In this document: positions 1-48,150 of the stretch, one piece after another
How the letters are laid out: each line of letters opens with the position of its first letter
Numbering within the stretch: the stretch's first letter is position 1
Virus record (IMG/VR): IMGVR_UViG_3300000115_000002
Location: 1-48,150 of that record
Source: a virus
Strand: one strand, 5' to 3'
DNA length: 48,150 nucleotides
The notes under the pieces: generated by a model
Told to the model about the DNA's origin: nothing
Seen by the model: the letters and a program-made list of their open reading frames with translations, nothing else
Databases searched by the model: none
Position numbers and translations under genes: made by a program

Positions 1-105
1 TTTGTTCATTATATTGCATTGCTTGCCCCATAGCCCAATTACTTATAGGATCTAAAGGATTTATAGCTATCATAGGTGCGCCTTGTACTTGTTCTACAGG
101 TAATA
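1..105. repeat. Terminal overlap copy 1. Nt 1-105 are identical to nt 48046-48150, indicating circular closure or terminal redundancy.
   Basis: Read directly. Both copies run tttgttcattatattgcattgcttgcccc...gttctacaggtaata. The repeat lies inside a minus-strand coding frame. Confidence 0.95.
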
Positions 106-1165
106 TTACAGGCCCTATTTGCGATCTATTTTGTCCACTAACATCTCCTGTTCCTGTTCCTAGTATTGCATCACTAGCTGCACTAACTAACCCAGCTTTT
201 ACATTACTTTTAACCTCTCCACCAACTTCTGTAGCAAACTTTTTAAATCCAGAAGCGGGAGCAGCAGCAGAAGCAGCTTTGGCAGGGACAGGCATTTCTA
301 AAGGAGGCACAGGACGAGACAACATACTAGGTTGCCCATCTAACATTATTGTAGGATTCAAAGCTTCTGCATAAGTAGTCTGTCCTGTAAAAGGATCTAT
401 TTGAGGTACAGGAGTCATTGCAGGTTTCATCTTAACCGTTCCTGCGGTAACATCTGAAATAGAAGAAGTAATGTTTCCTTGAGCATCTCTAACAATAGTA
501 GTATTTTCTGAAAGAGCATCATCCATATAACTAGTTGGTTTTGTAGTAGGAGAAAACTGTTTACCAGCAGTACCATCAAAAGCTCCTTCATTAACAGCAT
601 CTCTAGTAGACTCACCTACATTAATCCCATCACCTAATAAAGATCGACTTTCAGCTTGTTTATTTATTTTTGCAATATCAAAATTTTTCTGGAACTCTTG
701 AGTACCTGCTGACCAAGCATTTTTAACGCCAGCAAAACTATCTTGAGTCTGTTTCCAAATATCTCCCCATTTATCAAGCTTAGTAAGATCTTTGCCCATA
801 AAGTTTTTAATTCCCATTTTATTCAGGAACTCTCCACCAACTTTCTTTGCAACATTTCCTATTGTATTTGTAACAGCTTTACTTACAGAGGATACTACTT
901 TACCAACTCCTGAAGCAACTTTAAGTCCTGCTCCTAGCATTTTACCAAATCCAGAAACAAGTAAGTTACTTGAGGCCGCTGCTGTCCCTGCAAAACTAGT
1001 TAAGGCTGGTATAGCATAAGGAGCAATAACAGCTAAAGCTATTGTGCCTACAATACCAATTTTACTAAAAACTTTTCCAACTTGCTTGAATGTTCTTTTA
1101 ATAAAATTCCCAACTTTTTTAAAGACTCTTTTAACGCCTTTAAATATTTTTTTAAAGAAACCCAT
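1..1165 (-). CDS. Virion-internal / membrane-interacting protein, 5' part. The ORF starts at 1165 and runs off the window edge. Its last codons are at 48014-48045, giving 398 aa when the circle is closed.
   Basis: My translation is open from ATG 1165 down to nt 1 (MGFFKKIFKGVKRVFKKVGNFIKRTFKQVGKVFSKIGIVGTIALAVIAPYAIPAL...). It has a basic amphipathic N-terminus and then a hydrophobic helix. The frame continues through the 105-nt overlap to TAA at 48014-48016. The ORF track misses it because it is split by the window edge. Confidence 0.7.
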   Translation of the reverse strand, partial: MGFFKKIFKGVKRVFKKVGNFIKRTFKQVGKVFSKIGIVGTIALAVIAPYAIPALTSFAGTAAASSNLLVSGFGKMLGAGLKVASGVGKVVSSVSKAVTNTIGNVAKKVGGEFLNKMGIKNFMGKDLTKLDKWGDIWKQTQDSFAGVKNAWSAGTQEFQKNFDIAKINKQAESRSLLGDGINVGESTRDAVNEGAFDGTAGKQFSPTTKPTSYMDDALSENTTIVRDAQGNITSSISDVTAGTVKMKPAMTPVPQIDPFTGQTTYAEALNPTIMLDGQPSMLSRPVPPLEMPVPAKAASAAAPASGFKKFATEVGGEVKSNVKAGLVSAASDAILGTGTGDVSGQNRSQIGPVILPVEQVQGAPMIAINPLDPISNWAMGQAMQYNEQ

Positions 1166-1174
1166 ATTTATATC

Positions 1175-3604
1175 CTATGTAAATATTTTAGTTACCCAAT
1201 CTTTAATTGTATTAGTTCCTACATTACCTTTTTCTGCCGCTGCTTCATTACCTAACGCAGTAGCATACAATGAAGTTTTTCTTTGTTCTTCATTTTCATA
1301 AGACTGTCTTAGGTAAGCTGCTTCATCTCTAAGGTTCTGCCAAAGAAATGCTTGCTCTGCTGAATCTAAATTAAACTGCATTTGAGCAGACATTTGATTT
1401 GATGAGTTTTGTGCAGCCGTATTAGATAAATTAGCTTTTCTTCTCCACTCTACATTAGACTGAGCAACAGCTTGAGCATTAGCAGCATTCCATTGATCTC
1501 TATTAAAATCTATTTGAGAATTAAACTGATCTATTTGAGTATTTAACTGAGCTTGTGCTTGTCTAGCAGCTAATGCATTCTGAGCATTAAGCGCACTTAC
1601 TTTATTAATTTCTGATTTAGCAAACTGTCTAGCTGAACTTTTAGCCGCTGCATTAAACTGTTCCATCTGTGCTGCTAAGTTTGTCATAAACTGATTCTTT
1701 TGATTTTCAGAAGCAGCATTAAATTGTCTAGCTGAGTTTGTAGCAGCAGCATTAGTCAACATTTTTTGTTGTCTCATTTGTTGATCAAAAACATTAACTT
1801 GTTGCTCATTACTAAGATTAGCCATATCCATTGTTAGAAAGTTTCTAGCATTCTCTACAGCTAACTTTGTTTGTTGATCAGCCGTTGCAAGATCCATTTG
1901 AGCCATTAGAGTAGCATTTTGCATAGCTTCTTGTTGTCTAGCATTGAAGTCAGTTAAAGTAGCAGTCTGCATAAATTTACTGTTAGCTAATTCAACTTGT
2001 TGGGCTGAAGAAAACTTAGCCATATCTACACGCGCTACTGTCATAGCATTTGATACTGCTGTTTGTTGATCCACATTCAGTTGAGCTTGATTCATAGTAG
2101 CAGCAATTTCAGCTTGCTTTATATTAGTATTTAATCTAGTCTGTAAGTTTGCTAACTCAGTCTGTTGTCTTGCATTTAAATTTTGACCTTCAGCAGCATT
2201 TAACGCACTAAGATTAGCAAGTCTCATTTGTTGATCGTTAGAAAGATTAGCTAAATCCATTTGTTGTTTGAACTCAGCATTCTTTATTATAAACTGCCCT
2301 GCAAGTGTTTTGTCTTGAGAAGTAGCAGTTTGTATTGCTTGAGCATTGCTTTGAGCTATTGGAATAGCACTTTGAATAATAGCATTAAACAAAGCATCTC
2401 TACCTACTGTAGATGCAGACATACCACGTTGAGCTAGTTTAGCTTCTACGGCAGCTACTGCTGGTCTTGCCCATACAGGAGTTTCTCCATCTTCCATTCC
2501 TGCAAGCAAGGTTTCCATTTGAGTGCTTACTAAAGCTTCTCTAGAAAGTCCAGAAAGTCTAGTTTTTATTCCATCATCTTCAATACCCTCTAAAGCTTTT
2601 GCAAGTCTTGCAGGATCTTCTGCGAGTCCTTGTGCTTCTTCATCAGGAATACCACTTGCTTTGAGATCACTAAGAACTTTAGCTTTTGCTTGCGCTCCTC
2701 TTATCTCTCTTTGTTGTGCTTGATCATAATCATAAAGCATCATAACTTGAGCAGCTTCACCATCTGGTGCAGGATCTCCTGTTATAAATGCTCTTTGTGC
2801 AGCTTCAGCTTCTTTAGTAGATGCTACCTGTGCTGTTTCTCCAGTTACTCTATCAATTATAGATCTTGTATCTTCTATAAAAGATACATCACCAGCTAAA
2901 GCAGCTTGTTCAGCTTCTTTAACTCTTTCTGCCGCCTTAGCTCTTTCAGTTAATGTAGGAGCATCAGCTTCTGCAATTCTTGTTACTTCACCTTGAGCCG
3001 CTTTAGTAGGATCTAAAGATTGAACTTGTTCAGCGTTTATTTGTTGAGTGTTAAAATCTGTTGGTGCTGCTCCTTGAGCCGCCCTGTAACTTTGAGCATA
3101 AGCTCTTTGAGGAGCAATAGTTTGCTGCCCAACATCTGTCTGAGGAGCTATAGTTTTAGCCTCATCTAATGCAATAGTATCATCAGCCATAGCAGTTTCT
3201 GGTTTTGAAACTACAAAAGGAGTACCTCTTGCTATCTCAACTTGAGGAGGTTTTCCTTCAGGGGCTGTATTTGTAACACTTCCTATTCTAGGATCTGGAG
3301 GAAGCTCTGGCTCTGGTGTAGGAGGCTCTACAGGTGTAGGTAGACCTATGCCAGGTATAGGATACTGTACTGCTCCAAAAGGAGTATTAACAGTTTCCAT
3401 CGCAGGATAAGGCGAAGTAGCTACTGCATTTATTCTAGGTTGAGATGCAGGTGCAGATGCAGGTGCGGGTGCAGGTTCTGCTGCTTTTCTAGCACTTACC
3501 TCTGCTGCTGTTTTTTTAGCAGCCGCTATCTGCTCAGGAGATAAATTAAATCCACCTAAAAACTTCTTTTTTCTTAAAGCTTTTTGAACTCTATTTTTTT
3601 TCAT
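1175..3604 (-). CDS. Large Q/N/A-rich virion protein (809 aa), probably an internal or ejection protein
   Basis: Long ORF in the structural arm. It has a Pro/Ala-rich N-terminal third and a long C-terminal region of quasi-repeats (ANLSxxQQ, NARQQ). No enzymatic motif was recognised. Confidence 0.5.
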   Translation of the reverse strand: MKKNRVQKALRKKKFLGGFNLSPEQIAAAKKTAAEVSARKAAEPAPAPASAPASQPRINAVATSPYPAMETVNTPFGAVQYPIPGIGLPTPVEPPTPEPELPPDPRIGSVTNTAPEGKPPQVEIARGTPFVVSKPETAMADDTIALDEAKTIAPQTDVGQQTIAPQRAYAQSYRAAQGAAPTDFNTQQINAEQVQSLDPTKAAQGEVTRIAEADAPTLTERAKAAERVKEAEQAALAGDVSFIEDTRSIIDRVTGETAQVASTKEAEAAQRAFITGDPAPDGEAAQVMMLYDYDQAQQREIRGAQAKAKVLSDLKASGIPDEEAQGLAEDPARLAKALEGIEDDGIKTRLSGLSREALVSTQMETLLAGMEDGETPVWARPAVAAVEAKLAQRGMSASTVGRDALFNAIIQSAIPIAQSNAQAIQTATSQDKTLAGQFIIKNAEFKQQMDLANLSNDQQMRLANLSALNAAEGQNLNARQQTELANLQTRLNTNIKQAEIAATMNQAQLNVDQQTAVSNAMTVARVDMAKFSSAQQVELANSKFMQTATLTDFNARQQEAMQNATLMAQMDLATADQQTKLAVENARNFLTMDMANLSNEQQVNVFDQQMRQQKMLTNAAATNSARQFNAASENQKNQFMTNLAAQMEQFNAAAKSSARQFAKSEINKVSALNAQNALAARQAQAQLNTQIDQFNSQIDFNRDQWNAANAQAVAQSNVEWRRKANLSNTAAQNSSNQMSAQMQFNLDSAEQAFLWQNLRDEAAYLRQSYENEEQRKTSLYATALGNEAAAEKGNVGTNTIKDWVTKIFT

Positions 3605-3607
3605 AGT

Positions 3608-3817
3608 TTAATCCGTAAATACAATTCCTGCACATGATGTCATAACTACCCCAATTGTTAGCCAAGCTAGTTTTTCCCATCTGGCTGCATGTTTTTCTGT
3701 ACTTTCTTTAAGAGATTTAATTTCAACAATGGCTTCAGCCCATCGTTCTCCACATTCTTTTTCATGTTGCTCTATACGAGATAAAGCTTCTAGGGCTACT
3801 TCCATTTCTGTTTTCAT
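3608..3817 (-). CDS. Small protein with a C-terminal transmembrane helix
   Basis: ATG at 3817. The track start at 3835 is a TTG. The C-terminus LAWLTIGVVMTSCAGIVF is hydrophobic. Confidence 0.4.
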   Translation of the reverse strand: MKTEMEVALEALSRIEQHEKECGERWAEAIVEIKSLKESTEKHAARWEKLAWLTIGVVMTSCAGIVFTD

Positions 3818-3850
3818 AGTATATTCAATTCTCAAAATTAATCAGACCAG

Positions 3851-4207
3851 TTATACTGGAGGAAGCCTTAAATCTTCGACTACAACCCAAGCACCTGAGT
3901 CTTCATTCCATCCGTACATATCTGTTGTGTCTGATGGATAATCAACAGGAGCTTTCCAACCGCAAGTATCTTCATCTAAAATCCAAGATGGGTAAGGCTT
4001 TGGCCTTATAAAAGCATCTCTAGTTCTATCGTAAGAGAATCCGATTCCTGCATAATTCTTCCTAAGAGGTCTTCCTTCTGGATGCTGACCGTCATTAGTG
4101 TTGTAAGAAGTTTGTACCCACTCACCACTTAAAGTGTCAATAAAATCTTGTTCTGCAACAATTACTTCTGTTACAAGATTATTTTCAATTTTTGCAAAAT
4201 GAGCCAT
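3851..4207 (-). CDS. Hypothetical protein (118 aa), fibre-associated by position
   Basis: ORF immediately downstream of the Gly-rich gene. The N-terminus MAHFAKIENNLVTEVIV resembles small conserved phage proteins I cannot name. Confidence 0.5.
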   Translation of the reverse strand: MAHFAKIENNLVTEVIVAEQDFIDTLSGEWVQTSYNTNDGQHPEGRPLRKNYAGIGFSYDRTRDAFIRPKPYPSWILDEDTCGWKAPVDYPSDTTDMYGWNEDSGAWVVVEDLRLPPV

Positions 4208-4216
4208 TATGTTTCT

Positions 4217-5128
4217 CTACTCTTCATATCTGATAATGACAATTCCTGACCCACCAGCACCGCCACCCTGCGCCCCATTGACGGCATAGTTGTATCCACC
4301 ACCGCCACCGCCTCCAGTGTTTGCTGAACCTGCTCCACCACGCGCAGTGTTTGGGCTATTACCTGTACCTGCTCCACCGCCTCCTGCTCCACCAGCACCT
4401 CCACCTCCAGTACCGCCAGAAAGATCACCAAATCCACCACCACCGCCAGCATAAGAAGTACCTAAAGATTTCCAATTTAGCCCTACGCCACCAGCACCTC
4501 CACCGCTAGATCCTTGACCATCTTCTCCTACTGCGCCTTTACCACCGCCCCCACCACCGTAGTATACATTTCTAGAATAATCTGCAAGTTCATCAGCACT
4601 ACCTCCAGCATTACCTTGTCCTGATGTTCCTGCATATCCAGACTTTACATTCTTGTCTTCATCCCAATAATATCCTCCACCTCCAGAGCCGCCTGAACTC
4701 CCAACTTTAATGTAAGGGTTATCTACACTGTGTCCTCCAGCCCCTGCGCCTCCACTTTGTGCTGTTTGTGAAAAAGCACTTGAATTACTTCCTGCTGCTG
4801 CCGCAGTTCCTGCTGCTGTATAAGCTGCACCAGCACCAATCGTTATGGTGTAACCTGTTTCCGAAGGTTCAAAATTATTATACTCAATTGCACCACCAGC
4901 ACCTCCACCACCACCAAGAGAGCCTCCACCAGCACCTCCTCCAGCGACAATAATAGCATCTAGCGTTATCCCTGCTGGGGCTGATGAAACAGTAAAAGTT
5001 CCAGACGAAGTAAATGTGTGATATTTATAACCTCCAGCCGAACTTTCTGTACCGCCAGACGCTTCAATAACTGCTGCGCCCCTAGTTGGATGACTGCCAA
5101 AACCCAGTATGTTATAACCAAAACTCAT
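4217..5128 (-). CDS. Glycine-rich protein (303 aa), probably a fibre/tail accessory or beta-solenoid structural protein
   Basis: N-terminal YKYHTFTSSGTFTV...LDAIIVAGGGAGGG, followed by many GGGGxGG runs. There is an ATGA start/stop overlap with the fibre gene. Confidence 0.6.
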   Translation of the reverse strand: MSFGYNILGFGSHPTRGAAVIEASGGTESSAGGYKYHTFTSSGTFTVSSAPAGITLDAIIVAGGGAGGGSLGGGGGAGGAIEYNNFEPSETGYTITIGAGAAYTAAGTAAAAGSNSSAFSQTAQSGGAGAGGHSVDNPYIKVGSSGGSGGGGYYWDEDKNVKSGYAGTSGQGNAGGSADELADYSRNVYYGGGGGGKGAVGEDGQGSSGGGAGGVGLNWKSLGTSYAGGGGGFGDLSGGTGGGGAGGAGGGGAGTGNSPNTARGGAGSANTGGGGGGGYNYAVNGAQGGGAGGSGIVIIRYEE

Positions 5129-7416
5129 GCGTCATTTGCCGCGTCAGTTGTAAAGAATAATTTAATGCCTAACAATCTTGCATCTCCTGATTGATCATCT
5201 GCTGAAACATCTCTAGAAATTTGAAAGTATGTCAGAGTATCTACTGCTGCATTAGCAATAGTGACGGCTCCGCTAACTGCTGAAACAGTCATATCATTAG
5301 ATGTACCACTAAATGCTTTTGCAGTAGCTACAACTTGAGTACCAAAAGCAGTATTAATACTTGCATTATCTGCCATTGAACCGCCTGATAATCCCCACGC
5401 TACTGTTCCTGTATTAGTTCCAGTAACTGTCCAGAAAGCCTGAAAGGTCACAGTTCCTTCATTCCAAGACTTTGGAAAAGCAACTGTAAACTGAGCAAAA
5501 TCATCTGCTCCTGTTGCAAAGTCTAAACATTTTAATTCAGGGCCGTTTGATAATTCAACTTGAGTTAAAGCAGAGCATCCGTTTGTAGTATTAGGATACA
5601 TGGCAGCAGCAGGTACATAAATAGTTTCAAGTCCTGCTTGTTTTAATGTACCAACACCATCAAGTTTATTTAGTTCTGCTGCTGTACTGGTTACTCCATC
5701 AAGTATATTTAACTCAGCGGCTGTAGAAGTTACGCCATCTAAAATATTAAGTTCTGCGGCTGTACTCGTTACACCATCAAGAATGTTTAACTCAGCAGTA
5801 GTTGATGTAACACCGTCAAGGATGTTAAGCTCTGTTGCCGTACTTGTAACACCATCTAATATGTTGAGTTCAGCAGCAGTGCTAGTAACTCCGTCTAAAA
5901 TGTTTAGTTCCGCTGCGGTACTTGTTACACCGTCTAAGATGTTTAGTTCTGCCGTAGTAGACGTTACTCCATCAAGAAGATTAAGTTCGGTAGCTGTTGA
6001 AGTAACTGCTACGTCTTCATTGATCTTAGGTGAAGTAAGAGTTTTGTTGGTCAGGGTATCTGTAGATACAAGAGAAACTAAAGTTGAGTTAGCTCCAGCA
6101 GGAAGCATTAAAGTATTAGTAACGGCTGCTGAGTGTGGTTGTGCGTAAACCTTTTGACCATGACTGTTGCTTTCACAGTTAAAAACTATAGCACCTGAGT
6201 TAGTGTTACCTCTGACTACGACTGTACCTGTTCCATTAGGAGCAAGGTCTAAAGTAGCATTAGACGTTGTAACAATATCATTACTGTTAAGGTCTAAGTT
6301 GCCACCTAGCTGTGGAGTCGAGTCTTCTGAAACATTTGAAATAGCACCAGATGTTGCAAGTCCTGCTACAAGAGTGCTTCTTGTAATTTTCTTTAAGCCT
6401 CCACCTGAAGTGTCTACGGCTATTAAAACATCATCAGTAGCTACTGTAGATATTTCAGATAAAGAACCTACTGCTACTGGGTTAAAATTAGTACCATCTG
6501 CAATTAATAAGTGACCAGCAGTATTAGTACCCATTGTAAGATCGTCACCGCCAATAGTAAGGTCACCTGTAAGGGTTAGATTTCTTACTCCAGTGTAGTC
6601 TTTGTTTGCATCTAAGATCACAGCTTTAGAAGCTACGGCAGTTCCTATTGCTGTACTACCTATATCTAAAGCATTTAGCTCACCTACAACGGCTGTAATA
6701 CCATCTAAAGCATTTAACTCTGCGGCTGTAGAAGTTACACCATCTAGAATATTAAGTTCTGCTGTAGTGCTTGTTACACCATCTAGAAGATTTAACTCTG
6801 CGGCTGTAGAAGTTACACCGTCTAATATATTAAGTTCAGCAGTTGTGCTTGTAACACCATCAAGAATATTAAGTTCTGCGGCAGTGCTGGTAACTCCATC
6901 TAATATGTTTAACTCTGCTGCGGTACTTGTTACACCATCTAATATATTTAACTCTGCTGCGGTAGAGGTAACTCCATCCATAATATTTAATTCAGCAGCA
7001 GTTGCTGAGATTGCTGTACCGTTAAAGTTAATTGCATCTACATAAGCTGTACCGTCAATGTATAAGTCTTTAAACTCTAATGAGCTAGTACCTAAGTCAA
7101 TATCATTATCAGTTACTGGGATTACTGCGCCATCTTGTATTCTTATTTGTTCAACAGCACTGCTAGAAACTTCAACAAAAATACCAACTCTATTATTAGT
7201 TGAGTCAACAGCAACTTTGTTAAGAAAATCTAAATCGCCAATAACAGGAACTGCGCCTCCATGAGCAGCAGTACCATCATGCCTATGCCCAGCACTTGAA
7301 TCTGAAGTGCTATAAGCAAACGCATTTAAAAGCTGATTATATTCATTGTTAAATAATGATGCAGTAATAGTATCGCCATCTGCAAATGTACTTTGTCTGG
7401 TATAGCCCACAGCCAT
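5125..7416 (-). CDS. Tail fibre / receptor-binding protein (763 aa) with two arrays of 13-aa repeats
   Basis: N-terminus GYTRQSTFADGDTITASLFNNEYNQLL...AGHRHDG is typical of phage fibre N-termini. It has 18 T(A/T)(A/T)ELNxLDGVTS repeats and sits after the tail tube genes. Confidence 0.8.
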   Translation of the reverse strand: MAVGYTRQSTFADGDTITASLFNNEYNQLLNAFAYSTSDSSAGHRHDGTAAHGGAVPVIGDLDFLNKVAVDSTNNRVGIFVEVSSSAVEQIRIQDGAVIPVTDNDIDLGTSSLEFKDLYIDGTAYVDAINFNGTAISATAAELNIMDGVTSTAAELNILDGVTSTAAELNILDGVTSTAAELNILDGVTSTTAELNILDGVTSTAAELNLLDGVTSTTAELNILDGVTSTAAELNALDGITAVVGELNALDIGSTAIGTAVASKAVILDANKDYTGVRNLTLTGDLTIGGDDLTMGTNTAGHLLIADGTNFNPVAVGSLSEISTVATDDVLIAVDTSGGGLKKITRSTLVAGLATSGAISNVSEDSTPQLGGNLDLNSNDIVTTSNATLDLAPNGTGTVVVRGNTNSGAIVFNCESNSHGQKVYAQPHSAAVTNTLMLPAGANSTLVSLVSTDTLTNKTLTSPKINEDVAVTSTATELNLLDGVTSTTAELNILDGVTSTAAELNILDGVTSTAAELNILDGVTSTATELNILDGVTSTTAELNILDGVTSTAAELNILDGVTSTAAELNILDGVTSTAAELNKLDGVGTLKQAGLETIYVPAAAMYPNTTNGCSALTQVELSNGPELKCLDFATGADDFAQFTVAFPKSWNEGTVTFQAFWTVTGTNTGTVAWGLSGGSMADNASINTAFGTQVVATAKAFSGTSNDMTVSAVSGAVTIANAAVDTLTYFQISRDVSADDQSGDARLLGIKLFFTTDAANDA
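5647..5997 (-). repeat. Fibre repeat array 2: nine tandem 39-nt (13-aa) units, aa 474-590
   Basis: Units TATELNLLDGVTS, TTAELNILDGVTS, TAAELNILDGVTS and so on, read from the translation and the DNA. Confidence 0.9.
6652..7002 (-). repeat. Fibre repeat array 1: nine tandem 39-nt (13-aa) units, aa 139-255. The last two units are degenerate.
   Basis: Units TAAELNIMDGVTS ... TAAELNALDGITA, VVGELNALDIGST. Confidence 0.9.
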
Positions 7417-7419
7417 ACT

Positions 7420-9030
7420 TTATCTCCTTCCTGTTGGACTATAATCAATATATAATCCATTTAACGTGAATGGCGATAATTTATCATCGCTTAGTATAAG
7501 AAAACTTGTTGTATTACCACTACCTTGTACTGACTGTCTAACTAAAGGATCTGGAATAGATCCAAAAAGATTTGTATTAAATACCGCTGATCCAAAAACA
7601 CTAGGAGCAGGTATTGAATCTAAAACATAATCATTAGGTTGTGCTAATGTTGTATCTTCATAATCATATCTAACTCTTAATGAAGGAACAACTGTACCTT
7701 CAGGAGTAATAGAAATTTTAACGTACCTTAAAGTCTTTCTTGTTCCAAAGTCTCCAAAGTCTAAATTAGGAGTTCCATAGAATGCTTTAACATTTGAAGA
7801 TACTCCACCAGGATTAAAGTCATTACCTGTATCGTGATTATAAACATACCCATCAGAATCTCCATGATATATACGTTCTATACCATCTTTATCAAATTCA
7901 GATGTAATTGATGTTGCTTTAATTCCTTCAGTCTGACTATACTGAAAACCTTCTCTTGTTAAAGTACCTATAAATCCTTTTGCAGTAATGTTATTAGTAG
8001 AGTCTACATTATAAAATAAACGATACTGAGATCTTCTTCTTAATATTGCTGAACAAAGTTGAAGAGTATCAACACTATTTGTAATTTCTTTAATAACAGA
8101 TTGAATAGGACTACTGATAACTCCTAACTCTGTATCTCCAATTCTAGCTGTACCTGCAACTGTTCTTAATCCATCGGGACTTAAAAATATTAAGTCTCCA
8201 CCTATTTCTTGAATTGTTTGTCCATCAACACAACCTACGTTTTCTGTAATAGGATCAATTCTAATTGAGCTAGTATCATTTATATTAATAAGTTTATGTA
8301 TGCTATTTTTAGCAAAAACAATTAGATCAGTTCTAAAACCTTTTATACCTACTACTTGATCAGAAATAGTAACTGATCCTGAGCCTGTACCAGAAAAATC
8401 ATCTGAGTCATTATATACACTATAGTATACTGTACTTAAATTATCTTCTACTCCTGAAGCTATTAAATGATGATCATGTATACAGATGTGTTTAACACCT
8501 TTGGTACTATTAACAGCAATTTCTTTTGCAAAAAATGTACGGGAACTTAACTCTGCTCCTGTACCTTCCATTCTAAAAGAAAAAAGTTTATTAGCTCCAT
8601 CAGCTATTATAACTTCTCCATAATCAAAAGCAGCACCTTCAAATAAAACAAACTGACATTTACCTTGTCCAGTTCTTGCTAAAACACTACGTCCACTAAA
8701 TGTTGAAAAGTTATCTCCTCCACCAGCTACGCTATCTTTATTTATTTGTAACCAACTAGTACCATCTTGAGAAAAATATATATTTGTTCCAGAACATGCA
8801 ATAACTCCATCAGCATAAGTTCTAAGACCTAATATTTTATTTGATGAATTAGGTCTAGCTGCTGAAGCACCCCCAAAAGGAGAATAACCATTTATTCTAC
8901 GGTATCCACCATCTGTGTCAACTTCAAAATTTGTTAACTTAGTTGCTACTCCAGGCTGCTTTAAGGCTTCAATCTCATTTATACTTGTATGCAGTCCTCC
9001 AGTACAAGCCAAGCCAAAAGGCTGAGACAT
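7420..9030 (-). CDS. Tail tubular protein B / nozzle-like protein (536 aa)
   Basis: Position between the gp11-like gene and the fibre. The sequence looks beta-rich. No specific motif was recognised. Confidence 0.4.
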   Translation of the reverse strand: MSQPFGLACTGGLHTSINEIEALKQPGVATKLTNFEVDTDGGYRRINGYSPFGGASAARPNSSNKILGLRTYADGVIACSGTNIYFSQDGTSWLQINKDSVAGGGDNFSTFSGRSVLARTGQGKCQFVLFEGAAFDYGEVIIADGANKLFSFRMEGTGAELSSRTFFAKEIAVNSTKGVKHICIHDHHLIASGVEDNLSTVYYSVYNDSDDFSGTGSGSVTISDQVVGIKGFRTDLIVFAKNSIHKLININDTSSIRIDPITENVGCVDGQTIQEIGGDLIFLSPDGLRTVAGTARIGDTELGVISSPIQSVIKEITNSVDTLQLCSAILRRRSQYRLFYNVDSTNNITAKGFIGTLTREGFQYSQTEGIKATSITSEFDKDGIERIYHGDSDGYVYNHDTGNDFNPGGVSSNVKAFYGTPNLDFGDFGTRKTLRYVKISITPEGTVVPSLRVRYDYEDTTLAQPNDYVLDSIPAPSVFGSAVFNTNLFGSIPDPLVRQSVQGSGNTTSFLILSDDKLSPFTLNGLYIDYSPTGRR

Positions 9031-9797
9031 TAGATAAACCTCATTCTGTCATCTTTTATGACTGTTGGTGCTGGAGTCATTAAGTTATATTTCATTAGCT
9101 TTAAACCTTTCTTATAATCTTCTAAAGAAAAAGCAGAGAACTGAGGATTTTCTTTAAATTGATAAATATAATATCTAGCTCTGTTTAAAAGAACAGGATT
9201 ATATATGTTTGGAAAAACTGTTTCATCACCAAAAGCTGAAAGCTCTGTAGGTAATACATAAGCATAGAAATATATTTTATATACCTTATCAGGTATTGGA
9301 CTTAATCCAAATTTTCTATTATCTGGACTTTTTATAACTCTACGAGGAACTCCATAGTTTTGAGTATCTGCATCATCTAAATTTTCAGAAATTCTAAAGT
9401 AATCTTTCCACTCTTCAATAGTTGTAAAACGTAAGTTACGAGCTTCAAAAGGAGCAGTTGCCCCTGATACACCTACTGTAGTTGCATAAAAATTATCCCA
9501 ATCTACATAGCCATAGTCAGTAGCTAAAGAACTACTTGAAGGTTTAAGTAAATACCAACGAGTACCTGCAACTGTTTCTACAGCTACGTTACCATATAAA
9601 GGATCTGTATCCCCACTCAAACCAACTGCTAAGAAAGGCCATTGAGGTTCTTCATTTACAATATCAAGGTATGCTCTATTAATAGCATCTTTAACATGTT
9701 GTTGTATACCTGTGGCACTAGAAAAGTTTCCTGAAGTTAATTCAACTTCATTCATCTCTCTTAGAAGTTCATTTGAAAGATTTAGATATGTAGCCAT
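9030..9797 (-). CDS. Tail adaptor / tubular protein A-like (255 aa)
   Basis: The N-terminus (LSNELLREMNEVELTSGNFSS...INRAYLDIVNEEPQWPF) has the same pattern as the T7 gp11 N-terminus. The gene order also fits. Confidence 0.45.
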   Translation of the reverse strand: MATYLNLSNELLREMNEVELTSGNFSSATGIQQHVKDAINRAYLDIVNEEPQWPFLAVGLSGDTDPLYGNVAVETVAGTRWYLLKPSSSSLATDYGYVDWDNFYATTVGVSGATAPFEARNLRFTTIEEWKDYFRISENLDDADTQNYGVPRRVIKSPDNRKFGLSPIPDKVYKIYFYAYVLPTELSAFGDETVFPNIYNPVLLNRARYYIYQFKENPQFSAFSLEDYKKGLKLMKYNLMTPAPTVIKDDRMRFI

Positions 9798-10061
9798 TTA
9801 CTTTCCTTTATTATAAGAGGAACAGTGCTTCTCCATCTCTTGAATAGAAGCGTAGCCACCTTTGTTATACTTCATGTAGCCGCCTTTAGCAAAACTATTT
9901 TCTTCTTCCATCTGTAAAGCAGATTCAAACGAAGCAGAGCCTTGTAATTTCTTAGGTCTTCTTTCAGTTATTACACTTCCAGATATTGGATTAAAACCTC
10001 TCCTACCAAATCGAGGAGGAGGATTAGTGTTGCCTCTGCGTTTTTTTATTCCAAACATCAT
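9798..10061 (-). CDS. Hypothetical small basic protein (87 aa)
   Basis: ORF tightly coupled to its neighbours in the structural arm. Confidence 0.4.
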   Translation of the reverse strand: MMFGIKKRRGNTNPPPRFGRRGFNPISGSVITERRPKKLQGSASFESALQMEEENSFAKGGYMKYNKGGYASIQEMEKHCSSYNKGK

Positions 10062-10264
10062 TAGTCTTGTTCCATCGAAAATGTTTTAGATTTTTCTCTA
10101 GCTATATTAAATTCTGTTTGATGATTATTAAAAATTCGATCATAATTTTCATCATATCTTTTTTTATTTTCGGGTTTAAAGAAGCTTCCTGTCATACCTA
10201 AAATTTTACCTTTACGTTTTCCATTAATCATAAGAGGATTTGCTTCAGAACCTAACTGGGACAT
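10061..10264 (-). CDS. Hypothetical protein (67 aa)
   Basis: ORF with GGAG 9 nt upstream of the ATG. It is the first gene after the capsid terminator. Confidence 0.45.
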   Translation of the reverse strand: MSQLGSEANPLMINGKRKGKILGMTGSFFKPENKKRYDENYDRIFNNHQTEFNIAREKSKTFSMEQD

Positions 10265-10278
10265 TCTTTAATCTCCAA

Positions 10279-10313
10279 AATAAAAAAAAGGGAGGCATAT
10301 TTCAGCCTCCCCC
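10279..10313 (-). terminator. Rho-independent terminator after the major capsid gene
   Basis: On the minus strand the stem is GGGAGGC / GCCTCCC (10311-10305 / 10296-10290) with an 8-nt loop, followed by T8. Confidence 0.8.
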
Positions 10314-10319
10314 GAAAGC

Positions 10320-11309
10320 TTAGTCTATGCCGTAGAAGGCAGAAACCAATGCTTCACCACGTAACACCTTGGCTCCATATACATGTAAGCCACGAACAAT
10401 ATCACCAAAGCTATCAGGATCACGAATGACCTCTGTGCTAGTGATTGTCTGTGCAGTACATGTAGAAGACATGTGACCAGCAATACACTTACCTGCTGCG
10501 TTAGTCGTAGCGGCAATGTTGTTGGACTTGTACATGTCGAATCCACGGAGTTTACCAGAGCTTACCAATCCATTACGGATAGAACCCTGTCCAGCATTGA
10601 AGTCTACTGACATCAATTTTGAAGAGGATTGTACTAACTGCTCATAAAACTCAGGATTAGCCAAGAACCATCGACCTTCTTCAGGTACGCTTTGCTCATC
10701 GAGCAATCGTGCCATGTGAGAAAGAACATCAATAGGATCATGTTCACCTGATGCATAGCCAATGTCCAAGTTACCAGTACCGTCAAAAGTACCACCAGCA
10801 AGGTCAGTAGCATTGTCAGAACCTAATATATGATTAGGTGAAGACGCAGATACACCAGAGAACATAGCCGCAATTACACCCTCATCAAACGCATCACGCA
10901 AAGCGTAGGCGGCTGAAGAAGTAGCAACTTCACGGAAGTTAACGTGAGACATATTAGTTTCAATGTCATCAACGATAAACTTAAATGCGTTGGCAGTATC
11001 AACAACCAAACTAACCTCTTGGTCAGTAAGTTTTGTTGATGTTATATCTGCACCTCTTTCATACTGATAAACAGTAATCTCAGGCTCTTTAATGATCCTT
11101 ACAGTATCACCAAACGCAGTAATCTCACCAGCATAATCCGTATTTGTGATAGCTTCTGCAACAGAAGACTTACGGAAGAAGTTGAGAACTTGCTTGGAAT
11201 ATACCTTAGGCAAGAAAAATGAATTAGTTTGTCCAGATACTGAGTTACCAAAGTTGGCATTAGTATCTGTACTTGGTTCAAAAAATTGATCTGATTGGTT
11301 ATAAGCCAT
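10320..11309 (-). CDS. Major capsid protein (329 aa)
   Basis: Size, position after the scaffold gene, higher-GC codon usage and a strong terminator all fit. The sequence pattern resembles P22/T7-type HK97-fold coat proteins. Confidence 0.8.
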   Translation of the reverse strand: MAYNQSDQFFEPSTDTNANFGNSVSGQTNSFFLPKVYSKQVLNFFRKSSVAEAITNTDYAGEITAFGDTVRIIKEPEITVYQYERGADITSTKLTDQEVSLVVDTANAFKFIVDDIETNMSHVNFREVATSSAAYALRDAFDEGVIAAMFSGVSASSPNHILGSDNATDLAGGTFDGTGNLDIGYASGEHDPIDVLSHMARLLDEQSVPEEGRWFLANPEFYEQLVQSSSKLMSVDFNAGQGSIRNGLVSSGKLRGFDMYKSNNIAATTNAAGKCIAGHMSSTCTAQTITSTEVIRDPDSFGDIVRGLHVYGAKVLRGEALVSAFYGID

Positions 11310-11341
11310 TTTAAAATTCCTTTAAAAAATAAAACACAATT

Positions 11342-12190
11342 TTAATTAGCTACTATCCTACCCTCTGCCCAAGCTTGATTAATTTCACTTTCATATTTAT
11401 CAAACTGGTCAAGGGACATAGAAGCTATTTCCCTTTCAGTCCAAACCTTAGCTTGCTGTGGATCTACATTTGTTGTTTTAGTAGATACCATATCAGCCGC
11501 TGAAGCAGGTTTCGCTTTAGGTCTTGACCGACGTTTTTGAGGTTGTCCAGTACCAGTTTCTAATTTATAAAGATCAATGGCTTTAGAAGCTAAAGATACA
11601 TTATCAGGATTATTATAAACCCAATCTTGTATTTGCTCTGGTTGTATCTTTGCCCACTCATGGAAGCCATCAGACCCTCTGATATCATCGAAATCAGGGT
11701 GTCTATCACGAAGCGTTGTCTCAGCTTCTTTCCGCATTACCTCAGTTTCACGTTGCCGTAAACTATCAAGTTGAGCTTCAAGATCTGCTACTTGCCGTTG
11801 ACTTTGCATATGAGCTACAGTTTCAACCGTATTATATAAATCAGGATATTCTGTTTTAAACGCCTCTAAATCTTCCTCTGTTTTTGGAGGTTGGTAAGAA
11901 GGCTGTGCGGATTTAGCTTCTGCAAGAAGTTCTCCTTCACGTTGTCTAAACTCAGAAAGTTTCTGATCATAATGCTTCTTTAAATCATCGTATCTTTTTT
12001 TATAATTAGTTCCTTTTTTAGGAGCATCTTCATCAGGGGCCTCATTATCAAGGGTAGCCTGTGATTCTTGATAGAACAATCCATTAGCACCTTGCTTAGA
12101 CGTATTATTTTCTACATCATGCCAAGGTTTTTTTGCATTATATGGATTAGGTTGCTCTTCGTTTTGTTCCTCTACTTGTACTTCGGACAT
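11342..12190 (-). CDS. Scaffolding protein (282 aa)
   Basis: Acidic and charged with coiled-coil character. It lies immediately upstream of the capsid gene. Confidence 0.65.
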   Translation of the reverse strand: MSEVQVEEQNEEQPNPYNAKKPWHDVENNTSKQGANGLFYQESQATLDNEAPDEDAPKKGTNYKKRYDDLKKHYDQKLSEFRQREGELLAEAKSAQPSYQPPKTEEDLEAFKTEYPDLYNTVETVAHMQSQRQVADLEAQLDSLRQRETEVMRKEAETTLRDRHPDFDDIRGSDGFHEWAKIQPEQIQDWVYNNPDNVSLASKAIDLYKLETGTGQPQKRRSRPKAKPASAADMVSTKTTNVDPQQAKVWTEREIASMSLDQFDKYESEINQAWAEGRIVAN

Positions 12191-12205
12191 CTCTATTTCT
12201 CCTTC

Positions 12206-12279
12206 GGGGCTTGTGTTTTAGCAAGGTAGCCATTTTAACTCCGTCAAGTTTGTATGGGGCTTGTCTTACCAAGGTAGCC
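12206..12279 (-). repeat. Pair of ~25-nt direct repeats in the intergenic region upstream of the scaffold gene
   Basis: Plus strand: GGGGCTTGTGTTTTAGCAAGGTAGCC (12206-12231) and GGGGCTTGTCTTACCAAGGTAGCC (12256-12279). Confidence 0.85.
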
Positions 12280-12284
12280 GAATG

Positions 12285-14378
12285 TTATAGAAGACTAGGG
12301 ATTTTATTAGATCCAATCATAGCTCTCTTAATTTCTTCATCAATAGAACTTGGTGAAGCAACTTGAGATTGCTCTTGATTAAACATATATCCACCCACTG
12401 CCTTCTTTTGATAACCGCCATCATAAGCACGTTCTGCATCATCCATCATTCGTTGGAGATTATCAGAGCCTAATTGGTCGGTTGCTTTTCTAGTGAATAC
12501 AAACTCTCCATCTGACAATCGTGCAGGTATTGAGTCTGATACACCACTTCCTGGCCCTTCTACTTCTCCAGAGCCAGAAAATTCTCCTGCGGTTAAAACT
12601 ATACTATCTAAAATTTCTGATAGTTTTGGGTCTTGCTCTAGTCTTACCGCTAAATAATCTTGATCTTCTTCGCTAAGGGATTTATCCATAACGAAATTTA
12701 TATATTGATCTTCCATATCTTCATCAGGAAGTTGGGAAGCCATTGCTGCTTCCATTTCTTCAGGAGGTATGTTGTCATAAGTATCAACTGGCATACCACC
12801 TTCTGCAAATGTTGCATTTGAACTTTTTTCTTTAGTAGGAGAAAGAATAATATCTCTTATTGCCTGAAGAGCTTCAAATTCATCAGAACCTTTTTTAGGT
12901 TTAAAAGGCAAGTTTTCTTTTTTACCAACAGGTAATCCTTTTTCAGGTTTAAAAAGTAAGTTACCTTTTTTACCAGTAGGTAATTCTTTTTCTTCTTTAG
13001 TAGGAGAAAGAATAATATCTCTTATTGCCTGAAGAGCTTTAAATTCATCAGAACCTTTTTCAGGCATCTTCATCTCTTTTTGTAATTTTTGTAATATCCC
13101 ACCACCTTCGTTGTAACCTTGTCTTTCTAACTCTGCTTGTGTTCTTGCCTCGTTAACAACTTTTTGTTGCCTTCGTTGTTCCATAACATTTTGATCAGCA
13201 CGAAACTCTCTTACAGCTTTGTTAGTAGGAAAGATACCTAAAGCTTCAGTTTCATTATCATTTAATGAACCTTTGAAAATATCTGTTGGTTCTTCTTTAC
13301 TCAAGAAGTTTCTTACATCTTGTCCACGGTTGCTTTGTTCTATAGCACCACCGTCAGCCTTTTGAACTTTTAATTGAGTCATGTTCATAAGCATCTTTTG
13401 AGCCGCTTCTATAACACGATCATCAGTTTCAGTACCTCTGTTTCCTTGAAGAGTTCTAATAAAAAGCCTTAACTCATTAGGATTCCTTGTATTTAAATAC
13501 TCTTGAATTTTTTCAAAGCTTCCGAAATCCATGTAGCTTAAAGCAGCTTCTTCAGCATCTAAGTTCATAGCACTATCAATATTACTACTGATAGGTGAAG
13601 AACCCATATCATAATCAAATCCTATATCATCCATAAGATTTTTATAATCTTCTTCAGGAAGATCATTGATTGCACTTTCAAAGTCAGGATCGTCAGAAAG
13701 ATCACGTAAAAATTCTTTCTTTAGAAAAGAATCCTTACTTGAATCTGTAGCTACATCTGCAAGTTTTCCAGTTAAATCTAAAATTTTTCCAGTAATCTTA
13801 CTTCCTATTGCCTTTCTGTCACGGCCTTCTTCTAGACTTTTAAAAGTCTTCATAATTTTATTGACGTTATAAGTTTTACCATCTCCTGAAAATTTAAAAG
13901 TTTTGCCTTTAGAATTTAAAGCTTCTTTTTTTAAATTACTATTTGAATACATAGTAAAATCATTTCCTTCTATAATCGAAGCACCTTCTTTAGGTAATTG
14001 ATTTACACCATATGTATTAGAACGCTTTTTAGGTTGATCATAACCATATGTGTTAGAACGCTTTTTAGGTTGATCTAGGCCTTTATTAGAAAATACAGTA
14101 AGGTCTGAAGGATCTTCTTCTTCTCCAAACATAGAGCTTAGTGTCATTAATCCTAATCCACTTAAACCTGTATATACTGATCCTTTTATAGCTTTAGTAT
14201 TTCCAAAAGACTTCGTTCTATCTTTACCAACTACAGCACCTCTTCCTGTGGCTGTAGCTCCAGGAGTATCAGGAGTTATACCTTGAAGTTCATCCATAAG
14301 TTGCTCAAACTTTCCATCATATTTTTTGAAAAGTTTAGCCCCTTCTTTAACTCCTTTAGCTAATAAACTTATTGCCAT
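12285..14378 (-). CDS. Head-associated repeat-containing protein (697 aa)
   Basis: Lies between the portal and the scaffold. The N-terminus MAISLLAKGVK is shared with the upstream gene. Internal duplications are DQPKKRSNTYG x2 and KGSDEF(K/E)ALQAIRDIILSPTKE x2. It carries the C-terminal motif IPARLSDGEFVFTRKATDQLG. Confidence 0.55.
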   Translation of the reverse strand: MAISLLAKGVKEGAKLFKKYDGKFEQLMDELQGITPDTPGATATGRGAVVGKDRTKSFGNTKAIKGSVYTGLSGLGLMTLSSMFGEEEDPSDLTVFSNKGLDQPKKRSNTYGYDQPKKRSNTYGVNQLPKEGASIIEGNDFTMYSNSNLKKEALNSKGKTFKFSGDGKTYNVNKIMKTFKSLEEGRDRKAIGSKITGKILDLTGKLADVATDSSKDSFLKKEFLRDLSDDPDFESAINDLPEEDYKNLMDDIGFDYDMGSSPISSNIDSAMNLDAEEAALSYMDFGSFEKIQEYLNTRNPNELRLFIRTLQGNRGTETDDRVIEAAQKMLMNMTQLKVQKADGGAIEQSNRGQDVRNFLSKEEPTDIFKGSLNDNETEALGIFPTNKAVREFRADQNVMEQRRQQKVVNEARTQAELERQGYNEGGGILQKLQKEMKMPEKGSDEFKALQAIRDIILSPTKEEKELPTGKKGNLLFKPEKGLPVGKKENLPFKPKKGSDEFEALQAIRDIILSPTKEKSSNATFAEGGMPVDTYDNIPPEEMEAAMASQLPDEDMEDQYINFVMDKSLSEEDQDYLAVRLEQDPKLSEILDSIVLTAGEFSGSGEVEGPGSGVSDSIPARLSDGEFVFTRKATDQLGSDNLQRMMDDAERAYDGGYQKKAVGGYMFNQEQSQVASPSSIDEEIKRAMIGSNKIPSLL

Positions 14379-14977
14379 TATTTTTTTCTCTCTAATACTT
14401 CGTTAACTTGATCAGACAAAGATTTTTTATTTTTAATGTTTAAAACTTTAGGATCATAAACTGTATATTCTAACGTGCCACCAACTTGTTTGAGTTTAGA
14501 ACCTGTTGCATCCTTTAAAGATGCTTTAATTCCATACTTTGAAAAAAGTTTATCTGCATCTTTTTTTGATTCTTGAACTAACTGTTTCCAAAATTTAGGC
14601 TTATCAAAATCTATTTGATCTTTATTTATCTTTTCTTCTTTTATAAGCCTATCAAGTTTTCTCTTAATAGTATTGTTTTGATTTTCAAAATTCTTTCTAA
14701 CTAATAAAATTTCACCTTCTTTAAGTTTAGCGTCTACTTCATAAAGTATAGGCTTCCCATTCTTCTTACGAGCTAAAGCATCGTCAACATAATCTTTACC
14801 CCATAGCTTTTTTATTTGCGTTGGAGTTATCTTTCCATAGCTTTCAGCTAATTTTTTATCCGGAGTAAAAGAAAACCCTTTTCCAAAAGCTGTTTCTTTT
14901 GCGTATTTAGAATCAAACTTACTGAAGTCTTTAACTGCTCCATGAAAAAGTTTTATTCCTTTTCCTAATAAACTCAT
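14378..14977 (-). CDS. Putative ADP-ribosyltransferase-like effector domain protein (199 aa), head-associated by position
   Basis: Motifs KLFHGA..F.KFD, GKGFSFTPDKKLAESYG and LEYTVYDPKVLNIK. It appears homologous to the C-terminal domain of the 1494-aa protein. The functional call is from memory of ART-like polyvalent-protein domains. Confidence 0.4.
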   Translation of the reverse strand: MSLLGKGIKLFHGAVKDFSKFDSKYAKETAFGKGFSFTPDKKLAESYGKITPTQIKKLWGKDYVDDALARKKNGKPILYEVDAKLKEGEILLVRKNFENQNNTIKRKLDRLIKEEKINKDQIDFDKPKFWKQLVQESKKDADKLFSKYGIKASLKDATGSKLKQVGGTLEYTVYDPKVLNIKNKKSLSDQVNEVLERKK

Positions 14978-14978
14978 A

Positions 14979-15047
14979 TTATTCTTTTCTTTCTAATGCT
15001 TCATTAACTTGATCTGGAATACTTTCAAGCCTAGCCAGCAAACTCAT
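14979..15047 (-). pseudogene. 22-codon remnant ORF (MSLLARLESIPDQVNEALERKE) overlapping the portal stop
   Basis: It combines the N-terminal MSLL motif and the C-terminal DQVNEALERK motif of the neighbouring 199-aa gene. The 75-aa track ORF 14979..15206 is an upstream extension of this frame. Confidence 0.35.
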
Positions 15048-17193
15048 CTTCCCCTGGCTGCGGAACATTTCCAGTTCCGATGTTGCCCCCACCAGTACCT
15101 GTAACTCCAAGGTCTTGAGGTTGTTGAGGTGTTCCTGTACCGGCTCCCATAGCTCCTTGTTCTTCACCAGTGGGGCCAGCTTCCGCGCCAGTTGCTTGTC
15201 CAGCATTTTGCATTCCTATGATTTGTGCCATTATGGCTGCTTCTTCAGGATCATTCAAGATCTCATCTGGATCTAAGTCTAATGAATAAGCAAGCTCACT
15301 AATGAGTTTATTAATCTTAATAAATGGAGCTACAGCAGGATTTTGTGCAGTCTGTAAGAAAGTAGTTAGTCGTTGACTGCGTACTTCTTTCTGCATTAAA
15401 CTATTAGTTCCTGTAGCCTTTACCTCCAAATCACCTTCTAAATGTAATTTACTTTCTAAGAATTGCATATTCCATTGAAAGTAAGCTTCTCCCATAGGCT
15501 TCAATAAAAAGTCATCAAGATTTTTAATAACAGTTTTAATGTTTAAAGAAGCTGCACCTAATAACATTGACATCCCTGAAGCTGTACGAGTCATACTCTG
15601 TACGCCTGTCATGCCATGTGAGTAACTAGGTATACCTGTTTGTTCATCTGCAAGCTGTCTAAACTTATCAAACATCATCATGTTTTCAGTTGATGTGTTA
15701 GGAAACTTCAGTCCATTAATAGCTGTACCAGGAACTCCAGCTTGCCTTCTAAATACTTTTCCAGGATATATCTCCATTGACTGACCTCCAGCCAAAGCAG
15801 ACTCATCTACATCAAAAACCAGTGAGCCACTAAGAGCAAGGTTATCAATCGCCATACGTGCATGACCATTCATAATCTTTTGGGAGTCATCCATGTTTTC
15901 AGCAACACCAATACCAAAGAAGCTATACGGATTCTTTTCGTAAGCAAAAGCATGGTAAGGTATTCTAAACGGAGTGAAAGGGTTTACTACAGCCCTTAGA
16001 AGTAATCCGTTACATATCCAAGCATTGACTTGTACTTCATCTAAGTCATCTATCTCATCAGGAAGCTCCATACCTATCTGCCGACAATACTCAGCATCCA
16101 TAGCTCCCCAGTATTCTAATACATCAAACTGAGAAGCTCCATAAGCATCTGACTTATTATCATCTTTTAATTCTTGCTCATAGTCTTTCTCAACATAATT
16201 AGGCCCCATCCTGAGACAGTCTCTAATCATTTCTTTATCGAAGTAAGGCATCTTTGTTAGACCCCTTAGTTGAGTTCGATTCATTCTGTGTCTATGAAAA
16301 ACATATTCACATTCATTAATACTAGTAGCATTGGGATCAGGAAAGAAGTCCCAAATAGAAACAAACTCTAATCTAGGAACACGTACATCGACAGGTCTAT
16401 AAACTCTTTCTCCATCTTCTTGTTGTTCCCACTTATGTAATGTCTTATTAAAGTTAAAAGGCCCTTTGACAATTCCAGTGCCAAATAACGAAGCTTCAAA
16501 TAAAGAGTTACGAATTTCACTAGCTCCGTTTGATTCTTCTATTTGATCATGTATTAACTGCTCCATACGTCTAGCAGCTTCTTGTGCTGGATTAACTTCA
16601 GGAGCTTGAGGATTTGGAGAGAGTCCTTCAGATAATTTATCTTGTTCTTCTAACTGAACTTCAAGAGGAGTATCTTCAAACTTACCTTTACCAAAGGTTG
16701 CTCCAGCTTTAAGTATTTTACCATCACCTTCATAGCCTACATCAAAAGGACTTTCAGTTTCTTCTTCCATCTGCTCTTGAGTTGTTTCTAATCCTGGTAA
16801 AGGATTTTGAACATCTACATGAGCATACTTTAATACACCTTCAGGAAGTTTAGTTTCCTGAATACCTATTGGAAACTTATTTGCTCCAAAGACTACATCA
16901 ACAAGCTGACCAAAAGCAGCAAGAACTTTAGTCTTAGTTACTTTGACAAAGACTCTTGATTTTTCAGATTCTCTAAATTTTACATTCTTTGCGTAAAGAC
17001 CTCGATAGTTATGATAAGCAGTAAGCCACCTAGACTCATCTAAGTCTCTGCTATGTTCAGCAGAAGCAAACCTATCATTTACAAGACCTACAAAATTATT
17101 TCGTAAGTTTTCTTCTAAAGAAAGTATAATACCCTGTTCTTCAGGTTCTTCTTGAAAATATACAGAGTTTGCTGTTAAATCATTTTCTGACAT
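15031..17193 (-). CDS. Portal protein (720 aa)
   Basis: Size, position downstream of terL, and a Gly/Thr/Gln-rich acidic C-terminal tail. Confidence 0.75.
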   Translation of the reverse strand: MSENDLTANSVYFQEEPEEQGIILSLEENLRNNFVGLVNDRFASAEHSRDLDESRWLTAYHNYRGLYAKNVKFRESEKSRVFVKVTKTKVLAAFGQLVDVVFGANKFPIGIQETKLPEGVLKYAHVDVQNPLPGLETTQEQMEEETESPFDVGYEGDGKILKAGATFGKGKFEDTPLEVQLEEQDKLSEGLSPNPQAPEVNPAQEAARRMEQLIHDQIEESNGASEIRNSLFEASLFGTGIVKGPFNFNKTLHKWEQQEDGERVYRPVDVRVPRLEFVSIWDFFPDPNATSINECEYVFHRHRMNRTQLRGLTKMPYFDKEMIRDCLRMGPNYVEKDYEQELKDDNKSDAYGASQFDVLEYWGAMDAEYCRQIGMELPDEIDDLDEVQVNAWICNGLLLRAVVNPFTPFRIPYHAFAYEKNPYSFFGIGVAENMDDSQKIMNGHARMAIDNLALSGSLVFDVDESALAGGQSMEIYPGKVFRRQAGVPGTAINGLKFPNTSTENMMMFDKFRQLADEQTGIPSYSHGMTGVQSMTRTASGMSMLLGAASLNIKTVIKNLDDFLLKPMGEAYFQWNMQFLESKLHLEGDLEVKATGTNSLMQKEVRSQRLTTFLQTAQNPAVAPFIKINKLISELAYSLDLDPDEILNDPEEAAIMAQIIGMQNAGQATGAEAGPTGEEQGAMGAGTGTPQQPQDLGVTGTGGGNIGTGNVPQPGEDEFAG

Positions 17194-17195
17194 AA

Positions 17196-17507
17196 TTATA
17201 TACTTTTACGAAAAGTAAGACCATATCTTGAAGGCCCAAACTTAGGATTTGTATAATTAAAATTTACTGAATATCCATCACCAAAATTCTGTTCTATACT
17301 ACGTCCTTTACTACGGTTACCTGTACTATCTTTGTAACGCGAAAGATTTATTTTAGTATTTCCAAATTTTTTAGTGTATAATTGATCAACAGACTGAAAG
17401 TTTGTATTAGCAGTATACTTACTTTCAAGTTCACCTACCTTACCAAGATCAGTTTTTTTAATTACTGAAGAACCATTACTATATTTAATTCTATTTTTTT
17501 TCTTCAT
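17196..17507 (-). CDS. Hypothetical protein (103 aa)
   Basis: ORF directly upstream of the portal. RBS AGGTGA lies 3 nt before the ATG. Confidence 0.45.
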   Translation of the reverse strand: MKKKNRIKYSNGSSVIKKTDLGKVGELESKYTANTNFQSVDQLYTKKFGNTKINLSRYKDSTGNRSKGRSIEQNFGDGYSVNFNYTNPKFGPSRYGLTFRKSI

Positions 17508-17516
17508 TCATCACCT

Positions 17517-17554
17517 AATTAAAAACCTGCCGTCATCAAATGAGTCAGGCAGGT
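17517..17554 (-). terminator. Rho-independent terminator after the 191-aa gene
   Basis: On the minus strand the stem is ACCTGCC / GGCAGGT (17554-17548 / 17531-17525), followed by TTTTTAATT. Confidence 0.7.
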
Positions 17555-17571
17555 ACAAAAACTAATATAAC

Positions 17572-18147
17572 TTAAAGAGCTTGGAACTGAACTATAAACT
17601 TCACAGTTGTAGCAGCAGTTGCTAAGTCAGCACCAATAGGCGTTAGCCTCGCGTAGAGCGTTCTATCAGCCGCTGAGTACAGAGTTGAGGCAATTACAAT
17701 AGCCTCTGAAGTAGCAGGGCCACCTACAACTCCAGCCGTTACGCTAGTGCTTACGAAAGCATTTGCGCCATGACCATGTGAGTTCTGGATCAGATAAAGA
17801 GGTGCATTAGCTGCCCAAGTGACTGCTGAGCCGCCATCATCAAGGATAGCTTCTGTAGCAATGATTTGACCACCACCAGAAGCAGTACCTAAACTAAAGT
17901 CTACATCGTTACCTGAACCTCCAGCAGTAACAATGTTACCAGCAGGAATAGCAATCAAGTTGCGAATAATTGTTCCAGCTGGTTGTGTGAATGAAACATC
18001 AGTATTAGTATCATCAGTTACTGCAATAGTACCTGTAGTGACTTCTACTTGTGCGCCTACACGTTCTGAAAGACTTCGCACATCAGATGCGACTGCTCCA
18101 TCAGTAACATCTTTGCGAATTTTTACTAACCCTGTAGCTGTTGACAT
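17572..18147 (-). CDS. Hypothetical Gly/Ala/Thr-rich protein (191 aa), compositionally distinct. Possibly an abundant structural or decoration protein.
   Basis: Visibly higher GC than its neighbours, a GAGGAA RBS and its own terminator. No motif was recognised. Confidence 0.5.
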   Translation of the reverse strand: MSTATGLVKIRKDVTDGAVASDVRSLSERVGAQVEVTTGTIAVTDDTNTDVSFTQPAGTIIRNLIAIPAGNIVTAGGSGNDVDFSLGTASGGGQIIATEAILDDGGSAVTWAANAPLYLIQNSHGHGANAFVSTSVTAGVVGGPATSEAIVIASTLYSAADRTLYARLTPIGADLATAATTVKFIVQFQAL

Positions 18148-18174
18148 TTTGTTATTTCCTCATTTAGTTTTTGT

Positions 18175-19866
18175 TTAATATCCGAACTCCGTATCGGAGG
18201 GTGTGTAAGCCTGTTCCCTTCGTAAGTTTCTAAATTGACTGAATATGTCATTTACTTTAGGTCTAGACATAATTAAATATCTTAATGCATCATACGCATG
18301 ATCAGGTGCATGTGTATCTACATCTTCTGGATTAGATCGATCCAGAGGAATACATTGAAGTTCGCGTATCAGGTTAGGGCAGCAGTTAAATATCTGTATC
18401 TTAGGCCTTCCGCTTGGCTGTACTCGCAAGTATTCGTGGATCTGTATTTTTCCTTGTATCCGATTTTTATCGGCCCTACGCAGTTTATGCCCTGCTCTAA
18501 GTAGTGTCTCCCCTACTGTAGGGCCTGTAGTCCCTGTTCTGTTCCATGCGGCAGTATCTAATACGCCTTGAACTGAAAAGGGATCTTGCAATTCCATATT
18601 AATCAATAATTGTGCTAAGTCAACACCAGTTAGATTCTTCTGATATAACTCTCTGTAAATTATCAAAGTTCCATCAGAGGGATCTAAGGCTCCCCAAACA
18701 CAAGCACTCTCTGAAGCGTATCCATAGTCAATACCCTTCACTCTCTCCCAATGCACTGGTATATCAAAAGGTGTAATAACATGAGTCTCTACTTCAAACT
18801 CTGTAAACGCTGCACCCTCTGTAACATCCCAATTACCTTCCAGCAGTTGTTTTCTTTGCACTGGAGGTAGTGCTTTGAGCATCTGCTCATATCTTCCATC
18901 CTTTGCTAGATATGGATTGTCTTCTAATCTAGCAGGAATAAACTTTCTTGACAACCCATCATGGCCTAAAAAAGACTCATTAGGAGGACAAGGATTGATA
19001 TATCTCTTTCTTACCCAGCTTGATCCTGCTCCTCCTGGGTTGGCAGTACATCTCATATAAGGTGTAATATTAGGATCTGTTGTTCTTAAACGAGAAGATA
19101 AATAGTTCCATGCAAACTCTGTTGCAAGGTGTGTAATCTCATCAAAACCAATCCAGCTATAAGCTTGGCCTTGGTAACGATAAACATCTGCATCTCGTTC
19201 AAGGAACCCAAACTCTACCTTAGCTCCACTAGGGAAAGTCCAAACTTTCTCTACTTCCCGAAATCTACATCCTGGAAAAGCTTTTGGATATAATTCTCTA
19301 CTTTTATCTATAAGTTCTCGTAGCTCTGGCATAGATCTTCTGATTACCAAAGCACGATGAGCTTCTTTATGAGCGTACCTAAGCGGATCAACGATCATCG
19401 CATAGGATTTACCACCTCCTGCTGCACCTCCGTAGAGAACGTCTGTTTCAGGTGCTGCTAAGAATTCTGTCTGTGGCCCTTCGTTAGGGCTAAAGATAAC
19501 ATTTTTATTTTCTAATTCTTTTTGTAAAGATTGTGGTAAACTCTCTACAGTATCAGAAGTAACTATCTTACCTTCTTTAGGACTTTCTTTATTATCTATT
19601 TTAAATAATGTAGATCGTGAATTCTTTAATGATACCTTATGAGACTTTAACTTAGCCTCTGCTTTCTTTATAAGTCTTTCTTTACTTTTAACACTTCTAT
19701 TAGCTTTTAATCTTTCTTTAGTTACAGAAGAATAGTTGTATCCTTTAGACTTGACTCCTTTCTTTCGACCGCCTTTCTTCTTAGGCGTTCCATCAACCTT
19801 TAGAATAAACTCTCCGTTAGCATCCTTTAGGTAGTTTTCAGGATTTACTTCCCATTCTTTCTGCAT
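18175..19866 (-). CDS. terL: Terminase large subunit (563 aa)
   Basis: Walker A YGGAAGGGKSY, a downstream ATPase/nuclease-type pattern, and a Lys-rich ~130-aa N-terminal extension. Confidence 0.9.
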   Translation of the reverse strand: MQKEWEVNPENYLKDANGEFILKVDGTPKKKGGRKKGVKSKGYNYSSVTKERLKANRSVKSKERLIKKAEAKLKSHKVSLKNSRSTLFKIDNKESPKEGKIVTSDTVESLPQSLQKELENKNVIFSPNEGPQTEFLAAPETDVLYGGAAGGGKSYAMIVDPLRYAHKEAHRALVIRRSMPELRELIDKSRELYPKAFPGCRFREVEKVWTFPSGAKVEFGFLERDADVYRYQGQAYSWIGFDEITHLATEFAWNYLSSRLRTTDPNITPYMRCTANPGGAGSSWVRKRYINPCPPNESFLGHDGLSRKFIPARLEDNPYLAKDGRYEQMLKALPPVQRKQLLEGNWDVTEGAAFTEFEVETHVITPFDIPVHWERVKGIDYGYASESACVWGALDPSDGTLIIYRELYQKNLTGVDLAQLLINMELQDPFSVQGVLDTAAWNRTGTTGPTVGETLLRAGHKLRRADKNRIQGKIQIHEYLRVQPSGRPKIQIFNCCPNLIRELQCIPLDRSNPEDVDTHAPDHAYDALRYLIMSRPKVNDIFSQFRNLRREQAYTPSDTEFGY

Positions 19867-20086
19867 CTATTATCTTTTTTAATCCTTGATGACTTAGCTT
19901 ACGACCTGTTTGATACTCTAGCCAAGCTGAACCCTCTCTTAAAGAAAGAGTCTTTTCTGAAACTAATCCTTTTATTTCAGATAAGGCTTTAAGTTGCTCA
20001 GGTATTTCATTAAGCATTTTAGGGTTTTCTTCAGATATTTCATAACCAAAAGGAATGACACTACTAAGCTTCTGCCGCCTGTTCAA
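19838..20086 (-). CDS. Small HTH DNA-binding protein (82 aa) between terS and terL
   Basis: IPFGY...SLREGSAWLEYQTGRKLSHQGLKKII resembles the recombinase-domain HTH of serine recombinases. There is no catalytic domain. Confidence 0.4.
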   Translation of the reverse strand: MNRRQKLSSVIPFGYEISEENPKMLNEIPEQLKALSEIKGLVSEKTLSLREGSAWLEYQTGRKLSHQGLKKIIDAERMGSKS

Positions 20087-20450
20087 TTATTATCTCTTCT
20101 TTTGCAGGTAGTATAAATACACCACCTTGAACTTTGTGATTAACATCTAACCTGTCAGTCTTGCCTAGTCCAATACGATCTAGAATAGTTTGGGCTGCTT
20201 GAAGTCGTACATTGGCTTGAGGAACTGGCTGATTAGAATTCATTACCTCTACAAGTTTTAAAGCGGCTTGAGGAGCAGACTCAGCTAATATATTAGAGGC
20301 TAAGTCAATGATCTCATTCTTCAATGATTTCACAACCTGCCAATGATTACCTGAATAACCTGCAAGCTCTGCTGCTTTCTTTGGATCACCCCCTGATTCA
20401 ACAAGATATCCTAAAAAATCTTCTTGTTTCTCTGTCAACTCTTTTTTCAT
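20064..20450 (-). CDS. terS: Terminase small subunit (128 aa from ATG 20450)
   Basis: MKKELTEKQEDFLGYLVESGGDPKKAAELAGYSGN is the typical terS HTH signature. The track start at 20486 is the TTG of a -35 hexamer. Confidence 0.75.
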   Translation of the reverse strand: MKKELTEKQEDFLGYLVESGGDPKKAAELAGYSGNHWQVVKSLKNEIIDLASNILAESAPQAALKLVEVMNSNQPVPQANVRLQAAQTILDRIGLGKTDRLDVNHKVQGGVFILPAKEEIIIEQAAEA

Positions 20451-20457
20451 ACTGGTT

Positions 20458-20486
20458 ATTATAGGGTATAAATGAGGTTTTGTCAA
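20458..20486 (-). promoter_or_regulatory. Perfect sigma70-consensus promoter driving terS and the structural arm
   Basis: On the minus strand: TTGACA (20486-20481), 17 nt, TATAAT (20463-20458). The ATG at 20450 follows 7 nt after the -10. Confidence 0.8.
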
Positions 20487-20497
20487 CTACTTTCTAC

Positions 20498-20526
20498 TTG
20501 ACAAAACCTATTTTCACTACTATAAT
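20498..20526 (+). promoter_or_regulatory. Perfect sigma70-consensus promoter pointing into the non-coding region and early arm
   Basis: TTGACA (20498-20503), 17 nt, TATAAT (20521-20526). Confidence 0.8.
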
Positions 20527-20987
20527 ATTCCTGAACCCACCAGGGTTCACTACCACTTATAGGTAACTTTAAAGTTCCGCAGAAATACTTCGGAGTTGCG
20601 GCCTAAACCTAGTTGACACTCTGAAGTCCTTTGAAATGTTCGTCATTGCTATATATATACGGATAGCCCCCGTGGGCACCTGCGTACCCAGGCGCGTGTG
20701 CGTGTATACTTTAAAGTATTCTATAGTTTACCTAAAAGAATATACTTCAAAGTATTCAATAATCCTCCAAAGTTTCCCTCCAATAATATTCTAAAGATCT
20801 CCGAAGTCTAGTTTACAATTAAATATAAACTCTAATGAGACTCTGTAGTAAAAATTTTACTTCAGAATACTCTATAGGTTTCAATAGCTTCCAGTGTAAT
20901 TGTCGCTGTCCTTTCGGCAAACTGGCCGATCAATGCCAAAAATAAAAAAGTGACCCGTAGGGTCAAAAAATAATTTGAAAAAAAAAT
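20527..20987 (+). promoter_or_regulatory. ~460-nt non-coding control region: palindrome array, GC-rich island and direct repeats. Candidates are an operator array, origin, genome terminus or structured leader RNA.
   Basis: No credible ORF. Seven ACT-N4-AGT-type sites, a 17-nt direct repeat TATACTT(T/C)AAAGTATTC at 20705 and 20741, a GC island at 20661-20705, and a 5' hairpin at 20532-20549. Confidence 0.6.
20941..20965 (-). terminator. Hairpin plus T-run oriented for the minus strand (an orphan terminator-like element)
   Basis: Stem TGACCC / GGGTCA (20951-20956 / 20960-20965) with a 3-nt loop. On the minus strand it is followed by CTTTTTTATTTTT. Confidence 0.4.
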
Positions 20988-21015
20988 TTGACAATCGAAA
21001 AAGCTGTGCTAATTT
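20988..21015 (+). promoter_or_regulatory. Sigma70-type promoter with extended -10 for the first early gene
   Basis: TTGACA (20988-20993), 16 nt, TGcTAATTT (-10 at 21010-21015). Confidence 0.6.
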
Positions 21016-21063
21016 TGAATGGCATCGACGGCATCAGGCCGAAGAGCAATCGGAGTTTTAACT

Positions 21064-21369
21064 ATGACAAATAAATATGATAACATTGATCAGAATAAAA
21101 AAGCATCGTTTCGACAGTATGACTTTACTGTTTATAAATTAACTCTTCCTCTTGCAAAGAAAAGAAGAATAACTGAAAAAACAAAGGAAGGTAAAGTTAA
21201 CCCTAAGTTTAGAGTGCTGAAAGCTAGAGTCGGTGCTAGTTTATCCAAATTCTATGCTGATCAAGATAAATTTCTGACCCATGGCGATGTTCAGAAGTTT
21301 ATTGCTTCTCCAGTAATACCTAAAGAAGTATTGGAGTTAATTGATCTCGATCTTAAAGCAAAGAAGTAA
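21064..21369 (+). CDS. First early protein (101 aa from ATG 21064), basic
   Basis: GGAG RBS (cggagttttaactATG). The track start at 21019 would sit on the predicted transcription start. Confidence 0.55.
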   Translation: MTNKYDNIDQNKKASFRQYDFTVYKLTLPLAKKRRITEKTKEGKVNPKFRVLKARVGASLSKFYADQDKFLTHGDVQKFIASPVIPKEVLELIDLDLKAKK

Positions 21370-21376
21370 ACTATCT

Positions 21377-21405
21377 AGGGAGATGAAATACTCTCCCTTT
21401 TTTTA
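21377..21405 (+). terminator. Rho-independent terminator
   Basis: Stem AGGGAGA / TCTCCCT (21377-21383 / 21392-21398) followed by a T-run. Confidence 0.75.
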
Positions 21406-21421
21406 TCTATCGGAGTATAAT

Positions 21422-21544
21422 ATGAAAAAGTTTAGAAAGCAAAGAAGAGAAGTTATTACTAATAAATACTGGTTATCAATACCTTGGAAGTTAACTGATT
21501 CTCAAAGATATTATATAGGTTTAACAGAGAGTTATTACTTATAA
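21422..21544 (+). CDS. Small early protein (40 aa)
   Basis: RBS cggagtataatATG. The longer track ORF from 21341 would span the terminator hairpin. Confidence 0.35.
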   Translation: MKKFRKQRREVITNKYWLSIPWKLTDSQRYYIGLTESYYL

Positions 21545-21553
21545 ATATATATT

Positions 21554-21578
21554 GGGGTCTTTCGAGGCCCCTAGTTTT
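21554..21578 (+). terminator. Hairpin with UUCG tetraloop, a possible terminator
   Basis: GGGGTCT-TTCG-AGGCCCC followed by TAGTTTT. Confidence 0.5.
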
Positions 21579-21638
21579 ACTTTAATATATATTTATAGAC
21601 ATAACTTGGATCGTGTTTTAATATATATTATTACTGTG

Positions 21639-21667
21639 TTGACATGATTTGGATCGTCGGTCACACT
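21639..21667 (+). promoter_or_regulatory. Weak sigma70-like promoter
   Basis: TTGACA (21639-21644), 17 nt, CACACT. The -35 is consensus and the -10 is poor. Confidence 0.3.
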
Positions 21668-21696
21668 TTGAACAACACAAATCGGAGAGTATATAT

Positions 21697-21996
21697 ATGA
21701 AAGAAAATATCTTAGATCAGTTAACAGACATTCCTTATATTGTAAGGGATCTCGGTCATATCATCGAGCAAATAAAAGAAGTTAAAACTAACATAAATTA
21801 CTATCGGAGTTTGAAAGATCGTGACGGAGTTTATCATAAAGAAATAAATGATTCGAGACATCAAGCATTAGTCCAAGCGATGACCGAATCTCAGGAGTTA
21901 TCTAGAAGATGTAAAGATTATGGTGAGTCCTCATTTTACTTGGGGATTCTTGCTTATTTAAATTCAGACAGATCGGAGAAAGCTGATGAAGATTAA
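21697..21996 (+). CDS. Early hypothetical protein (99 aa)
   Basis: RBS tcggagagtatatatATG. Confidence 0.55.
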   Translation: MKENILDQLTDIPYIVRDLGHIIEQIKEVKTNINYYRSLKDRDGVYHKEINDSRHQALVQAMTESQELSRRCKDYGESSFYLGILAYLNSDRSEKADED

Positions 21997-22186
21997 AATA
22001 GAAACACCATTATATCTAGAATTATATTCCCGGCTTGCCGCTTGGCATGTCGATGATGGTAATTCCTCAATGGTCACTAAAGATTCTAATGGTGACGAAG
22101 TATATACTTCAGGGTATCAAGATAGATTCAACGACGCTGCTGATGAAGTATGTTTTATTTTGGATGAATACTTTGAGAAAATCTAA
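21986..22186 (+). CDS. Early hypothetical acidic protein (66 aa)
   Basis: ORF overlapping the end of the upstream gene. Confidence 0.45.
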   Translation: MKIKIETPLYLELYSRLAAWHVDDGNSSMVTKDSNGDEVYTSGYQDRFNDAADEVCFILDEYFEKI

Positions 22187-22254
22187 AGCTCTTCAGAGTC
22201 CTTTTTATTGTACCCTATGGGTTAGTATTACTTTTACCTTTTGGGATGCTTAGA

Positions 22255-22398
22255 ATGGATTTAAGAGAGTCTGAGAGGCAGTGTAGTCTATGCATAGACA
22301 GTTATAATATACTGTCTATGATTAGGTTAAATCATAATCAGTTTATATGTGCTGGATGCTGGCGCATTAAATTTAAAAAGAAACCAATTATAAAATAA
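22255..22398 (+). CDS. Possible small zinc-ribbon protein (47 aa)
   Basis: My translation is MDLRESERQCSLCIDSYNILSMIRLNHNQFICAGCWRIKFKKKPIIK, a CxxC...CxxC pattern. It is below the track's size cutoff and has a weak RBS. Confidence 0.3.
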   Translation: MDLRESERQCSLCIDSYNILSMIRLNHNQFICAGCWRIKFKKKPIIK

Positions 22399-22411
22399 GG
22401 TGGATCGTGAT

Positions 22412-22675
22412 ATGAGTTTAACTAAGTTGATTGGGTTTGAAGAAGTCAATGATAGTTGTTGTCGTGTTAGTTTACTTGATATGTTTGGTAGAGAAAAGAC
22501 TAAGACGTTTGATTGTATTACCGCCAAGATTCGGCATAGTTATTATTCTTGGAAAGATGGTATGTTAATTCAAGAGGCTTTCCCTTACTTAAATAAATCA
22601 GACCGAGAGTTTTTCTTTTCAGGACTAAGTGATGATGAATGGAATAATATAATGGGGAGTGATGACGATGAGTAG
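22412..22675 (+). CDS. Early hypothetical protein (87 aa)
   Basis: ATG at 22412 preceded by AAGGTGGA. The track start is a GTG 12 nt upstream. Confidence 0.5.
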   Translation: MSLTKLIGFEEVNDSCCRVSLLDMFGREKTKTFDCITAKIRHSYYSWKDGMLIQEAFPYLNKSDREFFFSGLSDDEWNNIMGSDDDE

Positions 22676-23309
22676 GGTGCTAGTCCTTTGTGAGTTTAGT
22701 GATACTGTTACTTCAGCGTTTAGAAGAAAAGGCTGGACAGCAGTATCTAATGATATATTGCCTACTGAAAGTCGAACTGGATTACATATTCAAGGTGATT
22801 GTTTCGAGGCAATTAATACTGCTAGTGAATGGTGGGAAGGTGAAATAGATTTAATTATAATGCATCCACCATGTACAGCATTGTCAGTTAGTGGTAATTC
22901 TACTTATGGTAAAGGCAAAGCTAAACATAACGAAAGAATTAAATCAATAGATTGGACGTTAAGTTTATATTACTTTGCTCAAGGCAAAGCTAAACATGTG
23001 GCGATGGAAAATCCAGTTAATGTTTTACCTGAGAAAGCTACTCAGTTTATTCAACCTTATCAGTTTGGTCATCTTGAACAAAAGAAAACTGGTTTGTGGC
23101 TACACAATTTACCTAAGTTAGTAGATACTTGCAACGTCTATGATAAAATGATGGAGCTACCTAGACAAGAAAGAATGAGACTACATTACTTGCCGCCATC
23201 AGCAGATAGAGGTAAAATAAGATCAATAACTTATGATGGTATTGCTGAGGCTATGGCAGATCAATGGGGGTCTTATATTAATTCATTATCAACAAAGGAG
23301 TGTGCATGA
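22659..23309 (+). CDS. Short DNA (cytosine-5) methyltransferase-like protein (216 aa)
   Basis: Catalytic PPC motif (IIMHPPCTALSVSG), ENP (motif VI) and QPYQFGH...KTGLW (motif VIII). The N-terminus LCEFSDTVTSAF replaces the canonical FxGxG, and there is no obvious target-recognition domain. Confidence 0.55.
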   Translation: MMTMSRVLVLCEFSDTVTSAFRRKGWTAVSNDILPTESRTGLHIQGDCFEAINTASEWWEGEIDLIIMHPPCTALSVSGNSTYGKGKAKHNERIKSIDWTLSLYYFAQGKAKHVAMENPVNVLPEKATQFIQPYQFGHLEQKKTGLWLHNLPKLVDTCNVYDKMMELPRQERMRLHYLPPSADRGKIRSITYDGIAEAMADQWGSYINSLSTKECA

Positions 23310-23578
23310 AAAATTTAGTTTTACTTTTAGCAATTATTATATCTTCTGGCTGTACTTGGTATGCAGAATTTGAGCATGTCTCAAGTATTCCTAATGGGAA
23401 TCCTTTCAACGATAGAAAAGAAACTTCTGTCGATGCTATATGGTCGGGGATTAGAGCAGAGAAGGATGGATGGTATATTGATTCGGCTGTTGGTTGGGAT
23501 ACATCAGGTGAATATGAAGGCAGAAATCCTTACGGAAGATTCAAAGTCGGTAAAGAAATAAAGACTTGGCAGAAATGA
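23306..23578 (+). CDS. Early-expressed lipoprotein (90 aa)
   Basis: AAGGAG RBS. The signal peptide MKNLVLLLAIIISSGC has a lipobox Cys. Confidence 0.65.
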   Translation: MKNLVLLLAIIISSGCTWYAEFEHVSSIPNGNPFNDRKETSVDAIWSGIRAEKDGWYIDSAVGWDTSGEYEGRNPYGRFKVGKEIKTWQK

Positions 23579-23636
23579 TAGAGTTTTCAATTGGATTTAT
23601 AATCGGTTATTTAATTTGTAAATATGGAGATTAAAA

Positions 23637-23852
23637 ATGGCACATAAATATATATTTAGCGAAATACCTAACGATGATGAAGGTCGTCTATTAGTTAAAC
23701 TAATGAGAAAACATTTGAATCGTGAAGGGTACAGGTTAAAACTGAGGGGTCAGTACCTAAAAGATGGGTTAAACTGGAGATTATATACTCATGGTCAACC
23801 CATTAGTAAAAGTAAGAACCTAAGAATCTATATAGAACCTAAAGAACTATAG
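23637..23852 (+). CDS. Early hypothetical basic protein (71 aa)
   Basis: ORF with a GGAG RBS. Confidence 0.5.
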   Translation: MAHKYIFSEIPNDDEGRLLVKLMRKHLNREGYRLKLRGQYLKDGLNWRLYTHGQPISKSKNLRIYIEPKEL

Positions 23853-23948
23853 GAAAAAAATAATATAGATCTTATAAGACCTTTAGAACCTTATAAGATT
23901 TATATCTTACCATGAATTTTAATAATGTTCAACGCTTTCGGAGGCGAT

Positions 23949-24560
23949 ATGACAATAAAATTATCTAAAACAAAAAAAATGCCAGCTAAATCTTGGTCAA
24001 TTCCTGCAATTAAAACATGCCCAGCGGCTATTGATACTGAAACTGGAGGGCTTGTAGAGTTATGTAAAGATTGTTATGCGACTAAAGGGTTTTACAATAT
24101 GCCCAATGTTAAAGATATTAGGGAGCATAACATGAAAGATTGGAAGCGCGATGAATGGGAAGATGAAATGGTAGATTTAATATCAGAAGAAAAATACTTT
24201 AGGTGGCTCGATAGTGGCGACATGTACACAGTTAAATTAGCAACTAAATTTCACAATGTCATCAAGAGAACTTCCAACTGTAAACACTGGCTCCCTACAA
24301 GAATGTATAAGTTTAATAAGTTTAAAGATATCCTGGGTAAAATAAATAAACTTTCTAATGTAGCTTTAAGATTGTCTAGCGATTCTCTGAAAGGTGCAAA
24401 GATAAATATGAAAGGATTCACTACAACCACAGTAGTTCCTAAAGGTACAATAGCTGTGAAAGATGCATGGCTCTGTCCAGCCAGTAACAATAATGGGAAG
24501 TGTGGCGATTGCAGAGTATGCTGGGACAAAGATATAACAGTAGCCTACATACACCATTAA
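23949..24560 (+). CDS. Cys-rich protein (203 aa), reminiscent of the phage GP88 family
   Basis: WSIPAIKTCPAA...LCKDCYATKGFY and the C-terminal CPAS..GKCGDCRVCW. RBS ttcggaggcgatATG. Confidence 0.35.
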   Translation: MTIKLSKTKKMPAKSWSIPAIKTCPAAIDTETGGLVELCKDCYATKGFYNMPNVKDIREHNMKDWKRDEWEDEMVDLISEEKYFRWLDSGDMYTVKLATKFHNVIKRTSNCKHWLPTRMYKFNKFKDILGKINKLSNVALRLSSDSLKGAKINMKGFTTTTVVPKGTIAVKDAWLCPASNNNGKCGDCRVCWDKDITVAYIHH

Positions 24561-24580
24561 ATACCATGCAGGTAACTGGG

Positions 24581-24608
24581 TTGACATCGTTTTTCGATCT
24601 GCTAGAGT
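24581..24608 (+). promoter_or_regulatory. Sigma70-type promoter with extended -10
   Basis: TTGACA (24581-24586), 16 nt, TGcTAGAGT (-10 at 24603-24608). Confidence 0.55.
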
Positions 24609-24651
24609 GGCCCTGCCATCTGGCGAAACTAATTAACTTTCGGAGTTTTAT

Positions 24652-25614
24652 ATGACTATAGTATCTTTGTTTGACAATTCAAAAGAAATTAATGTATTAC
24701 GTGATAGTGGTTACGGTGCTGCTAACTTTGATATTTTTGAAGCACCAATAAGTTATACTGTTCCTGCACACTCCTTTGTTCCAAGGGATGAAGAACATTT
24801 AATACCCGATCAGAAAGCATTATATCGAAGTGACAATCAACAATTTTTAGGAATGCATAGCAGAAAATATCAAACAGTTTCTCATAAGTCTATGATTGAT
24901 ACTTCAAGATCAGTATTAGAAAGAAGCGAATTAATATTAGACGGTGTGACCGAAGAGATCAGAGTAAATGAAACTGGGACAATGTGCTTTGTTCAACACA
25001 ATATTCCTAATCATTGTGTAACTACTCCTGATGGAGATACTTCATCACTTCAATTACTACATATTAATTCTACTAATGGTATATGGCCTTATCAAGGATC
25101 AGTAGGTACATTGCAATCTGCTTGTTTAAACCATCAAGTATTCTTAACAGGGACTGCTGGTATCTACAAGGCAAGGCATACTAACGCTTTGAATATTAAT
25201 CACGGTGCAAATTTAATTAGTAAGACAGTGCATACCATGATTAATCAAAATAAAGTATGGCATCAATGGTATAATACTAAATCAACAGAGACTGAGGCGG
25301 TTAAATTATATTGTGAAGCCGCTAATTTAAATTCTCTTTTAAAGATGACTGATCAAGAAAGATCAGAGCATCTTATGCTGGGAGAAAAGATTAATTCTAA
25401 CTTGACTTACATGCTTCAGAAGCATAGATTTTATCAAGATACTCTTGGCAAAAACATGTGGGCTGTGTATAATACACTCACTGATTGGTCAACGCATTTT
25501 GGTAAAGAAGACAGTAAAACTACTAGAAAAAATGCCGCTGATGCTAATACTAAATTTATTAAAAGGAATGAAAACGTAAGAAATGTGCTTAAACATTTCC
25601 CTATTGCGGCATAG
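24652..25614 (+). CDS. DUF932-like phage/plasmid protein (320 aa)
   Basis: The pattern ALYRSDNQQFLGMHSRKYQTVSH resembles DUF932. This call is from memory only. Confidence 0.4.
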   Translation: MTIVSLFDNSKEINVLRDSGYGAANFDIFEAPISYTVPAHSFVPRDEEHLIPDQKALYRSDNQQFLGMHSRKYQTVSHKSMIDTSRSVLERSELILDGVTEEIRVNETGTMCFVQHNIPNHCVTTPDGDTSSLQLLHINSTNGIWPYQGSVGTLQSACLNHQVFLTGTAGIYKARHTNALNINHGANLISKTVHTMINQNKVWHQWYNTKSTETEAVKLYCEAANLNSLLKMTDQERSEHLMLGEKINSNLTYMLQKHRFYQDTLGKNMWAVYNTLTDWSTHFGKEDSKTTRKNAADANTKFIKRNENVRNVLKHFPIAA

Positions 25615-25682
25615 TATATACCTCCGACTACCTGAGCATGTAGAGAAACTGCTTACCTTTAATATATTATTAGGAGAAGTAT

Positions 25683-25847
25683 ATGGTTTATGAATGTACA
25701 TTAGATTTAGGTACAACTCACCCAGTTCGTGAAGCAAGAAATGAAGAAGAGTTTATTGAAAATTTAATTGCTGAATATAACTCTCAATGCGATGGTCTAT
25801 TTGACATCAGGCGAGAAGATATTTCAAACATTAGGGATGTATTATGA
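25683..25847 (+). CDS. Small hypothetical protein (54 aa)
   Basis: My translation is MVYECTLDLGTTHPVREARNEEEFIENLIAEYNSQCDGLFDIRREDISNIRDVL. It has an AGGAGA RBS and an ATGA overlap with the next gene. It is below the track cutoff. Confidence 0.55.
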   Translation: MVYECTLDLGTTHPVREARNEEEFIENLIAEYNSQCDGLFDIRREDISNIRDVL

Positions 25848-26065
25848 GTCGTACAGATACAAAAGAAGAATTTTATACTGAACTTGACGATTGGTGGGGT
25901 CAGTTATGGGGTAATAGAATATGTGCTTCACCTCCCAATCAAAGAATAAAAGAAAAATTCTTTTATTATGTATGGCAAAAAGCTAGTGACGCAGAGTTTA
26001 AAATCAACGATGAAGATATATGTAATTTATTTTCTGGTTTCCTTAACAAACTAGGAGAACAGTAA
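25844..26065 (+). CDS. Hypothetical protein (73 aa)
   Basis: Translationally coupled ORF. Confidence 0.5.
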   Translation: MSRTDTKEEFYTELDDWWGQLWGNRICASPPNQRIKEKFFYYVWQKASDAEFKINDEDICNLFSGFLNKLGEQ

Positions 26066-26349
26066 TGATTACAGAAGATATCCTGGAATTAAAAGATAAA
26101 CTTTTAAACCCTAAGCGAGGCGACAAGTATACTACTTGGTATTATCTAGATGGCTGGAGGCTCTGCGACATTGTAGTAGGTAACAAAAAGTGTACAGTTA
26201 AACCTACTGTAAGAGGTAAAGGCTTAACGCTTTCTAGAACTGCATTAAAAAGAGAACTTGAAAGTGTTTATTGGTATGCTGCAAAGAATAAAGCAACGCC
26301 GATAGACGGTACAAAAAGATCTAAAAGATGGCAAGTTGATTTCGCTTGA
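26065..26349 (+). CDS. Hypothetical protein (94 aa)
   Basis: TAATG-coupled ORF. Confidence 0.5.
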   Translation: MITEDILELKDKLLNPKRGDKYTTWYYLDGWRLCDIVVGNKKCTVKPTVRGKGLTLSRTALKRELESVYWYAAKNKATPIDGTKRSKRWQVDFA

Positions 26350-26374
26350 CGGATCTACCAGCGTTTGTTAAAAT
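26346..26374 (+). promoter_or_regulatory. Sigma70-type promoter with extended -10 upstream of the SSB/replication genes
   Basis: TTGACG (26346-26351), 17 nt, TGtTAAAAT (-10 at 26369-26374). Confidence 0.65.
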
Positions 26375-26406
26375 TTAAGACACATAAACAGCGGAGAAAT
26401 AGAAGT

Positions 26407-26829
26407 ATGGTAATAGAAGGTGTAGCTTATTGGGCAAGTGTTACTTCACCGAACACTACATTTGAACCTTGTTATACTGTTAATTTAGTTATTAATGGTG
26501 ATGATGCGGATCGTCTTAGATCTGAGGGTATCAAGGTAGTTGATAAGGAAGAAGGCCCTACAGTAGTAGTAAAGCGTAAGGTCAATGGGCCTAATGGTAT
26601 GATTCGTAAAGCCCCTAAGCTGATTGATCGTAATCGTGAGAACCTTAACTGTAAGATCGGCAACGGTTCTAAAGTTAAAGTTCAATACAAACCTTGGGAA
26701 GTTGAACGTAATGGTCAGAGTTATAAAGGCTTAGACTTTCAAGGTATGCAAGTTCTTGATCTTGTCACATATAATATGGATGGCGATGAGTTTGACATAG
26801 AAAGTGATGATGAGGAGATGGAACTGTGA
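26407..26829 (+). CDS. ssDNA-binding protein, T7 gp2.5-like (140 aa)
   Basis: GNGSKVKVQYKPWEV...GLDFQGMQVLDLV parallels T7 gp2.5 GGGSKLKVKY...VKLQLESVMLVEL. It has an acidic C-terminal tail DGDEFDIESDDEEMEL. RBS gcggagaaatagaagtATG. Confidence 0.7.
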   Translation: MVIEGVAYWASVTSPNTTFEPCYTVNLVINGDDADRLRSEGIKVVDKEEGPTVVVKRKVNGPNGMIRKAPKLIDRNRENLNCKIGNGSKVKVQYKPWEVERNGQSYKGLDFQGMQVLDLVTYNMDGDEFDIESDDEEMEL

Positions 26830-27062
26830 CAGGTCAAACTGTTACAATAGATAGTAAGACTTATGATTTTGATTGTTTAGATGAGAAGTCTAAAGACTAT
26901 ATTCTTATGATCACTGAGATCAAAAGAGAACTTAATGACTTAGCTAGAAAAGGAAAGATATTAAAAGCTGGGGAGTTAAAGCTCACTGAGGATCTAGGCA
27001 AGTGGCTTGCTGAAAAACAAATAAAATCGATAAATATTACTGAACCAGAAACGGGGCCTTAA
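26826..27062 (+). CDS. Hypothetical protein (78 aa)
   Basis: ORF ending inside the terminator hairpin. Confidence 0.5.
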   Translation: MTGQTVTIDSKTYDFDCLDEKSKDYILMITEIKRELNDLARKGKILKAGELKLTEDLGKWLAEKQIKSINITEPETGP

Positions 27063-27078
27063 CAAAGGCCCTTTTTTT
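27054..27078 (+). terminator. Rho-independent terminator
   Basis: GGGCCTT-AACA-AAGGCCC followed by T7. Confidence 0.8.
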
Positions 27079-27091
27079 CATCGGAGGAAAA

Positions 27092-28759
27092 ATGGTAGAG
27101 AAAAGACACTTTGTAGAATATCACAAACCTTGCAGGGTATGTGGTAGCAGCGATGCAGTTAGCATTAACAATGATGATACGGCTCGTTGTTTTAGTTGTG
27201 AACATTGGTTCTCATCCTACAGTGGAGAAGATAAAGTGAAAGATTTTCAAACGCACCAACGTAACACCAAAGAAACTTCTGGCTTTAAGATGGAAGGAAC
27301 ATTTCAAAAGCTAACTGATCGTAACATTTCAGAAAGTACGGCTAGAAAGTACGGAGTAAAATCTGAGTACGCATCTTCAAATAACTCAGGGAACAAACAC
27401 TATTACCCTTACTATATTGCTAATGAAGTAGCAGGGACTAAAGTTCGCAAGTGTGATACTAAAGAGTTTACTTGGATAGGATCTCCTAAAGGTGTAATGC
27501 TTTTTGGTCAACAACTATTCCAAAAAGGTGGCAAGTTCCTTACGATATGTGAGGGAGAGTGTGACGCAATGGCTGCTCACGAAATGATGGATTCAAAATG
27601 GCCTGTTGTTTCAGTAAAGAATGGCATACAAGGTGCGCTCAAAGACATCAAAGAGAATTTAGAATTCGTAGAATCATTTGATAATGTAGTAATAAACTTT
27701 GACAATGATTCTTTAGGAAAGAAAAAAGCAATTGAAGTAGCTGATTTAATATCACCAGGTAAAGCTAGAATAGTTTCTTTATCTGATGAGTTTAAAGATG
27801 CTAATGATATGCTTAGAAACAATAGAAGAGATGCATACAAAGCAGTATGGTGGAGTGCTAAGTCTTATACTCCTGCTGGCGTACTAAATATTTCTGACAT
27901 GAAAGATGAATACTTTACTCGCAAAGAGATGAAGTCTATTCCTTATCCTTGGCAAGGACTAAATGAAAAACTATTTGGGCTTAGGCAAGGCGAATTAGTT
28001 ACCTTGACAGGCGGTACAGGCTTAGGTAAATCATCTGTAACAAGAGAGCTAGAACATTTTATACTTAAAAATACTAGTGATAACTTAGGTATTCTTGCAC
28101 TAGAAGAAAACTGGCAAAGAACAGTAGACGGTTTGCTATCTATTGAGGCTAACTCTAGGCTTTACATCAAGCAGATACGAGAGTCTTTCTCTCAAGAAAA
28201 ACTAAATAATTATTACGAAAGTCTTTACGGTAAGGATGGCGAGAACAGGCTATGGGTACACTCACATTTAGGTGAGCATAACGTAGAAGAACTTTTCTCA
28301 AAGATACGTTATATGGTTCAAGGGTTAGATTGCAAATGGATTATTGTTGATCACCTTGGAATGATGACTTCTGCATTAGCGGAGGGAGATGAGCGCAGAG
28401 CCATTGATAATATTATGACTAGGCTTAGATCGTTAGTAGAAGAAACTGGTGCTGGTCTAATACTGGTATCACATCTTAGAAGAATAGATGGTAACAAAGG
28501 GCATGAGCAAGGTGCTGAAGTATCTCTTGCACACCTCAGAGGTTCTAATGGTATTAGTCAGATAAGTGATTGTGTCATTGCTCTTGAACGTAATCAACAG
28601 TCTGATGATGCAGTAGAAGCCGCCACTACAAAACTAAGAATTCTTAAATCTAGATACACTGGAGAGGTTGGATTAGCTGGAGCATTGCATTATAATAAAG
28701 AAACAGGGAGGCTTAGTGAAGTCTTTAATTACGAAGATGGCGAGGAGGTAGAGCTTTGA
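27092..28759 (+). CDS. Bifunctional primase-helicase, T7 gp4-like (555 aa)
   Basis: Zn finger CRVCGSSD...CFSCEHW, TOPRIM EGECDAMA...NFDNDSLG, and the DnaB-type Walker A TGGTGLGKSS. Confidence 0.95.
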   Translation: MVEKRHFVEYHKPCRVCGSSDAVSINNDDTARCFSCEHWFSSYSGEDKVKDFQTHQRNTKETSGFKMEGTFQKLTDRNISESTARKYGVKSEYASSNNSGNKHYYPYYIANEVAGTKVRKCDTKEFTWIGSPKGVMLFGQQLFQKGGKFLTICEGECDAMAAHEMMDSKWPVVSVKNGIQGALKDIKENLEFVESFDNVVINFDNDSLGKKKAIEVADLISPGKARIVSLSDEFKDANDMLRNNRRDAYKAVWWSAKSYTPAGVLNISDMKDEYFTRKEMKSIPYPWQGLNEKLFGLRQGELVTLTGGTGLGKSSVTRELEHFILKNTSDNLGILALEENWQRTVDGLLSIEANSRLYIKQIRESFSQEKLNNYYESLYGKDGENRLWVHSHLGEHNVEELFSKIRYMVQGLDCKWIIVDHLGMMTSALAEGDERRAIDNIMTRLRSLVEETGAGLILVSHLRRIDGNKGHEQGAEVSLAHLRGSNGISQISDCVIALERNQQSDDAVEAATTKLRILKSRYTGEVGLAGALHYNKETGRLSEVFNYEDGEEVEL

Positions 28760-30525
28760 AACAATTAGTTTTCGATATCGAAACTGATGATGTTAAAGCA
28801 ACAAAGATATGGTGTATATGTTGTATTGACATTGATACTAATCAAGAATATTCATTCACTCCTGACAACTTGGAGGCTGGCTATGAGTTATTAAAGTCAG
28901 CCGATAAACTTATAGGACATAACATCATTGGCTTTGATGTCCCAGTAATCGAGCAATTGGTCGGTGTATCTTTATGGGATAAAAAGTTAGTAGATACTCT
29001 GGTTCTTTCTAGACTGTTTAATCCTGTACGTGAAGGTAATCATGGCTTAGAGAAATGGGGATACGATTTAGGAAGTCCTAAAATAGATTTTAGTGAATAC
29101 GGTACTTACTCTGCTGAGATGTTGAAGTATTGTATGCAAGATGTCAGGCTTAATGCAAAGGTATTTACTGCTCTCAAGGCTGAAAGCAAAGGCTTTTCTC
29201 CTAAGAGTGTTGAAATAGAAATGGAAACTTATAAGATAATTTCTGCTCAGAGACAGAAAGGATTCTTATTAGATGTTCCTTTTGCATCTAAGTTACTAGC
29301 ACAATTACAAACAAAGATGGACACGTTAGTTACTAAAGTACATGAGACATTTCAACCTAAAGAAGAAACTAAATATTTATATCCTAATGTAGGTAAATCT
29401 GGGAACCTATTAAAAACAGCAACAGATAACTTTGGTAAGAATACAAGGCTAACACCAGAAGAGTTTACTGAACTTGAAAAGTTATATAACTCAGAAGGTA
29501 AGAAAGTAAAAGTTCCTAGAGTAGAAGTAACAGAATTTAATTTAGGATCTAGGAAACAAATAGGAGAATACTTAATAGACTTTGGTTGGGAGCCTGAAGT
29601 GTTTACTCCAACAGGACAACCGCAAGTAGATGAAAAGATTTTATCTAAAGTAAAAGACATACCTGAAGCAGGACTCATATGTGATTATCTTATGTATCAA
29701 AAAAGAGTAGCACAGGTAATTTCCTGGATTGAACATGTAGAAGATGACGGTAGAGTTCATGGCTTTGTAAATACTAACGGTGCTATTACAGGTAGAATGA
29801 CTCATAGCTGGCCTAACTTAGCTCAAGTGCCTAGCTCAAACGCACCTTATGGTAAAGAGTGTAGAAGTTGTTGGACTGTTCCTAAAGGATATAACCTTGT
29901 AGGTATTGATGCTTCTCAACTAGAGCTTAGAATGTTAGCACACTATATGAACGATGAGGATTATACTAATGAAATTATTAACGGAGACATTCATACCACT
30001 AATCAAAACCTTGCAGGACTTGAATCTAGAAGTCAGGCAAAAACTTTCATATATGCACTTATATACGGAGCAGGAAACCAAAAACTTGGAGCAGTGGCTA
30101 AAGGAAGTAAAGCACTTGGAACAAAACTTAGAAAACAGTTTATTGATAATCTCCCATCATACAAGGCTCTTACAGATAGAGTTGAAAGAGCATCAGCAAA
30201 AGGTTTCCTTAAAGGGTTAGATGGTAGAAAAATTTATGTACGAACTAGACATGCTGCACTGAATAGTTTATTGCAAGGAGCAGGATCAATTTTAATGAAA
30301 CAGGCGTTAATATTATTTCAAGAATACATAAAAGAAAATAAACTTGATGCTGCTTTTGTCTGCAATGTACATGATGAATGGCAAGTAGAAGTATCTGAAA
30401 AAGATGCTGATGAAGTAGGGAAGCTAGGAGTATCCGCTTTAGTTAAAGCAGGAGAAATGCTTGATCTTAAATGTCCATTAGACGGTGATTATAATGTCGG
30501 AAGAAATTGGTCAGAAACCCATTAA
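28756..30525 (+). CDS. Family A DNA polymerase with 3'-5' exonuclease, T7 gp5-like (589 aa)
   Basis: Exo I FDIETD, motif A DASQLELR, motif B RSQAKTFIYALIYGAG (Tyr at the position equivalent to E. coli Pol I F762 / T7 Y526) and motif C NVHDEW. Confidence 0.95.
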   Translation: MKQLVFDIETDDVKATKIWCICCIDIDTNQEYSFTPDNLEAGYELLKSADKLIGHNIIGFDVPVIEQLVGVSLWDKKLVDTLVLSRLFNPVREGNHGLEKWGYDLGSPKIDFSEYGTYSAEMLKYCMQDVRLNAKVFTALKAESKGFSPKSVEIEMETYKIISAQRQKGFLLDVPFASKLLAQLQTKMDTLVTKVHETFQPKEETKYLYPNVGKSGNLLKTATDNFGKNTRLTPEEFTELEKLYNSEGKKVKVPRVEVTEFNLGSRKQIGEYLIDFGWEPEVFTPTGQPQVDEKILSKVKDIPEAGLICDYLMYQKRVAQVISWIEHVEDDGRVHGFVNTNGAITGRMTHSWPNLAQVPSSNAPYGKECRSCWTVPKGYNLVGIDASQLELRMLAHYMNDEDYTNEIINGDIHTTNQNLAGLESRSQAKTFIYALIYGAGNQKLGAVAKGSKALGTKLRKQFIDNLPSYKALTDRVERASAKGFLKGLDGRKIYVRTRHAALNSLLQGAGSILMKQALILFQEYIKENKLDAAFVCNVHDEWQVEVSEKDADEVGKLGVSALVKAGEMLDLKCPLDGDYNVGRNWSETH

Positions 30526-30943
30526 CAATCCTGAACAATTAATATTATTTGAAGAAGAAGAAGTAACTACAAATAATAGAAGTTCTAGAAGGTTATGTAA
30601 TAAATGTAATGGTTGGTTGCCTATAAGCGCATTTGGTAATGCAAGTGGAGGAAACTATTTAAGAAGAGAATGTAAGCAATGTAATAAAGAATTAAAAAAG
30701 GTTAGAGATAAATTAAGATTAGAACATGAAGCTCCTCCTAAAGAATATACATGTCCTATTTGTTTGGGAACAGAAAAAGAAGTAGAAGGAATGGGAGGAC
30801 ATTCTTCTGGAACTTGGGTGTTAGATCACTGCCATGAAAAGAAATCCTTTAGAGGATGGCTTTGCCATAAATGCAACAGGGCATTAGGCGGGTTTAACGA
30901 TAATAAAAATTACTTAAAAAGGGCGATAGAATATCTTGGCTAA
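30494..30943 (+). CDS. Recombination endonuclease VII-like protein
   Basis: CPIC...VLDHCHEKKSFRGWLCHKCNRALGGFND matches the Endo VII signature (DH.H..G..RG.LC..CN..LG). Confidence 0.85.
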   Translation: MSEEIGQKPINNPEQLILFEEEEVTTNNRSSRRLCNKCNGWLPISAFGNASGGNYLRRECKQCNKELKKVRDKLRLEHEAPPKEYTCPICLGTEKEVEGMGGHSSGTWVLDHCHEKKSFRGWLCHKCNRALGGFNDNKNYLKRAIEYLG

Positions 30944-31787
30944 TTTAAATACATTGATAGAAGACATTTATAATACAATCGGATCTATATCTGAAGGAAA
31001 AGATTTAGATATTCCTGAAGAAATAGCAGAAGACTTTGGTAGGCGTATGAAAGAAGCCTTGCTTCATTGGTCAACTCCTAAGAAACAAGTCAAAGGTTTG
31101 CGTATGAGTAATATAGGTAAACCAGGAAGACAACTATGGTATGAGCAAAGAGATGATCAAAACAGAAATAAAATATCATCTCCTGTAATGATAAAATTTT
31201 TATATGGACATCTATTAGAAGAAGTCCTTTTGCTTTTTGTTAAGTTGTCAGGACATGAAGTGACCGATGAACAAAAAGAAATTAAAGTTGAAGGCATCAC
31301 TGGACACATGGACTGTAAGATTGACGGTGAAGTGGTAGATATAAAAACAGCTTCTGGTAGGTCGTTCAGTAAATTCATAACTGGATCTTTAGCCGAAGAC
31401 GATCCGTTTGGATACATAGCCCAGTTGTGTGGTTACGAACAAGCCGAAGGTACGGACAAAGGAGGTTTTCTTGCAATCAATAAAGAAACAGGAGAGCTTG
31501 CTTTATATACTCCTGAAGAACTAGATAAAATAAATATTAAATCTAGAATAATAAAAACTAAAAAGATGCTTGAAATTGACAGCCCTCCTGCTCGATGTTA
31601 TAGTGAAGAACCTGATGGAAAGAGTGGCAATTTTAAAATAAATAAAAATTGTTACTACTGTCCTTATAAATTTGAATGTTACTCAGACGCTAACGAAGGT
31701 AAAGGATTACGAACATTTACCTACGCTAGAGGCCCTGTGTATCTTACAAAAGTAAACAAACTTCCTAGAGTTGATGAGGTAGCGTGA
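30936..31787 (+). CDS. PD-(D/E)XK nuclease with a C-terminal Cys cluster (283 aa), the likely replication/recombination exonuclease
   Basis: GHMDCKIDGEVVDIKTAS fits the D...(D/E)xK pattern. The C-terminus has C-x17-C-x2-C-x5-C (CYSEE...NCYYCPYKFEC). Confidence 0.55.
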   Translation: MANLNTLIEDIYNTIGSISEGKDLDIPEEIAEDFGRRMKEALLHWSTPKKQVKGLRMSNIGKPGRQLWYEQRDDQNRNKISSPVMIKFLYGHLLEEVLLLFVKLSGHEVTDEQKEIKVEGITGHMDCKIDGEVVDIKTASGRSFSKFITGSLAEDDPFGYIAQLCGYEQAEGTDKGGFLAINKETGELALYTPEELDKINIKSRIIKTKKMLEIDSPPARCYSEEPDGKSGNFKINKNCYYCPYKFECYSDANEGKGLRTFTYARGPVYLTKVNKLPRVDEVA

Positions 31788-32056
31788 ATAGAAAAGTATA
31801 TAAGAAAGTCAGGCGACATGCTGAATCTATACTATTAGATTGGGTTAAATCGTTATCAACTGAAGAAGAAATTACATCAGTTAATATAAAAGATTACTTA
31901 CCTAAACATGGTTACATACCAATAGAGCAAGGTAATAAAGTAAATTTTTATACTGAAAGATGGGCAGTAAGAGAAGTAAAGAAGTTAGTTTTAAAAGGAC
32001 ATATTCTTAACGACATAACCATGAGAGACTTAGAATCAGCACAAAAAAGAAAGTAA
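31784..32056 (+). CDS. Hypothetical protein (90 aa)
   Basis: ORF. Its stop TAA at 32054-32056 overlaps the ATA at 32056. Confidence 0.5.
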   Translation: MNRKVYKKVRRHAESILLDWVKSLSTEEEITSVNIKDYLPKHGYIPIEQGNKVNFYTERWAVREVKKLVLKGHILNDITMRDLESAQKRK

Positions 32057-32532
32057 TAGTTAAAGCGAGGCGCAGAAAACCTAGAGTTAAACGCCCCTAC
32101 TTAAAATACAAAGGCTATGATTCAATATGGGAAGCAGTATTACATGAATCAATTTTAAAAGATTGGACTCATCATACTAATAAAATTCCTTACGTTGTAG
32201 AGCATACATATGAACCAGACTTTGTACGAAAACTTGAGAACAAAATTATTCTTTTAGAATCTAAAGGGAGGTTTTGGGATCACGCTGAGTACAGTAAATA
32301 TATATGGGTTAAAAAGAATCTACCTGCCAACTATGAATTAGTTTTTTTATTTGCTAATCCTTCTGCTGCAATGCCAGGAGCAAAGCGCAGGAAAGATGGA
32401 ACTAAAAGAAGTCATGGTGAGTGGGCATCAGCTAATGATTTTAGATGGTTCAGTGAAGATAGCATACCAGATTCTTGGATTGATCCTGAAGCTAGAGAAA
32501 TACAAGATAAACTAGACTTGGAGATAGAATGA
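32056..32532 (+). CDS. T7 endonuclease I (gp3)-like Holliday-junction resolvase. It has no canonical start codon. Coordinates assume initiation at ATA 32056.
   Basis: My translation of the frame open from 32011 to TGA 32530-32532 is ...KARRRKPRVKRPYLKYKGYDSIWEAVLHESILKDWTHHTNKIPYVVEHTYEPDFVRKLENKIILLESKGRFWDHAEYSKYIWVKKNLPANYELVFLFANPS...HGEWASANDFRWFSEDSIPDSW.... It aligns by eye with T7 gp3 (SGLEDKV, YTPDF, ETKG). It is absent from the ORF track. Confidence 0.7.
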   Translation: MVKARRRKPRVKRPYLKYKGYDSIWEAVLHESILKDWTHHTNKIPYVVEHTYEPDFVRKLENKIILLESKGRFWDHAEYSKYIWVKKNLPANYELVFLFANPSAAMPGAKRRKDGTKRSHGEWASANDFRWFSEDSIPDSWIDPEAREIQDKLDLEIE

Positions 32533-32813
32533 GTATTGATAATGCAACTCCTGAAGATTGGAATAAAGCTGCACTTAATTATGATAACGTAAACCGTCCT
32601 GAGCATTACAATAAAGGAAAGATAGAATGCATAGATGCAATAGAAGCTATGCTTAGTCCTATAGAATTTGTGGGTTATTTAAGAGGTAACTCTCAAAAAT
32701 ATCGTTGGAGAATGCCATACAAAGGAAAGGCTTTACAAGATTTAAAAAAAGCTGAGTGGTATGATAATAGATTAACTGACTACATAGAAAAAAATCCAAA
32801 TGTTGTGGAATAA
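32529..32813 (+). CDS. DUF3310-like protein (94 aa)
   Basis: VNRPEHYNKGKIECIDAIEA...GNSQKYRWR...DLKKAEWY matches the DUF3310 pattern. Confidence 0.75.
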   Translation: MSIDNATPEDWNKAALNYDNVNRPEHYNKGKIECIDAIEAMLSPIEFVGYLRGNSQKYRWRMPYKGKALQDLKKAEWYDNRLTDYIEKNPNVVE

Positions 32814-32899
32814 AAAAGCAGAAAGAAACAAAAAATATCATAAGAAAAATAAAGCTAAAACAAAAAAATATCGTGCAGAACAATTGAGGTTAAAAGAAT

Positions 32900-34798
32900 A
32901 TGACAATGACATCCTCGAAAACAGGAGTTCAAGATTATTTAGGAATAAAAATTGACTATGAAAAAGAAAAGCAAATTGATTCTTTTTCTTTTCATACTTT
33001 AAAAGATAGATACTTTTGGGAAGATGAAACACACGCTCAAGAAGCTTATGCTAGAGCATCAGTTTTTGGAGCTACGCAAGGAAGCTATGGATCTACAGAC
33101 TATGAACTAGCACAAAGACTTTATAACTATGCTAGTAAAAATTGGTTTATGTTTAGCACTCCTATATTATCTAATGGAGGCACTAGCAGAGGGCTACCTA
33201 TCTCTTGCTTTTTAAACTATGTACCTGACTCTAGGTCAGGGCTTAGTAATCACTATGATGAAAACATTTGGCTTGCTAGTTCTGGTGGAGGGCTTGGAGG
33301 ATATTGGGGAGATGTTAGAAGTAATGGTGTATCAACTTCAAATGGCTCTCAGTCTACAGGAACAATACCTTTTATGCATGTTGTAGATAGTCAGATGCTT
33401 GCCTTTAACCAAGGAGTTACTAGGCGAGGAAGCTATGCAGCATACTTAGATATAACTCATCCTGAGATTGAAGAGTTTATTGCCATGAGAAAAACAACAG
33501 GCGGTGATTTAAATAGAAAATGTTTAAATTTACACAATGGCGTAAATATATCTAATGCTTTTTTGAAAGCTGTAAAAGAAGATAATGATTGGAGATTAAT
33601 AGATCCCAAAACAAAACAAGCAGTAAAGACTATATCAGCAAGAGATCTTTGGTTTCAGCTTATTCATACTAGAGCAGAAACTGGAGAGCCTTACATAGTA
33701 AATATAGATAACTGTAACGATGCATTAAATATTTTTCAAAGAGATTTAGGTCTTGAGATAAATCAAAGTAATCTTTGTTCTGAAATAACATTACCTACTA
33801 ATGAAGAAAGAACAGCAGTTTGTTGTCTATCTAGTGTCAATCTAGAATTTTTTGATGATTGGAAAGAAGATCAATACTTTATAAGCGATCTTATAACAAT
33901 GCTTGATAATATCTTACAGCACTTTATAGACTCTGCTTTAAAAGAAAATTCTAGTAATTTAAATGTAACTACACTAGAGGAGTTTATGCAGTATGTCAGG
34001 GAAGATAAACAAGGGTATGCGAAAGCCGCTTATTCAGCATATAGAGAACGCGCAGTTGGTCTTGGAGCGATGGGCTTTCATGCTTATTTACAGCGGAATT
34101 ATATATCTTTTAAAGGTATGTATGCCTCTTCCTTCAATAACAGATCTTTCAAACACATCAAAGATTCGGCTACTGCCGCTTCTAGGGTACTGGCTGAAGT
34201 TCGGGGCGAGTCACCTGATATGCGGTTTAGCGGTTTGCGTAATTCTCATCTTCTCGCTATTGCCCCTAATGCCTCTAGCAGTATTATATGTGGTGGAACG
34301 AGTCCTTCAATTGAGCCTTTCAGGGCTAACGTATTTACGCACAAAACTTTAACAGGCTCTTACAAGGTAAAAAATAAATACCTTAAAAAGTTACTTAGAA
34401 AAAAAGGAATAGATACAGAAGAAACCTGGAAAAGCATAGCTGCTTTTGATGGGTCTATTCAACACATAGAATATCTTTCAGATGAAGAAAAAGAAATATT
34501 TAAAACAGCCCCTGAGATAAACCAGATATGGTGTATTGAACACGCACATCAGAGACAAAAGTATGTATGTCAAAGTCAAAGTGTAAACCTTTTCTTTAAC
34601 CCTCCTTCTGCTACAGAACCTCAAGAACTGCATGATGAATTCTTAGAGTATGTAAATAATGTACATTGGGTCGGAGCTAATAAATTAAAATCTCTTTATT
34701 ATCTTAGGTCTAATGCTGCTAGAAATACTGAAAATGTAAATATAAAAGTTCCTAGAATAAACTTAGAGGAGGAAGCGTGTTTAAGTTGCGAGGGTTAA
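32900..34798 (+). CDS. nrdA: Ribonucleotide reductase large subunit, class I, without an ATP-cone (632 aa)
   Basis: Active-site NLCSEITLP, a C-terminal redox Cys pair CLSCEG, and pairing with an R2 gene downstream. Confidence 0.85.
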   Translation: MTMTSSKTGVQDYLGIKIDYEKEKQIDSFSFHTLKDRYFWEDETHAQEAYARASVFGATQGSYGSTDYELAQRLYNYASKNWFMFSTPILSNGGTSRGLPISCFLNYVPDSRSGLSNHYDENIWLASSGGGLGGYWGDVRSNGVSTSNGSQSTGTIPFMHVVDSQMLAFNQGVTRRGSYAAYLDITHPEIEEFIAMRKTTGGDLNRKCLNLHNGVNISNAFLKAVKEDNDWRLIDPKTKQAVKTISARDLWFQLIHTRAETGEPYIVNIDNCNDALNIFQRDLGLEINQSNLCSEITLPTNEERTAVCCLSSVNLEFFDDWKEDQYFISDLITMLDNILQHFIDSALKENSSNLNVTTLEEFMQYVREDKQGYAKAAYSAYRERAVGLGAMGFHAYLQRNYISFKGMYASSFNNRSFKHIKDSATAASRVLAEVRGESPDMRFSGLRNSHLLAIAPNASSSIICGGTSPSIEPFRANVFTHKTLTGSYKVKNKYLKKLLRKKGIDTEETWKSIAAFDGSIQHIEYLSDEEKEIFKTAPEINQIWCIEHAHQRQKYVCQSQSVNLFFNPPSATEPQELHDEFLEYVNNVHWVGANKLKSLYYLRSNAARNTENVNIKVPRINLEEEACLSCEG

Positions 34799-34801
34799 TA
34801 A

Positions 34802-35434
34802 ATGAGAGTTAAATTAATTAGTCAGTCTACAGGAGTTAATGGCGAAACTTTAAAAGACTTGGTAGTTTATTGTGCTAGGGTATCCAATCCTAAGTCTCAA
34901 GAAGAAGGTAAAGGTATTGATAAACTTTGGAACTACCTAAAGAAACATGGACACTGGAGTCCGTTTGAAATGGTCAATGTTTGTTTAGAAATAGAATGCC
35001 CAAGAGATATATCTAGGCAGCTATTAAGACACAGAAGTTTTTCTTTCCAAGAGTTTAGTCAAAGATATAGTGATCCGATAAGTGAAGGACTTAGAGTAAA
35101 CTTTAGAGAAGCTAGACTACAAGACATTAAAAATCGTCAGAACTCTATAGAAACTAATGATAAAAAAATTGCAGAGATGTGGGCTGCCTTGCAGACTAGA
35201 GTTAAAGATACAGCGTATGCAGCTTATATGACTGCTCTTGACACAGGATTAGCTAAGGAGGTAGCAAGAGCTTTACTTCCAGAGGGAATGACAACTTCTA
35301 GACTTTACATGAATGGTAATCTTAGAAGCTGGCTTCATTTTATTGAAGTACGGAAACATGAGTCTGCTCAAAAAGAAATTAGAGACATAGCGGAAGAATG
35401 TGATAAGATCATCAAACAACTTATTGAGGAATAA
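34802..35434 (+). CDS. thyX: FAD-dependent thymidylate synthase
   Basis: ThyX signature RHRSFSFQEFSQRYS. Confidence 0.9.
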   Translation: MRVKLISQSTGVNGETLKDLVVYCARVSNPKSQEEGKGIDKLWNYLKKHGHWSPFEMVNVCLEIECPRDISRQLLRHRSFSFQEFSQRYSDPISEGLRVNFREARLQDIKNRQNSIETNDKKIAEMWAALQTRVKDTAYAAYMTALDTGLAKEVARALLPEGMTTSRLYMNGNLRSWLHFIEVRKHESAQKEIRDIAEECDKIIKQLIEE

Positions 35435-35436
35435 AA

Positions 35437-35661
35437 ATGGGAAAGATAATTAATTTATATCCTGAGCCTTCTCCTGCTAAACCTAACAATTTATTCGAGA
35501 ACGCTAAAGATAAATATAATAAAGCACTTGTACTTGGATGGGATGATGCAAGCAATTTACTTGCAATGTCCACTTCAGATTTAAAAGTAGAAGAAGTGCT
35601 TTATATGGTTAAACTTTTTGAACATAGCTTATTATCTATATCTGATGAAGGAGAAATATGA
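35437..35661 (+). CDS. Hypothetical protein (74 aa)
   Basis: ORF between thyX and nrdB. It has no CxxC motif. Confidence 0.45.
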   Translation: MGKIINLYPEPSPAKPNNLFENAKDKYNKALVLGWDDASNLLAMSTSDLKVEEVLYMVKLFEHSLLSISDEGEI

Positions 35662-36620
35662 GTTTACTTGCAACAAGAGATTATTATAAACCTTTTGATC
35701 ATCCTTGGATGTTTGATTATTACGTGCAGCAAAATCAAATGCACTGGTTTCCTGAAGATGTACCATTACATACAGATGTAAAAGATTGGCAAGTCCTTTC
35801 TGACTCAGAAAAAAATCTTCTTACACAGATATTCAGATTATTTACTCAGTCTGATGTCGATGTAAGCACTGGATACGTTGATAGGTATATGAAAATTTTC
35901 CGAAAGCCTGAGTCCAGAATGATGATGGGAGCTTTTAATAACATGGAAAGTATCCATCAACATGCTTACAGTCTTCTTTTAGACACTGTGGGTATGCCTG
36001 AAGTAGAATATAAAGCCTTCTCTGAGTATGAGGCTATGGCTGATAAGCATGAGTACATTGATAAAGTAAAAGTAACCAGGACTGATAAACAATCTATAGC
36101 TAAAGCCTTAGCAATTTACTCAGGCTTTACAGAAGGACTTCAATTATTTTCTAGTTTTATAATACTTTTAAACTTCCCTAGATTTGGGAAGATGAAAGGG
36201 ATGGGACAAATAATAACTTATAGTATCAGAGATGAATCGCTACACGTTGAAGCAATGACAAAACTCTTTAGAGAGTTCATTCAAGAAAACATAGAGCTAT
36301 GGACTGATGACTTTAAGAAAGAAATATACCAAGCTTGTAGAGATATGGTAGATCTTGAAGATAGATTCTTAGACCTTGTATTTCAAATGGGAGATATAGA
36401 AGGGCTTACAAAAGAAGATATGAGAAAGTATATAAGATATATTGCTGACAGAAGATTATTACAGTTAGGATTGAAACCTAACTATGAAGTAAAAGATAAT
36501 CCTTTGAACTGGTTAGATGATGTGCTGGGTGTAGAACACCAGAACTTCTTTGAAGGCAGAGCTACTACTTATATGAAAGCAGGGCTAAGAGGTGATATGT
36601 CTAAGATGAGCTTTGCATGA
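35658..36620 (+). CDS. nrdB: Ribonucleotide reductase small subunit (R2)
   Basis: Di-iron ligand motifs MESIHQHAYS and IRDESLHV, with a typical R2 length. Confidence 0.9.
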   Translation: MSLLATRDYYKPFDHPWMFDYYVQQNQMHWFPEDVPLHTDVKDWQVLSDSEKNLLTQIFRLFTQSDVDVSTGYVDRYMKIFRKPESRMMMGAFNNMESIHQHAYSLLLDTVGMPEVEYKAFSEYEAMADKHEYIDKVKVTRTDKQSIAKALAIYSGFTEGLQLFSSFIILLNFPRFGKMKGMGQIITYSIRDESLHVEAMTKLFREFIQENIELWTDDFKKEIYQACRDMVDLEDRFLDLVFQMGDIEGLTKEDMRKYIRYIADRRLLQLGLKPNYEVKDNPLNWLDDVLGVEHQNFFEGRATTYMKAGLRGDMSKMSFA

Positions 36621-36841
36621 ACAAAGAAAAAGAAGGTAACATTATATCCTTTAAAGTGTTGATTGATGCTAAAGGATTTTTGATGACTGAGTATAGTCAA
36701 CTCCCTAGCAATAAAGTTAGGGAGATTTTTAATGCTAATGACAGTAGAATAATAAGAAAAGTTTTAAGTGAGCTAGAGCCTAAGTTACAGGTACTGCATA
36801 CAAAACTTGAAGAAGAACTATCAGCACTAAACCATAAATAA
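36617..36841 (+). CDS. Hypothetical protein (74 aa), the last gene of the plus arm
   Basis: ORF coupled to nrdB. Confidence 0.45.
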   Translation: MNKEKEGNIISFKVLIDAKGFLMTEYSQLPSNKVREIFNANDSRIIRKVLSELEPKLQVLHTKLEEELSALNHK

Positions 36842-37063
36842 TTATTTTATTTGTTTTATGTGCAGTCTTTCGCATAAGAATATTTTCTCAGTTGCATATA
36901 CTAAAAAATCTGAATGCTTTTTAATCATATCTAAAAGCATTTCAGATTCATCTTTCTCACTTGAAGCAGAGTAAGCTACAGCTAAATGACATAAAGAATC
37001 AGCACTTACTCTTATAGCACTTATTTCAGGACGCTCAGAATACTCTACCTCATCTAAGATCAT
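36842..37063 (-). CDS. Hypothetical protein (73 aa), the last gene of the minus arm
   Basis: ORF abutting the convergent junction. Confidence 0.4.
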   Translation of the reverse strand: MILDEVEYSERPEISAIRVSADSLCHLAVAYSASSEKDESEMLLDMIKKHSDFLVYATEKIFLCERLHIKQIK

Positions 37064-37207
37064 TCAAGTATCCAGTTTAGTTTTTTTATGTGCTGCCATA
37101 AACTCAACAATTTCTTCTGTTTGTTTTAAGATAGTTTCTTTTTGATTTGTTATAGCTTTATTTTCAAACTGTATTCGGTGTTTCTGTTGTGTTATTTCTT
37201 CACTCAT
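37064..37207 (-). CDS. Small hypothetical protein (47 aa from ATG 37207)
   Basis: MSEEITQQKHRIQFENK.... The ATG overlaps the stop of the upstream small ORF. Confidence 0.35.
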   Translation of the reverse strand: MSEEITQQKHRIQFENKAITNQKETILKQTEEIVEFMAAHKKTKLDT

Positions 37208-37370
37208 TAGGAATATCTTCACGATAATTATCGTAGTAATCCCAACACCCCTTCCTAGTTTCAAAAGTCCCGTCTTTAACTGCACCTTTACAGAAGGTAT
37301 TTATTTTTTCATTTCCAGGTTCAAAGATAAAAAGAGTAAGTAGAAATATAACAGGTAGTATTAGATCCAT
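37200..37370 (-). CDS. Small secreted or membrane protein (56 aa)
   Basis: My translation is MDLILPVIFLLTLFIFEPGNEKINTFCKGAVKDGTFETRKGCWDYYDNYREDIPNE. It has a hydrophobic N-terminus and an AAGGA RBS. It is below the track cutoff. Confidence 0.45.
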   Translation of the reverse strand: MDLILPVIFLLTLFIFEPGNEKINTFCKGAVKDGTFETRKGCWDYYDNYREDIPNE

Positions 37371-37405
37371 TTAGGGTTTGTTTCCTTTTAGTTAGAGAGT
37401 AAGTA

Positions 37406-37723
37406 TCACCACTTAACTTTATGTGACCAGTATCGTGCTGACATTTTTGAGGGGCTAGAATCTTGGGCGTTGTGTCTCGCATAATACGATTTCTTTCTTG
37501 CCTTGTCTTTAGCAGACTTAGGATTCTTTCCTGCTCCTTTAACGCCCTGTTGTCCAAATCTAATTGTCTTAACTTTGTCACCTTCTTTAGCGACAACGAC
37601 ATGACTTTTAGTTTTGTGATTAGGGGTACGTTTCGGTTTATTATAACCACTTACTCCTGCCTTTGCTAGTCTAGAATCTTTTTTAGATTTAACCTTACTA
37701 CCTTTTTTATACTCATCTCTCAT
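37406..37723 (-). CDS. Small very basic protein (105 aa)
   Basis: Lys-rich. Contains HVVVAKEGDKVKTIRFGQQG and the C-terminal MSARYWSHKVKW. Confidence 0.55.
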   Translation of the reverse strand: MRDEYKKGSKVKSKKDSRLAKAGVSGYNKPKRTPNHKTKSHVVVAKEGDKVKTIRFGQQGVKGAGKNPKSAKDKARKKSYYARHNAQDSSPSKMSARYWSHKVKW

Positions 37724-37968
37724 TACTTCTTCCTATATGATCTAGTCTTCTTAGCTATCTTCTTAGGTTGAGCAGAGTGCTGTTTACCTGCTTTAGTATC
37801 TTTACGTTTCTTTCTTGTAGTAGCGGCATATTCTTTATCACTTAATCCTTTAATAGCTTTTTCAGGCAAGTAACGCTCCCCAGTTTTACCACTAGGTTTA
37901 CCTGACTTAGTACGCCATTTTTGTTTAGTCCATTTCTTTAAGGATTTTTGAGATTTTTTAAGAGCCAC
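37723..37968 (-). CDS. Small very basic protein (81 aa)
   Basis: GTG start with AGGAGG 5 nt upstream. Lys/Arg-rich throughout. Confidence 0.55.
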   Translation of the reverse strand: MALKKSQKSLKKWTKQKWRTKSGKPSGKTGERYLPEKAIKGLSDKEYAATTRKKRKDTKAGKQHSAQPKKIAKKTRSYRKK

Positions 37969-38064
37969 TCAAGACCTCCTATCATTTTTTTAATTACCCA
38001 AGCTAAACAATTTTTAATTATTTTCCAGGTATTAGATAAGGTTTCTTTTATTTTTTCCCACATT

Positions 38065-38217
38065 TTATTTTTTCCCTTTATGATTTTTTTGCAGAGGAAA
38101 GTCTACTGCTAAACTAGCTCCTTTATGCGGAACAAATTTACCAGTATGTTTCATAATTTTATAACTTCCGTTTGGCTGCTTCATCCAATGATAACCCTTT
38201 GGAGCTTCTACTTTCAT
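38065..38217 (-). CDS. Small basic protein (50 aa)
   Basis: My translation is MKVEAPKGYHWMKQPNGSYKIMKHTGKFVPHKGASLAVDFPLQKNHKGKK. It has an ATGA overlap with the upstream gene and is below the track cutoff. Confidence 0.5.
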   Translation of the reverse strand: MKVEAPKGYHWMKQPNGSYKIMKHTGKFVPHKGASLAVDFPLQKNHKGKK

Positions 38218-38411
38218 TTGTATCCTCCTCCTGCATCTTTATATTGTTTAGCTAACATCTGAGCTTTTCGCGCTGACCACTGACCAGCTTTGCCGCCTTT
38301 AGTGCCAGCTTTTATTTTATTAAATAATCTTTTACGCATTGTAGGCTTAGTGTAGTTACCAGCCTCATTAACTTTAGATTTTTTTTTAGCTGGAGTTTTC
38401 TTTTTAGTCAT
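38214..38411 (-). CDS. Small very basic protein (65 aa)
   Basis: MTKKKTPAKKKSK...GQWSARKAQMLAKQYKDAGGGYK. Confidence 0.55.
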   Translation of the reverse strand: MTKKKTPAKKKSKVNEAGNYTKPTMRKRLFNKIKAGTKGGKAGQWSARKAQMLAKQYKDAGGGYK

Positions 38412-38646
38412 AGTATTTGTCCTTTGAACTAGACATTGTAGGAATACAATAAGCTGTTATATTATTTTTATAATAGTTTCTGTATTTATTAGTAGTAGTT
38501 TGCCTCATTTCAATAGCTGTTGCAAAATAATTACAACGAACTATATCTCGAAATAACATATTATCTGTACTAACAGGTTCATTATCTACAAGCACAACTA
38601 AAAGAAAACTCAGTATCACATTAAGTTCCAGAAAAAACCCAAGCAA
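38404..38646 (-). CDS. Doubtful ORF (80 aa from TTG, or 51 aa from ATG 38559)
   Basis: No RBS at either start. Otherwise about 200 nt would be non-coding. Confidence 0.25.
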   Translation of the reverse strand: MLGFFLELNVILSFLLVVLVDNEPVSTDNMLFRDIVRCNYFATAIEMRQTTTNKYRNYYKNNITAYCIPTMSSSKDKYYD

Positions 38647-39079
38647 TTATTACAAATACACTTACAGTTAAAAGAGCATAGCCTAATATCTGTAATAAAA
38701 GATGTAGATCCTTTTTTCTTTGTTTCTTTTTAAGCTTTAAAACATGCATTGCTTTTTCGTGAGCAAGACGACTTTCTTCAACTCTGTTCATTATCTCATT
38801 ATAATCAGCAGAAAGACCTTGCATAAGCATTATATCTTTAAGCTGTTGTTGGAATGTACTTAATTGTCTTTTAGCTACTTGAATCTGCATACTGTCTTGT
38901 ATTGACATCCGACTAATGTTTTTACTTTCAGCATCTAACACTGCGTCATTAGCTTTAGCAAACTTACCAATAATATTTGCGAAAGCTCCTGCATTATTTT
39001 TTGCTTCTTTTGCCGTAGCTATTGCATCGTTAAGGCCTTTAACAAGAGAAATGCAAGCTGCGATTTCTGCTATAGCCAC
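38621..39079 (-). CDS. Coiled-coil protein with a C-terminal TM helix (152 aa). A lysis-cassette accessory (spanin-like?) by position.
   Basis: GTG start with AGGAGG upstream. The C-terminus is LLLQILGYALLTVSVFVIIAWVF. Confidence 0.45.
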   Translation of the reverse strand: MAIAEIAACISLVKGLNDAIATAKEAKNNAGAFANIIGKFAKANDAVLDAESKNISRMSIQDSMQIQVAKRQLSTFQQQLKDIMLMQGLSADYNEIMNRVEESRLAHEKAMHVLKLKKKQRKKDLHLLLQILGYALLTVSVFVIIAWVFSGT

Positions 39080-39082
39080 TTC

Positions 39083-39244
39083 TTACCTCCTAATAAATTG
39101 TATGCACTCTGCCTCTACTTCTCTTTCAAATTTTTGATTGTTGATATACTTTGCTACCTCCCAACATTCAGACATTGTGCTATAGGTATTAAACTCTACA
39201 ACACCTAACTGACCAGAAAATAAATATAAAACTATTTTAAACAT
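39083..39244 (-). CDS. Small hypothetical protein (53 aa)
   Basis: My translation is MFKIVLYLFSGQLGVVEFNTYSTMSECWEVAKYINNQKFEREVEAECIQFIRR. It has a TAATG junction with the upstream gene and is below the track cutoff. Confidence 0.4.
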   Translation of the reverse strand: MFKIVLYLFSGQLGVVEFNTYSTMSECWEVAKYINNQKFEREVEAECIQFIRR

Positions 39245-39567
39245 TATTTCTTTGCCCATACTTGAGTACCAAAAAAGGTAGCTATTACTCCAGCAACTGC
39301 AACAAAGTATACAGCAGCTATGTCCCCAAGTATTTCTGTAGCTTGATTAAGACCAACAAAAGAACTACCTAAAATTAACGAAGGGTACAAAAGCATACCC
39401 CATAAAGCAAACCAACACATCTTACGTTGAGCATCAGCCTTCTCATGTTCCATCTCAAGATTCTGGAGTCTTTCAGAAAATGCTAATTCATCATCTGACA
39501 CTATACCGTCACCGTTGGCATCATACTTATTGAAAGAGCTATCTGGCTCTAGTTGTTTCGGACTCAC
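39244..39567 (-). CDS. EF-hand calcium-binding membrane protein (107 aa, two predicted TM helices)
   Basis: Canonical 12-residue EF loop DANGDGIVSDDE (aa 16-27). Hydrophobic helices MCWFALWGMLLYPSLILGSSFV and IAAVYFVAVAGVIATFF. Confidence 0.65.
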   Translation of the reverse strand: MSPKQLEPDSSFNKYDANGDGIVSDDELAFSERLQNLEMEHEKADAQRKMCWFALWGMLLYPSLILGSSFVGLNQATEILGDIAAVYFVAVAGVIATFFGTQVWAKK

Positions 39568-39944
39568 TTCTTTTTTAATCCCATTATTTTATCTACACCT
39601 TTAACGCCAAAAGAAGCACTGACCGCTAAGAAAAGTAAATAGCTATACCAATCAGGTAAATTCTCTAAAGCTTTAAAGCCTTCTGCAACCCTATCTATTA
39701 TAGTAGAGTCTTCGACTACAATACCCCAACCAATAGCAAGCAAAGGAACACTTAGAAGTACAGTAAACCATTCATCTTTCCAAGAGTTAGCAGACGCATC
39801 TGCCATCTTGCTTTCCCAATCCGCATCATTTTGTATAACTTGCATCTTGGCTTTATGCTTTGCTTGAGTTACTTCGTTTCTATTTTTTAATACAGTGCCT
39901 ACTATGTTTGTAGCAGGGCCTATTAAACTAGTTAACCAATTCAT
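39564..39944 (-). CDS. Putative holin (126 aa)
   Basis: Directly downstream of the lysozyme gene. Hydrophobic segments WFTVLLSVPLLAIGWGIVV and YSYLLFLAVSASFGV. Confidence 0.5.
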   Translation of the reverse strand: MNWLTSLIGPATNIVGTVLKNRNEVTQAKHKAKMQVIQNDADWESKMADASANSWKDEWFTVLLSVPLLAIGWGIVVEDSTIIDRVAEGFKALENLPDWYSYLLFLAVSASFGVKGVDKIMGLKKK

Positions 39945-39946
39945 CG

Positions 39947-40393
39947 TCAGACGCTCTCTAATCGCGCACAGAGCCTTTCAGCCCTTGCACCTACCTGATT
40001 GTACCACCTAGAATCACGCGCCTCTACAGCAGCCTTAGACCACTCTTGAGACTTCAGATGTTCTATTGTCATCTTAAACTTTGAGAATCTAGGACGGCCT
40101 AAGTTAAACATCATATTTACGCAAACCTCTTGAACTTCATCAGGAAAATCTTTCCAACAAGACTCTCCAAATACAACCTCGCAGTCTGCTATTGCTATCG
40201 AAATGTCTTTTTCAAAACACTCTTTAATTCTTTCTTTAGATACAGATGTACCTACTGGACAGTTATATTCTTTATCTGATTTTATAATTAAATGTCCTAT
40301 CCCTAATGTAGGATACCCAAGATGATCAAGATATATTTCTTCTTTGATTCCCTCATCAATCTTTAATTGATCAAAAACATTATCTAGTTTCAT
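39947..40393 (-). CDS. T4-type lysozyme (GH24 endolysin)
   Basis: LKIDEGIKEEIYLDHLGYPTLGIGHL, NMMFNLG and WSKAAVEARDSRWYNQVGARAERL align closely with T4 gpe. Confidence 0.95.
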   Translation of the reverse strand: MKLDNVFDQLKIDEGIKEEIYLDHLGYPTLGIGHLIIKSDKEYNCPVGTSVSKERIKECFEKDISIAIADCEVVFGESCWKDFPDEVQEVCVNMMFNLGRPRFSKFKMTIEHLKSQEWSKAAVEARDSRWYNQVGARAERLCARLESV

Positions 40394-40396
40394 AGA

Positions 40397-43300
40397 TTAC
40401 CTAAAGCTTAATGACTTTAAAATTTTTCCTCCGCTGTACTTAGACGCTCTCGGATCGTTAGGATCAAACCTAGAAGCATTAGACTTCTTAAACTGTTGAG
40501 GTTCAAAAGGAATATAAGAATATTTTTTACCTTGTAAAGACTCTCCTTTATTTTTATATTTAAGAGAATCAAATCCTTTACTCTGTAAATATTTCTTTAA
40601 GATAATATTACTTTGAGCGTTTGCTACATGTTTAGCTAATGTATAAAGATCGCTATCCATCTTGTCATCTATCTTATTAGATATTCTAAAATAAGTTTTT
40701 ATTGAAGGTTTTACCTGCTCTATTATTTCATTTTTAATTCTATTAAAAGTTTGTCCTGGTAATTGTTTAGCCATCATTTTTGAAAAGTTATCTAAATCAG
40801 CAGGACTAGTTAAAAGATTAACTGCATCCCAACTGCCATAGTCTTCATCTATTACTAGAGGATTTTTAAGATTAAGATATCCTTCAGCTAAATGAGGAAT
40901 TCTTACACCCCTATCTAGTATTTCTTGTGCTTGATCTTGTGTACCAAAGTGAGGCCCTATTTCTCTAGGGAAAGCAAAATTAATTTCAAAGTCTGTATTA
41001 ATTCCATCTCCTGTTCCTCTAAATACAGGAACTTTAATTTTAGAACCTTTTAAGAATTGTCTAATACTTTCAGCTTTATTATCAGGAACTTGAGTATCCA
41101 TTACAGGATTAGCAGACTTAGGCATTCTGAAAAGTAATCTGCTAAAAGTTTTAGCGGCCCCTTCAAAATCTTCATCATTACTAGTCCTCATTAGATCAAT
41201 AGCTTTTTTAAGCTTTATTTGTTCGTTCTCAGGAGAACTATCTATATTCTTACGGATACTGTCAGAAAAATTATACAGTGATCTAGCTTTGATAAAAGCA
41301 TCTTCAGGTCTTTCTCTAGCCCCTAAAGCATCTATAACTTGCTCTATGTCATAGTCAATATCTTTAGGATCTGTAAAACTTGTACCTTCCATTACAGACC
41401 TAACTCTACTCTCTATTATTTCTTCATCTACATCTCTAGTATCTGAGTATGCCTGAGCTTTTATTTTTATATCATCAGCAGCTTTTTGAGCAGCATCATC
41501 GCTAAGATCTATTATAGATAATTCTTTTAAAGCCTTCCCTATTTTACTTACAAGCTTACCGCCTATACTAAAACCAAGACGCTCTAAAGGATCTTTAGCT
41601 TGTTCTTCGTAAGGTTTACCTGTCAACTTATCAACCCTTTCTCTAGGAACTTCAGGAGCATTAGGAACTTTAAAGAACTCTACTATACCTCCTGAGTTAT
41701 ATCTCTTTTTATATATAGAACTTGTATCATCTCTTTCAGGAACTGTAAGATTAAAAATTTTCTTATCTATTTTATATAGCATATTATCATAATCTTTTTT
41801 AGCTTCCTCTCCTAGAATAGGTTTTATTGCTGTATAAGGTATACCTTTTGTACCAAACGCCCTAGCCAAAGCATCAAGTTTAACTGCTTTATATACATCA
41901 CCTACAATAGGCCCAAATGCTCCTGTACCTAAAGCTACGGTACTTTGATAATACTTTGAAGCATCTCTAGCTCTTTGAGCTTGATCAAAAGCTAAACCAA
42001 CGCCGCCCCATCGTTGAACACTGTCAACAATAACTTCTTCCATGCTTTTATCTTTTGTACTTTCTCCATGACTTCTAATATAGTTAGCAGCCGCTGCCAT
42101 TCCTGTCATAACTATAGCTGTACCTGCTACTTTAGGAAGGTTTCCAACTGGATCTTTTATTGTAGAAGTAATAAAATTTTTAAGAATTACATTAGTAAAA
42201 GCAGCAGGATATCCCATTAACTGAAATAAAACTGATGTTTTAGGATGACTCATAATATTAGGTTTAATACCAGCTTCAGGGCTAGGATTTAAAATAATTT
42301 CATTTGTGTATCTTCCAGCAGCTTTGATAACATCATTTTTATAAAAGTCATCAGATCTTTTTGCTCCTGCGTTGTACCACTCTAAAGCTTTTTTAACATC
42401 AATGCCTAGATCAGTAAGCTGATCAATTTGACTTTGCGTTCTAGCTGTAGGAGCATCTATTGTAGCTGCAATCTTTCCAAGATTAGTGTTTATAATTTCT
42501 TTAGCTGTAGTAAAAGAAGTTAACTGAACAGCTTTTGTCCATCCATCAAGTAAGTTATATTTAAAAAATCCATTATTTACTTTTCTTTGCCAATTAGCAG
42601 TTAAAGCTTCTCCTGACAAACGCTCTGCTCCATCTGCTAAAGCTTGATCCATAGCAATACTTACACTATTCATTTCTTTAAAAGCTTCTGATCGAGTTAA
42701 TCCTTTATTAACTAAGTCTTCTACAGTATCGTCAGTAACTGTAGTCAAAGCTGTTTTAAAAGCTTTTGCAAATCCTACAGTAGAATCTTTTAAACCTGCC
42801 TTAGAAATATTTAAAGCAATCTCTGTTAAACTAGAAAGTGTTGCCAAAGGAAGAAGAGCTATTCTTGTTCCTAATACATATGTATCAAGGCTGGCTTGTG
42901 TAACATCACTATACTTTTCAACTCCTTCGCCAGTAGCAATTTTATATGTATTTAAAATAGCCTCTTGTTCTTTACGAGTAAAAGCTTTCTGACCAGCTTG
43001 TTTCATTTCTTTTCCGATTTGATCTACCCAAAGATCTTTAAATCCTTGTATATCTCTAACTCCAAAGACTTTAGTTTTTGCAATAGTCTTAGAAGTTTGT
43101 GCAGTGTAAGCATTTAATAAGCTATCTAAATTATTATCTAAAAACTCTTCAAAAGGTTCTTCATCTAAAATATTTAAAGTTCTGGAAGAAAAGAAACTAG
43201 CACCTCCTCCTGCTACATCGAGTCTATTTTCAATATCAAGCATTGAATCAATAAACTCATTAACATTTTCTTGAGTTAAAAGGATCTCTTCTTTTTTTCC

Positions 43301-44881
43301 TTTAGGTGAATAAGTAACTTTATTTCTAACTAAAAGGTCTGCAAGCTCACCTCTTTCATTCAAGACTCTTTTTCTATCCCACATTCTAGGAACATAGTTT
43401 TCAGCAGCCTTATCCATAATACCAAAGCCAACAAGATCATCAGCTATATCATCTAAAACTCCTCGTATACTTGAAGCTGCTTTATAAAGCTCATCTGCTC
43501 CTTCTACTTCTCCACCCCTAAGAATCTTTGCAATATTTTGTTTGGCTTCATCTAAAGCATCGCCTTTTAATTCTAACTTAATAGGATCTAAAGCATCATT
43601 AACTTTGTTTAATCTTTCTCCACGAATAGCTGAAAAGGTTTCAAAAAAATCGCTATCTGTTAATACACTTTTTCCACGCAAAGGTCTACCTAAATCATAT
43701 CTAAATTTCTTCTGTAAAGTTGCAGCAGTTTTAGAATACTTAGTATAAGAGTCTAAAATAGAAGCTGGTTTTTCTATAAACATTCTTGTTGGAGACATAC
43801 CATGAAGTGTTCTACCTACTTTTTGACGTAGAAGAGATTGTATTTGTTCTCCAGTAGCCCCTTGATTTTCTTTAATCACTTGCCTTACAGCATCATAAAG
43901 CTCGCCTTTTGTTCTTTCTCCACCTTTATATTTTTTAGCAGTTTCTTCAGCAGCTTTTTGTACTGCTACTTCTTCAAACTCTCCATCAAAAGTTCTTCCT
44001 TTAGGAGGCAAAGCATTTGCTGCAAAAGAATAAGTATCTTTCATAACTTCAACAGTTATTTCTGCATCGGCAGTATCACCTATTTGATCTTCATCAACAG
44101 CTTTATTAAGAGTAGCTTGTCTAGATTTAGAAGGTTTAGTAACGCCTAAATATTTTCCTAAAGATCCTCCTAATAAAGCAGCCCCAATACCACTTGCTCC
44201 ACCACCAAGTACAGCACCGCCAGCAGTCATTGCACCAAGCTCCGTAGTATCAAACTGATTTCTAAGTCCAGCAGCCAGCTCAGTATTTTGTCTGTAATAA
44301 TTATCTACGCCTGTCCAAGTAGCACCTGACATTGCTCCTCTTGTGGCTACTGCTCCAGTTGTATTATTAACAGCTAATTTCTTTAAAGTTTGTGCCACTC
44401 CTTTTTTAGCTGCTGCACTAGTACCTACTGCTGCCGCACCTGCTCCACCAGTAAAAAGAAATCCAATAAGATTAAGAGGATCTGCAATAGCATCTGTACC
44501 TATATCAGCAAGTGCTTGAAGTCTTCTTCCTTCTCCTATGTCTGCTGCATCCCATCTAGTACGAAGCCTTGAATAAGCTTGTTTAACTTCTTTAGGGGCT
44601 TCTTCCATCTGAGAAGATCTAGTAGCAATTGTACTTAGCCTATAATCTTCATCTCTAAGAGTTTCAAAAATATCATCTTGACCTCCCCAAGAACCAGGAT
44701 CAGTAAACTTCTTCCAACCTGTCGTATCTTCAGCTAAAAAAGTTAAGTAGGTTTCTGCGTCTTCTTGAAAACCACTATCATTTTCTAAATCCTTTTGAGT
44801 TTCAGGGCCAAAAGATGCTAAAGGAATTGTTCTGTTATCTATTTCTTCTACAGCATTAAAATATTCTTCTGAAAATGCCAT
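40397..44881 (-). CDS. Giant internal virion / ejection protein (1494 aa) with a C-terminal ART-like effector domain
   Basis: Size and position next to the SLT protein. N-terminal Gly/Ala-rich hydrophobic segments. The C-terminal ~230 aa (VFRGTGDG...HFGTQDQA...LNLKNPLVID...GFDSLKYKNKGE...YSYIPFEPQQFK) is similar to the 199-aa protein. Confidence 0.7.
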   Translation of the reverse strand: MAFSEEYFNAVEEIDNRTIPLASFGPETQKDLENDSGFQEDAETYLTFLAEDTTGWKKFTDPGSWGGQDDIFETLRDEDYRLSTIATRSSQMEEAPKEVKQAYSRLRTRWDAADIGEGRRLQALADIGTDAIADPLNLIGFLFTGGAGAAAVGTSAAAKKGVAQTLKKLAVNNTTGAVATRGAMSGATWTGVDNYYRQNTELAAGLRNQFDTTELGAMTAGGAVLGGGASGIGAALLGGSLGKYLGVTKPSKSRQATLNKAVDEDQIGDTADAEITVEVMKDTYSFAANALPPKGRTFDGEFEEVAVQKAAEETAKKYKGGERTKGELYDAVRQVIKENQGATGEQIQSLLRQKVGRTLHGMSPTRMFIEKPASILDSYTKYSKTAATLQKKFRYDLGRPLRGKSVLTDSDFFETFSAIRGERLNKVNDALDPIKLELKGDALDEAKQNIAKILRGGEVEGADELYKAASSIRGVLDDIADDLVGFGIMDKAAENYVPRMWDRKRVLNERGELADLLVRNKVTYSPKGKKEEILLTQENVNEFIDSMLDIENRLDVAGGGASFFSSRTLNILDEEPFEEFLDNNLDSLLNAYTAQTSKTIAKTKVFGVRDIQGFKDLWVDQIGKEMKQAGQKAFTRKEQEAILNTYKIATGEGVEKYSDVTQASLDTYVLGTRIALLPLATLSSLTEIALNISKAGLKDSTVGFAKAFKTALTTVTDDTVEDLVNKGLTRSEAFKEMNSVSIAMDQALADGAERLSGEALTANWQRKVNNGFFKYNLLDGWTKAVQLTSFTTAKEIINTNLGKIAATIDAPTARTQSQIDQLTDLGIDVKKALEWYNAGAKRSDDFYKNDVIKAAGRYTNEIILNPSPEAGIKPNIMSHPKTSVLFQLMGYPAAFTNVILKNFITSTIKDPVGNLPKVAGTAIVMTGMAAAANYIRSHGESTKDKSMEEVIVDSVQRWGGVGLAFDQAQRARDASKYYQSTVALGTGAFGPIVGDVYKAVKLDALARAFGTKGIPYTAIKPILGEEAKKDYDNMLYKIDKKIFNLTVPERDDTSSIYKKRYNSGGIVEFFKVPNAPEVPRERVDKLTGKPYEEQAKDPLERLGFSIGGKLVSKIGKALKELSIIDLSDDAAQKAADDIKIKAQAYSDTRDVDEEIIESRVRSVMEGTSFTDPKDIDYDIEQVIDALGARERPEDAFIKARSLYNFSDSIRKNIDSSPENEQIKLKKAIDLMRTSNDEDFEGAAKTFSRLLFRMPKSANPVMDTQVPDNKAESIRQFLKGSKIKVPVFRGTGDGINTDFEINFAFPREIGPHFGTQDQAQEILDRGVRIPHLAEGYLNLKNPLVIDEDYGSWDAVNLLTSPADLDNFSKMMAKQLPGQTFNRIKNEIIEQVKPSIKTYFRISNKIDDKMDSDLYTLAKHVANAQSNIILKKYLQSKGFDSLKYKNKGESLQGKKYSYIPFEPQQFKKSNASRFDPNDPRASKYSGGKILKSLSFR

Positions 44882-44884
44882 CAG

Positions 44885-47506
44885 TTATTCAGCCTCTTCA
44901 AACTTTCTTATATAGTTCTGACCTTCTTTATTTAAAGAAGATCTATTCCCATCCCATTTCCTAATTGTTCCTAGCCCTTGATTGTAAGCAAGAACCATTT
45001 TTTCTTCATCTCCATTAAATTTATCATTTAGATAATCCAAATAAGAAATACCTAATAATGTGTTTAGTTCAGGTATTTTTAAAAGTCTTATAACTTCTTT
45101 ACCTTCAGAACCTTTCAAAGGTTTAAAGATTCCTTTACTTGAATTAGTAGCAATAGTATCAATAGCTTTTGCTTTTAATTTAGAATCGTATTTGATTCCA
45201 AAAGAATCTGCGGCATCAAAAATATTAAAGCCTGATCCAGGTTGAACTGCTGTTGCTGTTTTAATCTGCATAATTCCATGAGCATCGTGACCACTAGACT
45301 TAGTAGTCCTTACATTCACAGGATCACTAGCATTAGTTTCAATATTAGATATTCTAGTAACCACTGAAGGAGTAAGATTAGATCCAGTAGTTTGTAATCC
45401 AAAATTTATAAGACTCTTTATAGTTTTAGGAGTGCTAACAGTTTCTTCTTGATTAGTAGGACTTAATAAACTATCAACAGTTTCTTCTTCCTTCTCTTCT
45501 TGATTAGTAGGACTTAATAAACTATTAAGAGGACTTAAATTTTCATTCAAGTTTTCATCTACTTGCCTAAGAAATTCACTACCTGTATCTATAATTGGAT
45601 CTGTTAATTTTTCTGCTTCAGTTCTAGTATCAACAATATCGTCTTTGTAAATACTTCTTGGTCTAGGAGCCATTACTCTTTCTGCTTTAGTTCTAGTATC
45701 AGCAATCTCTTCATTTAAACGAGATCTTGGGCTAGGATTTAAAGAACTTCCAGCATCCATAAGTCTTTCAATATTTTCCCCTACTTTTGTTGGTGGGGCT
45801 GGTCTTGCTTCTCCTGAAAGATCATACCAAAAATCATTAAGTTCTTTATAAGCCATTTCTATTTTTTCTGGAGGCCCTTGTAATCTTTCTGTAAAATATT
45901 CTTTATTATTAAGTAAATTCCTAACATTTTCATTATTAAGTAAATCTTTAAATGCTTGTGCTTTTACGCCTTTTTGTTCTTGTAAAATTTTAGCTTGAGT
46001 TAAAGCATCAGAACCTTCTAAAGTTCTACCTAAATTTCTTAACAAGGCTCCATCTAAAGCAACACTTCCATCTTGAACTGAATCAGCAATAGCTTCTAAA
46101 ATTTCTAAGCCGTTTATTCTGCCATCTCTTCCTGCACCAGAACCTGAATGCAACCCATAACTTGGATCATTCTCACTCTCTTTAAGTAATTGTTTATTAA
46201 ATCTATTAAGCACAATTTTATTAGCAATTACAAAATTATTAGGGTTTACTGCTTCACCCTCATTCATAAAAAATATATTTTCCATTTTAAAAACTTCAGC
46301 AGCAAGAGCGCGACCATAGTTTGCACTAAAAACACCTACATCTTCGTCAAGTTCTTCAGAAAACTCCACTAGTCTTTCTTCAAGTGTTACGCCATCTTCT
46401 ACTTCTACTTGAGCTTGAGCCTCTATATGTTTTCCAGCAGCAGCAACAACAGTCCCTAAGTTTGTATTAGGATAATAAGTATTTCCTAATTTCTTATTAG
46501 CATCAGGAGCAGGGCCTCCACCAACTTGAGTTTTTCTACCTTTATCATCTTCAACTATTTCTTCTATATAAGAAACTTCTTTTGTATCTCCATTAATACT
46601 AGTTTCTTTACGTGTTTTTGTTACAAAAAATCTTGTACCTAAAGAGTCAGAAGGTACTACAACACCATCTCGTGTTTTAAATCTGTATACATTTGGATTA
46701 AGTGCGCTTTGTTCTTTTATAAGAGATTTAAAAGCTAATGTTTTGCCATCTTCCACACGAGTAGGATGCTGATAACTTGGATCAATCACAGTAAATTTTT
46801 CTTCTAGTAAACTTTTTTTAGTTTCCATAAAATCTTTAGTGGCTTCAAAGCCAGCTTCTTGATAAAGTTGCTTACCAGAAAGTTCATATATCTCAGGACT
46901 TAACTCTTTTAAAACATTTTCTCCTGATGAAGAAAGAACATCTGCTTTGCTTTTCTTTCCAAAGAGCCTTCCGTATATATCAGAAGCCATGTTACTAGGG
47001 AAAACATTAGACTTTTCTATAAAGTCTTCAAAATTATTAGAAAGGTCTACAGATTTTCTAGATTTTTGGATATCTTTATAGTTATTATAAATATCCCCTT
47101 TAAAGTTATTAGCAAAATCTTTTAATATTGCATCTTTACTTTTATTTGTATACCCTGTGTCCCAACCATCATATTCTTGTTGAGCTATTTTTGTAGCATA
47201 AGGAAGAACAAACTTATCATAAACATATTGTTCTTCACCGCCTTGATAAGATATAGCACTTTCTGCATGTTTAGCATATTCGTCATCAAGCTTCTGAGCT
47301 TGGTTATAAACATTCTTTCCCCTAATTACATTAGCTTTTTCAAAGAAATCATCGGCTCTATTTTCCATAGAATTACGATAAAGACCTATTGCAGCACTAC
47401 CTGCAATTTCTGTTATCATTGCCCTACGAGCAGCTTTCTCATTATCATCTCTACGTTTACGCTGTGCATTAGATAATTCTTGATATACGCCTTCTATAGC
47501 ACTCAT
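44885..47506 (-). CDS. Internal virion protein with a C-terminal lytic transglycosylase (SLT) domain (873 aa)
   Basis: GIMQIKTATA...LLGISYLDYL...VLAYNQGLGT matches the SLT pattern. It is functionally analogous to T7 gp16. Confidence 0.75.
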   Translation of the reverse strand: MSAIEGVYQELSNAQRKRRDDNEKAARRAMITEIAGSAAIGLYRNSMENRADDFFEKANVIRGKNVYNQAQKLDDEYAKHAESAISYQGGEEQYVYDKFVLPYATKIAQQEYDGWDTGYTNKSKDAILKDFANNFKGDIYNNYKDIQKSRKSVDLSNNFEDFIEKSNVFPSNMASDIYGRLFGKKSKADVLSSSGENVLKELSPEIYELSGKQLYQEAGFEATKDFMETKKSLLEEKFTVIDPSYQHPTRVEDGKTLAFKSLIKEQSALNPNVYRFKTRDGVVVPSDSLGTRFFVTKTRKETSINGDTKEVSYIEEIVEDDKGRKTQVGGGPAPDANKKLGNTYYPNTNLGTVVAAAGKHIEAQAQVEVEDGVTLEERLVEFSEELDEDVGVFSANYGRALAAEVFKMENIFFMNEGEAVNPNNFVIANKIVLNRFNKQLLKESENDPSYGLHSGSGAGRDGRINGLEILEAIADSVQDGSVALDGALLRNLGRTLEGSDALTQAKILQEQKGVKAQAFKDLLNNENVRNLLNNKEYFTERLQGPPEKIEMAYKELNDFWYDLSGEARPAPPTKVGENIERLMDAGSSLNPSPRSRLNEEIADTRTKAERVMAPRPRSIYKDDIVDTRTEAEKLTDPIIDTGSEFLRQVDENLNENLSPLNSLLSPTNQEEKEEETVDSLLSPTNQEETVSTPKTIKSLINFGLQTTGSNLTPSVVTRISNIETNASDPVNVRTTKSSGHDAHGIMQIKTATAVQPGSGFNIFDAADSFGIKYDSKLKAKAIDTIATNSSKGIFKPLKGSEGKEVIRLLKIPELNTLLGISYLDYLNDKFNGDEEKMVLAYNQGLGTIRKWDGNRSSLNKEGQNYIRKFEEAE

Positions 47507-48010
47507 TTATTGCCTCGCCATTAAACTAGGAGTCTCAGATATTTTTTCTTGTACTTCTTCAGGTACTTCTTTTTCTTTTAAACCTTCCATCATTTCTTCA
47601 GGAACTTCTGCACCAAATAAATCTTCATCTTCATCTTCCATAATTATATAATCATCTACTCCAGATCTTTCAAGAAGTCCCATAATCATATAAGAGGTAG
47701 GTTCAACTAACATTAACATTAAGTCGGGATTCCATTTACCTTCTGTAAACCCTTTGAAGAGAGCTAACTTTGAAAGCTCCATGATTGTTGCACCATTAAG
47801 TGCTGAGTCAACAAGTCCTGCTAAAGCTTCTTCTTCAGTCAGAGAAACAAAAAGATAATCGACTGCTTCTTCAAGTACAGTAAACTCAGGAGGCTGTTCC
47901 CAAGGATAAGGATCATCAGGGTCACTGACCATACCTTCTCCTGGAATAGGAGCATCCATTTTTGCAAAGTGTTTTTGTAACTCTGGCTCTGTATCTAATA
48001 AATCTCTCAT
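47507..48010 (-). CDS. Acidic hypothetical virion protein (167 aa)
   Basis: ORF in the internal-protein block, with a highly acidic C-terminus. Confidence 0.45.
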   Translation of the reverse strand: MRDLLDTEPELQKHFAKMDAPIPGEGMVSDPDDPYPWEQPPEFTVLEEAVDYLFVSLTEEEALAGLVDSALNGATIMELSKLALFKGFTEGKWNPDLMLMLVEPTSYMIMGLLERSGVDDYIIMEDEDEDLFGAEVPEEMMEGLKEKEVPEEVQEKISETPSLMARQ

Positions 48011-48013
48011 TGT

Positions 48014-48150
48014 TTAAGCCTTCATAAATCCTGGATATGTGTTAGTTTGTTCATTATATTGCATTGCTTGCCCCATAGCCCAATTACTTATAGGATCTAA
48101 AGGATTTATAGCTATCATAGGTGCGCCTTGTACTTGTTCTACAGGTAATA
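48014..48150 (-). CDS. 3' end of the wrap-around gene whose 5' part is 1..1165. Nt 48046-48150 duplicate nt 1-105.
   Basis: The frame continues ...QAMQYNEQTNTYPGFMKA then TAA (48016-48014). Confidence 0.7.
   Translation of the reverse strand, partial: LPVEQVQGAPMIAINPLDPISNWAMGQAMQYNEQTNTYPGFMKA
48046..48150. repeat. Terminal overlap copy 2 (identical to nt 1-105)
   Basis: Direct comparison of the window ends. Confidence 0.95.

Follow-up and report, generated by a model that had tools for sequence, protein, structure and literature searches.

How did a single gene beside the portal gene of a marine podovirus come to be bracketed by two copies of the same gene junction, and do these copies serve the exchange of genes? 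The locus lies in the window, by which we mean the whole 48 150-nucleotide stretch analyzed, and the source of the window is an HMO-2011-type marine podovirus. SAR11, SAR116 and Roseobacter are the hosts of such phages, which rank with the most abundant viruses of seawater, and the genes of their structural module are mostly still labelled 'hypothetical'. On the minus strand, terminase is followed by portal, small gene, variable post-portal protein, scaffold-position protein and capsid; the features listed here are used below.

15031–17193, minus strand: portal gene, 720 aa (Pfam SU10_portal, 92 bits; PHROG 332, 4.6e-80; PHROG 1216)
15214–15218, minus strand: TAGGA, with an in-frame stop four codons upstream of the small-gene ATG
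14979–15206, minus strand: small gene, 75 codons (75 aa), in the +1 frame relative to the portal and overlapping its last 176 nt (15031–15206)
14951–15014, minus strand: junction repeat R1, beginning with the final 11 small-gene codons (DQVNEALERKE), followed by TAA, T and ATG
14378–14977, minus strand: 199-aa gene, an ART-PolyVal-like domain (residues ~5–187) and a C-terminal tail, DQVNEVLERKK
14346–14413, minus strand: junction repeat R2, beginning with the last 11 codons of the 199-aa gene and the stop/start
12285–14378, minus strand: variable post-portal protein, 697 aa, with the C-terminal module ...GEVEGPGSGVSDSIPARLSDGEFVFT...PSLL
11342–12190, minus strand: 282-aa protein in the scaffold position (PHROG 13678)
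10320–11309, minus strand: major capsid protein, 329 aa (profile matches)

Among 84 distinct related loci, the interval from the portal gene to the gene of the 282-aa protein, its conserved right border, ranged from 669 to 2789 nt and contained 1–7 genes; it is a hot spot of variable content.

A small gene overlapping the portal

The preliminary description had found at the end of the portal gene only a 22-codon ORF, regarded as a scar in which the two termini of a deleted paralogue were fused. This ORF (14979–15047) proved to be the 3΄ end of the 75-codon small gene; its apparent start codon at 15047 encodes an internal Met (residue 54 of 75), and the ORF is therefore a sub-ORF and not a real reading unit. 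The notion of a scar is contradicted by relatives that lack the cassette: there, a conserved protein of 71–86 aa has a C-terminal third with which the 22 codons align over their whole length (for example, KMSLLARLESIPDQVNEALERKE versus KMNFLARLETLPAQVDEALERKEYE). The 'MSLL' within this stretch is also fixed, in the other frame, by the conserved portal end ...EDEFAG.

No related locus with a portal 3΄ end lacked the small gene (91 of 91). Third-position diversity of the portal gene was 0.43–0.59 outside the overlap and 0.20–0.25 inside it (exactly codons 661–720), and variation in the non-overlapping tail of the small gene followed the order third, first and second position in its own frame. 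The family comprises 184 clusters at 50% identity, mostly of ~60–85 aa (a few longer database entries are chimeric); the gene stands alone in L126 and L127, and in one distant relative it is free of portal overlap. An AGGA Shine–Dalgarno-like site, contained in TAGGA, lies 7 nt before the ATG; TAGGA or TAGGG is kept in the commonest upstream sequences listed, the exception being TGGGA in HTVC033P, 111 of 113 loci have an in-frame stop 4–5 codons upstream of the small gene, and nearly all loci keep the ATG. The upstream stop, the AGGA site, the gene's own ATG and the stand-alone orthologues all argue against a frameshift from the portal into the 75-aa frame, which had been offered as another reading, and no RNA structure for such a shift stood out at the junction when its folding was compared with shuffled sequences.

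The small gene is accordingly real and dual-coding. As in other overprinted phage genes, an alternative-frame ORF is conserved, synonymous change in the host frame is suppressed and the start is independent; unlike in those genes, the extent of the overlap varies among relatives, from ~0 nt in L126 and ~77 nt in HMO-2011 (35 nt as annotated) to 176–203 nt in the group of the window. The C-terminal tail of the portal protein, for which an exact look-up returned no record, is rich in Gly, Thr and Pro and ends in ...GGGNIGTGNVPQPGEDEFAG before the stop; this low-complexity tail appears to have been extended over a pre-existing small gene. The small protein is predicted to be all-helical (model pLDDT 63) and had no match in Pfam, PHROG or PADLOC. 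It corresponds to gp50 of phage HMO-2011, a hypothetical protein whose annotated start, a GTG, lies 14 codons past the likely ATG, and the gene is unannotated in three cultured relatives (pelagiphages); in most genomes, it has been missed by annotation.

The duplicated junction and the gene between its copies

The positions and sequences first reported for the two repeat copies were confirmed. Each copy runs from a C-terminus through a stop/start junction into an N-terminus, and the two bracket the 199-aa ORF as described. The right part of R1 covers codons 1–9 of the 199-aa gene (MSLLGKGIK), and that of R2 codons 1–11 of the 697-aa gene (MAISLLAKGVK); the junction reads TAA-T-ATG in R1 and TAATG in R2, where stop and start overlap by 1 nt. 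Over the first 37 nt (DQVNE.LERK., the stop and one further base), 33 positions are identical without a gap (32/36, or 89%, if the split is made by codons through the stop). Past this part, the copies differ by 4 nt in length (ATG versus GGCAATA), and 20 of the last 24 nt (SLL.KG.K) are identical.

This similarity is non-random. In the whole window, R2 was the sole significant second BLASTN match of the R1 region (E = 1e-6 for the ungapped core), and the gapped local score of 41 compares with 19.7 ± 2.1 (maximum 27) when the 5.5 kb around the repeats were shuffled 200 times (dinucleotide-type). Scores of 29 or less were obtained for more than 80 other junctions, and the 36-nt tail of the ART-less relative L129 matched either repeat at only 26–27 positions (72–75%). 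R1 and R2 are thus mutually closest, which indicates that the duplication arose inside the lineage of the window, the only one with a second copy among 88 distinct junctions. Derivation of R2 from the small gene of another lineage (for example, the L004 type, ...VVNEVLERKE) was rejected, as the best match of R2 is R1. A promoter, terminator or RNA structure was sought in the repeats and nothing exceeded chance; folding of the junction RNA was no better than that of shuffled sequences (z = –1.1 and +1.3).

To judge from these alignments, the tail of the 199-aa protein was copied from the end of the small gene. The remainder of the protein resembles ART-PolyVal (PF18760), with a score of 26.5 bits (E = 1.2e-5) that falls under the curated gathering score of 31.2 bits; three homologues (P0001, P0003 and L091) scored 28.4–30.1 bits, and the domain in the giant protein of L084 reached 31.7 bits, just above the cut-off. 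The domain is 68% identical to one within a T7 gp16-like internal virion protein and 58–62% identical to the N-terminal domain of post-portal proteins of 623–743 aa. The gp16-like proteins are 1458–1580 aa long, carry the domain near the C-terminus and match PHROG 7348 and PHROG 342 (internal virion protein with an endolysin domain); occurrence in large, virion-type multidomain proteins is a property of the homologues and not of the window protein itself. Invariant in four homologues are His12 (KLFHG), GKGFSFTP, Tyr47, E170-Y-T and D175-P; of the family's H-Y-D active site, at most the His could be assigned, to His12 (the AlphaFold2 model from the 4-sequence alignment had a pLDDT of 50). A profile search of PDB sequences found no relative and the phage GenBank collection contained none, while a scan of JGI metagenomes yielded fused and gp16-like forms only. 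The domain thus occurs internally in gp16-like proteins, as an N-terminal fusion, free-standing in the window and, in L106, split from its body by a frameshift, a distribution from which it reads as a modular domain shuffled among architectures.

The downstream neighbour, the 697-aa protein, is orthologous to HTVC115P gp72 and HTVC104P gp81, and an IMG/VR search returned no close relatives of it. Its C-terminal module is common to 82 of 84 related loci, and gp72, gp81 and gp49 of HMO-2011, which occupies the same position, have it as well. The split 199-aa protein lacks this module, and its packaging is therefore uncertain. Both genes begin with M(AI)SLL.KG.K. The N-terminus that had been pointed out as shared by the two proteins is one instance of a recurrent leader motif, M..S[MIL]L, with which 34 of 84 loci (~40%) open their first post-portal gene, and a related stretch, YVLG..VKG..K, precedes the ART domain inside giant virion proteins. 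The leader may serve targeting or processing, as had been suggested; within the window, it is shared because the junction was duplicated.

Origin of the arrangement

We analyzed relatives with and without the ART gene. In L129 and L131, two short contigs of 0.8–1.4 kb, the small gene is followed directly by a 697-like gene starting MSLLSKGVKEG. L129 is 86.5% identical to the window in nucleotides over the portal 3΄ end and small gene, and its junction reads ...DQVTEAMERKE, TAAT ATG, MSLLSKGVKEGIKLFKKYDGKFEQ... The exact 199-aa protein was found on at least 19 contigs, and in 12 of 12 loci examined (10 and 2 from two look-ups, some sharing contigs) both repeat copies were identical to those of the window at a spacing of 601 nt. 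The same arrangement recurs across contigs and samples (several from ENA and Tara), and it is thus not an assembly artefact. In the mosaic relative L098, the ART and 697-aa genes travel as a whole block; L098 and the window last differ at 15131, which is ~115 nt upstream of R1, and R1 was accordingly rejected as a recombination breakpoint.

These results are best explained, with a probability of about 0.65, by a lineage-specific insertion of an effector module that duplicated the junction at a hypervariable portal-proximal site. An ART-PolyVal-like module would have entered where the small gene meets the post-portal gene, with its two ends joined at staggered positions (putative breakpoints): the left end past the leader codons ...SLL.KG, possibly via shared GIKLF / GGAATAAAACTTTT microhomology, and the right end ahead of ...DQVNE in the small-gene tail. 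Such staggered joining would leave ~65 nt of native junction on both sides of the insert, which would be closed by a ready-made stop codon, while the 697-aa gene would retain in full the stop/start coupling context native to it, as well as its N-terminal leader; the outcome would be two proteins, translated separately, with the same leader. In fused-type relatives, VLER(A/T)KK directly follows the ART domain; some of the likeness between R2 and R1 could accordingly be older than the event, or could stem from gene conversion instead of one duplicative insertion. The junction repeat is the ordinary footprint of one insertion event and no new recombination system.

The preliminary description had gone further and suggested a locus where cargo genes are gained and lost by recombination between conserved junctions, so that the repeats would act as portable homology for cargo that is repeatedly swapped and the 22-codon ORF would be an emptied cassette. 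The inserted cargo-type gene, the direct repeats of a duplicated junction around it and the hypervariable interval (1–7 genes) hold, sites without the ART gene do exist, and the empty junction of L129 looks like the left part of R1 joined to the right part of R2, as a precise deletion would give. However, the L129 tail is less similar to either repeat than R1 is to R2, and L129 is therefore not a recent excision product. With a second junction copy in only 1 of 88, recurrent swapping is unsupported, and the locus differs from an integron-like array, in which one repeat flanks several or different cassettes across genomes; among the loci examined, we found neither a different cargo between R1 and R2 nor a precise R1 × R2 deletion, and both copies and the gene between them were unchanged in all 12. 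Moreover, the ART gene lies upstream in 6 of 6 contigs with the exact 697-aa protein, the identical block of L098 covers both genes, and the 22 codons are homologous throughout to a conserved gene of cassette-free genomes; the emptied-cassette part has already been largely refuted, and we consider repeated exchange at this site very unlikely.

Two further accounts dispense with a target-duplicating insertion. Fission of an ancestral ART-body fusion, as retained in L088–L095, could have produced the two genes, and the junctions would have become alike through later gene conversion, seeded by the existing VLERKK after the ART domain and by an SLL leader-like motif. Fused relatives indeed read ...KNKK-VLER(A/T)KKN..EMKVPKLKYAVGSVAQ..GADSLLSEARKD, the nucleotides of L095 (GTTTTAGAAAGAGCTAAAAAAAATAGAGG) can be set against those of the window (GTATTAGAGAGAAAAAAATAATGG), and L106 represents an independent split at the same domain boundary. 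However, the 5΄ end of the 697-aa gene is orthologous to the ORFs that follow the small gene in L129 and L131, not to the AVGSVAQ... body of the fused forms, and the window domain is nearer to the gp16-like domain than to the fused type; we regard this origin as unlikely. The alternative that selection rather than history made the junctions alike, through a shared initiation context and functional convergence on an N-terminal targeting or processing peptide, draws on the recurrence of the leader among first genes and ahead of the ART domain in giant proteins, and on the tight stop/start coupling at both junctions. The highest similarity, however, falls in the 36 nt that encode the upstream C-terminus, which a small helical protein and an enzyme have no reason to share; synonymous positions match too, and no similar gene junction exists elsewhere in the window. 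Convergence is thus highly improbable.

Relation to known systems and biological meaning

As parts of polyvalent virion proteins, ART domains of this family are predicted to enter the particle and to be injected, with T4 Alt as the experimental model, and the ART-PolyVal active site consists of His in strand 1, Tyr in strand 2 and Asp in strand 5 (PMC5512222). The window protein is like these domains (PF18760; Iyer et al. 2017, PMC5512222) in resembling the same family by HMM, at a score below the curated cut-off, in its neighbourhood of structural genes in portal/terminase phages, in its homologue within a gp16-like virion protein and in its shuffled architectures; it is unlike them in that it is a free-standing 199-aa gene beside the portal, apparently made with a junction duplication. 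T4 Alt and the T-even internal proteins (PMC3012670; PMC5512222) likewise place an ADP-ribosyltransferase-type enzyme with the head module, although Alt belongs to another ART clade (R-S-E). Diverse cargo proteins with the T-even capsid targeting sequence share a short conserved N-terminal peptide, which the prohead protease removes after packaging into the prohead, and sit in a variable locus, and the leader-bearing genes here may parallel them; the window leader differs in being a duplication by-product that is present in ~40% of related genomes. Cultured HMO-2011 (gp50 and gp49), HTVC115P (gp72) and HTVC104P (gp81) have orthologous genes in these positions, but carry neither the ART module nor the junction repeat.

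The portal–scaffold interval is the main site of variation in the structural module of HMO-2011-type phages, and some lineages carry an ART-like module at its portal-proximal site in fused, frameshift-split or free-standing form. The same module is also carried by gp16-like proteins that other marine podoviruses eject, which suggests an enzyme that enters the cell at infection and modifies the host. By analogy with these homologues, the 199-aa protein probably reaches the host or acts on it as an enzyme, much like T4 Alt. A bolder idea, which we think decidedly doubtful, is that HMO-2011-type phages use the leader M-S-L-L-x-K-G-x-K and the small portal-overlapping protein as a general system to load the cargo that they eject. 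If so, the junction duplication would have turned a domain into an independently packaged, host-directed ADP-ribosyltransferase, and the portal-proximal site would be a plug-in slot for effectors.

Gene order and the junction repeat

The phage represented by the window belongs to the HMO-2011-type group (PMC9038755), and the closest phages to this region are Pelagibacter phages HTVC104P, HTVC103P, HTVC115P and HTVC033P, Roseobacter CRP phages and Puniceispirillum phage HMO-2011.

Genes around the portal
18175-19866, minus strand, large terminase
15031-17193, minus strand, portal (720 aa)
14378-14977, minus strand, 199-aa ORF
12285-14378, minus strand, 697-aa ORF
11342-12190, minus strand, scaffold-position protein (282 aa)
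10320-11309, minus strand, major capsid protein

Sharp mosaic boundaries were observed against two related loci: at ~18080, with 100% identity to L096 below this point and 60-78% in the terminase, and at ~15131, where identity to L098 changes from 60-85% in the portal to 100% across the 199-aa ADP-ribosyltransferase-like (ART) gene and the 697-aa gene.

The preliminary description had reported two junction repeats flanking the 199-aa gene (R1, 14951-15014; R2, 14346-14413; minus strand), and these positions were exact. The copies are identical at 33 of the first 37 nt without gaps, differ in length by 4 nt thereafter and agree at 20 of the final 24 nt. R2 was the sole significant second match of R1 across the whole window, and the gapped local score of the pair (41) exceeded those of all 200 shuffles (mean 19.7, SD 2.1, maximum 27). 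The exact 199-aa protein was present on 19 contigs read for look-up; in each of the 12 loci examined from the exact-protein look-ups, which represent several ENA and Tara samples, R1 and R2 had kept their sequence and a spacing of 601 nt. The repeat is therefore real and stable.

A small gene overlapping the portal tail

A 22-codon ORF starting at the ATG at 15047 had been regarded as the scar of a deleted paralogue. The supposed scar is in fact the 3' part of a conserved gene that overlaps the portal. Its ATG is codon 54 of a 75-codon ORF (14979-15206, minus strand) that begins at 15206 and is read in frame +1 with respect to the portal, and the 22 codons align over their full length with the C-terminal third of a conserved small protein in cassette-free genomes (for example, KMSLLARLESIPDQVNEALERKE versus KMNFLARLETLPAQVDEALERKEYE). 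An equivalent ORF, 71-86 codons long and matching in frame and position, was found in 91 of 91 related loci containing the portal 3' end, among them three cultured pelagiphages (HTVC115P, HTVC104P and HTVC033P) that lack an annotation for it.

Among 75 distinct portals, third-position diversity was 0.43-0.59 over codons 1-660, apart from one 20-codon block (0.34), and fell to 0.20-0.25 over codons 661-720; the small ORF begins at codon 663. Portal synonymous sites are suppressed exactly across the overlap, where the portal tail is of low complexity. Over ~15 codons past the portal stop, diversity followed the small ORF's own frame (position 3 > 1 > 2; 0.56, 0.45 and 0.33). An in-frame stop 4-5 codons upstream, followed by the ATG, is conserved, and an AGGA-type site precedes this ATG in the commonest upstream sequences listed. 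A profile search assigned 184 clusters at 50% identity to the family, nearly all of ~60-85 aa, and in two distant members (L126 and L127) the gene stands alone, without overlap, immediately after the portal. The portal third-position drop, the own-frame codon pattern, the conserved start context and the stand-alone members together show that this is a genuine, conserved gene overprinted on the portal tail. Frameshifting from the portal into the 75-aa frame, proposed previously as an alternative, is neither needed nor supported, given the conserved upstream stop, AGGA-type site and ATG. In four database proteins (P0147, P0155, P0167 and P0244), the portal frame runs into the small-gene frame at differing points; these are most likely artefacts of frameshift or misassembly in metagenomic contigs.

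The length of the overlap differs: it is ~0 nt in L126, ~77 nt in HMO-2011 (35 nt with the annotated start) and 176-203 nt in the window's group. The HMO-2011 copy (L128, NC_021864; 2498-2716) carries the annotation gp50, a 58-aa hypothetical protein with a GTG start. An ATG 14 codons upstream yields MDKKQILSNLKPLVGNN..., matching the family N-terminus, and is probably the true start, the annotated one being too short. The small protein had no match in Pfam, PHROG or PADLOC, and is predicted, with low confidence, to be helical.

The ART-like gene and the origin of the repeat

The 199-aa protein matched Pfam ART-PolyVal (E=1.2e-5) with 26.5 bits, under the gathering score of 31.2, and its homologues scored 28-31.7 bits; His12 and several motifs were invariant among the four homologues compared. 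According to Iyer et al. (PMC5512222), no other protein-modifying domain is as common in phage polyvalent proteins as this ART family; they predict packaging and injection of such proteins, for which T4 Alt serves as the experimental model. Homologous domains occur near the C-terminus of 1458-1580-aa proteins matching T7 gp16-type internal virion protein families (68% identity) and at the N-terminus of post-portal proteins (623-743 aa) in other phages of the HMO-2011 type (58-62%). The domain is also encoded by a 198-aa gene in L106, where a frameshift within an A-run separates it from the body, and by the free-standing gene of the window. In L106 (640-800), the frame change lies in the A-rich GATAAAAATGAAAAAAACTAAAAG, ahead of a 359-aa body gene starting MKKTKRTKKAVGSVAQ...; the split, which falls at the same domain boundary, may be real or may stem from misassembly.

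Two short ENA contigs, L129 and L131, are ART-less relatives. L129, 86.5% identical to the window over the portal 3' end and small gene, reads ...DQVTEAMERKE*, TAAT-ATG and then MSLLSKGVKEGIKLFKKYDGKFEQ..., with the 697-aa gene orthologue directly 3' of the small gene, and L131 has the identical order. The ancestral order would thus be small gene, single junction and 697-like gene. R1 and R2 agree at 32 positions of the 36-nt tail, whereas either agrees with L129 at only 26-27, and R1 is the best match of R2 among >80 junctions; this places the duplication within the window lineage. In the simplest history, an ART segment was inserted with its two ends joining the junction at staggered points, which would have duplicated the intervening ~65 nt. 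GGAATAAAACTTTT, common to the leader (...EGIKLF...) and the ART domain (...KGIKLFHG), is a candidate left crossover point. Since VLER(A/T)KK directly follows the ART domain in fused relatives, pre-existing similarity or gene conversion may also have contributed to the likeness of R1 and R2.

Variation in the portal-scaffold interval

The claim of a locus for cargo exchange held in that the interval from the small gene to the scaffold-position gene is highly variable (669-2789 nt and 1-7 genes among 84 distinct loci), some lineages carrying runs of small basic genes. It did not hold for the junction repeats as exchange sites: a second copy occurs in the window lineage only (1/88), and neither alternative cargo between R1 and R2 nor precise R1/R2 deletion was found in the relatives searched. 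In the mosaic L098, the identical block spans both the ART and 697-aa genes. The repeat thus appears to be the footprint of one event rather than a general exchange mechanism.

Eight loci (L044, L045, L049, L050, L055, L056, L059 and L064) carry runs of 2-6 small, mostly basic genes (~41-100 aa; for example, MALKKSQKSLKSWT... and MKVKAPAGYHWMKQ...) in the stretch that separates the small gene from the C-domain gene. In L064, L070 and L077, the KSQKSLK.WT module forms a fusion with the post-portal protein. The 697-aa gene contains in-frame tandem repeats at 12824-13064, 12889-12992 and 14007-14075 (periods 165, 48 and 36 nt), with copy number varying between population contigs; the L103 version (681 aa) has 36-nt and 12-nt gaps, and that of L098 lacks ~126 nt around 12891-13190.

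The first post-portal gene starts with M..S[MIL]L in 34 of 84 loci, and giant proteins have a related YVLG..VKG..K stretch ahead of the ART domain. This leader could possibly be a targeting or processing signal, in the manner of the T4 capsid targeting sequence (PMC3012670). The C-terminal ~170 aa of the 697-aa protein (12285-12800; ...GEVEGPGSGVSDSIPARLSDGEFVFT...) form a module common to 82 of 84 post-portal proteins, which also matches PHROGs 3547, 6090 and 971, labelled tape measure or endolysin, and may be a widespread module for virion anchoring or ejection. It is missing from the split ART protein, whose packaging is therefore uncertain.

Overall, the original observation was confirmed and its interpretation was borne out only in part. 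The processes involved are of already known kinds, namely the shuffling of an effector domain between virion proteins, an insertion that duplicates the junction, and the overprinting of one gene on another. Among the by-products, the most useful is the conserved, mostly unannotated small gene over the portal tail.

Follow-up and report, generated by a model that had tools for sequence, protein, structure and literature searches.

In phage lambda, the sigma-70 promoters PR and PRM stand back to back with their starts about 82 bp apart, and the cI mRNA is leaderless. In phi29, the early promoters A2b and A2c diverge from the late promoter A3, and the set is switched by protein p4. Strong near-consensus promoters that are read by the host polymerase are familiar from T7 (A1-A3), T5 (PN25), and lambda (PL). 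To our knowledge, almost nothing is known about gene control in the very abundant phages of SAR11 and other marine bacteria, and SAR11 lacks genetic tools. Here we describe two full-consensus promoters that stand back to back in the genome of a marine phage, at the point where its two gene arms diverge. The window, by which we mean the whole stretch of DNA that was analysed (48,150 nucleotides), contains both arms.

We put the probability at about 75% that this region is a single bidirectional promoter of a ~48-kb phage related to HTVC103P, which is read by the host polymerase and has a leaderless terS on one side. According to this proposal, the housekeeping (sigma-70-type) RNA polymerase of the host would recognise both promoters. 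Transcription of the packaging and structural arm would begin from the minus-strand promoter, P(-), with its first nucleotide at the A of the terS AUG or no more than about 2 nt away. Ribosomes would then bind the 5'-terminal AUG of the terS mRNA without a Shine-Dalgarno (SD) sequence, and the genes behind terS would use SD sites of their own. The plus-strand promoter, P(+), would start the replication arm with a 5'-terminal stem-loop that probably serves to stabilise the 5' end of the RNA. Behind it would come a leader of about 530 nt, carrying an array of ACTYYRRAGT sites that may be an origin, a packaging site, or an operator array.

A conserved promoter pair where the gene arms diverge

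The window is an assembly of about 48 kb that is circular, as its first 105 nt are identical to its last 105 nt. From 20450, the minus arm crosses the junction and reaches 37321; the plus arm extends from 20533 as far as a terminator at 36701-36724. TerL is 63-66% identical to the TerL proteins of HTVC103P and HTVC115P, TerS shares 60% identity with the TerS annotated in HTVC103P, and the gene order terS, small ORF, terL, portal is the same as in these two phages. The small ORF between terS and terL (82 aa) returned no match. The two-arm genome, the terminase and portal homologues, and a T7-like replisome (primase-helicase, DNA polymerase, and gp2.5-like SSB) place the window, on the evidence of its sequence, in the HTVC103P-type / HMO-2011-like marine podovirus family. 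This group has been described previously (bioRxiv 10.1101/2019.12.14.876532). The closest cultured relatives, where their hosts are known, infect Alphaproteobacteria, and the TerS and TerL relatives, which are the only guide to the host, suggest Pelagibacter (SAR11). No phage RNA polymerase or sigma factor was recognised among the ORFs scanned.

P(-), the promoter of the packaging arm, consists on the minus strand of TTGACA (20481-20486), a 17-nt spacer (20464-20480), and TATAAT (20458-20463). P(+), the promoter of the replication arm, consists on the plus strand of TTGACA (20498-20503), a 17-nt spacer (20504-20520), and TATAAT (20521-20526). Each of the four hexamers matches the consensus at 6/6 positions. 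The -35 hexamers have 11 bp between them (20487-20497), and the -10 elements are 57 bp apart. Taking the seventh nucleotide after each -10 element as the point of initiation places the two predicted starts about 82 bp from each other. Between the -35 hexamers the DNA is 75% A+T, and A-tracts are frequent.

Chance is excluded as the source of this pair. Exact 12/12 matches to the two hexamers occur twice in the window, compared with 0.02 +/- 0.14 expected from 100 dinucleotide-preserving shuffles, and within 15-26 kb the only 12/12 sites are P(-) and P(+). A preliminary description of this DNA had reported back-to-back perfect sigma70-consensus promoters and had called full matches of this kind rare for natural promoters; every position it gave matches the sequence. 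Moreover, a profile built from the relatives, with the window left out, scores P(-) and P(+) at 28.4 and 24.6 bits and finds no other site above 8 bits in the 48-kb window. Among 24 long relatives, the promoter pair scores 25-38 bits and everything else scores 16 bits or less. A full consensus does not in itself guarantee the highest output, since escape from the promoter can become the limiting step.

The window may also contain internal promoters of lower strength, such as 25445-25473, so "only two promoters" should be read as only two of such strength. A conservation scan of the candidate at 25445, made through relatives of a DUF932 gene, found no relatives. Wider flanks around terS yielded weak hints only.

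How well is the pair conserved? We compared 47 non-redundant relatives, a set that includes the window. The -35 element is TTGACA in 47/47 relatives on P(-) and in 47/47 on P(+), and the spacer is exactly 17 nt at both promoters in all 47. The -10 element of P(-) is TATAAT in 26 relatives and TATACT in 21; that of P(+) is TATAAT in 25, TATACT in 21, and TACAAT in one. The hexamers are near-invariant, whereas the spacers agree between genomes at 7.5-8.0 of 17 positions (~45%). The exact promoter also precedes the ATG by 6-13 nt in another 59 distinct upstream regions from metagenomes. In the cultured phages HTVC103P and HTVC115P, the plus-side promoter has a 16-bp spacer with a TG extension.

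Both promoters thus have the -35 element, the -10 element with its A2 and T6, the 17-bp spacer, and the restriction of selection to these elements that mark housekeeping (sigma-70-type) promoters. The preliminary description had suggested looking for the arrangement in related genomes, and there the hexamers and the 17-nt spacing are kept. This comparison supports the view that P(-) and P(+) behave as real housekeeping sigma-70-type promoters, with starts that are predicted from their elements. The parts of the pair are ordinary, yet they are unusually well conserved. In the literature, we found neither an earlier account of these promoters, or of a leaderless terS, for this phage group nor mapped 5' ends, in vitro transcription experiments, or N-terminal data on its proteins. 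The pair offers a precise, testable model for one abundant phage group, in which two host-type promoters stand where the gene arms diverge. The model predicts that the host housekeeping polymerase recognises the classical TTGACA-17-TATAAT.

The replication-arm leader and the inverted repeat

The P(+) transcript is predicted to start near 20533/20534, so that its 5' end would carry a stem-loop, UGAACCC-ACCA-GGGUUCA (20532-20549, plus strand), with a folding energy of -10.3 kcal/mol (z = -5.7). When the sequences are folded singly, a stem-loop of -5 kcal/mol or stronger begins 4-9 nt after the -10 element in 36 of the 47 relatives, and its G-U pairs occur in the sense strand. RNAalifold predicted nothing from a gapless alignment of the stem-loop, and the count of covarying pairs is not significant (64.6% of cells paired vs 62.6% in shuffles).

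From P(+) to the first conserved plus-strand gene extends an untranslated leader of about 530 nt (20533-21063, plus strand), which contains no conserved ORF and has a fold z-score of -3.74. An alignment of 30 sequences reveals conserved blocks in this leader: the CTAGTTGACA box (20609-20618), the block TATATATATA (20650-20659), and, adjoining the latter, a GC-rich core (20660-20700). Seven copies of a 10-bp quasi-palindrome, ACTYYRRAGT, lie between 20566 and 20807. In the relatives, this motif occurs in the leader at 12.4 per kb vs 0.52 per kb, an enrichment of about 24-fold. Rfam, applied at gathering thresholds to the whole window and at relaxed thresholds to 20400-21100, gave nothing beyond microRNA-level matches of the kind expected by chance; a tRNA search found no tRNAs. 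The CTAGTTGACA box at 20609 was considered as a second promoter and rejected, as no acceptable -10 element lies 16-18 nt downstream of it in either the window or the consensus.

The first gene of the replication arm (21064-21369, plus strand) encodes a protein of 101 aa and is preceded by the SD sequence cGGAG. We tested this protein as a candidate regulator. Its AlphaFold model is confident and all-helical (pLDDT 86.6), the PDB contains nothing that matches it in sequence or in fold, and it has only 11 close homologues.

Why would a phage place so long a leader in front of its replication genes? It is possible, although we would bet against it, that the main job of P(+) is replication or packaging. 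Transcription from P(+) into the AT-rich block, together with the ACTYYRRAGT array, could activate or prime a T7-style origin, or the array could be the site of the terminase. The leader would in that case act in cis as DNA; either role is compatible with our main explanation. The leader without a conserved ORF, the conserved TATATATATA block beside the GC-rich core, the strong enrichment of the quasi-palindrome in this one region, and the T7-like replication proteins of the phage all point in this direction. The cumulative GC skew also turns at about 21 kb, but this turn coincides with the switch in gene strand and is not independent evidence. For a packaging role, the array lies just upstream of terS, and the cosB site of lambda has a similar placement, adjoining the small-terminase gene Nu1. 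However, the first plus-strand gene has no well-scoring promoter of its own, so P(+) must also serve expression, and in this phage group an origin or pac site has so far been unmapped. Our analysis flags this conserved non-coding repeat region of about 530 nt as a candidate origin or packaging site.

The bidirectional promoter that we favour contains a perfect 12-bp inverted repeat, AGGTTTTGTCAA (20475-20486) / TTGACAAAACCT (20498-20509). The two promoters together form a larger quasi-palindrome (20457-20527), whose 33-nt arms (20457-20489 and 20495-20527) are 76% complementary. The 12-bp repeat had been pointed out in the preliminary description, and it exists as described, but it is not a fixed regulatory unit: in the relatives, the distance between the two -35 hexamers ranges from 7 to 72 bp, and a fixed operator would not tolerate this variation. 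In the family consensus, the recurring part is an extended -35 element, cTTGACAAA, on each promoter. In the explanation that we favour, the inverted repeat is the product of two promoters that share this extended -35 element and face away from each other.

The spacers hold a more subtle signal. Across genomes, the spacers of P(-) and P(+) co-vary in register, with 1696 parallel differences compared with 599 +/- 155 when columns are permuted and 300-677 in controls with a slid register. Moreover, the two spacers are more alike within a genome than between genomes (9.1 vs 7.5 of 17). Template-switch correction of quasi-palindromes is a known mutational process, and the extra similarity is most simply explained by such repair, or by gene conversion, within the quasi-palindrome. 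If the co-variation instead reflects selection, then some factor reads both spacers. The promoters would then be one co-evolving control cassette, through which this factor co-ordinates the replication and packaging arms, a reading that we consider doubtful. If it were true, expression of nearly all of the 48-kb genome would depend on one bidirectional switch, and timing would be set after initiation, by the leaderless start on one side and the 5' stem-loop with its long repeat-carrying leader on the other.

A regulatory site of a more conventional kind, in which a dimeric phage or host protein reads the -35 and spacer DNA of the quasi-palindrome and switches or balances the arms, as in phi29 or at lambda OR, seems to us improbable. 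The perfect repeat with its long complementary arms, the likeness of the spacers within a genome, and their parallel differences would all be expected of such a site, and some form of control would be an advantage to a phage that lacks its own polymerase and has a consensus promoter for each arm. However, the variable distance between the half-sites rules out a single dimer of fixed geometry across both, and many lineages have no extra similarity between the arms (5-8 of 17). Matches to the shared spacer motif elsewhere in the window are not above chance, so there is no third copy, and no operator-like conserved element was found between the promoters. The preliminary description took a consensus promoter ahead of the packaging and structural arm to imply early repression, competition or occlusion between the pair, or an unusual temporal programme; none of our results demonstrates repression or such a programme. 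Nor did the Pfam and PHROG scans find an HTH or other regulator or repressor domain in the ORFs tested, many of the small ones being without function by annotation, and no known fold was matched by the model of the first early protein. Finally, template-switch correction would give the same co-variation without any function.

The predicted start of terS

The putative terS gene (20064-20450, minus strand) encodes 128 aa and matches the PHROG family phrog_2538, "terminase small subunit", with an E value of 5.8e-07. A mechanical ORF call begins this gene at 20486, which is the TTG of the P(-) -35 hexamer; we correct the start to the ATG at 20450-20448. In the alignment to phrog_2538, residue 4 of the product that begins at this ATG falls on profile position 2. 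The ATG comes 7 nt after the -10 element of P(-), and the predicted transcription start coincides with it or lies no more than about 2 nt away. An SD sequence precedes most genes of this phage, whereas the terS ATG has none: its best anti-SD duplex is at +2.9 kcal/mol, compared with a median of -6.1 kcal/mol for 55 other ORFs of the window. The preliminary description had noted the 7-nt distance, the missing SD sequence, and the identity of 20486 with the -35 TTG, and all three are present in the sequence.

Is the short distance from promoter to start codon a peculiarity of this genome? An in-frame ATG follows the -10 element in 47/47 relatives, in a search that took only ATG and so does not exclude other start codons. 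On mRNAs that lack a leader, start codons other than AUG function poorly. The gap between the -10 element and this ATG is 6 nt in five relatives, 7 nt in 19, 8 nt in two, 9 nt in three, 10 nt in nine, 11 nt in three, 19-20 nt in five, and 32 nt in one. It is therefore 6-8 nt in 26/47 relatives and 9-11 nt in 15/47, making 6-11 nt in 41/47. With a gap of 9-11 nt, the transcript would not begin precisely on the A but would carry a leader of 2-4 nt. In one relative, the gap is kept even though the N-terminus of TerS is 11 residues longer. The same layout is found in the cultured phages HTVC103P (gap 6 nt) and HTVC115P (gap 7 nt), where the same ATGs are annotated in GenBank. In about half of the relatives, an in-frame stop lies upstream of the terS ATG and there is no alternative start; in the remainder, the commonest alternative is again the TTG of the -35 hexamer. 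The predicted 5' end on the terS side is also unstructured. The mean fold energy of its first 27 nt is -0.14 kcal/mol, compared with -7.6 kcal/mol at P(+), and a stem-loop of -5 kcal/mol or stronger is found there in 0/47 relatives.

These features make it very probable that the mRNA from which terS is translated is leaderless or nearly so, as the preliminary description had predicted from this one genome; the gap of 6-11 nt in most relatives, the absence of an SD sequence, the upstream stops, and the unstructured 5' end all agree with its prediction. Such a start is not obligatory in the group, since true leaders precede terS in 6/47 relatives (19-32 nt) and, separately, in the cultured phage HTVC033P (~150 nt). 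Nor does the layout extend to HMO-2011 and the CRP roseophages, in which other genes precede terS. A scan of metagenomes found no contig that begins at the predicted start.

Could terS instead be translated from a longer upstream transcript or from another start codon, with the adjoining promoter incidental or used for something else? The ORF in the window is open up to the TTG at 20486, some members of the group have the leaders just described, and a minus-oriented terminator-like hairpin (20965-20951) hints at minus-strand transcription entering the region, but we consider this alternative very improbable: that TTG belongs to the -35 hexamer, a stop separates promoter and ATG in about half of the relatives, the phrog_2538 profile begins to align at residue 4 of the ATG-20450 product, ribosomes would initiate poorly inside a long transcript without an SD sequence, the hairpin is not conserved in the relatives, and the constrained distance from the -10 element to the ATG is hard to account for in any other way.

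We know of no demonstration so far of leaderless translation in SAR11, and our literature search brought up no tailed phage of bacteria for which a leaderless terS is reported. In the alphaproteobacterium Sinorhizobium meliloti, 171 leaderless mRNAs have been mapped, all of which start with AUG (PMC3616915). The predicted terS mRNA resembles these in its AUG start, its lack of an SD sequence, and the position of the promoter directly before the start codon, although the S. meliloti starts are mapped and that of terS is predicted from sequence. A compact, strongly conserved bidirectional promoter with a predicted leaderless side is also a candidate expression part for marine Alphaproteobacteria.

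Comparison with known systems

The bidirectional promoter proposed here shares features with several known arrangements and is identical to none. Warman et al. reportedly described, in 2021, a class of bidirectional promoters that derive from symmetry, with overlapping opposed -10 elements and starts about 18 bp apart. The window is similar in that transcription would diverge from one short symmetrical stretch of DNA. However, its -10 elements lie 57 bp from each other and its predicted starts are correspondingly distant, and we rejected assignment to this class. Unlike promoters of that class, P(-) and P(+) are complete and separate and are joined at their -35 ends.

The strong promoters of the coliphages (T7, T5, and lambda PL) provide a parallel in promoter quality: their -35 and -10 elements are very good, the spacing is 17 bp, and the DNA upstream is AT-rich. 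In those phages, such promoters drive early genes only, and the later classes use a phage polymerase or a modified host polymerase. In the window, by contrast, one of the two promoters stands in front of the packaging and structural genes, and the ORF scans recognised neither a phage polymerase nor a sigma factor.

Phi29 offers a parallel in genome position: its divergent promoters also lie close together at the boundary between early (replication) and late (structural) genes, and they also use the host polymerase, as we propose here. However, the late promoter of phi29 has no -35 element and depends on an activator that binds defined sites, whereas both -35 elements of the window are perfect, and our searches found neither an activator nor a repressor nor a fixed binding site in it.

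In geometry, the window pair resembles PR and PRM of lambda. The predicted starts in the window are also 82 bp apart, and in both cases one transcript begins on the AUG of its first gene, as a prediction in the window. There are also differences. Neither lambda promoter has the consensus sequence, PRM has little activity unless it is activated, and CI and Cro have three defined operators, placed between the promoters and over them. The window pair is full consensus, no operator is conserved between its promoters, and the spacing of the starts varies from 78 to 143 bp in the relatives. Finally, the leaderless gene of lambda encodes its repressor, whereas the gene predicted to be leaderless in the window encodes a terminase subunit.

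A conserved pair of predicted divergent promoters

The two gene arms of the window diverge exactly at a pair of predicted promoters. P(+), which heads the plus-strand replication arm, consists of TTGACA (20498-20503), 17 nt, and TATAAT (20521-20526). P(-), which heads the minus-strand packaging and structural arm, carries the same hexamers at 20486-20481 and 20463-20458, again 17 nt apart. The two -35 hexamers are separated by 11 bp and lie in a perfect 12-bp inverted repeat (20475-20486/20498-20509). The hexamers, their spacing and the repeat had all been reported in a preliminary description, and all match the sequence. Exact matches to TTGACA-N17-TATAAT number 2 in the window versus 0.02 expected from shuffled sequences, and allowing one mismatch yields only 4 sites.

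Starting at 20450, the minus arm crosses the assembly junction and reaches ~37321; it encodes TerS, a small ORF, the large terminase, the portal, a probable capsid protein and large virion proteins. On the plus arm (~21064 to 36620) are genes for a methyltransferase, a gp2.5-like SSB, primase-helicase, DNA polymerase, endonuclease VII, exonuclease, ribonucleotide reductase and thymidylate synthase. The arms converge at a terminator-like hairpin of 9 pairs (36701-36724, plus strand), with the gene for the small subunit of ribonucleotide reductase on one side and the first minus-strand ORF on the other. Because the first 105 nt are identical to the last 105 nt (1-105 = 48046-48150), the window is a circular or terminally redundant assembly of ~48,045 bp; a long minus-strand ORF spans the junction. 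Among the ORFs scanned, we found no RNA polymerase, sigma factor or recognizable DNA-binding regulator. An 82-aa ORF between terS and terL (19838-20086, minus strand), with a small ORF in the same place in HTVC103P, contains a stretch that by eye resembles a helix-turn-helix (SLREGSAWLEYQTGRKLSHQGLKKII); searches of Pfam, PHROG and the PDB gave no match for it.

The closest cultured relatives are the Pelagibacter phages HTVC103P, HTVC104P and HTVC115P (TerS 55-60% and TerL 63-66% identity), followed by HTVC033P, the CRP-series roseophages and the SAR116 phage HMO-2011. All of these nearer relatives infect Alphaproteobacteria, and weaker matches include Vibrio and Aeromonas phages. A description of the HTVC103P group (bioRxiv 10.1101/2019.12.14.876532) gives it two modules and lists no polymerase.

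How well are the promoters conserved? We retrieved 80 relatives from viral contigs via TerS, located the best promoter on either side of the divergence point, and collapsed the set to 47 non-redundant sequences, the window among them. In all 47, the -35 element of both promoters is TTGACA and both spacers are exactly 17 nt, while the -10 element is TATAAT or TATACT, with a single TACAAT. The spacers themselves share just 7.5-8.0 of 17 positions between genomes. Conserved hexamers and spacing around diverged spacer sequences indicate selection on the former, as is characteristic of functional promoters. A 33-nt profile trained on the relatives only, with the window left out, scores the window's two sites at 28.4 and 24.6 bits and the rest of the 48 kb at 8 bits or less. 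The same holds for 24 relatives covered over up to 10 kb per side: 25-38 bits for the pair, and no more than 16 bits for any other site. A separate metagenome scan recovered 59 further distinct examples of the exact promoter 6-13 nt ahead of the ATG. Extensive comparison therefore supports reading both sites as promoters.

The relatives' consensus lengthens the -35 element to cTTGACAAA. The segment between the -35 hexamers is 75% A+T with frequent A-tracts, and such DNA resembles upstream (UP) elements. HMO-2011 (handle L158), which has the same two-arm layout, carries a perfect TTGACAAAG...-17-TATAAT promoter (31726-31754, minus strand) 26 nt ahead of the structural gene gp42, which suggests that phages of other marine Alphaproteobacteria use the same extended consensus.

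Translation start of terS

The terS ATG (20450) follows the minus-strand -10 hexamer by 7 nt, and the preliminary description proposed that the mRNA is essentially leaderless. Comparison of the 47 relatives strongly supports this prediction for the lineage. The gap between -10 and ATG is 6 nt in 5 sequences, 7 in 19, 8 in 2, 9 in 3, 10 in 9 and 11 in 3; it is 19-20 nt in 5 and 32 nt in 1. The gap is preserved even where TerS has a longer N-terminus, as in the relative L066, whose protein starts MNGYLPQKHKERELTEKQQ (gap 7 nt). An in-frame ATG is present at the terS start position in every relative, in a search that admitted ATG alone as a start. The longer mechanical terS ORF begins on the TTG of the -35 hexamer. 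In about half of the relatives, an in-frame stop lies between promoter and ATG with no alternative start; in the remainder, that same TTG is the most frequent alternative.

Other features of the gene point the same way. Complementarity to the anti-SD is absent (+2.9 kcal/mol versus a median of -6.1 for the window's other ORFs), and the predicted transcript is unstructured over its first 27 nt in 47/47 (mean -0.14 kcal/mol). The PHROG terminase profile alignment begins at residue 4 of the ATG-20450 product, and the same ATGs are annotated in GenBank for HTVC103P (gap 6) and HTVC115P (gap 7). Leaderless mRNAs are documented in the alphaproteobacterium S. meliloti, where 171 were mapped, all with AUG starts (PMC3616915). 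Exceptions with a leader of 19 to ~150 nt occur in 6 of the 47 relatives and, separately, in cultured HTVC033P, and in HMO-2011 and the CRP phages the arm that holds terS opens with a different gene.

The P(+) leader

Most relatives (36 of 47) have a stem-loop with a fold energy of -5 kcal/mol or below that begins 4-9 nt after the P(+) -10 hexamer, at the extreme 5' terminus of the predicted transcript. Its sequence in the window is UGAACCC-ACCA-GGGUUCA (20532-20549, plus strand; -10.3 kcal/mol). The stem varies by lineage (AACCC/GGGUU, AGCCC/GGGCU, GACCC/GGGUC) and includes G-U pairs in the sense strand; a covariation test on the gapless alignment was not significant. The simplest reading is an RNA-stabilizing 5'-terminal hairpin.

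The first conserved plus-strand gene begins only at 21064, after a cGGAG Shine-Dalgarno sequence, and thus the leader is ~530 nt long. Conserved ORFs are absent from it, and it is predicted to fold at lower energy than shuffled sequence (z = -3.74). Seven 10-bp quasi-palindromes, ACTYYRRAGT, form an array at 20566-20807 (at 20566, 20587, 20618, 20708, 20744, 20765 and 20799), versus about six in the window's other 47.5 kb. Density in the relatives is 12.4 per kb in the leader versus 0.52 per kb elsewhere (~24-fold). The array resembles iterons or binding sites. A conserved non-coding module (20609-20700) shared by the window, HTVC103P and HTVC033P opens with a CTAGTTGACA box and continues with AAATGT (20634-20639), a TATATATATA run (20650-20659) and a GC-rich core with near-invariant GGCC(A/T)CCTGC (GGGCACCTGC at 20674-20683 in the window). 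The module has no Rfam match, and the CTAGTTGACA box was rejected as a promoter, having no usable -10. The leader and its array may serve as an origin, as a region recognized by the terminase, or as an array of operators. The leader also holds a minus-oriented terminator-like hairpin (TGACCCTACGGGTCA, then a T run; 20951-20965), not conserved in relatives.

The gene at 21064-21369 (plus strand) encodes a basic, all-helical protein of 101 aa (AlphaFold pLDDT 86.6) with just 11 close homologues found and no PDB fold match. One homologue carries a Flavobacteriales metagenome-bin label, probably a binning error.

Possible interplay of the arms and relation to known systems

Is the inverted repeat an operator? 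Our data do not support this reading. Across relatives, 7 to 72 bp separate the two -35 hexamers, so the repeat, which a repeat finder extends to 33-nt arms at 76% complementarity, is not one fixed-geometry operator; it exists because two promoters with identical extended -35 elements point away from each other. The paired spacers are nonetheless more alike within a genome than expected (9.1 versus 7.5 of 17). Parallel, in-register differences on both arms between genomes number 1696 versus 599 +/- 155 for permuted columns (slid-register controls, 300-677), and a few clades show the strongest co-variation. Such a pattern could arise without any function, through template-switch repair or gene conversion within a quasi-palindrome. 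Alternatively, some factor might read both spacers; the shared spacer motif has no third copy elsewhere in the window.

The preliminary description also took the pair to imply early repression, competition or occlusion between the promoters, or an unusual temporal programme. Nothing in this analysis demonstrates repression, occlusion or an unusual programme, and the repression reading is not supported. Further control points are possible within the arms. A candidate promoter, TTGGCA-17-TATAAT with a TG extension (25445-25473, plus strand), lies 4.9 kb into the replication arm, in the 3' part of a DUF932 gene. Three relatives (L126, L130 and L148) have an exact or near-exact TTGACA-17-TATAAT 5.2-6.6 kb into this arm. 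The site possibly represents a conserved promoter within the arm, upstream of the SSB, primase and polymerase genes. In the minus arm, a strong intrinsic terminator (GGGGGAGGC...GCCTCCC, then a T run; 10313-10288) directly follows ORF 10320-11309, the probable major capsid gene.

The predicted transcription starts are ~82 bp apart in the window, the same geometry as lambda PR/PRM, where simultaneous occupancy is possible with some interference. The distance is 78-143 bp in relatives, and therefore any promoter interaction is not tightly constrained. Our literature search found no earlier description of this promoter pair or leaderless terS arrangement in the group. Its elements are all of familiar types (sigma-70-type promoters, a divergent promoter pair, leaderless mRNA). 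What sets the arrangement apart is a full consensus that is invariant throughout a large and abundant marine phage group, together with a predicted leaderless terS as the first gene of the structural arm.

Follow-up and report, generated by a model that had tools for sequence, protein, structure and literature searches.

What is the function of the long non-coding stretch at which the two gene blocks of this phage genome part? The window (the whole stretch of viral DNA analysed here, 48,150 nt) begins and ends with the same 105 bases, an overlap that lies inside the late gene block, and it therefore represents a circular assembly of a 48,045-bp genome; its full-length relatives are assemblies cut at arbitrary places. 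Judged by its sequence, the genome can be assigned to the podoviruses of the HTVC103P/HMO-2011 type, of ~48 kb, and its large terminase (TerL) is 63–66% identical to those of the pelagiphages HTVC115P, HTVC103P and HTVC104P and 45–48% identical to those of HMO-2011-type phages of SAR116 and Roseobacter. A leftward block runs from ~20450 and comprises terS, a small helix-turn-helix gene, terL, portal, capsid and further genes, while a rightward block, from 21064, is a T7-like replication set (gp2.5-like SSB, gp4-like primase-helicase, gp5-like polymerase, endonuclease VII, RNR, ThyX and a Cas4-like exonuclease) in which no phage RNA polymerase was recognised. The non-coding stretch thus sits at the divergence of both blocks. 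It had originally been predicted to be the longest non-coding stretch of the window and is so, with an ORF-free gap of 532 nt against 294 nt for the runner-up. A literature search on HMO-2011- and HTVC103P-type phages found nothing on genome ends, packaging signals or promoters. The features of the region are collected in Table 1.

Table 1. Features in and around the non-coding divergence region, in window coordinates.
Feature	Position	Strand	Remarks
terS, 128-aa small terminase	20064..20450	-	N-terminal helix-turn-helix; candidate binder of core and/or arrays
P(-), consensus sigma-70 promoter TTGACA-17-TATAAT	20458..20486	-	Serves terS, terL and structural genes; 12/12 matches
P(+), consensus sigma-70 promoter TTGACA-17-TATAAT	20498..20526	+	Reads into the non-coding region; 12/12 matches
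Stem-loop GAACCC-ACCA-GGGTTC	20533..20548	+	Predicted 5' end of the P(+) transcript
Left array	20566..20627	.	ACTTTAAAGT (20566), ACTTCGGAGT (20587), ACTCTGAAGT (20618); spacings 21 and 31 bp
Conserved block	20608..20659	.	CTAGTTGACAC (TTGACA 20613-20618), GAAATGT (20633-20639), (TA)5 (20650-20659)
GC island	20660..20705	.	Near-invariant TGG(C/G)C(A/T)CCTGC at 20673-20683
Right array	20708..20868	.	Sites at 20708, 20744, 20764, 20798 and 20840; degenerate ACTTCAGAAT at 20859
Second CTAGTTTACA box	20808-20817		Within the right array
Hairpin TGACCC-GTA-GGGTCA	20951..20965	-	T-run on the minus strand only; terminator-like for leftward transcription
P2	20988..21015	+	TTGACA, 16-nt spacer, TGcTAATTT (extended -10); read from sequence

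The region is bounded by promoters. The perfect plus-strand promoter of the original prediction, P(+), is present as described, and it is mirrored by P(-) at 20486-20458; the two together form a 33-nt imperfect inverted repeat (family I1). Both are conserved: relatives keep TTGACAAA...TATAAT/TATACT at P(+), and P(-) is kept in nearly all of them. The -10 hexamer of P(-) ends 7 nt ahead of the terS start codon (ATG, 20450), and the distance is ~7 nt in relatives too; terS is seemingly leaderless behind this perfect promoter. On the other side of the region, P2 precedes the first early gene (ATG at 21064, GGAG at 21052). With 8/12 hexamer matches it falls under the threshold of the promoter scan, and its TTGACA box is kept at the same place in relatives. 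The TTGACA box at 20613 was also considered as a sigma-70 promoter and rejected, as the only -10-like hexamer (TAAAAT or TGAAAT) lies 13 nt off and no better -10 partner was found on either strand.

Two hairpins lie within this frame. The 7-bp hairpin predicted at the 5' end, TGAACCCACCAGGGTTCA at 20532-20549, is confirmed, and its outer stem varies compensatorily in relatives around a GC core (GAACCC/GGGTTC, GTAACCC/GGGTTGC, AGCCC/GGGCT, GACC/GGTC and ATGGCCC/GGGTCAT). At the place of the terminator-like hairpin near P2, relatives have another hairpin (GAGCCTTCGGCTC) without the T-run. No plus-strand terminator was found upstream of P2.

The original prediction treated the palindromic sites of the region as isolated to one genome; instead, they are part of a family-wide architecture. 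In blastn searches, neither the region nor a consensus core matched any of 50,697 phage records; relatives were reachable only via anchors in terS and the first early protein, by which ~160 IMG/VR loci were gathered. More than 60 distinct relatives, including cultured phages of SAR11, SAR116 and Roseobacter, have a common layout: back-to-back near-consensus promoters, the 5' hairpin, a few motif sites, a core block (CTRGTTRACAC...AAAATGT...GTATATATA), a GC island, and a second array of the motif that is longer, evolves fast and often includes another TAGTTKACA box, with a second promoter after it. The core, of ~90 nt, is conserved in sequence and comprises GTTGACAC, AAATGT, (TA)5 and the GC island with an invariant TGGSCACCTGC. 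Its part at 20608-20659 is the most conserved non-coding segment by blastn and contains invariant columns in an alignment of 62 distinct sequences. The predicted GC-rich island is indeed found at 20661-20705, and its motif is preceded by a G-run or a C-run, the orientation of which flips among close relatives.

A nhmmer profile of the core built from the 62-sequence alignment matches CRP-1 (E 5e-7), HTVC115P (0.0016), HMO-2011 (0.0025) and, weakly, HTVC103P (0.014), and every match in these cultured phages falls in the non-coding divergence region. A distance of 4.5–8 kb separates the core from terS in HMO-2011 and CRP-1; the core tracks the divergence point, not the terminase gene, which counts against the packaging reading discussed below. 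Core and PaP3 have no sequence similarity. A by-eye alignment of the phiM6 left end as a homologue of the core was dropped, since the profile has no match there when searched against the whole phiM6 genome or against its 2.5-kb junction alone. The non-coding stretch is a real, widely conserved DNA control region in an abundant marine phage group, a conserved cis-acting module at the point where late leftward and early rightward blocks part.

Arrays of short repeats flank the core on both sides, with three sites to the left and five or six to the right; P(+) and P2 lie outside them. The seven predicted 10-mers are all present (20566, 20587, 20618, 20708, 20744, 20764 and 20798), and an eighth strict site, ACTCTGTAGT, was found at 20840; the third site of the left array (20618) overlaps the conserved TTGACA box. 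The longer repeats of the original prediction also stand, namely the direct repeat TATACTT(T/C)AAAGTATTC at 20705 and 20741 (family D1), for which a third, degenerate copy occurs at 20856, and the recurrence of TCTATAG at ~20720 and ~20870. Over the whole window, ACT-N4-AGT occurs at chance level (23 copies vs. 19.8 expected), and six of these 23 copies lie inside 461 nt, a ~27-fold enrichment (Poisson P = 2e-8 with the rate taken from the rest of the genome). None of 5000 dinucleotide shuffles of the region reached six copies, and a chance density, which the original prediction had named, together with a lack of conservation in related genomes, as the result that would overturn it, is thereby ruled out. 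Of the 18 window copies of a tighter pattern, CTYYNRAGT, 7 fall in the region (P = 3e-11). Equivalent arrays occur in relatives, with a mean of 7.5 sites per locus.

The spacing of these sites is helically phased, with a period of ~10.3–10.5 bp. Across 54 loci, adjacent CTYYRRAG sites are separated by 9–11, 19–24, 28–34, 38–43 and 48–52 bp, and spacings of 13–15, 25–27 or 45–47 bp do not occur; among 14 divergent representatives, the Rayleigh R is 0.53 with its peak at 10.25–10.5 bp, a value reached by none of 5000 random draws. Phasing at ~10.5 bp places the sites on one face of the double helix, which points to cooperative protein binding or DNA bending. An early count over 34 loci had suggested strongly directional, T7-like sites on the right-hand side, and this was abandoned when the bias proved weak among the 14 divergent representatives: the right array there has 40 forward, 22 reverse and 28 symmetric sites (40 vs. 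22, p = 0.03), the bias is confined to the clade of the window itself, and the left array has none. For this reason the motif, (A)CTYYRRAG(T), is now called near-palindromic, and it is essentially palindromic; sites are often 9–10 bp apart and in mixed orientation. Palindromes of the form CA(C/T)TTAAAGTG or CACTTAAGTG also lie beside the core in CRP-1 and HMO-2011, which indicates that the motif family is old as well.

Among the functions that the original prediction proposed for this region was a long structured leader or ncRNA. In this reading, a discrete structured ncRNA or long leader would start from P(+), and the ACT-N4-AGT elements would be RNA helices. A perfect promoter and a covarying 5' hairpin speak for such an RNA, and single-sequence folding is indeed better than that of shuffled sequences (z = -3.3 for 458 nt and -3.1 for 188 nt, or about -3.2). 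This low energy, however, arises because copies of the palindromic motif pair with one another (e.g., 20587-96 with 20618-27), and these partners fail to stay complementary in relatives. RNAalifold on 12 diverse sequences gave a consensus energy of just -5.6 kcal/mol, with the 5' hairpin as the only well-supported helix plus a weak 4-bp helix near the island. Conserved RNA structure beyond the 5' hairpin is absent from these predictions. In Rfam there was no match at the gathering score (matches in E-value mode were noise), and ARAGORN found nothing in the region. Together with the absence of a plus-strand terminator before P2 and a 10.5-bp phasing that is a property of duplex DNA, these results leave the RNA proposal largely unsupported, and we regard it as very doubtful, the least probable of the readings considered here.

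What the core shares with other phages bears more directly on its function. Packaging and structural proteins of the window are 31–50% identical overall to those of HMO-2011 (portal 50%, TerL 47%, capsid 43%, TerS 36%), whereas identity in the DNA polymerase amounts to 22% over 313 aa, and for the primase-helicase there is no match among the HMO-2011 proteins. The literature likewise has it that nothing beyond the structural and packaging module is shared (10.1101/2019.12.14.876532). The small terminase of the window (TerS) matches PHROG 2538 (6e-7), the TerS sequences of NV1 and PaP3 in the PDB (9.5e-5 and 0.003), the phiM6 terS homologue (36% identity, E 2e-18) and, below the family cut-off, Pfam Terminase_2 (E 0.005). 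Phages with homologous TerS (phiM6, MQM1 and PaP3) have fixed ends or a pac cut. In phiM6, whose TerL is 45% identical to that of the window, the pac cut assigned by PhageTerm lies within the divergence region, at 600 nt upstream of terS (PMC6256558), and in MQM1 (TerL 42% identical) direct terminal repeats of 327 bp are reported (PMC10410586); the PhageTerm calls among relatives disagree between pac and direct terminal repeat, which counts against the packaging reading. In MQM1 as in phiM6, the large non-coding regions are packed with C-runs and with short 8-10-mers that recur. The TerS of PaP3 is a specific binder of a 20-bp, GC-rich cos sequence (PMC7672466), and this cos has the same topological position, between diverging early and late blocks; BLASTP detected no similarity between the N-terminal 211 aa of PaP3 TerL, the part compared, and the TerL of the window. 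In two of the three phages, phiM6 and PaP3, the end falls in the equivalent non-coding region.

Taken together, these comparisons make a DNA-level packaging-initiation or genome-junction signal beside the early promoters our preferred reading, held tentatively and at somewhat under even confidence. The physical genome ends or packaging signal envisaged in the original prediction fit best, given the core shared with HMO-2011 and the ends of the TerS relatives; a physical end at this place is putative. We infer that terminase would be the binder and that the cut would occur in the region, giving ends that could be of the pac, short direct terminal repeat or cos type. As to which element TerS would contact, its helix-turn-helix is nearly unchanged in a relative (L064) where the array motif is TTTTAAAA-like, and this constancy while the array motif shifts suggests that TerS may read the core, not the arrays; something other than TerS, or curvature alone, may account for the arrays.

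The GC island is also a recurrent assembly break, a pattern that is suggestive in several lineages. Three IMG/VR contigs (L065, L068 and L069) end inside the island and one (L152) starts inside it. Among ENA contigs with an identical terS, one has a clean 107-nt deletion (20642-20748), one a scaffold N-gap (20652-20748), and two end, at 20672 and 20708, and one contig with the identical early protein, reaching in from the early-gene side, has its first base at exactly 20749. The 20749 boundary is common to three assemblies, and other contigs cross this and all the other break points; in L248 the deletion junction is ambiguous by up to 3 nt owing to a TTC microhomology. Clustering of contig ends as proof of physical ends was rejected, since the ends are scattered without a pile-up and 43 contigs of the best-sampled subfamily (23 from IMG/VR and 20 from metagenomes) read through the island. 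A first metagenome scan, with a window-specific 42-mer, gave no match. The breaks could reflect branching of the assembly graph where conserved meets variable sequence, or Illumina bias at GC-rich inverted repeats. For cos-type cohesive ends, the only support, an indirect one, is the GC island and the recurrent hole at 20642-20748.

Under the preferred reading of a packaging or junction signal, the parts could work together as follows. TerS would recognise the ~90-bp core (GTTGACAC...AAATGT...(TA)5 together with the TGGSCACCTGC-bearing GC island), and the TerL cut would fall inside or close to this core. On one helical face, the phased (A)CTYYRRAG(T) sites to its left and right would be occupied by an oligomeric protein or would bend the DNA, and may thereby shape a nucleoprotein complex by analogy with SPP1 pacL-pacC-pacR or lambda cosB. 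P(+) and P2 would be part of the junction, as the early promoters and phiOR are at the T7 concatemer junction, and the P(+) transcript, with a stabilising 5' hairpin, would then cross the core toward the early genes. A bolder version, which we consider a long shot, makes the junction transcription-coupled: host RNA polymerase from P(+) must cross the core before terminase cuts. Such an arrangement could be the host-polymerase analogue of T7 phiOR and its concatemer-junction pause, and could be common to abundant marine podoviruses. The ~100 nt at 20642-20748 could then be physically unusual in virion DNA, as very long single-stranded cohesive ends or as a gapped or hairpinned end lost in library preparation, and this would explain the 20749 boundary, the contig with the 107-nt "deletion" and the gaps at the island.

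Several known systems resemble this arrangement in part. The T7 concatemer junction, for which the T7 ends were read directly, is likewise non-coding and joins the terminase end to the early-gene end; its terminal repeat lies between the SRL and SRR short-repeat arrays, with phiOR to one side and phiOL plus the A0-A3 promoters to the other. T7 and the window have in common arrays of short A/T-cored motifs (CCTAAAG and CCCCCATAGGGGG in T7, CTYYRRAG in the window) on both sides of a conserved segment with a C-run/G-run hairpin (C5/G5 in the T7 terminal repeat), adjoining strong host-polymerase promoters of which one reads across the junction, and the type of replication module. The T7 SRL/SRR repeats, however, are direct copies of one heptamer and ~12 bp apart, whereas those of the region are near-palindromic with a ~10.5-bp phase. 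Furthermore, the terminase of the window belongs to the HMO-2011 type (Terminase_6N), with transcription leading away from the junction, the window lacks a phage RNA polymerase, and a terminal repeat, present in T7, would be putative in the window. The function of the T7 SRL/SRR arrays is itself unsettled, and a literature search on the function of SRL/SRR or pacB found nothing relevant.

Pac of SPP1/SF6 is similar in that the small-terminase gene adjoins, short boxes flank a central segment and the DNA is phased or bent. Part of the SPP1 pac lies within the 5' end of gene 1, and pacL-pacC-pacR are bound by the Terminase_2 small subunit G1P, which the TerS of the window resembles in its N-terminal helix-turn-helix and weak Terminase_2 match; the box sequences, however, are unrelated, and the region in the window is wholly intergenic, with three promoters. 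PaP3/LUZ24 (Bruynoghevirus) shares a homologous TerS, the gene order terS, small gene, terL, and a genome end inside a long non-coding interval where early and late blocks diverge and where consensus sigma-70 promoters and CTTAAG-type palindromes occur, but its cos lies ~2 kb from terS with tRNA genes between. In lambda, too, the small-terminase gene (Nu1) is immediately preceded by a GC-rich cut site with bent DNA and several sites for the small terminase, in the form of cos (cosQ-cosN-cosB), its R sites and an IHF bend. The lambda R sites are 16-bp, non-palindromic and on one side only, no promoters lie inside cos, and the terminase families are unrelated to those of the window.

Two further proposals compete with the packaging reading. 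The sites could be operators for a small dimeric phage regulator that polymerises along DNA and times the three consensus promoters, by shutting off P(+) and P2 and releasing or activating late P(-), or by blocking read-through; the first early protein, which is conserved, and the 59/82-aa helix-turn-helix protein encoded between terS and terL are the candidates. The operator array of the original prediction survives in so far as the sites follow the helical phase of duplex DNA and share one helical face, in mixed orientation and often at 9–10 bp from one another, and arrays of this sort resemble those bound by ribbon-helix-helix proteins (omega, ParG). They lie between three strong promoters, two of which, perfect and opposed, call for temporal control, and in PaP3 CTTAAG-type palindromes cluster at the consensus promoters, ~1.4–1.6 kb from cos. 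What speaks against the proposal is that the -35 and -10 elements of P(-), P(+) and P2 are all free of sites; the closest ones lie at +34 relative to the P(+) start and ~120 nt ahead of P2, with none in P(-). The proposal also leaves the best-conserved part, the ~90-nt core, unexplained, and searches of the first early protein family and the 82-aa helix-turn-helix protein against Pfam, PHROGs and PDB sequences gave nothing usable, so that no regulator family is recognised for the candidates. We consider operators plausible though unlikely, while giving them more weight than an origin.

An origin is an improbable reading. It would be of the T7/T4/ColE1 type, with a P(+) primer or R-loop at a (TA)5 unwinding element and the GC island, accessory or iteron-like phased sites, and replication co-directional with both gene blocks. 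A T7-like replication module without a phage RNA polymerase would suit it, promoter-primed origins being the precedent for modules of this kind, and an AT step and a GC block come, in this order, after the strong promoter. The non-coding region also holds the minimum of the cumulative GC skew, but this minimum is confounded by the coding-strand switch there. The core, moreover, is common to HMO-2011, whose replication proteins are barely related or undetected. Nor does the iteron origin of the original prediction fare well, given repeats that are 8–10-bp near-palindromes and not 17–22-bp direct iterons, no DnaA box (≤1 mismatch) in 20487-21018 and no replication initiator among the ten large early-block ORFs scanned. 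The secondary T7 origins phiOL and phiOR sit at genome ends, and origin and junction functions may thus coexist. More generally, the region may share functions, and packaging, promoters and an origin need not exclude one another.

HMO-2011-type and HTVC103P-type phages are among the most abundant virus groups in ocean viromes, and in the ~90-nt core, phages of SAR11, SAR116 and Roseobacter have in common a non-coding element that is better conserved than most of their proteins. This core provides a handle for terminus mapping and an orientation point for metagenomic genomes of the group, and it is the DNA on which terminase or another factor should be tried; if it turns out to be an ordinary pac site, that would be useful and unsurprising. 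The phased palindrome arrays, in turn, offer a clean substrate for finding the protein that binds them. Finally, the layout raises the question of how late genes are timed behind a consensus promoter in a phage without an RNA polymerase of its own.

Identical sequence occupies the two ends of the window (1-105 and 48046-48150), an overlap of 105 bp located within the block of late genes. This identifies the window as a circularised assembly, whose start and end points carry no information on the physical termini. Within the non-coding region, the interval 20642-20749 is anomalous in independent marine assemblies whose terS or early gene is identical to that of the window (contigs L248, L251, L252, L250, L262, and L263), and the deletion, the N-gap, and the contig ends and starts are listed in the table below. 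One of the contig starts, 20749, is the midpoint of the site ACTTC|AAAGT.

Sequence orientation within the GC island also varies. When window positions 20664-20672 were compared with the equivalent place in four close relatives (L006, L018, L007, and L012), the 8-mer found here occurred in either orientation, TACCCCCA or TGGGGGTA, and in other lineages the GC island carries hairpins composed of a G-run, TA, and a C-run. Taken together, these observations suggest repeated template-switch inversion in a quasi-palindrome.

On the leftward side, in the stretch 20448-20463 (minus strand), the terS ATG lies 7 nt past the end of the -10 hexamer of P(-), the consensus promoter for this gene, and with so short a distance the terS message would be leaderless or almost so; most relatives repeat this geometry. 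The small ORF between terS and terL contains, by eye, a helix-turn-helix-like segment and has no family match; its ATG version is the form called in ENA contigs, and small genes also occupy the equivalent position in PaP3 and HTVC115P. At the opposite edge of the region, a hairpin (see table) would, as read from its sequence, be a putative terminator of leftward transcription, and there is no leftward gene to its right. The second-longest ORF-free stretch of the window (32057-32350, 294 nt) is found within the early/replication block.

Coordinates and motifs of features in the window, in related contigs, and in cultured phage junctions
Feature	Position	Context	Detail
Hairpin	20951-20965		T-run on minus strand only
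Small ORF	19838-20086	Between terS and terL	TTG start gives 82 aa, ATG start 59 aa
107-nt deletion	20642-20748	Contig with identical terS	
N-gap	20652-20748	Contig with identical terS	
Contig ends	20672 and 20708	Contigs with identical terS	
Contig starts	20731 and exactly 20749	Contigs from early-gene side	
Junction array motifs		phiM6	CTTCAAGT, CCTAAGG
Junction array motifs		MQM1	CCTAGTGGG, CCTTGGAC
Junction array motifs		PaP3	CTTAAG

The first early protein (21064-21369, 101 aa) is without a family match and is conserved beside the array across the group. In one subgroup of loci (L117, L136, L137, L139, and L144), an upstream ORF has a similar tail (...HGEIQKFF...) followed by a K/S/P-rich region, and the DNA encoding the latter is itself rich in the array motif CTYYRRAG.

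Junction regions were compared in three cultured podoviruses that harbor a related terS: phiM6 (both ends, L235/L236), MQM1 (61300-62900, L240), and PaP3 (1-1650, L242), the first two of which also share the TerL type of the window. In all three, the non-coding junction regions are very long (0.8-2.5 kb), and comprise dense arrays of short, 6-10-bp motifs along with consensus promoters.

Follow-up and report, generated by a model that had tools for sequence, protein, structure and literature searches.

An uncultured marine podovirus, with a DNA polymerase approximately 50% identical to those of the pelagiphages HTVC103P, HTVC104P and HTVC115P, has in its replication module an open frame for an endonuclease resembling T7 endonuclease I (Endo I) that lacks a canonical start codon, which raises the question of whether the gene is translated and, if so, from which codon. 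The sequence considered here, referred to as the window, is the whole stretch of 48,150 nt of the IMG/VR record IMGVR_UViG_3300000115_000002. The endonuclease frame is open from 32011 to 32532, comprising 174 codons including the TGA at 32530-32532, and is preceded by a TAA at 32008-32010; an in-frame scan detected no ATG, GTG or TTG ahead of the ATG at 32371, and the only start-like codons 5' of the conserved core are an ATC at 32035 and an ATA at 32056. The features of the locus are as follows.

30494-30943, + strand: Endo VII-type gene (PF02945; Pfam E = 1.1e-13, residues 86-151; phrog_2633, E = 3.7e-25)
31784-32056, + strand: orf90, an upstream ORF of 90 aa (phrog_37981, E = 1.4e-18), syntenic in nearly all related loci
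32023-32027, + strand: weak Shine-Dalgarno (SD)-like GAGAG, 7 nt 5' of ATC 32035; duplex of -2.9 kcal/mol
32035-32532, + strand: proposed Endo I coding sequence, 165 codons from ATC 32035 followed by the TGA
32035-32037, + strand: ATC, best-supported candidate start and codon 0 of the clade-conserved N-terminal ISTKKK
32043-32048, + strand: A6 run, read in the endonuclease frame as lysines of ISTKKK
32056-32058, + strand: ATA, secondary candidate start, codon +7, in a TAATA overlap with the orf90 stop
32074-32097, + strand: basic motif RKPRVKRP, 5' of the nuclease core, with K23, R25, R28 and P29 nearly invariant
32131-32265, + strand: putative catalytic residues E41 (32131-32133), D70 (32218-32220), E83 (32257-32259) and K85 (32263-32265)
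32529-32813, + strand: downstream DUF3310 gene (Pfam PF11753, E = 8.5e-19)

Reliability of the sequence and identity of the product

Regarding the reliability of the sequence, an error of sequencing or assembly at the junction, such that the real codon is ATG or the A run has another length, might be suspected since homopolymers are error-prone and since one contig of low coverage (L097) has lost 1 nt from a T7 run at another place in the gene. This explanation is rejected as vanishingly improbable, because 11 loci from at least eight independent contigs (TARA scaffolds, SPAdes NODEs and Logan), representing several samples and assemblers, share the 120-nt junction without a difference, and the recurrence of the same sequence in that many independent metagenome contigs rules out an assembly error. 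The A6 run, to which a first-pass annotation of the window had drawn attention, is indeed present and has the same length in at least eight independent assemblies, and the whole gene together with its junction shows no difference across L088-L096 and L099, which derive from different samples and from TARA, ENA and Logan assemblies. The contigs with more than 99.6% identity differ by Ns in scaffolds, by three SNPs that lie outside the gene and by a single homopolymer deletion (2.3x coverage in the contig concerned), variation that is too low for population data to be informative on selection. Among GenBank phages, a megablast search with positions 31000-33500 gave no match, and the nearest cultured relative, pelagiphage HTVC103P, has no annotated endonuclease I in the neighbourhood of its DNA polymerase and is thus uninformative for the junction.

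The first-pass annotation had described the product as a clear homologue of T7 gp3; the homology holds, but it is not an obvious one. Scanned directly against Pfam, the window protein alone did not reach PF05367 even at E ≤ 10, and a phmmer search of the single protein against PDB sequences gave no match. The protein does match phrog_945 ("endonuclease", E = 5.5e-34), most of the 753 homologues found carry a precomputed PF05367 assignment, and a family profile built from 24 sequences matches the T7 Endo I structures 1m0d, 1fzr and 2pfj with E-values of 4.5e-5 to 4.8e-4. An AF2 monomer model of the protein (pLDDT 77, pTM 0.69) has 2pfj, 1fzr and 3cae as its best Foldseek matches, the top four all being T7 Endo I, with probabilities of 0.99-1.0, yet with TM-scores of 0.37-0.52 and a high rmsd, as expected if the crystal chains are domain-swapped. 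Judged by profile, and probably by predicted fold as well, the window protein is a distant homologue of T7 endonuclease I, whose fold is a mixed alpha/beta nuclease core in a domain-swapped dimer.

The motifs SIWE, EPDF and LLESKG picked out in the first-pass annotation are present, and their putative catalytic residues E41, D70, E83 and K85 are invariant or nearly so among the 24 sequences. In the profile alignment D70 (of PDF) and E83 and K85 (of E-S-K-G) are aligned with D55, E65 and K67 of T7; as this alignment begins at T7 residue 23, we infer from the pattern only that E41 (of SIWE) is the equivalent of T7 E20. The PDF and E-x-K-G elements are thus shared with T7 Endo I (gene 3; PF05367; 1fzr, 1m0d, 2pfj), and as in T7 the protein is small and basic and is encoded in the replication module, adjoining the DNA polymerase and the exonuclease. 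Differences from the T7 enzyme include an identity of only about 22-24%, a longer insertion near PSAAMPGAKRRKDGTKRSH, the basic N-terminal RKPRVKRP extension and the lack of a canonical start, T7 gene 3 beginning with ATG. Within the RKPRVKRP motif all changes between the window, L081 and L082 are synonymous (GTT/GTG/GTA, AAA/AAG, CGC/CGT, CCC/CCT); L086 has yet another proline codon, CCA, and differs by three replacements, its motif being MKRRIKRP. The motif precedes every canonical start codon of the frame and is conserved and under protein-level selection, so translation must start ahead of 32074.

Start codons in the endonuclease family

Comparison of the junction in related genomes, as the first-pass annotation had recommended, covered 73 distinct junctions of related marine phages, 14 of which have no canonical start. 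All 14 contain an ATT or ATC located 7-13 codons 5' of the conserved RKPRVxRP motif. Five neighbouring genes in the same loci lack a canonical start far less often (4/235 vs. 14/73; Fisher p = 7e-7); for the DNA polymerase the count is four of 42 junctions. Of the other junctions of the family, 30 have TTG as the nearest canonical start, 23 have ATG and six have GTG. Homologues in the cultured phages SL4 and Slicky01 use TTG, and a TTG start also occurs in Pseudomonas LUZ24-like phages.

A clade of 22 sequences has the N-terminus (I/M)STKKK, and codon 0 is ATT, ATC or ATG in every one of its 22 distinct members. Amino-acid identity in the endonuclease frame rises sharply at this point, from at most 0.19 at codons -8 to -1 to 0.63-1.0 at codons 0 to +4. 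In L014, L016 and L021 the frame is closed by an in-frame stop two to three codons upstream, leaving no other start-like codon, and in L082-L085, which are as close to the window as L081, an ATA is absent and only the ATC equivalent to 32035 is start-like. Within the sub-clade of the window, ISTKKK is intact where there is no downstream ATG (the window and L082-L085) and degraded where a downstream ATG exists (ISTAKK in L081, IDTKKK in L086), a comparison that involves four lineages only and in which the C-terminus of orf90, encoded by the same stretch, confounds the conservation of both the ATC and ISTKKK. The ATC at 32035-32037 therefore emerges as the somewhat favoured start codon, as it is homologous to the ATT, ATC or ATG first codon of the (I/M)STKKK clade and coincides with the conservation boundary; from this codon a protein of 165 aa would be made, with a Lys/Arg-rich N-terminus beginning (f)M-STKKKVIVK.

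SD strength is indecisive between the ATC and the ATA in the window, as both are weak. The GAGAG ahead of the ATC cannot be distinguished from controls (45% of control Ile codons score as well), and no SD precedes the ATA (-0.9 kcal/mol). In L082 the position of GAGAG is taken by GGGAG, with -7.3 kcal/mol and in the top 3%, and nine of the 14 ATT/ATC codons have an SD-like motif with a dG of -7 kcal/mol or lower, eight of them in the top 5% of control Ile codons. Weak TAGAGAG-like motifs also precede other genes in the window. The RNA of the junction is less structured than shuffled sequences (z = +1.3 to +1.9), the upper value being as expected of an initiation region.

The classic bacterial case of a start at an AUH codon (AUU, AUC or AUA) is infC, whose AUU start belongs to the autoregulatory loop of IF3; a phage HB-3 lysin construct has been tested too. 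As in infC-type genes, a conserved gene here offers AUH codons alone as possible starts and has a homologous ATG in some relatives. The phage gene differs in that nothing ties it to IF3, in that its probable start falls within, or where translation ends in, an upstream ORF that overlaps it, and in that the absence of a canonical start recurs across the lineage at both the Endo I and DNA polymerase junctions. The literature searched for ATT or near-cognate starts of phage endonuclease I genes yielded general papers on non-AUG initiation and nothing specific to these genes. AUU, AUC and AUA are documented bacterial starts that lower translation, with reported efficiencies ranging from a few percent of AUG to 0.01-2% (PMC5499595; 10.1101/063800).

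Alternative readings of the junction

Initiation at a non-canonical codon, one of the explanations put forward in the first-pass annotation, is the best-supported reading in view of the start-less junctions across the family. The codon proposed there was the ATA, with termination at the orf90 stop followed by reinitiation; this proposal has real support, but it overlooked the better-supported ATC 32035. The orf90 stop TAA at 32054-32056 does overlap the in-frame ATA, TAATG junctions do occur at 26063-26067 (+ strand) and 39242-39246 (- strand), and overlaps of the TAATG, ATGA, GTGA and TTGA types are used throughout the module, as in other coupled, overlapping phage genes; an ATGA arrangement is formed at the 3' end of the endonuclease gene by its stop and the ATG of the DUF3310 gene. 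At the orf90 junction the triplet is ATA rather than ATG, and the better-supported start is 19 nt 5' of the orf90 stop. The ATA is retained as a candidate because L081, which is syntenic and 81% identical, has an ATG aligned exactly with it in a TAATG overlap, and in an optimised context an AUA start is reported to be able to match AUG in vitro (PMC5499595). Against this, L082-L085, equally close and likewise without a canonical start, read TTAGCT (TTA GCT) at the position of the ATA and have the ATC as their sole start-like codon, the ATA of the window lacks an SD, and the conserved STKKK upstream of it would go untranslated, though it is intact exactly where there is no downstream ATG. Use of the ATA as the main or sole start is thus regarded as rather unlikely; it is the second possibility, would give a protein of 158 aa beginning (f)M-VKARRRKPR, and both the ATC and the ATA may be used.

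The frame of orf90 is +1 relative to that of the endonuclease, and the proposed start region of Endo I is overlapped by the final 22 nt of orf90. A further reading is a fusion of the two by a -1 ribosomal frameshift, for example by a P-site slip at A AAA AGA or at the A AAG adjoining the TAA stop, or by transcriptional slippage on A6. The endonuclease frame is indeed -1 with respect to orf90, both A6 and A AAG TAA are potentially shifty, and L082-L086 share the frame relation and the A run; the fusion-spanning peptide expected would be ...DLESAQKRKVIVK. Among programmed -1 frameshift sites, A AAA AAG of dnaX and the phage tail-assembly chaperones G/GT resemble the junction in having an A-rich run where an upstream ORF ends and a downstream frame shifted by -1, but here the A AAA AAG heptamer is in the endonuclease frame and not in that of orf90, which reads GCA CAA AAA AGA AAG TAA and contains no X XXY YYZ heptamer, and there is no stimulatory structure downstream, neither hairpin nor pseudoknot, the RNA being more weakly folded than its shuffles as given above. 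The frame relation is not conserved either, the upstream ORF being offset by 1 in 29 junctions and by 2 in 30, and in many relatives it ends no later than codon 0 (ATTAG). L081 and L086 carry their own ATG in the same arrangement, L082 ends in AAT TAG, which precludes a slip, and the best 120 homologues listed do not exceed 195 aa, which leaves no fusion among them. The length of the A run varies in the wider clade (ACT AAA AAG AAA or ACA AAG AAA), and a run of six is short for transcriptional slippage. A frameshift is accordingly improbable, and the suggestion in the first-pass annotation of a -1 shift or an indel in the A6 run finds little to sustain it, given also the identity of the run in the assemblies.

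It is at least as improbable that the gene is silent following a very recent loss of the start codon, from ATG to ATA in an L081-like ancestor, tolerated since another nuclease covers its function. The junction is one G/A difference away from the TAATG of L081, an Endo VII-type gene is also encoded and the SD ahead of the ATC is weak, but the ORF is wholly intact despite the AT-rich genome, the catalytic residues are kept, the start-less state is fixed in a population seen in many metagenomes, and the separate lineage of L082-L085 is start-less as well. Between lineages that all lack a canonical start, dN/dS is 0.05-0.12 with synonymous sites near saturation (window vs. L082, 0.082; L009 vs. 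L015, 0.057; L015 vs. L021, 0.051; pS 0.61-0.65), which indicates prolonged selection without a canonical start and is at odds with the recent loss that the first-pass annotation had entertained. On the basis of the low dN/dS, the intact frame and the retained catalytic residues, a pseudogene is rejected. Redundancy with the Endo VII-type gene, invoked to make start loss plausible, is a weak argument, as that gene is present in only eight of 64 related loci and is missing from most of those that have no canonical start. Taken from sequence comparison, the gene is therefore likely to encode a functional nuclease of the T7 endonuclease I type, resolving junctions or debranching DNA, that would be translated by non-canonical AUH initiation.

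Nuclease complement, expression and annotation

The Endo VII-type gene lies between the DNA polymerase and the exonuclease, in a slot of variable nuclease cassettes where other loci have T5orf172/MUG113, PD-(D/E)XK-like or other ORFs, and this position suggests a nuclease of the homing type. The apparent presence of two resolvases would thus reflect a core Endo I accompanied by a swappable nuclease cassette.

Regarding expression, a near-cognate AUH codon would serve as the start of Endo I, and initiation would probably need both ribosomes delivered by translation of orf90 and the unstructured, A-rich junction. As a likely consequence, only very small amounts would be made of a nuclease whose overproduction is toxic, in agreement with the family-wide preference for weak starts; endonuclease I is notoriously toxic when over-expressed. 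We infer the codon actually used, the coupling to orf90 and the purpose of low expression, and control of toxicity through low expression is offered as a rationale and not as a result.

The lack of an ATG, GTG or TTG start makes gene finders miss or truncate the gene. The first-pass annotation had described the frame as intact but absent from the ORF track. All public contigs of this phage have the gene reduced to a 53-aa fragment; in relatives it has been cut short or assigned arbitrary starts further upstream, and a GenBank Bruynoghevirus record shows the same sort of truncation at a TTG start. Resolvase counts for marine phages are biased as a result of such fragmentation and truncation.

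A more speculative extension, possible though unlikely, is that an abundant lineage of marine podoviruses uses AUU and AUC starts deliberately, as regulation, for some replication genes. Endo I might then be affected in approximately 20% of lineages and the DNA polymerase in approximately 10%, and the synthesis of a toxic nuclease could depend on translational coupling or on the fidelity of initiation in the host (IF3 level, ppGpp or nutrient state), by analogy with infC. If this were true, such genes would be systematically missed or shortened by standard gene finders in viromes from the ocean.

Recurrent, selected ATT and ATC codons on a nuclease gene would represent a natural example of the tuning of expression by start-codon choice, and the occurrence of ATG, TTG, ATT and ATC at the same codon across lineages provides a ready comparative series on near-cognate initiation.

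Reading frame and identity of the nuclease gene

Inspection of the window confirmed the open frame of the T7-endonuclease-I-type gene (Endo I) described in the first-pass annotation, in which the first in-frame ATG, GTG or TTG is ATG 32371; because no canonical start precedes this codon, the ORF list yields only a 53-aa tail of the gene. The TAATG junctions cited in the same annotation are also present in the window. The features of the junction are:

32011-32532, + strand: Endo I frame, open, 174 codons including TGA 32530-32532, with TAA 32008-32010 just before
32035-32037 (ATC) and 32056-32058 (ATA), + strand: the only in-frame start-like triplets 5' of the conserved core of Endo I
31784-32056, + strand: orf90, the upstream 90-aa ORF (phrog_37981), in the +1 frame relative to Endo I, its TAA 32054-32056 overlapping the ATA
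32074-32097, + strand: RKPRVKRP basic motif, nearly invariant across the Endo I family

The window has the look of a near-complete genome of an uncultured marine podovirus (~48 kb, 35% GC, divergent gene arms), whose DNA polymerase shares ~50% identity with the enzymes of Pelagibacter phages HTVC103P/104P/115P. A putative 51-aa ORF at 32800-32955, which reaches from the 3' end of the DUF3310 gene into the 5' end of the RNR gene, is consistently called in near-identical contigs.

Regarding the identity of the protein, PF05367 (Phage_endo_I) was not reached in a direct Pfam scan and phmmer detected no match among PDB sequences. The protein matched nearly the entire phrog_945 profile ('endonuclease', E 5.5e-34) and has >750 metagenomic homologues, most of them with a precomputed PF05367 match, while a 24-sequence family profile matched the T7 endonuclease I structures 1m0d, 1fzr and 2pfj (E 4.5e-5 to 4.8e-4), aligning PDF with T7 D55 and E-S-K-G with T7 E65/K67. 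The top four Foldseek matches of an AlphaFold2 model (pLDDT 77) were T7 Endo I chains (probability 0.99-1.0), and among the putative catalytic residues D70 is nearly invariant and the other three (E41, E83, K85) fully so. On this evidence the protein is a distant but real T7-gp3-type nuclease, and both the homology and the candidate catalytic residues proposed from the sequence are upheld, though the direct searches were negative.

Start codons across related loci

Related loci were gathered from IMG/VR (80) and, for the proteins closest to that of the window, from ENA/JGI (six); their gene order is conserved: DNA polymerase, variable slot, Cas4-like exonuclease, orf90, Endo I, DUF3310 and RNR. 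The RKPRVKRP motif is translated, since it is near-invariant in the family and differs among the window and its close relatives L081 and L082 at synonymous third positions only; a further relative, L086, has MKRRIKRP, with three replacements and also synonymous variation in a P codon. ATG 32371 and an ATA at 32125 are therefore excluded as Endo I starts, as is the gene-caller ATG in L082-85.

The nearest canonical start 5' of the motif in 73 distinct junctions was TTG in 30, ATG in 23 and GTG in six, while 14/73 had none (start-less); this comparison, which the first-pass annotation had proposed as a check, detected ATT or ATC 7-13 codons 5' of the motif in all 14. By the same test on five neighbouring genes, a canonical start was lacking in 0/58, 0/58, 0/46 and 0/31 cases for four of them and in 4/42 for the fifth, the DNA polymerase (Endo I versus pooled neighbours, Fisher p = 7e-7). 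The four polymerase loci (L035, L037, L040, L047) have ATT at the codon homologous to the TTG of the window (28756-28758, in a TTGA overlap with a primase/helicase-like gene and with a strong Shine-Dalgarno (SD) motif, GAGGAGG); in the absence of a canonical alternative there, ATT starts thus reach beyond Endo I.

A clade of 22 distinct sequences, including the window, has the N-terminus (I/M)-S-T-K-K-K, with codon 0 exclusively ATT, ATC or ATG. Identity in the Endo I frame is <=0.19 over the eight codons before codon 0 and 0.63-1.0 at codons 0 to +4, and synonymous variation within the hexapeptide (AGT/AGC, ACA/ACT/ACC, AAA/AAG) indicates that the peptide itself is conserved. In L014, L016 and L021 a stop interrupts the frame two or three codons before codon 0, so that no other start-like codon is left. 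SD-like motifs (GGGAG, AGGAGG, GGGGAG; dG <= -7 kcal/mol) precede 9/14 of the ATT/ATC codons, and eight of these nine rank among the best 5% of the Ile codons taken as controls. The window counterpart of codon 0 is ATC 32035-32037, and on these alignments the relatives would use ATT or ATC at the homologous codon.

Rival readings of the junction in the window

Exact-protein look-up of the two genes flanking Endo I retrieved contigs >99.6% identical to the window (up to 47.5 kb), assembled from a number of different samples (TARA, ENA and Logan), several TARA and other ocean samples among them. The 120-nt junction is the same in all those covering it, which rules out an artefact, and the Endo I gene shows no differences in these except in L097; contigs with Endo I wholly inside each have the same gene-caller gap and called 53-aa fragment. 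Differences were confined to scaffold Ns, three SNPs outside Endo I and one T-run deletion, the latter a 1-nt loss in the T7 run (window 32336-32342) of the 2.3x contig L097, which would frameshift Endo I and is most likely a homopolymer error. Between genes both without a canonical start, dN/dS was 0.082 (window and L082), 0.057 (L009 and L015) and 0.051 (L015 and L021), with synonymous sites near saturation; Endo I has therefore long been kept by selection in start-less lineages, ruling out a pseudogene and speaking against the earlier suggestion of a recent start-codon loss. The gene is intact and selected, and AUH (AUU/AUC/AUA) codons are its sole possible starts.

A -1 shift in the A6 run, fusing orf90 to Endo I, had also been offered. 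The Endo I frame is indeed -1 of orf90, the A6 run is present, and the window and L086 could conceivably permit a P-site slip on A AAG beside the TAA, which the AAT TAG of L082 does not allow; the orf90 frame, GCA CAA AAA AGA AAG TAA, puts the A AAA AAG heptamer in the wrong frame. Folding against shuffles found no stimulatory RNA structure at the junction, the 121-nt junction folding worse than 198/200 shuffles (z = +1.87) and the 66 nt 3' of the A run giving z = +1.29, and the junction looks like an initiation region. Among relatives the frame offset of the upstream ORF is 1 in 29 junctions and 2 in 30, in many it ends at ATTAG, on the start codon itself, and none of the best 120 of >750 homologues exceeds 195 aa. 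Fusion by frameshifting is not a conserved mechanism and is unlikely as the main one in the window.

Initiation on ATA 32056, the remaining proposal, draws support from L081, which has ATG at exactly that position in a TAATG overlap, but the ATA has no SD (-0.9 kcal/mol) and is missing from the equally start-less L082-85 (four or five samples), which have neither the ATG of L081 nor that of L086 (replacing the first R of the motif) and where the sole start-like codon is ATC, with GGGAG 7 nt upstream. ATC 32035, preceded in the window by a weak GAGAG (-2.9 kcal/mol) similar to motifs before other window genes, is preferred as the counterpart of codon 0 and of the ATC in L082-85. Among the four lineages of this sub-clade (window, L081, L082-85, L086), ISTKKK is intact in both lacking a downstream ATG and altered in both having one (ISTAKK in L081, IDTKKK in L086), a pattern suggesting that the N-terminal peptide is translated where needed; conservation of ATC and ISTKKK within the sub-clade is confounded, as they share nucleotides with the orf90 C-terminus (...DLESAQKRK*). 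We lean towards ATC 32035 as the start, consider ATA rather improbable in that role, and regard use of both as possible. Relative to the orf90 3' ends of the wider clade (L015/L017), the sub-clade seems to lack ~22 nt of the stretch that links the 'DLE' codons of orf90 to the start of Endo I; this apparent loss would have altered the frame relation, so that the end of orf90 (SAQKRK*) comes from sequence that in another frame encodes the N-terminus of Endo I.

Second nuclease and proposed meaning of the weak starts

A second resolvase had been suggested to make Endo I redundant:

30494-30943: Endo VII-type gene (Endonuclease_7, E 1.1e-13), in the slot between DNA polymerase and exonuclease

The match is real, but redundancy does not account for the missing start, since most start-less Endo I loci lack this gene. 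It occupies the slot in 8/64 loci; many others have T5orf172/MUG113 (GIY-YIG-like), and the rest weak PD-(D/E)XK/Hjc-like, HNH-looking or unknown ORFs. The first ~12 aa (IMSExTGQK) are common to all slot ORFs because this part lies over the 3' end of the DNA polymerase gene, which is conserved. The slot looks like a hot spot of homing-type (free-standing) nucleases.

Translation of Endo I would begin at ATC 32035, perhaps also at ATA 32056, with help from ribosomes that translate the overlapping orf90 or terminate at its end, and from the unstructured A-rich junction. AUH starts are documented in bacteria and depend strongly on context; reported efficiencies are 5-7.5% of AUG for a phage lysin construct and as low as 0.01-2% when start codons were screened systematically in E. 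coli (PMC5499595; 10.1101/063800). Neither the enzyme family nor non-AUG initiation nor stop-start coupling is new; a limited literature search found no account of ATT/ATC being used recurrently, and under selection, to start Endo I, with occasional use for DNA polymerase, in marine phages of an abundant lineage.

Weak starts are favoured family-wide, TTG being commonest; among cultured phages, SL4 and Slicky01 have it as well. In Pseudomonas phage SL4 (MF768469.1, Bruynoghevirus) the homologue is annotated only over 548-787 (80 aa, 'hypothetical protein'); its complete frame, 344-787, opens at TTG 344, immediately after a stop codon, and the annotation is probably an error caused by the weak start. 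For annotation the finding is of practical importance, and its biological interest is moderate. T7 Endo I is toxic, and the leaning of the family towards weak starts suggests that low output of a nuclease harmful in excess has been selected for.
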